Source: Haliotis cracherodii (taxonomy: Eukaryota). From it: a stretch of DNA of 64,000 nt. Positions 1 to 64,000 of this stretch are shown one piece after another. The notes below the pieces were generated by a model. It had not been told where the DNA came from, did no database searches, and saw nothing but the letters and a program-made list of their open reading frames with translations. Within the stretch, counting starts at the first letter, position 1; each line of letters opens with the position of its first letter. The DNA lies in NCBI RefSeq assembly GCF_022045235.1, contig NW_027266319.1, forward strand, positions 59,024,001-59,088,000, written 5' to 3'. The translations under genes were made by a program, and so were the position numbers.

Positions 1-1256
1 TGAAGACTTATGCTACCCCAGATCTTCACGGGTCAAATATATTAAGGACGTGTAAGTACACATAAGAGTGTTGTTATCCAGACTTTGCAGAATGTTAGAC
101 AAACTCATTCCACTTCTTGCATCACATGCAGTACTGCACTGTAAGGCAAGACAGGCCAACAGTCTGGGGTATATTAGAGCTGATGACCAAATTCTACTTA
201 GCATGTGTACAATACTCACACAGCACAAGGATCTGATTATAGATTATACCTAAGAAGATTTCTTGAAGAGGCAACTGACATAATACTGCTGTAATTAGTT
301 ACTACATAATTAGCCCGGGTAATTAATGATATCAGTTCTGGGTGTAATCAGTAGACACACACAAGTCCTTCATGTATCTTTGGTAAGTTGTAAGTCATGT
401 TATATGTAAATAAATTCTTCATTCAAACAAATCACCAATTCATCACCACTTTTGTAAGAACTGGCTAAGGCTAATTTGATCAACATTGAACAATACAAAT
501 GAGTATGACAGTACATGATCATTTCATGGGATCATTTCTTTGTTGATGGCCTTGCAAGTAACAAGTATCCAAAACATCTCCAGTAGAGTTCCAGCATGAT
601 TTGAATACAAATGGGGCAACTGTTCCTTTACCTGGGGAAACCATTATGATGGCATCACACTTGTTGAAGTTGATTCTGAGCCAGGAATTAACTGGACATT
701 CCAAACGTGCATTTCAACAATGAAAAAAATGCAACTATAAAACATATCAACCACAACATGGTTTACGTTGGGGGAAAAAATCATGATTCTGGAAGTAAAA
801 TCACCAGGTTCTCATGATTCCTCCATTAGATGATGTAAGGCCAGGTAGAAGAAATTTTCCACTGAAATTCAAAGCAAGCAAGCAAAAAAACTGTATGCAA
901 AATAAGCACAGGTTAACCATTGTGTGGCTCAACAACTCTTCAAATAGGTCACACTATTCAAAGAATTAACAAGAATCATAAAAAAACCTTCAATACGATC
1001 CAGACCTGTATCAGGATGTATTACGATACGAAGTAAGTATTTGTTACTTACTTAACGAAAGAATAACCCTATCATGCTACACGAGTTGTGCGTTGTTCAT
1101 AAACTTTGGCAGTTGTCATCTTTATGTGCTGATATCTCTTTATGGTGTTCATGTTTGCTCAACACAAGGCTTAAAATGTAGGATGCTTCAATAGGTTGTT
1201 ATACGTGCAGATCTAAAATAGACAAATTCAGTCCATGCCTTTGTATTGTCTTCCTG

Positions 1257-2842
1257 GTGTATCGAGCTATGCATTGTATCGCGACCCCTGTATCGAGACG
1301 TGTATCGTATTGTGACCAGTGTATCGAGCTATGCATTGTATCGCGACCCCTGTATCGAGACGTGTATCGTATTGTGACCAGTGTATCGAGCTATGCATTG
1401 TATCGCGACCCCTGTATCGAGACGTGTATCGTATTGTGACCAGTGTATCGAGCTATGCATTGTGTCGCGACCCCTGTATCGAGACGTGTATCGTATTGTG
1501 ACCAGTGTATCGAGATATGTATCGTATCTTGACCAGTGTATCGAGATGTGTATCATATCGTGCCCAGTGTATCGATGTGTGTATCGTATCGTGCCCAGTG
1601 TATCGAGCTATGCATTGTATCGCGACCCCTGTATCGAGATGTGTATCGTATCGTGACCAGTGTATCGAGCTATGCATTGTATCTTGACCAGTGTATCGAG
1701 ACGTGTATCATATCGTGCCCAGTGTATCGATGTGTGTATCATATCGTGCCCAGTGTATCGAGCTATGCATTGTATAGCGACCCCTGTATCGAGCTGTGTA
1801 TCGTATCGTGACCAGTGTATCGAGCTATGCATTGTATCTTGACCAGTGTATCGAGACGTGTATCATATCGTGCCCAGTGTATCGATGTGTGTATCGTATC
1901 GTGCCCAGTGTATCGAGCTATGCATTGTATAGCGACCCCTGTATCGATGTGTGTATCGTATCGTGACCAGTGTATCGAGCTATGCATTGTATAGCGACCC
2001 CTGTATCGAGACGTGTATCGTATCGTGACCAGTGTATCGAGATATGTATCGTATCTTGACCAGTGTATCGAGATGTGTATCATATCGTGCCCAGTGTATC
2101 GATGTGTGTATCGTATCGTGCCCAGTGTATCGAGCTATGCATTGTATCGCGACCCCTGTATCGAGATGTGTATCATATCGTGACCAGTCTATCGAGATAT
2201 GTATCGTATCATGACCAGTGTATCGAGATGTGTATCATATCGTGACCAGTGTATCGAGATATGTATCGTATCTCGACCCCTGTATCGAGATGTGTATCAT
2301 ATCGTGACCAGTGTATCGAGATATGTATCGTATCGTGCCCAGTGTATCGAGATGTGTATCGTATCGTGCCCAGTGTATCGAGATGTGTATCATATCTTGC
2401 CCAGTGTATCGAGATGTGTATCTTATCGTGACAAGTGTATCTATGTGTGTATCTTATCGTGACAAGTGTATCTATGTGTGTATCTTATCGTGACAAGTGT
2501 ATCGAGATGTGTATCGTATCGTGACAAGTGTATCGATGTGTGTATCGTATCTTGCCCAGTGTATCGATATGTGTATCGTATCTTGCCAAGTGTATTGATA
2601 TGTGTATTGTATCGTGACAACTGTATGGATATGTGTATCATATCTTACCCCGTGTATCGATATGTGAATCGTATCGTTACAAGTGAATGGATATGTGTAT
2701 CGTATCTTGCCCAGAGTATCAATATGTGTATCGTATCGTGCCCAGTGTATTGATATGTGAATCGTATCGTGACAAGTGTATCAATATGTGTATTGTATCG
2801 TGACAAGTGTATCGAGATGTGTATCGTATCTTGCCCAGTCCT
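1257..2842 (+). repeat. 31-bp CpG-rich minisatellite (~50 units, 62-bp dimer structure at left) in DCP1 intron 2
   Basis: Unit ccagtgtatcgagatgtgtatcgtatcgtga and variants; generates the many repetitive ORFs in the track. Confidence 0.95.
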
Positions 2843-2884
2843 TCTCCAATGAAATTAATACATCCATAAAGGAAAAATCCTTAC

Positions 2885-2925
2885 CTTTTGTAGACAAACA
2901 GTGATCCCTCAATTGATGTCTTCTC
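2885..2925 (-). CDS. DCP1: DCP1 coding exon 2
   Basis: Minus strand reads tttctag|GAG AAG ACA TCA ATT GAG GGA TCA CTG TTT GTC TAC AAA AG|gtaag = EKTSIEGSLFVYK(R), the conserved EKTDxEGTLFVY motif. 41 nt, in phase with exon 1. Intron 1 is 2926-18895 (~16 kb). Exon 3 not seen in the window. Confidence 0.95.
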
Positions 2926-4759
2926 CTAGAAATAAATGAGAAGTAATTTTCATTAGTGATAACGTGGATGATTACCCATGTTTAATCATGTATACCACTT
3001 TATCACAGAGTTGATAAGTTCAATGAAAATCCTCTGCAAATTTGGAAAGTCATTTTTGTTGTTGTCCTTCCAACAATCATATCACAGACAGTGTGAATGG
3101 AGAGGACATTTAAGAATTGACTTCAATATGTATTGCACTTATGAACATCAAAACCAGTGTGCATACAGTTGAAATCTAAATAATGTATACACCGATTTTA
3201 CGTTTAGAACGAAAAAACATCTTGAAGTCAATTCATATAAATAAATGTAAACAAAAATAACTTCAGGGACTGCTTATTTAATCATTAACACCATAAAATG
3301 ATTAGACAACAGTACGTAATCAGCGGCATCTTTCACAGCAATGATGCAAAACAAACCCCGTACCTTTCAGGATTCTGTTATCAGCAATCAGGAAACAGTA
3401 GTCTGTTGATGGGCATGGTTTTGTTTGTTTTTTGGGGTTTATGGATTTTTAAACCAATCAACATCAGCCAATAAAATGCCATGGAAGCACTTGCGATTTA
3501 TTTTTTATAAAAAATTCTTTACACATTGTATTCATGTGATAATCGAGCCCCTCTTTTAACCAAAACTAGCTAAAAACTTTAGTCACTTGGATAAAGTCAC
3601 ATTTTCAACATAGCATTAACCTCGTTAACAAAATGCTTTATCAGCATAGAATACAATAACACAGGTGTCTGTCAACAGCCCAATAAACATGCTAAAGAGG
3701 GACTATTTCTAACAAAACAGAGAGCCAAAAAGTTTCATCACAATAATGCTCAACTGTTTTTCTCTCATCCCTTATCAAAAGGTATTGACTCCTAATTCTG
3801 TCTGCAAACATAAAAATACTAAAAACTAATTTCCTATTTAACAACGGTAAATGAAGCAAACTAGCGATAACTGGATTTCTTCAAGTAATGGTTCCAAGTC
3901 ACTTTCAAGCATGTGTTGAAGATATTTTTTGGCTGCCCCAAGCATTAAGACACTACTCGGAGTCTGTAAAAACATTTCCAGACCTATTTCTGCCAGCTCT
4001 GCCCCACTGCCTTTCTACTGCCTGAGTGTGTGGAGTTCATGTCAGTATCCATGTACTCGACTCCATCGCGCACCTGACAGGTGAAACAGGCAACAAGTTG
4101 AACAGAGTTACTTCCCTTCGAATGCAGTTGTACCTTTCAAAATAAGCATCTTTGATAATGGCTATATCAGAAGAGCAATTTGAAAATCTTTGAGAGATGC
4201 ATCGCAAATCTGGAAATACTGACTTTTAGAGAAAACATTATTTTAGGAAATGATGGGACTTTTAATCTTTGTTTAAATTTTGCATAATCTTTTGCACTAA
4301 CCTTCACATTTGACAATATGGATTCATATTGAAAGTTAGCTACATTGACTTGAACATCTTTTATTGATGAAAGCAAATGGATGAGGCACGAGTGGGTCAC
4401 TCACTTAATAAGACGGAAACGTGAATGTTATTATTCAGGATGAGATTTCTCAACATCTTGACATCACTGTCATTGATGTTGATTCACCATTTGTTCATCT
4501 TTCATCCTATCTGCTCATAATGCATAATTAATCAATATATTAACTTTTAGATCTGCAGGGTTTCAGACTGGTTCATTTTCTAGCACAACGACTGATTGTC
4601 ATCCAAAACGACCTGAAGATATTTTTCATTTAGGTAATAATACAGAATAATGTTCTATCAAAATCTGCTAAAAACATGAAAATCTCCTGATGACAATTGT
4701 CTCTAGTAGCATTCCTGGATCTGAAGCTTCTTTAAGCATTGTGAAAATTATTCCATACG

Positions 4760-5022
4760 TTTTGTTTCTTTGTTGTTTAACGCCGCACTCAGCAACATTC
4801 CAGCTATAAGACTGCGGTCTGTAAATAATTGAGTCTGGTTCAGACAATCCAGTGATTAATGTCATGAGCGTCGATCCACGTAATTAGGATCGATGACATT
4901 CATCAACAAAGTCAGCGAGTCTGACCACCCGATCCCATTAGTCACCTCTTACGACAAGCAAAGTCGCCTTTCACGGCAAGCATGGGTTGCTGAGGATCTA
5001 TTCTACCCCGTTTCTTCACGGT
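4760..5022 (-). mobile_element. SINE family B copy
   Basis: Colinear with the 6819-7084 copy over ~260 bp. Confidence 0.85.
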
Positions 5023-5878
5023 TAAATTCCATATGTAACGAACATCCAACAAGATCATGCAGTGCCTGTTTATCCCCACAGCAACAACATTTAAATATAA
5101 GCAACTAAAACATTTATGTAATCATAAGAAATCTCCACTAAAAGCAGAGCCCATTGCACCATTCCGACTATATCATAGGCATGTGTCATAAAAACATTAA
5201 CATGAAAATCCAATCTGTGCAACTTCACACTGTATTGTTTATTTTTGCACGAAGGTATTGTTGTCATATGTACTTGGTTACCTAAACCATTAGTATTACC
5301 ACAATACTGAAACTAGCAGGTTTTTGTACATATTTCATGAAGATCCCAAGGACAACAGACCTGTACTACTGTAACTGATGTGAACACACTAACCATAGAG
5401 CAGTACACAATCATGTCATTACATTATGTTTCCAGTACATCAGTAATATTTCATCAAGATTCCACTGTCATGACACAACATTAGATGGGTTTTCATCACA
5501 TTACCATCCGACATATGTACGGCATAGATAGCCACAACAGATGATAATGATCCTTGATGATGTGTATTCACAGTCAGGTGTGAGAGAGCCTCAATTGTGG
5601 CTTGTCTCCTTCTTTCACACCACTCTCCTTCACATGCTTTAACACAAACCCAGTGTTTTAATCAAGAGGGTTGGTGTTCCTTGAGACTTGCTTCTATGGG
5701 ATTTCAATCTAAGGATACCCTAAATTTTGAACATTTAACAACAGGAAAATGACAGGGCTCCTTCCCTTTCATCTTAATGGTACACATGTACAGGTATATA
5801 CGAAACCATTAAGCATAGGCACTAATTTGTCTTAGTATTTCATCTGGTACTCTCGTTAAAAACATTTATCAGCAATAA

Positions 5879-5881
<3 letters not shown>

Positions 5882-5922
<41 letters not shown>

Positions 5923-5963
5923 ATATTTTACATCATAGTTGTGTCCAGACCGTGTTACCCCAA

Positions 5964-6000
<37 letters not shown>

Positions 6001-6050
6001 ATCAGAAATATTTTACATCATAGTTGTGTCCAGACCGTGTTACCCCAATT
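5882..6050 (+). repeat. Tandem duplication containing (CAT)n microsatellites
   Basis: (cat)n-cagaaatattttacatcatagttgtgtccagaccgtgttaccccaatt occurs twice. Confidence 0.9.
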
Positions 6051-6818
6051 GTCATGCCAGGGATCCCCGAAAATCATTTCTGAGACTCTAAGACTCTGCG
6101 GGGCTCACAAGTAGAAAGACCCAGGTAAATTCCTGACTGCCAGATCCACTAATTGCCAAGGTAGGATACATTAGGCTGTCATACAGACCCTAAAAACAAA
6201 TACCGTAATCCAATACAGCCTATGCAAGTCTCAAGTTGTCGGCAAGTTAAAAAATGATGAGAGTTTCTAGGCTCCTTTTCATTATATTTATCAAGATAAT
6301 TTAACAACTGTTTTTTTTCTGTAAAATATGTTTATTTCAGAGATTAGATGTTAGTGTATGGGATATATCAACATTTGATCTTTTTACTGATGGCAATTCT
6401 TCCTCCTTTTTTGTAAATCAGCAATTTGGATGGATTCAAAAGCCACTCAGCAAAGACACTTTTTGTAATGTGTTATCAACAATGATCAGTAGGGCAATGA
6501 GGAAATTGCAACAAACATGGTGGCTAAATACCATGGTAGCATTTTACACTACATAATTATGCAGCAACAGTAATTACGATTTCATAAAATGTCACAGAAT
6601 ATGACTTGCTTACAGTAATGTCTTAATTGATCTGCCTTTTACGATATGGTAAATGCGATTTGATTGGTGCAATAAGGACAAAAAACATCTGGCTAGTTCA
6701 ATGAGACCTGACTGACTACAACTCAAGAGGCTAAAGTAAGTTAAATATGATTATGATTATGAAGATTGGTTTATCATGATCAGTGTCTTAGACTGTGTGC
6801 ATTACAATTACAGGAACT

Positions 6819-7084
6819 GTTTGTTTATTTGTTGTTTAATGCCGCACTCAGCAATACTCCAGCTGTATGAAGGCGGTCTGTAAATAATTAAGTCTGGACC
6901 AGGCAATCCAGTGATTGACACCATGAGCATCGATCCACCCAATTTGGATACGATGACATGCATCAACCGAGTCAGCGAGCCTGACCACCTGATCCTGTTA
7001 GTCGTCTTTGACGACAAGCATAGTTGCCTTTTACAGCAAACATGGGTTGCTGAAGACCTCTTCTACCCCGGATCTTCACGGGTC
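6819..7084 (-). mobile_element. SINE family B (non-tRNA structured head, (AAAC)n tail), full length
   Basis: 11-bp TSD ttacaggaact (6808-6818 / 7085-7095); 5' end GACCCGTGAAGATCC; 3' tail ggagtattgctgagtgcggcattaaacaacaaa. Confidence 0.9.
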
Positions 7085-9170
7085 TTACAGGAACTAAGTG
7101 AAATGAATCAGCACCATGGTGTATAGGCCAATACATTAGGAATTATGCCAAGTGTCTTGACTGAACCTGCTTATCTACATAGCCAATAAGTAAATACATT
7201 TCATCTGCTGTTGTTCACAATTTACAGGATCCCCAAAACTCAATAAAAGTAAAAAATGATTTGTATCCATGTCTCTCATCATGCACCATCAGTAAGCAAG
7301 TAGGATGGGTTAACACAGCTTGAACACGGCTTCAGTAATATCCTGGCATGTCAGCTTCATTATATTTGAACGTGACTGCCATTTAAATATTTCTTAGGAA
7401 TTTAAGCGAGCACGCTGGTAGGGGCAGATCATAGAGGGGGTACCCGGGTGGTAAATTTGGACTCGTCCCATCTCTAGTGTGAACACTCCTGATGGCTGAT
7501 GGCACAAATCTGGACAGGGTGTTGCAACTAACACTTATAGTCCACCAGTCCTTATGATGATAACACATAGCGAAACCCTTTAAACTGGCAAATTTCTACT
7601 AGTCCTTATGATACCTTAACTATTGGGCAGTTTGGCAAGGACTACAGGACTAGTGCCAATTTCTAACATTGCCTTTGACTACTGGGCCTCCAGTGCCTTA
7701 CATCAGCCATCAGTTGAAGGGGGTGGGGGGGCATCCTGGGTTTGATGCTATAGTCATGATAGTATTGAAATAGACAACCCCTAATTCTGAAGTTTTAAGA
7801 TCAAAGATAAGACACAGATCCCAGCATTAGAAATTGACACCAGTCCTGTAGTCCTTGTCAAACTATCCAATAGTTTAGGTATCAAAAGGACAAGTAGAAA
7901 TATGCCATTTTTAAGGGTTTTGCAAAATGATATCATAATAAGGACTAGGGGACAAATAATGTTAGTTTCTACCGCTGCAGACCCCATGACTTTCCACCTT
8001 TGTTTTGAAGACTGTTAATGAATACACTCAAGGGAATGCAGGATCTCCATTCCGTTGATGATTGAGGCATCCAATTGCTGATCATGAAAGCCACAGAAGT
8101 CTTCATAATTGAGCGACCACATAGTCAGAGTATATACATAATGCCTCCTCATCTGAAAGAAGCAAATTGTCTCGTGGCATGATGGCTCCCTTCCAGATAA
8201 CATACTACAACTGTAGAATAAATAGCTATCCAAGCTGCTCAAGATATGTTAGTGTCTGCCAGAGAAACAAAAAGAGCAGCGTTCACTATATGTTATTCAT
8301 GTTAAACACACTGAAATAAAATTTCTTGATCCTACGCATCTCGTAGGAAGATTATTTCTCTGGCTATAAACTACTCCCACTTAAAAGGTGTATGACTTAT
8401 CCAGTTACTTTCCTATTTTTTTCCAAATCTCTACAGCAAACTAGAATATTATCAATACAACCTCTAAATGACGTTCACCTCACAATGAGAATTACCTGTT
8501 ATTCTTAACATTTTGGACTTTTCCCAGAGTTGAAACATTGTTTTTTAGGACTACTTATATTGAATGTAAAACAAAATTATCAACTAAAAATGTCTTGTAA
8601 ACACATGCTTGGTAATACAGTAATATTCCACACTTGTCCATGAAATCCCAAGCAAGATCGTTAAGGGAAATAACATTTGCAAATAACATTTCCAATTATT
8701 CAAGTCTATATTATGCAACGGGACAACAGAATGATGTGATTCAACGTGGAGTCATGGTGTGGGGAGAATTTACAGAGAAGTTCAATGATTTCTGGTCACT
8801 ACAGAGTAAAATTTGTGAAATTGTGTGATGACATTAGCCAAATATGCTGTTTATGCTGTTTATATTTCTTCACAAAAAACAACGCTGAAGCATGTCACAT
8901 TATATCTGACTACATAGTGACAACTAAGAGATAGCACTTCAAAGAATGAACATTTGTACCAGAATCAAGGACATGTATTAGTTTTACTTTTAGCATCTCA
9001 TTAAACACATAGCTTGAACTGGGATGGAATGAAACCAACTACATCAACAAGCCCGAATAGTGATAACATAGACCAATACCCCCAAAATGTTTGAAATTCT
9101 ACCAGCCTTTAGGATATCATTAACGTTAACAAAACTAGTGTAGACTACCAGGCTAGTGGCAATTCCTATC

Positions 9171-9326
9171 CAGTGGTAGAAACTAACAGTTTCAATCCAC
9201 TAGCCCTCATAATGATAACACATTGCAAAACCCTTAAAAATAGCAAATTTCTACTAGTCCTTATGGTACCTTTACTATTGGGCAGTTTGGCCAGGACTAC
9301 AGGACTAGTGCCAATTTCTAACCCTG
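9171..9326. mobile_element. ~156-bp MITE family (TIR cagNgttagaaa), here nested in the end of an older copy
   Basis: cagtggtagaaa / tttctaaccctg, flanked by ctatc repeats. Copies at 7515-7670, 7822-7977, ~9512-9640, 12113-12268; related larger element at ~14151-14473. Confidence 0.8.
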
Positions 9327-10343
9327 CTATCCCTGTCCAAATTGGTTAACACACTATGAGATTGAAATACAGGATGACGTCAGTATGAACTATCCTCCCA
9401 AACAACAGGATATACTATTTCCCAACATCCTGTTTAAAGCTGATGAAATCAACACAATTGGATGGTTCCTTTTTTTCTTGCATGTGATTGGTTCAATTAT
9501 AAACTCAACGTCAGAAATTGGCACTCGTCCTATAGTCCTTCCCAAAACTGCTCAATAGTGGAGATATCATAAAAACTTGTAGAAATCTGCCATTTTTAAG
9601 GGTTTTGCTATATGTTCTCATTATGAGGACTCGTGGCTTTTGACTTGGGCTTGCTCCAGATACCCAGTAAAAAATACACAGATTCCTCAACTGTAAACAG
9701 GATTCAAATTTTACTTCTTCATGAGATTCTTTCGGTACCATTCATTCTAATTAGAATATCCCTGCAACCTGTTTCAAGCTTGTCGTTTTTAACAAATATT
9801 GTCTTAAAGCTCTTTACTAAAAGGTCTTGGTATGTGAATGCGCATGTGTCATACAAACATGTACAGCATATACACAATATATTAGGCAACAAAATAAGCA
9901 GTGATGTAAAAAATATTCCCTCTCCAACAAAATATGTCGACTCCCCTTTCACAATTAGGTAATGGTCAGGCCCTAATAACCCGAGTATATTCATTGTAAT
10001 ACTGAATATAAACACCATATAACACTGAATTCAAGGTATCTAGATCCAATTACTTAATGACTACCCAAAACAGAACGAGATAGCCACACCATAATTATTG
10101 AAACCTACATAATGAGTAAGAAGATCTCAATGACCACCTGTAAACACATGTGGTAAGGGATAAAAGTGTTTAGCACTAAGTACTACCTACTCCCCATGGC
10201 TGGCTAATGAGCACATGGAGCAGTAGACATCTTGCAAGGGAGCTTACTCTAACAACATTACAAGCCCCTATGACTGTACCTCATAACAGTGTTTAACAGG
10301 GGCATGGCTGGGCCAGTCATAACAAAGTTTTAATTCGGTGAAC

Positions 10344-10659
10344 TTGTGGAATACTAAGATGTCTGACAATGGATACAGTGAGTATTTATAATTTTCATCA
10401 AGAAGCTATGGACAGTTTGGTTTAGAAGTTAAATTTGAACCCAAACTAGAGTTAAAGTTAGATGTATTGAAATTGTTAATGTACCTAGACAATCTTGTCA
10501 CTTGTGGAATAATACTATGATGTATGGAAATGGATAAATTGAGTATATTATTTTCATCATGAAACTATGGACAGCTTGGATTAGAAATTAAATTTGAACT
10601 CAAACTAGAGATAAAGTTAGATGAAATGAAATTGTTCATTACCTAGACATTCTTGTCAC
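10344..10659 (+). repeat. ~158-bp diverged tandem duplication
   Basis: ttgtggaata...tacctagaca(a/t)tcttgtcac occurs twice. Confidence 0.85.
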
Positions 10660-11724
10660 CAATGCTTGTATGTCCCTTTTATTGGACTGATAATTTCCTT
10701 TCATGAAAGTGGTGTACTGTATAATTATCATTTAGGAAAAGGAGGGGAATATATATTCATTTACAAACGAAGAAACAGTTTTAGAAATCAATTTAGTTAA
10801 GTTAATAACTGTCACTGTAAGCTATTGAGCATTTGTAAGTAGGTACAATTGATTTCAAACATAATCAAAAACTACATACACTGTAGTACATTATTCTTAA
10901 GGTGCTTTAGTGAAAAGATACTTTTGAGAACCCATGGCATATATATATGATGTTGCTTTTGTCGTGGTGTTGGCCAATATTCAGTCAGAGGTCTACAGCA
11001 AATTCTAGAATAAATTCCCAAATTAAAATAATATTTTCCCAATAAAAACACTCCTCGAATAATGTTTTTATTTTTAAAAGGTGACTTGTAGTTAATTTAT
11101 CAACATCTCTTCAGAGAAATATAAATTTCCAATATTTATTATTTAATTTTACAACACTGTATTAATTGCAATGCAAAATACCTTGAACTAAATTTGAGAA
11201 GATAAGGGGGTTGGGGGTGTCAACAATTTGCCAGGCACTTACATTTATTTGAAATCCAAGCTAAGACTCATTATACAGACATAGAGACATGTATTGATTT
11301 AACTCTAAAGTGTTAATCTGCAAACACACTGCTCTGTGAAACATTCAATAATCTAACAATCAATATCAGTGAATCATGTCTTCAATATATCCTTCGCCTT
11401 GCATCTTAAACCTTGATGAACTGAAACAGTTATCATGTCAAAGACCTTCACCATATTCACAAAACAAGAAAACAGTATTCCTTTCAAGCCATCAATCTTA
11501 CTTGGAAAACTACCTGTATACATGTTTAATGATCCCCTGACAGCAGCATCAATATCACCCTACCTTGACCACACCACAAGTGTTCATGTGCAAATGTTGC
11601 TTAGAAGTCAGTATAAATAATGCATACAAAGTACTGTTTCAGAAGATGTAATGAGGCATAGAATTAATACATGCATAAGCATGACACTTGACTGAACTGT
11701 TGTGTTCAACAATCAGTAACATGT

Positions 11725-11890
11725 GAGTGAGTGAGTATGGTTTTTACCCCGCTTTCAGCAATGTTCCAGCAATATCACGGCGGGGGACACTAGTAATGGG
11801 CTTCACACATTGTACCCATGTCGGGAACCGAATCCGGGTCTTCGACGTGACGAGCGAATGCTTTAACCACTAGGCTACCCGACCGCCCCG
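11725..11890 (-). mobile_element. SINE family A copy
   Basis: Reverse complement of the family consensus; flanked by acatgt direct repeats. Confidence 0.88.
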
Positions 11891-12024
11891 ACATGTATAA
11901 AGACAACTTCAAAAGGGACTTCAGAGAAGGGGCTTATTTACAGGAGATTAAACTTTAAGTTTGGTTTTATGCATGATAGGAGAACCATTCAACTGTCACT
12001 TTCTGTCCCTCAAGCTGATCAGTA

Positions 12025-12343
12025 GTGAGAATTGTTAACGCCGCTTTTAGCAATATTCCAGCAATATCACAGCGAGGGACACCAGAAATGGGCTTCACAC
12101 ATTGTTCACATGCAGGGATAGAAACTAAAATTTGTAGTCCACTTGTCCTTAAAATGATAAAAAGTAGCAAAAGCCCTATAAAGGGCAAATTTCTACTAGT
12201 CATTATGATACCTTAACCATTGGGCAGTTTGACGAGGATTACAGAACTAGTGCCAATTTCTAACACTGCCCATGTGAGGAATCGAACCTGGGTCTGCGGC
12301 ATGACGAGTGAACACTTTAACCACTAGGCTACCCCACTGCCCC
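12025..12343 (-). mobile_element. SINE family A copy interrupted by a MITE (12113-12268)
   Basis: SINE halves at 12025-12112 and 12269-12343 rejoin colinearly. Confidence 0.85.
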
Positions 12344-14959
12344 AGCAGATCCGTAAATAATCAATATAATTAACCATGTCAAGTTGGTTAGCGGCCTGTA
12401 CGGATAGCATGATGTCATTTACTTGTCACATCACAACTGACTATGTCTGCACTGCTGAAAGTCCAGGTGTCACTTTGGGACCATTAAGCTTGTACAGCAG
12501 TGATAGATGTAACTAATATTATTAACAGTAAACATGTCATTTTTCACTGAAATATCTATTTCGTACTTATGCCATGGGGGAAATCAATATTCAATCCCTG
12601 AAATTCCATGATATTTTTGCTCGCAAAAGTTTTCTACTGCTTCTATAATGTACTTTCAGTTATCATTTTAATGCTGATCAAAATGCAACAAGCTTTTCAA
12701 GTTAAGTAACAACGCTGCACAGCCAAAAAACATTTTCAGGGTGCTTCAGTGAACTAGTTATGTCAATATTGTAGTTTCAAACAATGAGTGTCCAAAATGG
12801 ATATCTAGTTTTATGCTATGCCTACTTATTGATGACCTTATATTCACAAAAGCTTATTCAATATTACAAAAAGTATATGAAACTTTATATACATAACCTA
12901 ACTACATGTACCTTGTTTGATATCCAACTTTCATCTACAGTTGTCCGTTGATGTCAACTTGGTAAATAATAACAAACTACCTATTCAGTCCGCTTGCTCC
13001 AGTTAATGGCATCATGGGGAAATGGCATGTCCAGTTCATGTTCAGTAGGCCGACTATCATGAACAAGTTCAAGCCCGAGTGATCGTAACCAAACCAAGTT
13101 GTACTACAGAACACATACAGGAATCTATTTGTGGTTTATCTCCCTTGGACTACAAATAACTTCATTCTTGAAATCCACTGTCTACTGTCATTTAGCAAAG
13201 AGAACTGTTTAATCAACAGATAATAAATATTTAAAAAAAATGTAAGACATAATGCTTGGCAAGCCAGTTATACACTATTTGTGATTATGAATAGTAAATA
13301 AATAAAGTATCAATATGAAATATTTCAATTCATTAAAATCTGCATACAGTTTAGAACTGCTCACAATAGAGTCACATATATATTGTTGCCTACTCAATCT
13401 GTGCCAAAACCTTGTCTGCTAGTGAGTGAGTGAGTTGGATTTAATGCTGCTTTTAACAGTATTATAGTTATATTGCTGCATGTCAGCTTAATGTGGGAGA
13501 AAAGCCCCAAGTGATGCAGGTCTCAGACTTTTACCACTTTGGTGAAACCCATGAGTACGGGTATGGTGCTGACAAACCTAGAAACATAATCGGCGCGAAT
13601 CAGGATTCGAACACACAATCATAGGTTTCTGGCATGCCCAAAGGGATGCGACTCTGCACAGCGAATCGCTGCGCCTGAGACAACTGGCGTGACCCCCTTT
13701 GCCTACATGAAGGTGTCTCCGAATATCACTTTCAGTTGGTCTTATTGTTCACATAAGGACTATATTAGCTGACCATACCAAACCAAACAATGTATTTCTT
13801 GACTAGGGGTTCAGAGTAGCGGCTGAAGTCGCAGATCACCTGACATTTCAGAGTAATTACAAAGAAACCATCAACTCCCTCATAACATAAGAGTGAAATA
13901 CTGTCATCATGACAGTCAGTAATGTTCCAGAATATCATCTCCCTGTTAATAATCAGATCTGAAAAAGGGACACTCCAGTTTTTGTTAGCAAATGCAAGGA
14001 TCCACATTGTCAGGATACCAAGACAATTCTCATTGGGGTTGCTTCTCCAAGGGACCTGTTACTGTTAGTGATTTCTATGAATTCACAAACTACTGTGGAA
14101 ATGGCATCAGTGAGTGCCTAGGTAACATAATTGCATAGTTCTTCTAACACCAGAGTTCGAAATTGACATAAGTCTGCCAGTGTGAGACTAGTGAAATCCA
14201 TGAACACCTAGTGGCATATCCTTGTGGACTACCACTGTTACCATTAGGTACATGGCAACTCAATAGCAGAATATATTTGTAGACTAATGAAAATACAAAT
14301 AATCTTCCCGGTACAGTTTCAAAATATTCAAATATGTAACTTGTCGTTTGTAAGTTTGTGAGATAAGTAGAAGTTCATAATCCAATTGATAGGAAAGGAA
14401 TTTTGAATTACTACTAATCCATCTGAAATACTTACTACTGGCAATGTTGGAAAGACAAAAATTTCAAACATTGATCAACCAGCATATAGCTCGGATGTAC
14501 TGCACAGCAGATCTTCCTGATTTACAGCTAGACTAAACAAGTCCTATTTCCTGTTTATCAATGTTTTGCAACACTTGCTTTTTATCACTATGAAAGTACT
14601 TAGTCCCCTAAACAAATGGCAAAAAAACCAAAAACAGAGCATGTCAGAGCAAAGTAACTGAAATGACCCGAGACATCAATGCAATTGCAAAGGAGCTTCA
14701 AACATACCGAGGTAAATAAAACAATCTGACTGTTTAGCAAGGCAACCTGTACAAACATTATGTGAATACTGCCATATAATCACTATGCCAGAAGCCAGTA
14801 ATCTATGAAGCAGCTGGTGGTATGAACTGATATGGGATCCACTAGTTATATAAACCTGTGATGAAAAACACCAAGCAGGAGGGATATCACATCATCTCTC
14901 TAAGGACTCTATGCAATCATTGAAATGTGTACATTATCTAAATTGCATACTTGTTCAAT

Positions 14960-15110
14960 GCAGGAGTACTGCTGGAGACAAATGGCATCATTCACCTGAT
15001 GAAGGAGTTAGCATATACTCCCAAACGTTGTGTTCCTCATAATAAAGAAGTTGACCTCCATATATTCTCTTCCTTATGTGTATCACTTCTAAATGCCTTT
15101 CAAAGACCTG
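14960..15110 (+). mobile_element. Penelope-like terminal remnant with degenerate hammerhead core
   Basis: cac-CTGATGA-a-GGAGT-loop-ACTCC-cAAAC-GTT-gtg, then aataaagaagttg and acttctaaatgcc..caaagac, motifs shared with 17590-17730 and 60820-60900. Confidence 0.5.
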
Positions 15111-16504
15111 AGGATATTTCTGGATTAGAAGTCAGATGTAAATATGACCCGTGAACTGCTAAGAAACTGAACACGTGGGGACAGAGAACCCTTCAGAAAA
15201 ATAAACAAGGGGTCATTGTCAAAACTTATTGGACCACACTCTGACTCTAAGAGATCATATAGAACAATAGACTGAATTTTCGCAGGCATCTTTCTCAGAT
15301 ATTATAAATTGACGCAACAACATCCTATGTCATATATATTTAGCCTCAACAGTTTGTGATCATTGCTGTTTGCTTGTCTCTCCAAGGTACTTGTATTAAA
15401 AATTACAATGTAGCTTTGTCACTGAATTATATTTCACATGATTTATACAAAGCTGACATGTTGTAGTATTTCTTTCTGAGTTATCTTGCAACCATCTGTA
15501 GTCATAAAACCAGGTATGCTAAAAATTTCGACTTTTCCAGCTTTTCTACCTTTACGCTGTCTCTCAACATGGTCACTCTCAGGTGGGCCATGCAACACAT
15601 TCTGTGTATCGCTAACATAACTTGTGGTCTGTGATTCTACGATACCTGGGTCATTTGAAGCAGAAACATCTTTGGCATTATCAGTACTGTGACTACTATA
15701 TTTGCAAAACTGTGTAAACTTGATTCTGATTGGACTATTTTTTACTATCAGCTAAGGTGCTGATAGTAAATTGAGACCCATAAGGCAACACAAATCTCAA
15801 GATTCACATTCTATAATAGAAGCAGCGAAGTGATGTAAACTGTTTTATGACAGTAAGTGACTTCCATAATTATATGAAATAAACAGATCCACATGAATGC
15901 GCCCCTTGTCCCACTGAGAGTAAATCGATAAGATATTGTGAAAATCCTGTTAGGCTGCTGCCTCAGCAGAACACTTAATGTCTGTGATTATTGCTATGGA
16001 TAACAATTTCTTAATTATACAATATATTAAAGAAGCTGTTATTAATAATAATACTCATTGTCGTGACTTTCAACTGTTAAGTGTTTCTTATCAATCTGAC
16101 AGAAGCTTAAATTGGACACCAGTCTGAGAGAATAACAATCACATCATTAGAGTGAACATTATATTAATTGCAATTGTAAACTTCCTATGAGTGCTGCATC
16201 AATCTCAGGCAACTGATAGCAGACATCACAACTAGGTTATGGATAAACAGTTAAAATGACTCATAACTTTAACCTGTTCCCGAGAGTGTATGTGTATCAC
16301 ATAGCAATCATTGTGTCCTGACACAAATCATAACACTTGCTAACTCTATCACAATACAGGTACCTTTAACAGCTGACAGTTCTCACAACTGGCTTCTTTT
16401 TCCTATAACAGTGATAGATGTTCCACTTCAACAGAAGTTTGAAGCTATTAGTCTGGATAGCAAGCACAATGATAAAAGTTATGGAGGAATTAAGACAGAT
16501 CTAG

Positions 16505-17010
16505 CAGAGCTCCAGATAAGCTGCGTATCTGCGTAAAATACGCATCAGAAATGCAAAAATATGCAGTAAAATATAATCCAAGCGTATCAAATACACAACG
16601 AACATTACAGATACGCTACAAAAATAAAACTTGTGCGTATCATCAAAATATTGTGAAGTAACTCTGCGTATTCGATTAGCAAATGAGCAACTTATTTTGA
16701 AATTATAAGCTGGCATTCCGTCAACCTTGCCAAACTCCACGATGACAGTCAGATCATGATCATTTGCCATCACACTTTCTTGTGGAAGTATCGTGGTATT
16801 TTTGAGTCCTATAAAGCTCTCGAACCCACACGACACCAGTTTGCAGGGACTAGATAAATAGTGTTTTTAAATATTTAACTTAAATACCCACATGTGTAAA
16901 AACTAGTAGGTAACAGAAATTTGAATACGCAGATAGAATTACTGATACCCAATGATTTTAAAATGCATGGGTAAAATACCCACAACACCAAAAGCTTATC
17001 TGGACCTCTG
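16505..17010. mobile_element. MITE with 16-bp TIR and 7-bp TSD
   Basis: cagagctccagataag / cttatctggacctctg; TSD gatctag on both sides (16498-16504 / 17011-17017); subterminal tgcgtat repeats; partial copy at ~49355-49487. Confidence 0.85.
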
Positions 17011-18895
17011 GATCTAGCTTATCAATTTTATAAGTTAATTGAGGACCCTATAATTATCAACCTTTTGTGATCTTATATGAAGTTCCATTCGTATCTCACA
17101 GTTGATAAATTATTTCATATACCTGTCAAATGGAACTGATCAAAAGCATGGGCATTTACCAAAAGTCAGGATGTGTTGCTAACTCTTGATATTGCCCCAT
17201 GAAAGAATCTTACTGTCTTAGCCCTTTGACTAGTTTGAGCAGCCCTTACTATTCTAAGGATCTGTTTTATCTGTATGGATGGGATGTGTAAATTTTTTTT
17301 TTAAACTTGCCCAAAACTTTGCCAAACCTGTCTTTCAGTATCTAGCTTAGTTGATACAAGTATTAAAATTATAGATATAGAATATTATGGGCTGAGTGGT
17401 TAAACATGTATGGATTCCATATAAATAAGCTGATATTTTATGTATATCTTATAGTTTTATGGCAAACTAATATTGATCAATCATAGAATTATCCCTGAAA
17501 AGTACAGGGTAAAACTAGAAAACTAGAATTTCGATGTAGAAGTCAAAGATGAAAACATTTAAAAGATCTCAAGATAAAAATCCCAGACTTGGCCGCAAGC
17601 ATGATCCGATTCACCTATTGAAGGGGCAAGAAGTAGTCTGAAACGTCATTACAAGAATAAAGAAGTTGTTATTCATCAAAATGTGTCATGTATCCATGTT
17701 CTTCCCACTTCTAAATGCAAATCAAAGACATGATCAAAGTATTTACAGAAGATTTTACTCTTAAATATAAAGGAAACAACAAAATGTTTAACAGCCTTAA
17801 GGAAAAATACAACTATCTTTGACAAACACTATATGTTATGAGATTGCTCTATGAAAAGTGACACCATATCAAACTTAAAGCAAATATTTACTTCCTTCTC
17901 TTCATTTAGCAATTTTAACTATGGCATGGGATGTCACATCCAGTAATTCAAACTAGACTAAGTTAACCTGTATAGTGAAATAGAGAAATAACTAGTTACT
18001 TTCTCAAGTGTCTCTTTTTCAAACCGAGTACTAAATAACTACTAATCATGCCAACATAAATTAATTGTTAAGAGACATAGATACCTCAAAATGAAGCCTC
18101 CTCTCTTTGAGATGTTTAACTTTTTATCTGCAGACGCATAATCTATCATTATTTAATGCACATTTATTATGAGTGTTGTGTATCACATTGCACGGGGGCC
18201 TATCCTGCATGCAGTCATATTTCCAAAACATTTGTGGGCTGAAATCACAAAATGTCCAGTTGATTAATTAATATTTGCAACATCGTATTTTCTCACTTTA
18301 CAATATTATTTTCTCACTCCAAATAAAGAAACCACAATCAACATGGAATTATCTGACACATATTTTCAACTTTCAAAGTCATATTCTGTCATACTATTAT
18401 CAAAACTTTGTAAAGGTTGCACTCTCTTTTAATTAAGTGAAATAAGTATGTTGAAATTGATTAGTATAATGATGATTTTCTTCATTTGTAAATTATATTC
18501 CTAGAAACTCTCAGAGTTTTGTGTCATCAATTAAAAGCAACCATGCTACTGACACAGTTTCAGTTTTCATACATCCCTAGTCGCTATTACCCAATATTAC
18601 TTCAGCCATGATGAAACCATCTGAAAATGACATCATTGGGAACTACTTTTACATCAACATATATTTATTTGGAACCGTTTTGCTTTACGACGCAAATGCC
18701 AAGGTCAGGGATGAAATGAAATGGCCATGGCCTTATTTTGTTCTGATAGCGGTGTAGGAGTAAGGCGGGAGTTTGCATTTCGCCTTTGGCAGACGACGCG
18801 AATTAGTTGTAAACAACGAACGATTCCAGACAGAAAACGGAATCGGCGAAATGCATTATTAAAAACCCATTGATATCACTGACAAGTATACATAC

Positions 18896-19015
18896 CCATT
18901 CATTACTCTTAGAACTAAACGAATATAACGCAACTTGCGACGCAGTGTCTGCTATTTCAGTAATATATGGATCTCGCTGCTGCAGAGTCGCTAGGTTCAT
19001 TCGACTTTCCGCCAT
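18896..19015 (-). CDS. DCP1: DCP1 coding exon 1 (mRNA-decapping enzyme subunit 1, start of EVH1 domain)
   Basis: 120 nt encode MAESRMNLATLQQRDPYITEIADTASQVALYSFSSKSNEW, matching the DCP1A/B N-terminus (L..L...DPYI..I.D....VALY.F.....W). Start context aaacATGG; phase-0 donor TGG|GTATGT at 18895. Confidence 0.95.
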
Positions 19016-19496
19016 GTTTTCAGTCTCAGTACAGGTGCGCGCTGAAAACAGTTCCGGGCTGAAGGCGAAGGCCGTTTTTTGCATGCCACATAAACATTAT
19101 TTTATTTGCAGAAATAAAATCGATTGTCAGATGTAATATAATTCCTTAAATTATAGAAACTCAAATCTATATTTATTGACCCATTTATAGTTCTATTTTA
19201 TTTTTACGATAAAATATTCTACATAAATATTTTTGCAAGAATTTCAATTTTAATTGACAACATATGCAAAAATTCTGTATTTTTGCCGATATTTCCGTAC
19301 ACACCTCATATTTTGGATGGATTTTATGGTGTATATTGGCCGGGGTTTTGAAAAAGTCTGAAAACCAAAGAATGGTACCGATCAGAAAGCCCCGGATGAA
19401 AATGCGATATTTGTAGGTTTACCAGAAAAATGGAGGAAACCAAGAGATAGGGCCAAATATTTTGTTTGGAACGACAGATTCCCGTGGTTCCTCACA

Positions 19497-19515
19497 ATGG
19501 CCTCTGCGGCATCAG
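19497..19515 (+). CDS. CACNA1D: Probable first coding exon of the Cav1 gene (MASAAS-G)
   Basis: acaATGG Kozak context, ATG GCC TCT GCG GCA TCA G|gtactt. The phase-1 donor joins the phase-1 acceptor at 29391 (G+GG = Gly) in frame. Lies in the CpG-rich promoter zone. No transcript evidence available. Confidence 0.6.
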
Positions 19516-21041
19516 GTACTTATTTTCTCTTTAATAATATTTGCTTTATTCTATCGTATATTGTGTTATCTTTTATAAATTAGAAGCGGAAATGTTTCGG
19601 TTGCTGATGAAGATTCTGACGAAAAACATGGCAGCGTAGAATTTTCTCCATGTTCCTCACGAATTTCTTTGGGGGTAGTGGATTCATGCATTCATACCCG
19701 ACCACCACTCGTGCATGCTAAAACGTATTTATTTGCAACATATAGCGTCTCTGTTGCATTGATTACGAGAGCCGCAGGATGGCGACTGTGACAGCGAACG
19801 ACACAAGGACATTTTGTCATAATTCGTGTTTCCAGGCAGACATAACCAAAATCACACAGTCGGTGGCAATCTCGGTGTTTTCACAAGATGCATATACTCG
19901 TCTATATTTTAATGTAATTAAAGGTTAGGGTAACCTACTTTGGGTAAACGTAGCCGTATATTCTTATAGATCGATAGTACAACAATTATTCATTGTTTTA
20001 TAAGACATAACGAAAATCACTTAGATTGTGTTTTCACTCGAATTATGTATAAGTCTTAGTGAAAAAAAGTTTTTGCACAACACAAAGTGAATGTTGCATC
20101 TACATAACGTATCCTGCTTCATCCTCTATATTATCAATGATGTCTAGATTAGTTTACTGGTGGATTTTTGTTGTTTTTATTTCAATTTCTTGTAATTTTT
20201 TGCATTATTGTTACCATTTTTGGAAAACATTACAGACAAATAAAAGTTGAACACTTTTTCATTTGTCAACATGGTCAAAATGAAGTTTATTAACATGATT
20301 AAGAAAATTAAATCAATCTGATTTTACTTTTCTGCATGTTATGGAGGTGATAGTAACACATCTCAATTTGTTACCATTAAATAGAGCTATTATACTCATG
20401 TGTGCAACAATGTAGGTCTTGTTTTAGCTTATGGTGAAATTTGTTGTCAGCTTCTTTTGACACAGTGTCTCACTTTGTGCACCATATATGGAGAGATCAT
20501 TGTTTAAGATAAGATAATAACCATATTCTAAATGAATACAAGGTTCTTGGAGTTACTATGTCATGATATTTTCTGGAAACTTAAATGAAGCTTTGAAGCT
20601 AAATATATGGAAATATGTATAATTATGTTAATATTTAATTATGAAAAATAATAGTAAGACTTCATATATTCTAGCTTGATATGTTGTATCACATGTCATA
20701 TCCAACATGCCCAGATAAAACCAGCATCAAACCGTAGGTGGAAATTCTAACAGGATACATTTTTGTGATATTCTGATGATATTAGAAATCTAATCTGCAT
20801 GTGACAAAGAGGACATATGAAACAAGAAATAGTACAGATATAGCTTACAGAAGACAACTTACTAGTTTTTCAAAGGGAAGGCCTAGGACCCCAGGCTTAT
20901 GTCAAAAGTTGTTCAAGAGGTATCTGGTAGACAAATGGCAGGTTAGAATTTTTTACCTGATATTTTATTTCGAAGTGTTTAGTTTCACTTTTGATTAGAC
21001 TATACAGATGATGTGGCATGGCTATGATATATATGTACATA

Positions 21042-21594
21042 ATGTAGGACTCAGATCTGGCGGAGTCTCAGGTCTAGGTGGATTCAGCCCAGCAGAAAAA
21101 GAAAACAGAAATTGAAAGCCACTAAAGCCCCTTCCTTTTCAAATGATATTTTAGAAATCCAAGAAGTTCCTCATTTTAAGGGTTTGAATCCTGGAAGCTT
21201 GAAAATATTCATGATTTTATCAACTCCAGCAAATGAGTAGAAAAAAATATTTCTATTATGAGGCTTAGGGGAACGTGTTTTAAGAAAAGTACCGATTTGC
21301 GATCCCTGCACCGAAGATGCTGTTTCAAAGGTGTAACGACAAAAAATAATACAGAGATGTCACAATAATGATCATCAAAAGCCTGCCGCTATATATGAAT
21401 CTATATGACGTTTAACGCTATAGAAATTGACATTTATAAATATTATATGTTAATCTGCCATAGATCTAAGTATCTAAGTATAATATCTGCCCCATATGTT
21501 TAATCTACCATAGATCGGAGTATGCGCCGATATTTGCCCTATTTGTGGAATCTGCCATAGATCTGAGAATCCACCACGGGTCAGGGTCCTACAT
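21042..21594. mobile_element. MITE with ~45-bp imperfect TIRs
   Basis: atgtaggactcagatctggcggagtctcaggtcta / tagatctgagaatccaccacgggtcagggtcctacat; internal repeats aatctgccatagatc near the right end. Confidence 0.65.
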
Positions 21595-21726
21595 ATGTGA
21601 AACATAAAACTTGCAGATTCCTTGCAAAATTGTCAGTTATTTTGAGTGTGACCCACACTGATTAGCATTGCATCAACAGCTCAAATTAAGTATCAGGAAA
21701 CATGTCATATCATGACTAAGGTATTG

Positions 21727-21977
21727 TGTTCGTTTGTTTGTTTGTTGTTTAACGCCACACTCAGCAATATTCCAGCTATATGACAGCGGTCTGTGAATAA
21801 TCAAGTCTGGACCAGAAAATCTAGTGATTGACATCATGAGCATTGATCCATACATTTGGGATACGATGACATGCATCAACCAAGTCAGCGAGCTTGACCT
21901 CCTGATCCCGTTAGTCGCCTCTTACGACAAGCACGGTCGCCTTTTACAGCATGTGTGGGTTGCTGAAGACCTATTCT
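21727..21977 (-). mobile_element. SINE family B copy
   Basis: Colinear with the family; degenerate TSD ctaaggtattg / ctaaagtactg. Confidence 0.85.
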
Positions 21978-22042
21978 ACCCCAGATCTTCTTGGGTCCTA
22001 AAGTACTGATACATGAGGTCGGCACTGGTCAGTTCTGGGTTA

Positions 22043-22206
22043 AGGGGGCAGTGGGGTAGCCTAGTGGTTAAAGCGTTAGCTCGTCACGCCGAAGACCCGG
22101 GTTCGATTCCCGACATGGGTACAATGTGTGAAGCCCATTTCTGGTGTCCCCCGCCGTGATATTGCTGGAATATTGCTAAAAGCGGCGTAAAACCATACTC
22201 ACTCAC
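22043..22206 (+). mobile_element. tRNA-derived SINE family A (~165 bp, (ACTC)n tail), inserted in the head of a family B copy
   Basis: A box tagcctagtgg, B box ggttcgattcc; 14-bp TSD tcagttctgggtta (22029-22042 / 22207-22220). Confidence 0.92.
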
Positions 22207-22451
22207 TCAGTTCTGGGTTAGAGTTGGTCTTCATAACCCATAATCAAGGTTTCGCAACCTACATTTGTCGTAAGAGGTGACTAACAGGATCAGGTTTGCG
22301 GACTTGGTTGATGAAAGTCATTGTATCCCAATTGCTTAATTTGATGTTTATGATGTCAATCACTGGATTGTCTGGTTACAAACAACTGTCCTATAGCTGG
22401 AATATTGCTGTGTGATTGATAAACAAGAACAAACAAATATGAGGTCGATGT

Positions 22452-22872
22452 TAGGGCTGGGATGGGTAACTCGGGTACTCGGGTCGGGTGGTTCCTGAGT
22501 AGGACCTGGGTACCCACAGGACTGCCCGGACCCGTGGATAGTCATGTGATATATTGTTTAATGGCGAAAAATTATCTAGAACTTCCACGGTTAAACGATA
22601 AGTGACTTATGTTCGCATTTCTTTCTGACTATGCATGCATTCCTTCTGACTTCATATGTTTGAATAGAGGTAAAACTTCAGTCAACTTCAGTGTATGCAT
22701 GACCAGATCGTTTCATACGAGTATCTAAATACCTATTGCCACGGCTAGGGTCAAACTATTCCCAACCTGACATTTGTACCTATTTCCTGAGACCAACAGT
22801 CGGTACCTTGGTAGGGTCGGGTAATAGTTGGGTTGGTACCTGGGTGATAAATTTGGACTCGTCCCAGCCCTA
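22452..22872. mobile_element. Non-autonomous hAT-type MITE
   Basis: TIR tagggctggga / tcccagcccta; 8-bp TSD gtcgatgt / gtcgttgt; subterminal gggta/taccc repeats. Confidence 0.85.
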
Positions 22873-24834
22873 GTCGTTGTACAGGGACAATCCTGGACTG
22901 TTATCAATATATTAACTGCATATCATTGAGAATTACACATTTTTAGCTAAAATGATTTGATATATGAGAGAGCCCAGAATTAATAAGCTTCAGCAATGAG
23001 TTGACCACCAGCTGGTATGTGCAACAGTACATTCCTAACACATTTGTCAGCGGTTGAAAGCACTGACCTGATTTTTGAAGTTGAGCCTTTAATGACTGAA
23101 CATGTGAAGCACTGTGTTGTGACAGAACCTACGAAATATTGTGATCAGCAGAACCGTTCTGGGTCAGACTAAATGGAGCTGGACCGAAAAAAGTGACATA
23201 CTGATCATTATCATGTTGGAACAATGTGTGTCTCACTCAATGATTGTTACAGACGTGAGTGAGTACTGTTTAGAGACCCTGTTGGCAGTATGCCAGCAAT
23301 ATCATGTGGAGCTAAGAATGTGGTCATATTGTATCCATGGATAGAATCAAACCCAGATCTTCGGTGTGGTGAGCAAATGCATTAATTACTACCACCCCAC
23401 CATCTTTCTCAGCAGAAGTACAAACTCCGACCACAAGTCCGTATATGTATTGTAGAAATCTTTGCTATCCCACTAGTCCTGTCGAAACTATTTGGTTGAG
23501 GCTGTGAGACTAGTGCCAGTTTAAACAATGTTAAACAGCTGTCACAATACAAGGGTACTATTATACCCCGGCTTGTTCTTGCGTTGTTTAGGAAAAAACT
23601 ATTTTTGTTAACTATTTGTACGTGTGACAGAGGCCTTTTAATATTATTGTTGCCATTTGATGATCTAGTGCATTTCAAGTTTTACTTGCATGTTATTAAT
23701 ATGACCACCATGACCACAGTTACATCATCTTGTTACTAACTACGTTAAAGTTTTTTTAATATAAGGTTAGACATGATGACGGGGTGTTTTTTTCCTCCGA
23801 ATGTAAAAAGGATAAATAAAGTAGTGCCAAGCTTTGATATGACCTTTGAACTTTGACCATGATGACCATTCTCTTGAATTCTCAAAAAATCCATTTCTTT
23901 ACACTGTAACCATGGTAACAATCATCCCCTCACCATCCCCTGGACCACTGAAGTTGAAACTACAAAGGTTTGCTCCCACCAATGATGACACCAACATTTG
24001 TCCAAGAGATTCAATTCTAAGTTTCCTATGGCCTTCATGACAGCCATGTTGAAAATCCCATATATGGCTATAACTCAGCCATTTTCCTCAAACTGTGATG
24101 AAATTTGGTATATTTGTGGTTGGAAGTAAGACTCAACACATAAGCTCCGTTTATCTCAATGTCGTTCATTTTGACCTTGATTTGACCTATACATTTTGAG
24201 CATGCTCTTGAAGTCTCCAAGTACATTATCTTTCTGTAAACATCATTGCCTTAGAATCCACTGGAGCAATGAAGCTGAAACTTCACATGCTTCATCTGAC
24301 CAATGATGACTCCTGAATTTGTTAAATAAAACAAAATTAGTGTTAGTTTTTAGACCTAAATATTTGAATATTTGAATATCAGTGCTGACAGCAACTTTAA
24401 AGTGTCCATCTTTGTTGATATTTTAAACTGCGGTCTACATATCCAGGTGAGCTACAATGCTGTGACACTATTTGTTTGACTTTAAACTCCAGGTGAGCAC
24501 TAATTTATCATGGCCAAAGATTTATATGAGTGCATTACTGGTGTATATAGTTCATCATTATCTTATCTTGCAGTAAGATACCGGTACTCGCTTCTGATTG
24601 GTTAATGAATGGGGACAAATGAGGTACAAATTTCAAAATCCTAGCTAACGAACTTCAAATCAATTCGAATACAATGATATGATTGTTATCTCAAAACTGA
24701 AAACCTGTCAAATTTCACAAACTTAACCCGTAATGCAAGGGCATTAACTCTGAATGCGATTAAATCTGCTACCTGTCAAAAATAGGTGAAATAGATTGGT
24801 AGTCGTGCATTTTTGATACATGTACTACCAACTG

Positions 24835-25080
24835 AAGATACCTGTGAAAATCCTGGTTAGAATTGGTCTGCAGGAACCCTTGATTGTCATAAGAGGTGAC
24901 TTACGGGATATGGTTCTTAGGCTCGGTAACTTGGTTGATGCACATCTTCATGTTCTAATTGCAAAAATCGATGCTCATGATGTCATTCACTGGATTGTCT
25001 GGTCCAGACTTAAATATTTACAGACCGTCATCATATAGCTGGAATATTGCTGAGTGCAGCGTTACACAACAAACAAACAC
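24835..25080 (+). mobile_element. SINE family B copy (diverged)
   Basis: gtgaaaatcctggttagaattggtc...ggaatattgctgagtgcagcgttacacaacaaac. Other partial or diverged copies at ~1-34, 22215-22435, 25448-25560, 32618-32755, 35150-35310, 35950-36165, 39355-39580, 42520-42735. Confidence 0.8.
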
Positions 25081-26432
25081 ACAAACCAAATCAAGGTACA
25101 TCGCCTCTCACACAGAGTACTTCAAGCTATCCCCCTCAAGACCAGTCGACAACGTGTAATGTGCTTGGTATTCCTAGTAGTGTTCTACTCATATGCCTGA
25201 CTGATATGTTTGCCGATAACATATGTAAATACAGCTTGTATTTTCATTCCTTTATATCTGACACCTGACATCATGGGATATGTTGTAACATGTTGCAAAT
25301 TAGATTGTTTTAATTACATCATCATTGAATGTTTGTTTGTCATTAGGAAATGTGTATTTCATTAGTATCCATGTACATCATGGTGGCCAGTGTTTATACA
25401 TGTGTGGAGTACTTCTGGTTTATCTGACAAAGTTCAACTAATTCAGATGTTTATTTGTCGTTTAACACCACTCTCAGCAATATTCCAGCTGTATGATGGC
25501 GGTCTGTATATAATTAAGTTTGGCCCCAGACAATCCAGTGATTGACATCATGAGCATCAATTTACAAAACACACCATCGAATAACCAATTCTTGTTTGTT
25601 TCCATTTTTACCACCATCAAACATACTTTTTATTGCCCGACAGTTGATATTAAAAATCCCCTCTTGCTCACTTGGATGTTGTGTCACATACTATATTATA
25701 TTATGACAATCTAATTTGTGGCAATTTCCTAGCAACTCTTTGTTCATTGTTTATCATAGAGGATATTTTTGAATATTATGAGACATGATCTTTATCATCG
25801 TTTCCTTCTTTGTTCTGGCTCATAATCTGAAGTACATCTTTCATCCCGCATTTGACAAGATAGCCTAGCTAACGTGGCTAAATGGTTAAGTGGAAACTAA
25901 TTTTGGACACAAGATCTCTGTGTTGTCAAAGTAAGGAACACTTGTAGGAACAGGGCTCTAGACACAACAAATATAATAGAAGCTGAAATTGCTCATTTTT
26001 CTTCAGAGGGAATTTGAAATTTTAGGCCTTTGATTTCATGAGTCAGAATGCATGAAATTTGAGGAAAGTTTGTGTTTATTGAGGCCTTTTACCCTTTACT
26101 GTTAACATTGTTTCACTTGGTTAACAGATTTAATGAAATTTGGTATATGGGTGGCTGGTAGTGAGACTCAACACATTTCGCTCCGTAAATGTAGGTTGAG
26201 TGAAATTTGTTAGCTCATAAATGGAACAGTTGTTGTTGAATAAAAAAAAAAATACTAGACCAGTTTTACAATTATAAAAGCCAAAAGTTCCGGCCCCATT
26301 GTACAGTGGTAACAATTATTACGAATATTCCTTTTCATACCATTTATGGGTATTTAAGAGAGGCTAGTGTTTGGGCGCTGTTGGTTTTTGAGAGAAATAT
26401 TTGAATCACTCTTTCTCATTAAATCTGGAGCT

Positions 26433-26969
26433 GTGGTTAATAGCACAACTAACAATCCATGTTACCATGGTCTGGCAGTGGTTAATAGCACAACTAACAA
26501 TCCATGTTACCATGGTCTGGCAGTGGTTATAGCACAACTTACAATCCATGTTACCATGGTCTGGCAGTGGTTATAGCACAGCTAACAATCCATGTTACCA
26601 TGGTCTGGCAGTGGTTAATAGCACAGCTAACAATCCATGTTACCATGGTCTGGCAGTGATTATAGCACAGCTAACAATCCATGTTACCATGGTCTGGCAG
26701 TGATTATAGCACAGCTAACAATCCATGTTAGCATGGTCTGGCAGTGGTTATAGCACAACTAACAATCCATGTTACCATGGTCTGGCAGTGGTTATAGCAC
26801 AACTAACAATCCATGTTACCATGGTCTGGTAGTGGTTATAGCACAACTAACAATCCATGTTACCATGGTCTGGCAGTGGTTAATAGCACAGCTAACAATC
26901 CATGTTACCATGATCTGGCAGTGGTTATAGCACAGCTAACAATCCATGTTACCATGGTCTGGCAGTGGG
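26433..26969 (+). repeat. 44-45-bp minisatellite x12
   Basis: gtggtt(a)atagcacaactaacaatccatgttaccatggtctggca; a diverged monomer lies at ~27485-27530. Confidence 0.95.
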
Positions 26970-28417
26970 TGAATATTGCTTAACTCCGCATCTCTCAACG
27001 TGTAAGGGATGGTGAAAAAAGAACATGCAGCACATTTACTTGGTCCTTTGTTATGGCAAATTCATGGGTATCAAGTTGGGCAAATTGCTTCAGTTTCAAC
27101 AGAACAAATTCACAAGAGACAAGGAGCCTTAGTTTTTAGTCTTTCATGGTGCAAGCCATTTATGTGTGATAAACAACATGCAGTGCTGTATGTTAATGAG
27201 ATTCCTGTATACTATGTCATTGATACCTGTATTTCGATGTCTTCATCTCCATGTAATATAAACCATGTACATATATATAAAGCAATTATGGCCTCAAATG
27301 TGTTATTGAATATCTACCAAGCTAGGCTGTGGTGATAAATATGAAATATGACAAGTTTAAGGTTCATAACGGCATGCTTATTGAGTGTGGAAGGAACGAC
27401 AAGTGAATGTTGTTTGTGCTACTGTTTGCTATGCTACAGTTTCTAAAGCCTGTCTGTATGTTATGAAACTTGGAGCAGGGAAACCAGTGGTTTAATATTA
27501 TTAATAACAATCCATGTTACCTCGGTCTGTGAGTGAGTGGGTGAGTTAATATTGCTTCAATTTGTATCAGATATTGCAGCTATTTGCAGCAACTGTCTGT
27601 CAGCAAGTGTTAAACATCTTTGACATAGGCTTTGTGGATAGAGATGATGACTCGGATGATATTTCTGAAATACTGCTCGCAGTGGCAGTACACACAACAC
27701 ACAACACACCCGTAGTATTCAGATAGCTTGTAACACATACTTCGTCTCGCTGTTGATGTTGAGACAATCTGTCATAATCTGTATCTCTTGAAATTAAAAT
27801 AGTTCGGGGGTCCTGTATACGTGTCGTCGATGAACCCCTTAAACTTTTAACTTTTGCCGTTAGGATCAGGACTCAGACCCCTTGTCACACTTATGGTAAC
27901 TTCGAACGCTTTTAAACCATACATAGCAGTAATTACACGTTCTTACATAGACAAGGCCCAAAAACACAAACAATTAACATGATTATCAGATAAGACATTT
28001 AAAGAAATAACAAACAAAAAAAGATCTTTGGTTAACTCAGTTACCATGGTAACGCGCTGTATGTTATTGTCTTAAAATGTAGAGCACGTCCTGCTAGGCA
28101 GGTGTTTTCCTGGAGAGTGCCAAAACTATTTTTTTCGTCTAATTTCTAATGACTAGTTAGTGGAGACTAAGTATAGGAACTAAGGACATTTTAAGGCAGG
28201 GTTATCTGGTGGATGTGATGGCAAGGCAGATCAGTCTGTCTGTAAACATGGTGCCGCCATATCACGGGCCACAGACAGGTGTATGGATGTTTACTGGAGC
28301 CATCATCCTTGTTTATGTTTACCAGTAGACGTCAGAGTGAAGGGAGTACTGAAACACATTGCATCACCCTATTAATTTACTTGGAAACTTTACTTAGTCT
28401 TAGTCACAATTTCATTT

Positions 28418-28699
28418 GGGGGCACGGGTGGCCCAGTCGTCTAAGGCGGCTTGATTCGCTGTGCAGAGTTGCGTCCCTTGGACACGCCAGAAACCTATGA
28501 TTGTGGGTTCGAATCCCGGTTCGCCCCGATTATGTTTCTAGGTTTGTCAGCACCATACCCGTGCTCGTGGGTTTCACCGAAGTGGTAAACGTCTGAGACC
28601 TGCATCACTTCGGGCTTTCCTCCCACATTAAGCTGACACGCCGTGATATAACTGGAATACTGTTAAAAGCGGCGTAAAACCCAACTCACTCACTCACAC
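28418..28699 (+). mobile_element. tRNA-derived SINE family C (~280 bp, long A-B box spacing)
   Basis: A box tggcccagtcgtctaagg, B box ggttcgaatcc, tail shared with family A; 14-bp TSD tcacaatttcattt (28404-28417 / 28700-28713). Other copies at 13420-13700 (-), 36770-36895 (-), 37690-37870 (-), 62583-62790 (-). Confidence 0.9.
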
Positions 28700-29390
28700 T
28701 CACAATTTCATTTATTTGGTGTATCATAATGACATGTATGTAATGTATATAGCTCAATGTCACTACAGTCTGAAATTCTTCGTCTTTATTGTAAATGTGT
28801 TAAGAATTATTGATTGCATCATGGAACATGATGTAATGCTAACGTATATTTTTTAGCAGCATGAGCATATTGAATTGATATTTAATTATCTCCCAAAGTG
28901 GTTTGGTTTCATTTGAAGTGTTCATAATATGTAGGAATCAAACATTCTATATTATGAATACATCTGTTTTCTGATGTATCAGAGGGCAAATGTGGGTCTG
29001 TGGTCTGAGGCCCCTAAGCAAAGCAGAGTTGCTTCCCTTGGTTGTGCCAGGAATCACTTTTTGTGGCAAAATCATTGATTTTTGAACCATGGTCTATCAG
29101 CAGTGTACCCATGATCACAGGTTTAACAAACTGTAATCATCTACCATCTGCGTCACAGCAGTCTTTCCTCCAACATTGAGCCATGATTTAACTGAATCAC
29201 TGTTCAGAGCGTTTAACCAAACCTCTTCTTTCATATGATTATGTAATTTTGAACATTCGAGGAAATGGTTAGTTATTGCAACAGAGTCTTGGAGATGGCA
29301 GGTATGATGGTGCTGTTGCTAAAGCATTCAGCTTACTGTCATGTCATGTTGAAATCATTTCACATCTAATCCCTATGTTTCTGTTTCCAG

Positions 29391-29769
29391 GGTCAAACAA
29401 TGACCGGGGCCCTGATAAAAGCCCAATTCGGTCAGCAAGAACCACAGAAACCCGGTGTGGGGGTCAATCGGATACCCAGTCGCCGTGTCCACGAAACGGC
29501 CAAAATTCCCCTGCCGAAGCGACACCTAGTGGCAGTGCACCCGCGGAGGGTGACATCGAAGGTGTCGAGGGAGGTGAAGACGGAAAGGTTCTTCTTAGTT
29601 CAGGTTGGAATACTGCACTAGCTGCAGCAGCCGGTGCCGCAACCATGACTCGCAAACGTGCCAACATGAGGAAACAACAAAACCAAAATGTGCGCCCGCA
29701 GCGGGCATTGTTCTGTCTCCGCTTGAATAACCCAATCAGAAAGCTGTGCATCCGGGTTGTGGAATGGAG
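29391..29769 (+). CDS. CACNA1D: L-type voltage-gated calcium channel alpha-1 subunit (Cav1, CACNA1C/D-like), N-terminal exon up to start of IS1
   Basis: Acceptor ctgtttccag|GG. Translation ends [25 protein letters not shown](R), the Cav1 pre-IS1 signature (cf. RP.RALFCL.L.NPIR..CI.IVEWK), and contains [10 protein letters not shown] (NSCaTE-like). Followed by U12 donor ATATCCTTT. The symbol is nominal: invertebrates have a single Cav1 co-orthologous to CACNA1C/D/F/S. Confidence 0.93.
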
Positions 29770-29778
29770 ATATCCTTT
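29770..29778 (+). promoter_or_regulatory. U12-type (minor spliceosome) AT-AC 5' splice site
   Basis: Exact ATATCCTTT consensus immediately after GAA TGG AG, the position where Cav alpha-1 genes are known to carry an AT-AC intron. The reading frame stops shortly after if read through. Confidence 0.9.
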
Positions 29779-30310
29779 ACATAATTAATGCAATATGATA
29801 AGTACCTGTATGTCATACTGACAGTATGGTAAGTGCATTCACCTCTTTGTGTCTTTTGAAAGCATGTTTACAGTTTAGTGCAGAAATACAAAGCTTTTCA
29901 GAATCAATGATGGATGGTGGTCGTTCATTCACTTGATTTTTAGAAACCCTATAGATCTTTTACTTAGCTAGTACATTTGGTGTACATGGAAAACTTTGTG
30001 TGCTTTTTATTAATGTATTTGTTGGTCAATCCTCGCACGCATTTCTTTCAGGAACCATTGGAGTACCATGGACAACAATGGGAAATGTTGCAGTGAATTG
30101 TGGAAATATTGTTTTTCTTTACCGTTTTTTGGAATACATTACATTTGTCCGGTATCTTCAGTCAGAGTTCATCACATGGTGATATTAGGAAGCTGTGATC
30201 TGCGGCATCAGGAGGTTATTTTGGTTCATGTCACTGTCTTGACCTGACACGCCACACTTTCAAAGGTCAAGTGAGCTTTTGTCAGGGCTTGCTCATCTGG
30301 TGTCTGTCTT

Positions 30311-30949
30311 CCTTTTCTTCTTCTCCAAGCAATCCCTTTTCTTCTTCTCCATGCAATCCCTTTTCTTCTTCTCCATGCAATCCCTTTTCTTCTTCTCCAA
30401 GCAATCCGATTTCTTCTTCTCCATGCAATCCCTTTTCTTCTTCTCCAAGCAATCCCATTTCTTCTCCATGCAATCCCTTTTCTTCTTCTCCAAGCAATCC
30501 CATTTCTTCTTCTCCATGCAATTTCTTTTTTCTTCTCCATGCAATCCCTTTTCTTCTTCTCCAAGCAATCCCATTTCTTCTCCATGCAATCCCTTTTCTT
30601 CTTCTCCAAGCAATCCCTTTTCTTCTTTTCCAAGCAATCCCATTTCTTCTTCTGCATGCAATCCCTTTTTTTCTTCTCCATGCAATCCGCTTTCTTTTTC
30701 TCCATGCAATCCCATTTCTTCTCCATGCAATCCCTTTTTCTTCTTCTCTATGCAATCCCATTTCTTCTTCTCCATGCAATCCCTTTTTTTCTTCTCCATG
30801 CAATCCGCTTTCTTTTTCTCCATGCAATCCGATTTCTTCTTCTCCAAGCAATCCCTTTTCTTCTTCTCCAAGCAATCCCTTTTCTTTTTCTCCAAGTAAT
30901 CCCTTTTCTTCTTCTCCATGCGATTCGTTTTCTTCTTTTCCAAGCAATC
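30311..30949 (+). repeat. 21-24-bp pyrimidine-rich minisatellite
   Basis: ccttttcttcttctcca(a/t)gcaatc repeated ~27 times. Confidence 0.95.
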
Positions 30950-33189
30950 CGGGGAAGCTTTGCATCATCCAGTGTTCAAAGTGGCCACCATTTCAGCCAT
31001 ATCTGAAAACCTGTCTATGGACATACAAATTTTGGCATTAAGTGGGAGTCAGTATGTCCATTTATTTTGGTCTTGGTTTGACCAGTTCATTTTAACCATG
31101 CTTTCAAATGCAGTGCACTCTTTCTCTTTGAACATTTTGTGGAGCTGAAACTTTGTGGGATAATTTAGAAACAGAGGGATAAAGAATTTGCTTTGTTTGT
31201 TGCTACATTAAATTCAAAATGGGTACCAGATATTGATTTTAGTGTCCATTTTTGCCATGAACCATTTTTTCCAAATAATGAATTTTGAAAAGTATTCATT
31301 GGAGTTCATTTTTACCAGGTAATGAATTTTGAAAAGTATGCATTGGAGTTCATTTTTCCAGATAATGAATTTTGTAAAGTAAGCTCTGGAGTTTTTTTGT
31401 TTTTTTATCATTGTATTTTTACAATTTGACCTTGCATTATTGATTTTGTCCTGCTGTAGTCAGTGAAATGGGTCATACTCAGTGGTTTTTATGTATGACC
31501 ATCACTTAATGAATGAGCGACAACGATTATCAGTTGTTACCTGAAGAAAGTGGTCGTGTTTGTTGGACAGTCACAGCTACAGTGACATGCCACTAGTTAT
31601 GTTAGTAAGATATGTATATTTGACCCTGTTTAAGGGATGTCTGTTATAGGAACATGATAAGCATAGTAGGAGAAGGATTTGGCTCCAGGGTGATAGTGCT
31701 CTTTTCCTGTATCATTGGTTTTTTTTTAGTAATATCTAATGTTTTACTTGAAGAGATCATATCATGTTTATGATCATATCAGTGAAATACAATAAACTAT
31801 GGTTATAACAAACACAAAGAGATCGCTAATTTTAGTTCATAATAACCGTAGTTCGTTATCTGCGTATATAAAGCATATTATATAGAAAGATGATTGGTTT
31901 GTTTGTCAACAGTTTATGCAGTGCTGTAGCCAGCCGGGGGGCCAGGGGTTGCAGTTGTGCGCCCCCCCCCCCCCCTGATTTTTTTATAGAAATGTTTTAT
32001 TTGAATCAAGTTGGGGACAAGTGATACTTGTACAAATATTTGCCCCCCCTGTCAAAAAAACTTAACTATGGCCATGCTAAGTCATGTCAAGCTGTTTGGT
32101 TTTTTAAGTAATCTTATTTCATTACAAGGATTTAGTGAAATACAACATCAGTGAAATACAAGATACTTCGTCCATTAGCATTAGCTATAACTATAAAAAC
32201 ATGAACGAGGAAATGTTTTATTTCTGTTTGCTGCACACTTAGGGCTGAACATCTGCCTCTGAGTAGGTTGAGACAAATCCTTGCTTTAGGGGTCATTACA
32301 TCATCGTGAAAAGCAAAGATACAGAATCTCTAACTTATTTTTTGTAGTTGACTTTTGTCCACAGTTACATGTAGTAAACATTCACATTCCAGTTTGCACA
32401 ACATCCAATATCTCAGTATAAAGGCCAATAACTCAGACAACCAAATGTATGAGTTGTCCCCCTTGTTTCCAAGGTGTTTAGGTTCATCTTCTGCGTTATG
32501 ACTGGGCAGTTATTGTGCAAAATCGATTTTTTATTTGATAGTCACAGGTCTTTCAACGTTGATAATCCAAGGCCATCAAACAAATTTTGAATGATTTTTT
32601 ATTTCCCTGTGTATTAATCGTATCCCAATTGCGTTAAAGCTCATGATGTCAATCAATCACTAGATTGTCTGGTCCAGACTCGATTATTTACAGATCGACG
32701 TCATAAAGCTGGAAAATTGCTGAGTGCAGCGAAAAACAGCAAACAAACGAAACAAATCTATGAATTAATTATACATACTCAGAATTATTTTTTGTCAGTA
32801 TTGTTGACGTCATCAACAACCTAACACCCTCTGGGACAGTGCTCTAGATGAGACTTCAGTGTGTACTTGGATAGGACGAGACAGTGGAATCTTAATGACA
32901 TTCGCCCTAATTAGCTTCCTTATTGGCCTCAGTCGGCAAGGCTTGTTATCAAATGCTGCAAGTTGAGCTGCAAGGGTTTGCCTCCTGTGAGGAATGAAGA
33001 GGGCTGAGGTGTATCTATGTATCATCTATCACTTCCATCCTTAGGGGTAGTGAAATAGGAGACTTTCAGTCATTTCTTCACCAAAACTACAAAATTTGTT
33101 GAGTTTTTAGCGCATCAGTGACGTGGATGACGATAGAACACAAAGAATGCAAATGTGATGTTTATTCATTCATGAAAATGAGGATATAT

Positions 33190-33345
33190 GTAAGAGTTAT
33201 GTTGAATCATTAGAATGATGACGATGATGATGATGATGATAAAAATGATGATAATGATGATGCAAGAGTAATGTTGAATCATTAGAATGACGACAATGAT
33301 GATGATGATGATGATGATGACAATGATGGATGCAAGAGTAATGTT
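33190..33345 (+). repeat. (GAT)n microsatellite in a duplicated context
   Basis: tgttgaatcattagaatga-(gat)n-gcaagagtaa occurs twice. Confidence 0.9.
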
Positions 33346-33632
33346 TAATAATGAAAGTCCATTCATAATGACAGATGAACAAAAGAATGCTGTGTCATGA
33401 AATGTAAGATATGAGTAGAAGGATTGCAGCAGCGACGTGCAGACATGCATACAGCTGTGTAGCTGATGTGCACATGCACACGTTTCTCTGCCTCTTCAGA
33501 TAAGAATGTCCTAACTTTGCGTGTTGAGCAGGACCTACAGCATGCCTCCTGTGTAAATAAACCTAACACTTACAAGGAAGTGACTAGCAATGTAAAGCAT
33601 ACTACCTAGCTGGAGAGCTGGCTATGCATATC

Positions 33633-33980
33633 ACAGAGGTCGATAATCGCGACTTAATGTCGATAATTATTGGTAAATTATCGGTTCAGAGAAATAACTT
33701 TGAACGTACATTGTATATGCAAAAAAGTCCAAACGAAATCAACACACTTCACTCCTTTGATTACTTTGTGGACATTTGAGATATAACAAAAACAGTTACT
33801 CTCCATCTTCGGCTAATGACATAAGTGACAAAAACAAGTCTGTTTTGGTAAATCTAAACTTTCTTTCATCACAATAGTTTATGTAAGTTATTATCGATGA
33901 CACAATTTGTATATTGATAATCGCTAATATTTCTTCCCATCAACGATAATTCCGATTATCAATCTTTTTAGCCAGCGCTA
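33633..33980. mobile_element. Degenerate DNA-transposon remnant with cgataat/attatcg subterminal repeats
   Basis: Clusters of cgataat at both ends in inverted arrangement; termini eroded. Confidence 0.45.
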
Positions 33981-35433
33981 TGCAGCTGTATGTAAAACTT
34001 TCACACAGCATCTGTATCATGAGTGAGGTCAAATTAGTGCATCAGTCACCAGGGTTTAAACAGTGCTGTGATGCTCGTCCAATATGTCAACACTCTCCCT
34101 GTTTGTATGACCCTTAAGATGCTGTTATTGGTCTCTAGAGAGTTGTAGTGAGAGTTTCGTTTATGATTATATTGATTTTGATAGATTCTACGTATTCTAC
34201 ATATTTAATGGTGTCACAACTGATTAACATTATCTGCCATGAATTTTGCAGCATTTCTTGAGTAAGTCGTTTCAGTCGTAAAGTTCACAGACGTCATATT
34301 TCCATTTAACTAAGCTGGGTCTTGTAACATTCTTCTCTAATCTCTCCAGTTTTAGCATCCGATTTCAGCTGATGCAAATGGACCTTTATCGTAGCAATGA
34401 ATCTTTTTTAAGTGGGGAGTCTGGATTAAATGAGATTTTGCTTTCATGGACATTTTCAAAATATGCAGTATCATATCACCTGGAAGATGTAAATTAATTG
34501 GCGACACCAAGGATTCTCAGACTACAAGGATGTCTTGTTCAGACTGATATGTGCAATCAATGCTTCCAAGTTACCATGGCAACGCATGTATTTCGAACAC
34601 ATGGTGCCCTGCTTTGTGTGTGTTTTTAATTTGTGGAGGATATGTTAGTCCCGGATTTGTTATGTCTCTGCTATCATCTTTCTCCTGTCTTCACCAGAAA
34701 CCTAATATTTCATGGGGAAGGGTATCATGTTCGTGTTAATGCAGCATTGGGTCTCGTGACACTGTTTTGGATAGTGTAGGTAACTGTGTTATTCCCAGTA
34801 TATCTTATACTGTAATGGGATGCGATTGTGCAGCATGCATTGTGTGCTGTAACACTGTAGCACAATGTGCATCCTGCAAGCATTATTCTCTGCTGTCACA
34901 CTTTGTGGCATTGTTGCAGGGACATTGACTCTCTGGAGAGATGCTATTATCATACATGCTGATACAGTCAATTTACCATTCCACAAATGCATTATTAATA
35001 TTTTCAGAATCCGATAATGAATGGAAGAAATGTGCCATTTAACGGTCATTTGACACGACTCTTAAGCATGCCTAATCTATTTTACATAAGTTGCATATAG
35101 GTTATATATATATAAGTGTTGTTGATAAATATTCTCTATATTATATATGTGTGTTTGTTGTTATAAGCCACACTCAGCAATATTCCATCTATATGATGGC
35201 AGCCTGTAAATAATCAAGTTGGGACAAGACAGTTATGTGATTGATATTGTGAGAAGTGGGGTACGATATCCTCAAGCCTGACCATCCGATCTATTAAGTC
35301 ACTTCTTACGACCTCTTGTAATCCGGATTCCACTTTGGCGATATGTTTTTTAAAATCATGTGTCATCATGGTCATCTTGTATATACCAGTGCATACATGA
35401 TTTAGTAAAGTATATGGTTGGGAATATTGAGTA

Positions 35434-35780
35434 CTGTATTCGACGTAAAAAGCGCCCCTCTCTAATGAGCGCCCACGGCGATATTTGCTAATATATTGGC
35501 TAGTGAACAATTCCAATTAGCACCCCTTCCGATTGATCAATGTACACAAGACTTATTTATTCGCGTATAATACGAATTCGTGTATTATATGTACCCTTAA
35601 TTATGGGCAGTTAAATTCTTGAAAAATGTATCTCTTGTATATAAACATTTCAGGCTGTCAGCATAAACCACAAAATTCATCTTTTAACTCTGTTTTTTTT
35701 TCCACCAAAATAATATGCTAATAAGACCCCCCTATTTCTAAATTTGAGAGTGCCCTGGGCGCTTATTACGTCGAATACGG
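35434..35780. mobile_element. Tc1/mariner/pogo-type MITE
   Basis: ~23-bp TIR ctgtattcgacgtaaaaagcgccc / gggcgcttattacgtcgaatacgg; TA on the left, TT on the right. Confidence 0.75.
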
Positions 35781-37423
35781 TTTATTGCTTGGAAGATGAG
35801 TAAATAGTTTAGAATATGGAGTATATGGTTGAGAATATGGAGTATATGGAAGGGAATATGGAGTATATGGTTGAGAATATGGAGTATATTGCCTGGAATA
35901 TGGATGTATTATATCTGTAAATTATGATAATAGAATTACAGATGGTTATTCCCCATGAAGACCTTGATTAGAATTGGTCGATAGCAACCCATACTTGTCG
36001 TAAGAGGTGACTAACAAGAGCAGGTGGTGATACTTGTTGACTTAGATGATGCATGTCATTGTATCCCAATTGCTCATGACGTCAATCACTTGTCTGGTCC
36101 AAAATCGATTATTTACAGACTGCTGTCACATAGATGGAATATTACAGAGTGTGTTGTTAAACAACAGTCAAACATCAGATAGGGATAGTCTTTAAGCCAA
36201 GATCAAGCAACTTGTCACTGGATTATTTCTAGGAGATTTTAATGTTCATCAGTAAAGTTTATGAGACTGATAGAAATATTTGTAGACCCAAGATTTGGAC
36301 TAATGGCTAAAAGTTGTATACTGGATATATATTTTATTCAGAGGCTATATCTTGGGATTCCTTTCTGTATTTGAATGACCCAGATTACTGTCAATAACAT
36401 TGTCTTGATCCATTATTCATTGTATTTGTTTAGTGCTAAAAGGGTGTCGGTGTCATCAGAATAGGCTGGTCCCTTATATACGCAGAACATTGTTGAACTT
36501 ACGGGCTGGTATTAGCCTTGGGGACATATGAAAGGGGTGCACAGCGTTCAGTGAACATCTTTTTTCCTGTTTTTTCTTTCCACTTACCAATGACAATTAG
36601 TTCAGGTGTTATGAGCGTCCTCAATCTGAAGTCAGGTCTTCTTTCCACAAACAGATCTTAGCACTAAGGTGATCGTAACTTCCATACTTTGATATAGATT
36701 TACGACAGTTGCAGTGCTAAGATTCCTTTGTGAAATCGGCCCAGTTGCATCTTTAAAACAGGCTAACAATTTGTCGGGAATATTGTTTCTTAATGTGGGA
36801 GGAAAGCTTGATGTGATTGCAGTCTCAGACGTTTACCACTTCTGTGAAACCCACAAGCACTGGTATGATACTGAGAAACCTAGAAACTTAATCGGAAATG
36901 TATGTAAAAAAATGAAAGCTTATGAACCTTCATTATCATCATCTAAAAGTGTACCATCAAGGAAGCAATGCTGAAGTAATTGCTACATAGAGCATGACCT
37001 GTTGTGTATTTAATCAGGGCTAACAATGCTAATAACCGTGGTTGCAGTACACAAGATTAATCATAATACAGGCTACAGTCATTATCAGCCTTAAGTGCTG
37101 CTGCTTATATCACTATTAAAAAATACTGACGTTCCTAATCAGGCGACATAATTTGCTTAATTGGCCTTAAGTGTCAGCTGGTAAAATGTTGGTTGATATC
37201 AGAGATGCTGAAGGAAGAATGATTTTATCAAGCTTTATAAGTTCATGAGGGAGTGAGAGAATTTTGTCAGCAATATTTCAGCTGTTGTCGTGGGTGACGG
37301 CATGGCCAGCGTTCCACACCACTGGAGTATGAATGCGCATTGAGACCACCTGATTGAATTAGTTTGCTAACAGGTTATACTGCCACATTAAACAGCTTTT
37401 CCGTTATATCATGATGGTTCAGC

Positions 37424-37685
37424 TTGAGTAAGTGAGTGAGTATGGTTTTATGTGGCTTTTAGCAATATTCCAGCAATATCATGGCGGGGACACCAGGAAT
37501 GAGCTTCACACATTGTACCCAGGGCCCATTTGCACAAAGCGATCTTAGCGCTAAGACTATTGTAAGCTTATGTTAAAGTATGGGAGTTATGATCATCTTA
37601 GCGCTAAGATCCCTTTCTGCAAGTGGGCCCTGGTCTTTGGCATGACGAGCTAACGGTTTAACCACTAGGCTACCCGACTGCCCCC
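37424..37685 (-). mobile_element. SINE family A copy interrupted by a palindromic MITE (37520-37632)
   Basis: SINE halves flank a hairpin element; ~20 bp of SINE B-box region is missing at the junction. Confidence 0.8.
37520..37632. mobile_element. Palindromic MITE, PIF/Harbinger-like ends (CAG GGCCC...GGGCC CTG)
   Basis: ~35-bp inverted repeats containing cttagcgctaag; relatives at ~36633-36743, 39300-39633 (split by a SINE B) and ~44218-44320. Confidence 0.7.
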
Positions 37686-38285
37686 GGGTCAGCTTGATAT
37701 GGGAGGAAAGAGCAAAGTGATGCATGTCTCAGATGTTTACACGGGTATGATGCTGACTGACCGAGAAACATAATCAGGCTGAACCGGAATTCGAACCACA
37801 ACTGGCAAGCCCAAGGGATGCAACTCTGCACAACGAATTGCGGCACCTTAAGCGACTAGGCCGTCCATGCCGACAGTACTAGTAAACTAAGCACATGATT
37901 TCCTGAACTATTAACTATGTGTAATTGAATAATAGCTTTGTCAAGTATTCATGCTCTCGCCATGGTATTGATAGCGGAATGTAGCAATAATACTAACATC
38001 TGTATGAGTGGTAGAAACTGTTCTTAAAGTACAGCGACCTCTTGTTCGGGTACCTTGAATTCCATTAGCTTAATATGTTGTTTAGGACAATGTGAAACAT
38101 TGTATGTTGTGAATCTTAATAGCTGTATAGTCTAGTATTGACTTGTCTCAAATTATAGATAAGTCAATATATTATTAAAAATCGAAAGGATTCAACATGC
38201 TGAGCGAATGAACTTGTGCAGTATTTTATTTTGTTAACAGAACACTGGGACTTCTTTCGAAAATAGTACCAATCCCGCTCTTACA

Positions 38286-38346
38286 GGTGCGGTGTGGTGT
38301 GGTGTGGTGTGGTGCGGGGCGGGGCGGGGCGGGGCGGTGTGGTGTG
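38286..38346 (+). repeat. (GTGTG)n/(GGGGC)n compound microsatellite
   Basis: Read directly; four GGGG runs at ~38316-38334. Confidence 0.9.
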
Positions 38347-52200: not shown

Positions 52201-53437
52201 TTCTATTCTCAGCCTTATTAGTGTGTGATTGGGAGAATGTTGTTTTCTGCCACAGTCAGCAAAATTCCAGCTATGCCACATCTTCCTGAGTCAAGGGAGT
52301 TAACTGACTAGTAAAGTTTGCTGAACCAGGCTGGAATTATGGAGTTATTGCTTGGTTGGACTATTGCGTCTATGGAGTTATAGCTTGGTTGGACTATCGA
52401 GTCTTTGCATAGTCCAATCAAAATCACGTAATGAAATAGACATCTGCTTTGTAAACTACCGTGCAGATTTCGGTCGATTGCAGGATTTGAAAAAAACCAT
52501 ATATACCGTCAACTAAGCATCAAGAGATATTTTCCAAATCTTATCATGTTTTTTAATCATGTGCTCATGTAATATGCACTTCGGGAAGTAAGACCCATTT
52601 CATAACAATATAGACTTCACTTGATCAACACGTGTTAAACTGACCACATTGGACGGAATTGTTGAGGAGCACTCTCTTACATGGCAGTGTTTTAGACATG
52701 TGCTGTGAACTTGCTGTGAATTTGACATGATGATAAACTCCAAAATGTCCAGCTAAAAATGTAACAAGGGACCGTCACATTTTTTGCATTTTATCATTCA
52801 CAGTACCCTGAATCCCCAGTTGAAGCACTTGGTAGTCACAAGCTCTTTGCTCTTTCATGAGCTGAGCAACAGGAAATGTTTTTATGTAGTTGAAAGGTCA
52901 GCCATTTTGAATGGCAAAGATTTTTTGCCTGGCAGTTGGAAAGTACAAAACATATGTCAGTGTAAGAACTCTACAAGTGTTAGTATGCAAAACCTGTACC
53001 CACTTCCTCTGCTCATCTCTGCACAAAGGGCAAGAAGAAAGTTTTTTGTTGGGTACGATTAAGAAAAACTGAGAACGTGTGCTCGTTTTGCCTGTCATGG
53101 AACCTATCTTCGCAGACCTAAAAATACCCAGAGCGCTGTTTGACTATTCGTGATTGGTGTTCCCTGCAATGTTGCAATGTAAATGACAGGTGTCAATCAT
53201 GTGTCAATGGGTAGCATGTCATTATTGTGATGAAGGGGGCATTAACAGTTTTCATGGTGTTGACAGGGTCTCATAGTGCATACATTTGCTCGTTATCAAT
53301 GGACTGATGGAAGTATTGGTGCATTGCAACCATCAGGTGTTAAATGATGATCAATAGTTAACATTGATTCTGCAATATACTATTGAGAGTAATAGAATGA
53401 AAACCTACTATTTAATTTACCATTTGTTTTTGCCATG

Positions 53438-54490
53438 GCATCGCAATATTGTATTAACCATTGCAGTGGTTTAATTACCACACCGTAACTATAGCATTGC
53501 AATATTGTATTAACCATTGTAATGGTTTAATTACCACACCGTAACTATAGCATTGCAATATTGTATTAACCATTGTAATGGTTTAATTACCACACCGTAA
53601 CTATAGCATTGCAATATTGTATTAACCATTGCAGTGGTTTAATTACAAACCCATAAATCCTGGTTCACCCCGATTATGTTTCTAGGTTTGTCAGCACCAT
53701 ACCCGTGCTCGTGGGTTTCACCGAAGTGGTAAACATCTGAGACCTGCATCACTTCGGGCTTTCCTCCCTCATTAAGCTGACACGCCGTGATATAACTGGA
53801 ATAATGTTAAAAGCGGTATTAAACCCAACTCACTCACTCACTACAAACCCATAACTATAGCATGGTAATATTGTATTAACCATTGCAGTGGTTTAATTAC
53901 ACGACCGTAACTATAGCATCGTAATATTGTATTGACCATTGCAGTGGTTAAATTATAAACACATAACTATAGCATTACAATATTGCATTAACTGTTGCAA
54001 TGGTTTAATTACCACACCGTAACTATAGCATTACAGTGGTTTAATTAAACCACCATGACTGTGAGTTACATTCAACTTTTATTTCAACAATTCCTGTGGT
54101 TTCATTACGCCACCATTACAATAGCATCGCAATAATGTTTTGATCTTTGCAGTGGTTTAATTAAACCAGCATTTTAACCAATAGCATTACAAAAGCATTT
54201 TAAGTCTATTGCCATAGTTAATTTAAGCCACCAGTTGCATTACAATTACATTTCAACACATGCAGTGTTTTCATTACACCACTACAATATCATCACACAG
54301 AACTGTGGGTTAATTACACAAATGCTACAATAGCATTACAATTACATTTCAACGCATGCAGTGTTTTCATTACACCACTACAATATCATCACACAGAACT
54401 GTGGGTTAATTACACAAATGTTACAATAGCATTACAATTACATTTTGACAAATGCAGTGACAGAGCTATTACAACTTAATCATTGTAGTG
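53438..54490 (+). repeat. 56-bp minisatellite decaying rightwards, with SINE C insertion
   Basis: gcattgcaatattgtattaaccattgcagtggtttaattaccacaccgtaactata; homogeneous units at left, diverged units and a secondary duplication at 54237-54445. Confidence 0.88.
53657..53841 (+). mobile_element. 5'-truncated SINE family C inserted in a 56-bp minisatellite
   Basis: 13-bp TSD tacaaacccataa (53644-53656 / 53842-53854); truncated within the B box. Confidence 0.9.
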
Positions 54491-54499
54491 GTTGAGAGA

Positions 54500-54665
54500 G
54501 AGAGTGAGTGAGTATAGTTTAACGCCGCTTTTAGCAATATTCCAGCAATATCACGGTAGGGGACACCAGAAATGGGCTTCACACATTGTACCCATGTCGG
54601 GAATCGAACCCGGGTCTTCGGCGTGACGAGCAAACGGTTTAACCACTAGGCTACCCGACCGCCCC
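54500..54665 (-). mobile_element. SINE family A copy
   Basis: Near-consensus; further copies at 61804-61970 (+) and degenerate ones at 23255-23400 and 55875-55995 (-). Confidence 0.88.
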
Positions 54666-55989
54666 TGACTTGGTTGAATGGCCTGCAACAATCACCCCCC
54701 TAACCACACAGGTTTTAGGTCCATCTATGCGTTATTGATGAGTGATGAAATTGTTCATTAGAGCTTATGCAGTGCTCATCTGATGTTGATACACCTAACT
54801 AGGACTGGTGTGTCTGTGATTTAGTCACAGCTGTGTCACAGCTGTTGATTAATAGATTGAGACAGCTGTGGTCAGGTGTGATAGACCCAAATACTTGGTA
54901 TACACCTGTGTTAGAACATAGTCATAATGTTATGCCTATGAAATCTTGTATTTTCCACATACATTTCTCTGCTCCCAAAGTTTTCCTGATCTGGAATAGA
55001 ACTGGCTAGACTTGCTCTTTTATATGTTCTAGATTGGTTTTGGTTTCATAAAATACATGACTGACTCTGTGGTAGAGCGTCTGCCCCAAAAGTGGAAGGT
55101 TGGGTTCAATCCCCGGCTGTGTCATACCAACAGACTTTAAAAGATGATACTTGTTGTTACCCTGCCTGGTGCTCAGCATTAAGGGCTAAAACAAAACTCA
55201 CTTACTCATTCACTTCCTCCCACATGAAGCCGAACCACTGCAATATAACTGAAATATTGTTCAAAGTGGCGTAAAGCCAAATTCAGGCACTAAGTCTTAC
55301 AAAAACAACAGATGCATAAATATCCTTGACAATTCCAGCTTTCTTGCTCCAGAAGTGATCAATTTGCCTTGATGCTACGTGTGTTTAAATTAGGGAGTAT
55401 GTATTTCTAACTCTGGGATGAGACAGTGAAACCATGTGTACAATTTATAACACCAAGTATCCTTGATCAAGACAGGATACTTCCGAAAGTGGCTTCTTCC
55501 TGGAAACTGGACAAGCCTTCAAGTGATTCCTCCTTGCGAGCATGTGCTCGGGCAGTCAGAAGGATCTGATTGTATAACATTAATCAGCCTCATATGCAAG
55601 CGTTTGATGGATTAATCTATGTGAGAGTGAGAGAATTCCTCTCTTCATGTGAGACAAACAAGCGGAGGATATAGATTTGTACAGCACATTCGTCTTTTAA
55701 TTATCATTGTACTTATAGTTAATAGTCCCGTGTCGGACAATTCATTATGTCACTGTGCTTGTGATTATGTGAGTCAGCATCACAGCATAGGTCTCCTAAC
55801 TGTGTGTTAAGTAATGTCATTATGTAATTATGATAGTAGGATAATGAGAGAGATACACTTTTCTCTGTATGTTTGTTATAACGCTTTAACCAATATTCCA
55901 ACATTATCACGCTGGAGGGACACAGGTTTTACTCACATCCATGTCAGGAATTGAACCCGGGGCTTTGGCATGATGAGCGAACACTTTAA

Positions 55990-56246
55990 CCACTCCACCA
56001 ATATACTGCTGACTAGTGTTTAAGTCCATGTAACCATTGATGCTAATGTATTGCTAACTGAAGTAAGACCCCATTCCACCACTCTACCAATATACTGCTG
56101 ACTTGTGTTTAAGTCAATGTAACCATTGATGCTAATGTATTGCTAACTAAAGGAAGACCCCATTCCACTACTCTACCAATATACTGCTGACTAGTGTTTA
56201 AGTCCATGTAACCATTGATGCTAATGTATTGCTAACTGAAGTAAAA
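55990..56246 (+). repeat. 89-bp tandem repeat x3
   Basis: accaatatactgctgac at 55997, 56086 and 56175. Confidence 0.9.
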
Positions 56247-56289
56247 CCTCATTCAATAACCGGTGCCACTGTCTGTCTGACTAAAGTAT

Positions 56290-57492
56290 GATTCAACCAC
56301 TTTGACCATGGCATTGCTAGCCGCCTGTCATGTAATGCCTCATTCAACCACTTAGGCCAAGGGATTGCTGGCCGCCTGTCATATAAAGCCTTATTCAACC
56401 ACTTTGACCAAGACATTGCTGTCCGCCTGTCGTGTAAAGCCTCATTCAACCACTTTGACCAAGCCATTTCTGGCCGCCTGTCGTGTAAAGCCTTATTCAA
56501 CCACTTTGACCAAGACATTGCTGGCCGCCTGTCGTGTAAAGCCTTATTCAACCACTTTGACCAAGGCATTGCTGGCTGCCTTTCGTGTAAAGCCTTATTC
56601 AACCACTTTGACCAAGGCATTGCTGGCTGCCTGTCGTGTAAAGCCTTATTCAACCACTTTGACCAAGGCATTGCTGGCCGCCTGTCGTGTAAAGCCTTAT
56701 TCAACCACTTTGACCAAGGCATTGTTGGCCACCTGTCGTGTAAAGCCTTATTCAACCACTTTGACCAAGGCATTGCTGGCCGCCTGTCGTGTAAAGCCTT
56801 ATTCAACCACTTTGACCAAGGCATTGCTGGCTGCCTGTCGTGTAAAGCCTTATTCAACCACTTTGACCAAGGCATTGCTGGCTGCCTGTCGTGTAAAGCC
56901 TTATTCAACCACTTTGACCAAGGCATTGTTGGCCACCTGTCGTGTAAAGCCTTATTCAACCACTTTGACCAAGGCATTGCTGGCCGCCTGTCGTGTAAAG
57001 CCTTATTCAACCACTTTGACCTAGGCATTGCTGGCCGCCTGTCGTGTAAAGCCTTATTCAACCACTTTGACCTAGGCATTGCTGGCTGCCTGTCGTGTAA
57101 AGCCTTATTCAACCACTTTGACCAAGGCATTGCTGGCTGCCTGTCGTGTAAAGCCTTATTCAACCACTTTGACCAAGGCATTGCTGGCTGCCTGTCGTGT
57201 AAAGCCTTATTCAACCACTTTGACCAAGGCATTGCTGGCTGCCTGTCGTGTAAAGCCTTATTCAACCACTTTGACCAAGGCATTGCTGGCCGCCTGTCGT
57301 GTAAAGCCTTATTCAACCACTTTGACCAAGGCATTGCTGGCTGCCTGTCGTGTAAAGCCTTATTCAACCACTTTGACCTAGGCATTGCTGGCTGCCTGTC
57401 GTGTAAAGCCTTATTCAACCACTTTGACCAAGGCATTGCTGGCCGCCTGTCGTGTAATGCCTCATTCAACCAATTGGGCCAAGGCATTGCCT
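56290..57492 (+). repeat. 57-bp minisatellite x21
   Basis: attcaaccactttgaccaaggcattgctggc(c/t)gcctgtcgtgtaaagcctt; homogeneous centre, diverged edges. Confidence 0.96.
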
Positions 57493-58697
57493 CAATGTCT
57501 GGTGCATAAGAAATTGTTGACTGCATGTTTATTGAAACAGCCATTTCTTGTGTAACAATGCATAGTAGACACAAACATGAAAAAAGAACTGTTTTGCCAA
57601 TACCATTTAAACAGTATTCAAACTGAATGACTCTTCAGAGTAAAATGCCAACTGTTTTTGTGTTGTTATTTTTATATTTGATTGAAAAAAACCAGACAAA
57701 ACAGAACATGGAGATATTACTTGTCAAAGTAAAATTTGTCAATTCATCTCAACTGAATATAAATGGGATTTTAAAGGTCACATGTATGTAAGATCAGTGA
57801 GGAAGTTCGCATTACACCACAGAACATGAAAGGTCAGTACTTTGTTTGAAGATATATTGGATATTTTTCATTGTGACAGTGGTTGTTAATTGTCTAACCA
57901 CATGATCTGTCAAGCCTGGGAAACACAAGGTAATACATTTACAAACCAGGGTTGATATTTAAAAACAAATCGGATTGTTGGGTTATGTTAAATGAGAACC
58001 TCGTTTACATCAAGATAGTTTCAGCTGAAAGAAAAATGGCAGTCCAATATCACCACGATCCAAACCAAAATAGGTCTGTGATCAAAGATATTTATGAATT
58101 GACTTCAAAATGTTCACTATTTTTGGCATTTATTTAGGTATGAGTGTGCTGTGTAAATATGTCTAACTTTTACATTTATGCATCCCAAAACATATTCAAG
58201 ACAATTCTTATAAATAAGTCATTGATAATAACTCCACTGACTGCTCCTTTAAACATTAACCCCAAAAGATGTAGAATTCCATGGCATTGTTCAGTGCTTT
58301 GATGATGCTACACGTTATCATCCAATCAGGAAACAGTAATCTAGTGGGTGTGGCCTAATTTGTTTTCGGTTTATGGAAACTTACGAAAAACGGAAAACAA
58401 TTTGCTTGTTTTAGCCAATCAGATGCCATGGAATCACTTGCAAATCATTTATTAAAGGTTTGTTTTATGGTAAGTAGTTTATAGTACACCACTAGGTTCA
58501 CTATGTTTTCTGTTGTAAGCGTGTTTTTGTTCCGCCTAAATTTAGTTCCAACCTGGAAAACATTTCAGGATTAAATACATAAAATTGCAGTGAAAATGTT
58601 CCAACCCTGTAGTGAAAAGTCCTGTTTGATAGGAATGTATATTTACGTGTGTTTATGAGCGATGTTCCTGTGTGTAACGGGCTGAGATACGCAATAG

Positions 58698-58809
58698 ACT
58701 GTAACTGTTCCACACTGTAATATCACTGTAACTGTTCCGCACTGTAATATCACTGTAACTGTTCCGCACTGTAATATCACTGTAACTGTTCCGCACTGTA
58801 ATATCACTG
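58698..58809 (+). repeat. 27-bp tandem repeat x4
   Basis: actgtaactgttccgcactgtaatatc. Confidence 0.92.
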
Positions 58810-60534
58810 GGGTGAGCACTATTGTGGCTTGTGTGTACTCACGATACACTGACTGACTGACTGACTGAAGATGGTAGTATTGTTTTACAGGGAATTATGG
58901 GGCTGAGCAATATGCTAGTTATAGCTCCGGTGGAGTATGAACAGGAGTATGACCTCAAGACAAGGATGAGCGTGGTGATGGTATGGTAGTGGCAGTGATG
59001 TCTATGTTGAATCCACAGGACTTTTGTTTGTTTGTTTGTTTGTTTGTTGTTTAACGGCAAACTCAGCAATATTCCAGCTATATGATATGTAAATAATCGA
59101 GGCTGGACCAGACAATCCGATGATTGAAATCATGAGCATTGATCCATGCATTTGGGATGACATGGATCAACCAAGTCAGTAAGCCTGACCACTCGATCCT
59201 GTTAGTCGGCTCTTAAGACAAGCATGGGTTGCTGAAGACCTATTCTACCCCAGATCTTCGCTAGTTGATTCCGAGGGACTCTCAGTAATGTGTTTTGGGT
59301 TCCCAGGGCTGCTATCTGTGACACTCTTCACTTTATTTGCAATATTTTAATCGATTGAAGAAAGTCGCCCACTGACAACCTGAGCCTTTGTGTGTATTTC
59401 TTACCAGAAAAGAAAAGTCAGTTATATTAGGGCTGGGACGAGTCCAAACTTACAACATGTTACAACCCGACCCTACCCAGGTACCTGATGATTTCCCATT
59501 TTGTACCCTTTAGGTTTTAATGAATGGGTTACCCCAAGTGATGGTGTTCAATAACTGCAACATGTAAGAGATGTGAAGATGTGAATTATTTTCCCTGGTT
59601 TGGTACACAGATCCATCTGAACCTGTCCCGTTCTCTACCACACAAAGTGCAGCCAGAGTCCAATGGCTTGCTCAATAGAACAGCACACCTTTTCCCCAAA
59701 CAATGTGGCACTATGTCAATATGTTGTTGATTTATAATTCTTTTTAAACACAGTAATAAACCATATATTTTGTAGTCAAATTCCATGTAAGCAGAGTAAG
59801 AAGAAATCTGCAAAAGGTCAACACCACAGCAATCACCACTTAGCCAATCTATCCTAGCTGGAACTAAGGCAATGCTGGCTATCCATGGTAAATGAGGGGG
59901 CATATGTTCCTAGTGTCTTGGCGGATGAGAGTGCTCTCCCTTGAGACCAGTTGCAGCTGCTATCTTCACCTAGGTGGCACTGAATACCGGGGTCTTGCTA
60001 GGATACTGCCCTATTGTCATATTCAATTACGAGAGGAGCATTTATCATGTAACTAAGTGCTTTTTTGTAGATTCATATTAGCGAGGATGGCATTTGGCTG
60101 TGTTTGTGGATTGTATTTGTGAAACAAAAGTATCTATATGAGTGTTTATTGATTCTGGGAAGAAGATATTGTAATGCATTGTCATGCTGGAGAAGCCAGG
60201 TCTGCCATCATGATGTTTTCATTATATTTATTTGTCAGAAAACAGTACACACGTTTGTTTATTTCCAAATTGTCTGTGATGGGAATAGAGTATTGAACAT
60301 CGTCTATTCTGTGTGAAAAACTCACATGATTATGCTGTGATCATCTTGTATGTAGCTTTGTGTATCCTGACACAAACGTAAAACAGAGGATGTAATTTGG
60401 GAAGTTGTATAACTGATTTGGAGATATATATTGAATTTGCATCAGAGAAGAACTTGAGAAAACCTTTCTGACATACTTTGTCATCCAAAGTGGTGTCTTT
60501 TGCTAGAACATAATGTAAAATTTAAGACGTCTTT

Positions 60535-61032
60535 TAGGGCTGTGACAAGTCCTGTTTTACTACCCGGGTACCCCCACTCGTATAAAAAGATCTGTCATAC
60601 GTACACTGAAGTTGACTGAAGTTTTAACTTTATTCATACATATTAAGTCTGAAGGAATGTGTGGATAGTCAGAGAGAAATGTGAACATTAGTGACTTGTA
60701 GTGTAAGCATGGAGTTCTACAAAGTCAACACAATTTAGGGATAACAACTTCTTTAATACTGTAAAGGTGACGTTTCGGTATAGATCTGTATACCGTTGTC
60801 AAGCAAGACTAAAACTTTGCTTTACAGTATTAAAGAAGTTGTTATCCATAAATTGTGTCTACTTTGTCATCCGTCAACTTCTAAGTAATGCCTATCAAAC
60901 AATTCATGGATTTGAGATAATTTTTTCCATGAAACAATATATCACGTGACAAACCACGGGTCCGGGTAGTCAGCCTGGGTCCTACAGAGTACACACCGGA
61001 TCCGATTACCCGAGTTGCCCGTCCTAGCCCCA
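60535..61032. mobile_element. Same hAT-type MITE family, opposite orientation, with nested Penelope-like fragment
   Basis: TIR tagggctgtgac / gtcctagcccca; 8-bp TSD acgtcttt / acgtcttc; interior is the reverse complement of 22452-22872. End fragments also at ~7415-7476 and 59428-59530. Confidence 0.85.
60720..60914. mobile_element. Penelope-like element terminal fragment with inverted partial repeat and hammerhead-like core
   Basis: 39-bp inverted arms 60728-60766 / 60820-60858 (1 mismatch). Minus strand of the loop reads cttgacaac-GGTATA-cagatc-TATACC-GAAAC-GTC. Absent from the sister MITE at 22452-22872. Confidence 0.6.
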
Positions 61033-61138
61033 ACGTCTTCAGTGATGTCCTAATACAATATTCTGTTACCTTGATGCTTTACAATAAGGAGAGGGGATTT
61101 CCAGCCAAACTAGTACCCCACCACACGATGATAGTAAC

Positions 61139-61684
61139 CATCTTCCTGAGGCAAGAGCCTAAACTGACTATTAAAGTCCTGTTTCCACCCTTGCCGAATT
61201 AGTCTGGTATTATGGAGTTACAGTTTTGGCTGGACTAACAATACTATGCATAGTCCAATCAAAATCACGCCACAAAATTTAAATCCTGTTCGTAAACTGC
61301 CGTGCAGATTTTGTTGGATTGCAGGATTTGCAAAGCATGTGCACCATCAACTTAATGTCAACAGATATTTTCCAAATCTTTTCATGTTTTTAATTAAGGT
61401 GATCACATTATTTGATTCACTTCACGATGTAAGACCCATTTTATCACAATATATATCTTGATTACTGATTAGATCGTCTTGACTGGGCGCCGCCATTTTA
61501 TTTGAAGCAAATGCAAGTGATATGAGAGGTGGAATCTGATTGGTCCATAGGAGAGGCTTAGAAGGGACATAACTGGTAATAGCCACTGGTGGCACTACGA
61601 TCGTGCCCAGTAATTTCAGCCTAGTTCGGCAAGGGTGGAAACTGGACTTTTAAAGTCGGTTAACTCCCCTGCCTCAGGAAGATG
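61139..61684. mobile_element. MITE with ~70-bp TIRs
   Basis: catcttcctgaggca...ccacccttgccgaa / ttcggcaagggtgg...tgcctcaggaagatg; partial relative at ~52279-52640. Confidence 0.8.
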
Positions 61685-63035
61685 TACATTAACAAAAGCC
61701 CCCTCTAATCAGCATTCTCTGAAATTTGGTCTTTCTGAGAATGTTCCTCTAGACAAACCTAAATTATTATCATTATTTGGCAGCATGAGTATTTCCTAAT
61801 TCAGGAGGGGCAGTCGGGTAGCCTGGTGGTTAAAGCGTTCTCTTGTCAAGCCGAAGAACCGGGTTTGATTCCTGACAGGGGTACTATGTGTGAAGCCCAT
61901 TTCTGGTGTCCCCCGCCGTGATATTGCTGGAATATTGCTAAAAGCGGTATAAAACAATTCTCACTCACTCATAATTCAAGAATTCACAGACAGGCATTTT
62001 AGAGAGTGGAAAAATCTGATACAATGTATTTCAAAACTTTTCAAACACACATGATACTTTGGAAATTGTCTTTGAACTTTTGAATAGCAAGTTGAAACAT
62101 GAAATTTCATTATTCATTTTGAGTGTGTAATCCAATCAAATGTTTGAATCATTTACAAGTCTATGGTGGCATGGTAGCTTCAGTGTGTAGTCCCGACCTT
62201 TCCCAACACTGGGGATTAGGTCAAAGGTCAAGGTGGCAAGGCTTTGACAAATGTCAAATAATGAAATATGATTTTCATTCAGGACATTGAACTAACTATT
62301 GGCTAATTATATGGACAGAAGAGTATGCTGGAGGGCAAGAGAGAGTAAGCGTGAAATAATTATGAGTGAGTGAGTATGGTTTTACATAGGCTTGGGTGGC
62401 CAGACTCCTTGATACATAATAGGACCTTGCTTGTAAAATCAACCACTAATTTGTCTGGCCCTTGCTTGAATATTTACAGGCTGCCATAATATGGCTAAAA
62501 CACTGTAGACAAACTAGATGTTTTTGTTTTCTTGAGTGGTCTCCCCTTGATATGCTCTTGTCGTCATTTTCCTTTGTTGACAGTGAGTGAGTGAGTAAAT
62601 TTGGTCTAACATTGGATTGAACAGGATTTAACTTATACCATGGCATTGTAGCTTGATGTGAGAGGAAAGCCCAAAGTGATGCAGGTCTCAGATGTTTTCC
62701 ACTTTGGTGAAGCCCTCAAGCATGGGTATGGTGCTGACAAACCTAGAAACATAATCAAGAAGAATCGGGGATTCAAACCCACTTTGTTGAGAGTTGAGAT
62801 TGCCTTACTGTGAAGGACATGCAAACAATATACATGTATGAATAATAAGAGCTTTACAAAACAAAACAAAATATTTTTTATTCTCATCCTGCTGTCATTA
62901 GACCAATGATTGATCAGGCCACTGTTCCATCACTCCCTGTGTCAGCCATTAGTGCTTGAATTGTCAGCTACGAATGTTGTTAACAGGAAGTAATGTGCTC
63001 ATTTAATGTTGTGCTAATCATATCACATGGCACCT

Positions 63036-63590
63036 GACCGGTGAAGATCCGGGGTAGAATAGGTCTTCAGCCACTCATGATTGCCCTAAAAGGGACCCAT
63101 GAAGATCCGGGGTAGAAAAGGTCTTCAGCCACTCATGATTGCCCTAAAAGGGACCCATGAAGATCTGGGGTAGTATAGGTCTTCAGCAACCTATGCTTGC
63201 CCCTAAAGGGACCCGTAAAGATCTGGGGTAGTATAGGTCTTCAGAAAAAAACAACATGGTTGCTGTAAAAGGCGACTATGCTCATCATAGAGGCGACAAA
63301 CGAGGTGCTCAGGTTCGCTGACTTGGTTGATGCATTTCATCGTATCCCAATTGCATGGATCGATGCTCATGATATCAATCACTGGATTGTCTAGTCCAGA
63401 CTCAATTATTTACAGACTGCTGTCATATAGCTGGAATATTGCCGAGTGCAGCGTTAAACAACAAAACATGGAATCCATGGTTACAATTCGTCTTCAGCCA
63501 AAGGTCAATGCTCATGATATCAATCACTGGATTGCCTGGTCCAGACTAGATTATTTACAGACCGCCATCATAAAGATGGGATATTGCTTA
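63036..63590 (+). mobile_element. SINE family B copy with four tandem 58-bp heads and a duplicated tail
   Basis: Head starts at 63036, 63094, 63152 and 63210; body runs to ~63468; second tail segment at ~63505-63590. Confidence 0.85.
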
Positions 63591-64000
63591 AAGACAGATG
63601 TTTTAGTGCTGACTTTAAAGCTGCCTGCCAGGAGATTGCCGTGATGGAAATTGGTAGATTATTCTATTGAAGTGCAGCAAGCGTCGGATTGAGAGACTGT
63701 GTAAGAAGGCGTTTTCAAACGTTCCCATGTACCACTGACATTCACGCAGAAAGGCTTGTACGGAATGTAACTTATTGGTACAGAAAATGTGCTAAACATG
63801 TCTTAGTCTGGTGGGGGTGTATATCAGGTATCCATCCACGGAATCTCGTTAACAGGTGTGCCCAGGTCATGGATTTCGTACATCCCTGGTTATATGCAGA
63901 CTCCTGTAGCCCGGAAACAACCCAGGCTTTTTTTACATGTTAATGTATATTTCAGTTCCATTCTAACCCTTGTTTTTGACAAGTTGTAGGATATTCTATC

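What the first reader, a model, noticed from the sequence alone, without database searches (positions are those of the whole stretch)
18896..19515. DCP1 and the L-type Ca2+ channel are head-to-head within ~480 bp, matching the vertebrate DCP1A-CACNA1D and DCP1B-CACNA1C pairs
Seen: DCP1 ATG at 19015 (-) and a phase-compatible Cav1 ATG at 19497 (+), in one CpG-rich, transposon-free zone of an otherwise repeat-saturated region. Established: in human, DCP1A neighbours CACNA1D and DCP1B neighbours CACNA1C, both divergently oriented. Inference: this is a pre-protostome/deuterostome microsyntenic pair kept by a shared bidirectional promoter. It couples a housekeeping mRNA-decay factor to an excitability gene, and here appears in a very compact form. 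The adjacency holds even if the exact first exon is wrong, because the Cav1 exon at 29391 is secure.
Basis: partly seen in the sequence, partly recalled or inferred. Interest (0 to 1): 0.8.

Follow-up and report, generated by a model that had tools for sequence, protein, structure and literature searches.

The report
DCP1 and Cav1 share divergent promoter
In this mollusc genome the mRNA-decapping gene DCP1 and the L-type calcium-channel gene start back to back, at most about 250 bases apart, and RNA data confirm both first exons; the linkage of the two genes across animals is already published, so this is a well-documented compact example and not a new principle.

Summary
DCP1 exon 1 (minus strand, ATG 19015, coding 18896-19015) and a Cav1 first exon (plus strand, ATG 19497, donor after 19515) are both real.

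- **RNA evidence:** in transcript contigs of 4 runs from 3 studies, 19515 is spliced to the Cav1 exon at 29391, and DCP1 exon 1 is spliced to a 41-nt exon at 2925-2885.
- **Spacing:** the outermost transcript ends (19022 and 19269) leave at most 246 untranscribed bases.
- **Setting:** 18.5-20 kb is single-copy with undepleted CpG (o/e 1.05-1.25 against 0.50 for the window), between interspersed repeats.
- **Conservation in molluscs:** the MAS...G mini-exon recurs in other mollusc Cav1 models. Two related metagenome contigs carry a phase-1 ATG mini-exon 490-494 nt from the DCP1 ATG, although neutral sequence is saturated.

- The deep DCP1-Cav1 linkage is already published (Robert et al. 2022, cluster 953, "Wnt5-7 block", planulozoan).
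- That a shared promoter preserves the pair is inference. In mouse, Dcp1b and Cacna1c have separate promoter peaks.

Verdict: a compact new example of a known kind, of moderate interest.

The parts
2885..2925 (-). DCP1 exon 2 (41 nt, EKTSIEGSLFVYK plus 2 nt); acceptor ...tttctag|G, donor AG|gtaagg
   Evidence: The loose-end letters of the DCP1 contigs in 4 runs match 2895-2924 exactly. Sequence read.
2926..18895 (-). DCP1 intron 1 (15,970 nt). It holds interspersed repeats, for example a young ~507-bp element at 16505-17011.
   Evidence: Splice shown; repeat copies.
18896..19022 (-). DCP1 exon 1. The coding part is 18896-19015 (40 codons, N-terminus of the EVH1 domain). The leader is only about 6-7 nt, with the start context AAAC|ATGGCGGA.
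   Evidence: Translation. PF06058 match at 39.2 bits. RNA contigs of three runs end at 19021/19022. Start context.
19023..19268 (.). Untranscribed gap between the two divergent transcripts (at most 246 nt, AT-rich). This is the candidate shared or bidirectional core promoter.
   Evidence: No contig lies on 19074-19207 in any of the 4 runs. The outermost contig ends are 19022 (-) and 19269 (+).
19269..19515 (+). Cav1 exon 1. The leader (at least 228 nt) has six upstream ATGs, all closed before the start codon. Start codon at 19497, coding MASAAS plus 1 nt (phase 1).
   Evidence: Contigs of 4 runs cover it and continue into exon 2. uORFs. MAS...G is conserved in P0004, P0008, P0009 and P0018.
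19516..29390 (+). Cav1 intron 1 (9,875 nt, GT-AG), with interspersed repeats at about 21.7-22.9 kb.
   Evidence: Junction 19515^29391; repeats.
29391..29769 (+). Cav1 exon 2 (379 nt). It holds the conserved N-terminal region ...[56 protein letters not shown] and ends at an AT-AC (U12-type) donor, ATATCCTTT, at 29770.
   Evidence: The 3' end of the intron, with GCCTTAAC and a terminal AC, lies outside the window at coordinate 79029.
18501..20000 (.). Single-copy zone where CpG is not depleted (island-like, presumably unmethylated), spanning both first exons.
   Evidence: CpG o/e 1.05-1.25 against 0.50 for the window. One genomic match only.

Best explanation
Positions 18896-19515 hold the true 5' ends of two single-copy genes transcribed away from each other. 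DCP1, a decapping-complex subunit, runs leftwards. The L-type calcium-channel alpha-1 gene (Cav1) runs rightwards.

Shown: both first exons and their splices; at most 246 untranscribed bases between them; a unique, CpG-undepleted setting. By the usual structural definition (divergent genes with starts less than 1 kb apart) this is a bidirectional promoter region.

Inferred: the two core promoters are physically interleaved, so any breakpoint between the genes would damage at least one of them. That would lock in, for this mollusc lineage, an adjacency inherited from the ancient, already published animal linkage of DCP1 with Cav1. Whether the two genes are co-regulated is not shown.
For: - Spliced RNA contigs in 4 runs from 3 studies join 19515 to 29391 and 18896 to 2925.
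- Contig ends at 19021/19022 and at 19269-19358 bound the gap.
- Gene identity: DCP1 Pfam match; L-type-only PDB matches and named mollusc L-type hits.
- Both genes are single-copy.
- CpG o/e is 1.05-1.25 against 0.50. The same island-like profile occurs in related contig L003.
- Three pairs of protein fragments show the same exon boundary. The spliced or annotated forms read MASSPTG|AHNE (P0004), MASQGPG|GNNE (P0009) and MASPGPG|RNNE (P0018). The matching unspliced ORFs P0003, P0007 and P0019 read on into intron sequence instead.
- Related contigs L003 and L004 carry a phase-1 ATG mini-exon with a G|GTA donor 490 and 494 nt from the DCP1 ATG (482 here). The background expectation is 0.0066 per 31-nt window.
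- Their intergenic identity to the window is at the shuffled level (52-53%). Spacing was therefore kept while sequence was not.
- Other members of the published block lie on the same chromosome, but 10-37 Mb away. Only this pair stayed adjacent.
- Published linkage: PMC8851819.
Against: - Contigs cannot define transcription starts, so the true starts may lie further out or the transcripts may even overlap.
- Only four runs were laid, and only 17600-21599 was covered. Other Cav1 promoters, for example further into intron 1, are not excluded.
- Co-expression or shared factor use was not tested. DCP1 is expected to be broadly expressed and Cav1 tissue-specific, which fits two adjacent promoters as well as one shared promoter.
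- In mouse the Dcp1b and Cacna1c starts are separate peaks, so promoter sharing is not needed for the pair to persist.
- The L003 and L004 mini-exons are not linked to Cav1 by RNA.
- Three more distant contigs (L005-L007) show no such mini-exon within 0.5-2.5 kb.
Confidence: 0.65

Rival explanations
1. Regulatory-block (bystander) constraint. The pair is kept together because enhancers of the tissue-specific Cav1 gene lie inside the long DCP1 introns (16 kb and about 94 kb here). A break between the genes would separate Cav1 from its enhancers. On this reading the short promoter distance in this genome is incidental.
For: - DCP1 has very long introns right next to the Cav1 start. Intron 1 is 15,970 nt. 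Exon 3 is at C56:58932893, about 94 kb away.
- In mammals the pair persists with separate, distant promoters, as this model expects.
- Irimia et al. 2012 give it as one of the two main causes of conserved pairs.
- Robert et al. 2022 describe the Wnt5-7 block as low-density and probably not co-expressed.
Against: No conserved non-coding block was found between the window and the related contigs L003, L004 and L008 apart from DCP1 exon 1. Only about 6 kb of related intron was available, and from species whose neutral DNA is already saturated. Cav1 is also not a typical developmental-regulator target gene.
Confidence: 0.2
2. Historical linkage without function. The adjacency is a leftover of ancestral gene order that no rearrangement has yet broken. 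The compact spacing only reflects loss of intergenic DNA.
For: All block members are still on one chromosome, so much of the linkage is plain chromosome-scale conservation. No functional link between decapping and L-type channels is known to me (own knowledge).
Against: - The other block members have been scattered over 10-37 Mb, while this pair stayed within 250 nt.
- The pair and its divergent orientation recur in mouse and human for two paralogous pairs.
- The ATG-to-ATG spacing (482/490/494) was kept in relatives whose intergenic sequence is at shuffled-level identity.
Confidence: 0.1
3. By-product promoter. The exon at 19269-19515 arises from upstream antisense transcription of the DCP1 CpG-island promoter that happens to splice into Cav1 exon 2. 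The main Cav1 promoter lies elsewhere.
For: Divergent transcription from island-type promoters is common (established knowledge). An in-frame ATG at 29375, directly upstream of the exon-2 acceptor, could serve transcripts that start in intron 1 (read by hand).
Against: - All four runs show the 19515^29391 junction.
- The ATG mini-exon is conserved as MAS...G in gastropod gene models and in other mollusc transcripts. That marks it as the canonical start codon exon.
- The ORFs starting near the exon-2 acceptor (P0007, P0010, P0019) read through intron sequence and look like unspliced or genomic calls.
Confidence: 0.05

Closest known systems
Wnt5-7 microsyntenic block, cluster 953 (Robert et al. 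2022, BMC Genomics 23:143, PMC8851819)
   Same: It contains cacna1d and dcp1a/dcp1b as linked families across planulozoans.
   Different: That work scores blocks with up to five intervening genes. In the text held it does not describe immediate adjacency, orientation or promoter distance. In this genome the rest of the block (wnt pair, ERC, ninjurins) is 10-37 Mb away on the same chromosome.
Mammalian Dcp1b-Cacna1c and DCP1A-CACNA1D neighbour pairs
   Same: - Same two gene families, neighbouring and divergently transcribed (mouse Dcp1b is on the reverse strand beside Cacna1c).
- Human order ...LRTM2, DCP1B, CACNA1C.
[quoted passage not shown]
   Different: In mouse there are three separate H3K4me peaks, two for Cacna1c and one for Dcp1b. 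The Cacna1c first exons lie more than 80 kb apart. Here the two transcripts are at most 246 nt apart.
Conserved ancestral microsyntenic pairs with bidirectional promoters, e.g. HSPD1-HSPE1 (Irimia et al. 2012, PMC3514665)
   Same: 5'-5' orientation, conserved orientation and a very short intergenic distance (less than 1 kb), which that paper treats as the signature of a bidirectional promoter.
   Different: HSPD1 and HSPE1 are functionally linked and strongly co-expressed. DCP1 and Cav1 have no known functional link, and co-expression is untested. DCP1 and CACNA1 are not named in that paper's main text, and its supplement is not held.

Membership tests
Bidirectional promoter / divergent gene pair | Two genes on opposite strands in 5'-5' orientation with no gene between them | tested here: met
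   DCP1 exon 1 lies on the minus strand and Cav1 exon 1 on the plus strand. No contig lies between 19074 and 19207.
Bidirectional promoter / divergent gene pair | Transcription starts less than 1 kb apart | tested here: met
   Transcript contigs reach 19022 (-) and 19269 (+), so the starts are at most 246 nt apart or overlap. Exact starts need CAGE or 5'RACE.
Bidirectional promoter / divergent gene pair | One DNA fragment drives both directions, or the two genes are co-regulated | not testable with these tools
   This needs a dual reporter assay or tissue-resolved expression data. All 4 runs held both transcripts, but contigs give no expression levels.
DCP1 (Pfam PF06058, EVH1-type decapping subunit) | Match to the family model above its curated cut-off, continued across spliced exons | tested here: met
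   Exon 1 scores 39.2 bits and exon 3 scores 46.1 bits, against a cut-off of 22.5. RNA joins exon 1 to exon 2, EKTSIEGSLFVYK. These are the only matches in the genome.
Cav1 (L-type) calcium-channel alpha-1 | N-terminal region specific to the L-type subfamily | tested here: met
   Exon 2 matches only Cav1.3, Cav1.2 and Cav1.1 chains in the PDB. It also matches mollusc proteins named L-type alpha-1D-like or type D.
Cav1 (L-type) calcium-channel alpha-1 | Four-domain channel body following the N-terminus | tested here: inconclusive
   Only the domain I exons were located, outside the window at C56:59102971-59103543. The rest of the gene was not mapped, and the exons were not joined.
Wnt5-7 microsyntenic block (cluster 953) | [quoted passage not shown] | tested here: not met
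   Only DCP1 and Cav1 are adjacent. On the 70.4-Mb contig C56, with the window at 59.02-59.09 Mb, the wnt pair is at 69.64-69.84 Mb, ERC/Cast at 27.07-27.13 Mb and ninjurins at 22.5 and 31.5 Mb. The cacna2d model found nothing, and no control genome rang either.
Genomic regulatory block (bystander model) | Conserved non-coding elements of the target gene inside the neighbour's introns | tested here: inconclusive
   blastn of L003-L008 against the window finds only DCP1 exon 1. The related intron sequence available was short.

The most novel reading that the evidence does not exclude
The divergent promoter of about 250 nt is the ancestral state of the DCP1-Cav1 pair. On this reading promoter interleaving, not distant enhancers, explains why this pair alone stayed adjacent since before the cnidarian-bilaterian split. 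Vertebrates would have pulled the two starts apart secondarily. That would imply an old transcriptional coupling between a decapping factor and the L-type channel.
Probability: 0.15. Interest if true: 0.55.

Novelty: new member of a known kind. Interest (0 to 1): 0.35.

Why it matters
This gives an exact, RNA-supported anatomy of both gene starts in a mollusc. It includes the true Cav1 start codon exon, which is too small to find by homology.

It also shows that one pair of the published Wnt5-7 block stayed within 250 nt while the rest of the block scattered along the chromosome. That makes the pair a convenient test case for two explanations of conserved gene neighbours: a shared promoter, or enhancers in the neighbouring gene.

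The human counterparts (CACNA1C/DCP1B and CACNA1D/DCP1A) carry psychiatric risk variants near these promoters. A compact invertebrate version could help to dissect what the intergenic DNA does. It does not reveal a new mechanism.

Tried and rejected
- **The look-up of encoding contigs was closed.** The planned look at the neighbours of the Littorina, Aplysia and Pinctada Cav1 models, and any survey of other phyla, could not be done. No other tool here gives eukaryotic genome context.
- **Strict MAS-type pattern (ATGGCNTC...GGT).** It is unique in the window (19497) but absent from all six metagenome loci. A looser, pre-stated pattern (ATG, 3n+1 nt, G|GTA) then found the L003 and L004 mini-exons.
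- **Exon numbering.** The second PF06058 match (L001) was first taken for DCP1 exon 2. It is exon 3. Exon 2 lies in the window at 2885-2925.
- **Alternative start at the in-frame ATG 29375.** Considered, and rejected as the main start, because all four runs splice at 29391.
- **Conserved non-coding elements.** blastn against the related contigs found only the DCP1 exon.
- **Bacterial-type promoter/terminator scan.** It does not apply to an animal promoter and was ignored.
- **VGCC_alpha2 (PF08473).** It found nothing in the genome or in the controls, so it is uninformative.
- **Irimia 2012 supplement.** Not held.

Full report
**What is there**

The window is G000:C56:59024001-59088000 of a 1.18-Gb, 80-contig assembly. 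The best named relatives of its Cav1 exon are molluscs: Pinctada, Littorina and Aplysia.

On the minus strand, 19015-18896 translates to MAESRMNLATLQQRDPYITEIADTASQVALYSFSSKSNEW, followed by a GT donor. This matches Pfam DCP1 positions 2-49 above the cut-off. The only other DCP1 match in the genome is a later exon of the same gene at C56:58932764-58932910.

On the plus strand, ATG 19497 opens a 19-nt coding stretch (MASAAS plus one base) ending at a GT donor after 19515. The exon at 29391-29769 encodes the conserved L-type N-terminus. In the PDB it matches only Cav1.3, Cav1.2 and Cav1.1 chains. In the protein database it matches mollusc proteins named L-type alpha-1D-like.

**RNA evidence**

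Fourteen transcriptome-like Logan contig sets hold part of 18800-19620. I laid four of them (X1, X2, X5, X7; three studies) on 17600-21599.

- In all four, contigs cover from 19269, 19293, 19340, 19358 or 19441 up to 19516. They then run on with GTCAAACAATGACCGGGGCCCTGATAAAAG, which is the sequence from 29392. One G is shared by the donor and the acceptor side, so the junction is 19515^29391.
- In all four, contigs also cover 18895 to 19006-19022 and run on with 30 letters found exactly at 2895-2924. This defines a 41-nt DCP1 exon 2 at 2925-2885 with good splice sites.
- No contig lies on 19074-19207.

The runs are only guessed to be RNA. The contigs skip introns of 9.9 and 16 kb, and the genome holds no second copy of either locus. 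They therefore derive from spliced RNA.

Read by hand, the frame runs ATG GCC TCT GCG GCA TCA G|GG TCA AAC... with an in-frame stop upstream at 19413.

**Distances and setting**

- ATG to ATG is 482 nt.
- The outermost transcript ends leave at most 246 nt (19023-19268).
- Three runs end their DCP1 contigs at 19021/19022. This suggests a leader of only 6-7 nt, but contigs cannot prove a start.
- CpG o/e is 1.05-1.25 across 18501-20000 against 0.50 for the window, at ordinary GC content.
- That 1.5 kb is single-copy.
- Both flanks contain abundant interspersed repeats.

**Is the mini-exon the canonical Cav1 start?**

Yes, most likely. The Littorina and Aplysia models begin MASSPTG, and two spliced Logan transcripts begin MASQGPG and MASPGPG. 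Unspliced ORFs from close relatives diverge exactly at that G.

**Relatives**

- Identity of the intergenic region and the intron to the window is at the level of shuffled sequence, so neutral DNA is saturated.
- L003 and L004 nevertheless carry an ATG mini-exon in phase 1 with a G|GTA donor, 490 and 494 nt from the DCP1 ATG. The expectation is 0.0066 per 31-nt window. The criteria were loosened after a strict pattern failed.
- Both loci share a CCCGGATG about 100 nt upstream of that ATG.
- Both share the DCP1 start context AAA[CG]ATGGCGGA.
- L003 has the same CpG profile.
- Three more distant loci (L005-L007) show nothing comparable within the 0.5-2.5 kb available. This is not evidence of absence.

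**Comparison with what is known**

Robert et al. 2022 already list cacna1d and dcp1a/dcp1b in microsyntenic cluster 953, the 'Wnt5-7 block', which they class as a planulozoan novelty. The deep linkage is therefore known. The orientation and the promoter distance are not discussed in the text held.

In this genome the other block members sit on the same 70.4-Mb contig but far away:

| Member | Position on C56 |
|---|---|
| window (DCP1-Cav1) | 59.02-59.09 Mb |
| wnt pair | 69.64-69.84 Mb |
| ERC/Cast | 27.07-27.13 Mb |
| ninjurins | 22.5 and 31.5 Mb |

Only DCP1-Cav1 stayed adjacent.

- **Human:** the gene order ...LRTM2, DCP1B, CACNA1C is documented.
- **Mouse:** Dcp1b is on the reverse strand beside Cacna1c, with three separate H3K4me peaks and Cacna1c first exons more than 80 kb apart.
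- **Irimia et al. 2012:** they give two standard explanations for such pairs, co-regulation through a bidirectional promoter or a regulatory block.

**Mechanism**

Shown: a divergent pair with starts less than 250 nt apart in one CpG-undepleted, unique zone. This is a bidirectional promoter region by structure.

Inferred: interleaved promoters make the pair hard to separate in this lineage. Because the mammalian pairs persist with distant, separate promoters, promoter sharing cannot be the general cause. Enhancers of Cav1 inside the long DCP1 introns are the main rival. I found no conserved non-coding blocks, but the test was weak.

**Limits**

- Only one read-laying run was allowed, so other Cav1 promoters beyond 21.6 kb are untested.

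**Verdict**

The shared-promoter explanation is plausible for molluscs but unproven. This is a new, compact member of a known kind.

Noticed in passing
window 29770 (donor); 3' end at L009:313-330 (= window coordinate about 79012-79029, outside the window): Cav1 intron 2 is an AT-AC, U12-type intron of about 49.3 kb. Its donor is AG|ATATCCTTT, it has a branch-like GCCTTAAC 9 nt before the terminal AC, and exon 3 then reads AFEYLILITIFANC. Read-through ORFs of other molluscs end ...EW[KR]YPF or YPL, which shows the same donor. Minor-class introns in voltage-gated channel genes are known (own knowledge).
   Followed up: partly
window 19005-19022 (-); L003:2092-2106; L004:791-805: The DCP1 start context AAAC|ATGGCGGA resembles the TISU/YY1-type element of genes with very short leaders (own knowledge). 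RNA contigs of three runs stop 6-7 nt upstream of the ATG. AAA[CG]ATGGCGGA is kept in two related contigs.
   Followed up: partly
window 19317-19450 (+): The Cav1 leader holds six upstream ATGs that form short uORFs, all closed before the start codon at 19497. One of them sits in a CCCGGATG motif about 100 nt upstream of the ATG. That motif is shared with L003 and L004. It may be a conserved uORF start or an ETS-like site.
   Followed up: partly
window 1257-2839: A CpG-rich 31-bp minisatellite (51 copies, 80% matches, CpG o/e 1.3-1.6) lies in DCP1 intron 2, ending 46 nt from the donor of the 41-nt exon 2.
   Followed up: partly
window 16505-17011 and 21724-22880: Two interspersed repeat families flank the zone. 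One is a ~507-bp element with copies 96-98% identical (3,517 first-look candidates), so it is probably recently active. The other is a ~420-bp element at 84-91% identity (12,693 candidates).
   Followed up: partly
G000:C56, 22.5-69.8 Mb: Members of the published Wnt5-7 block (a wnt pair, ERC/Cast, several ninjurins) are all on the window's chromosome but 10-37 Mb from it. The chromosome-scale linkage is kept while the micro-scale block is dissolved.
   Followed up: partly
L003:4129-4178 and L008:2369-2418: A 50-nt stretch is 82% identical between two related metagenome contigs, about 2 kb into DCP1 intron 1. The rest of the intron is at background identity. It is a possible conserved non-coding element, and it has no counterpart in the window.
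   Followed up: no
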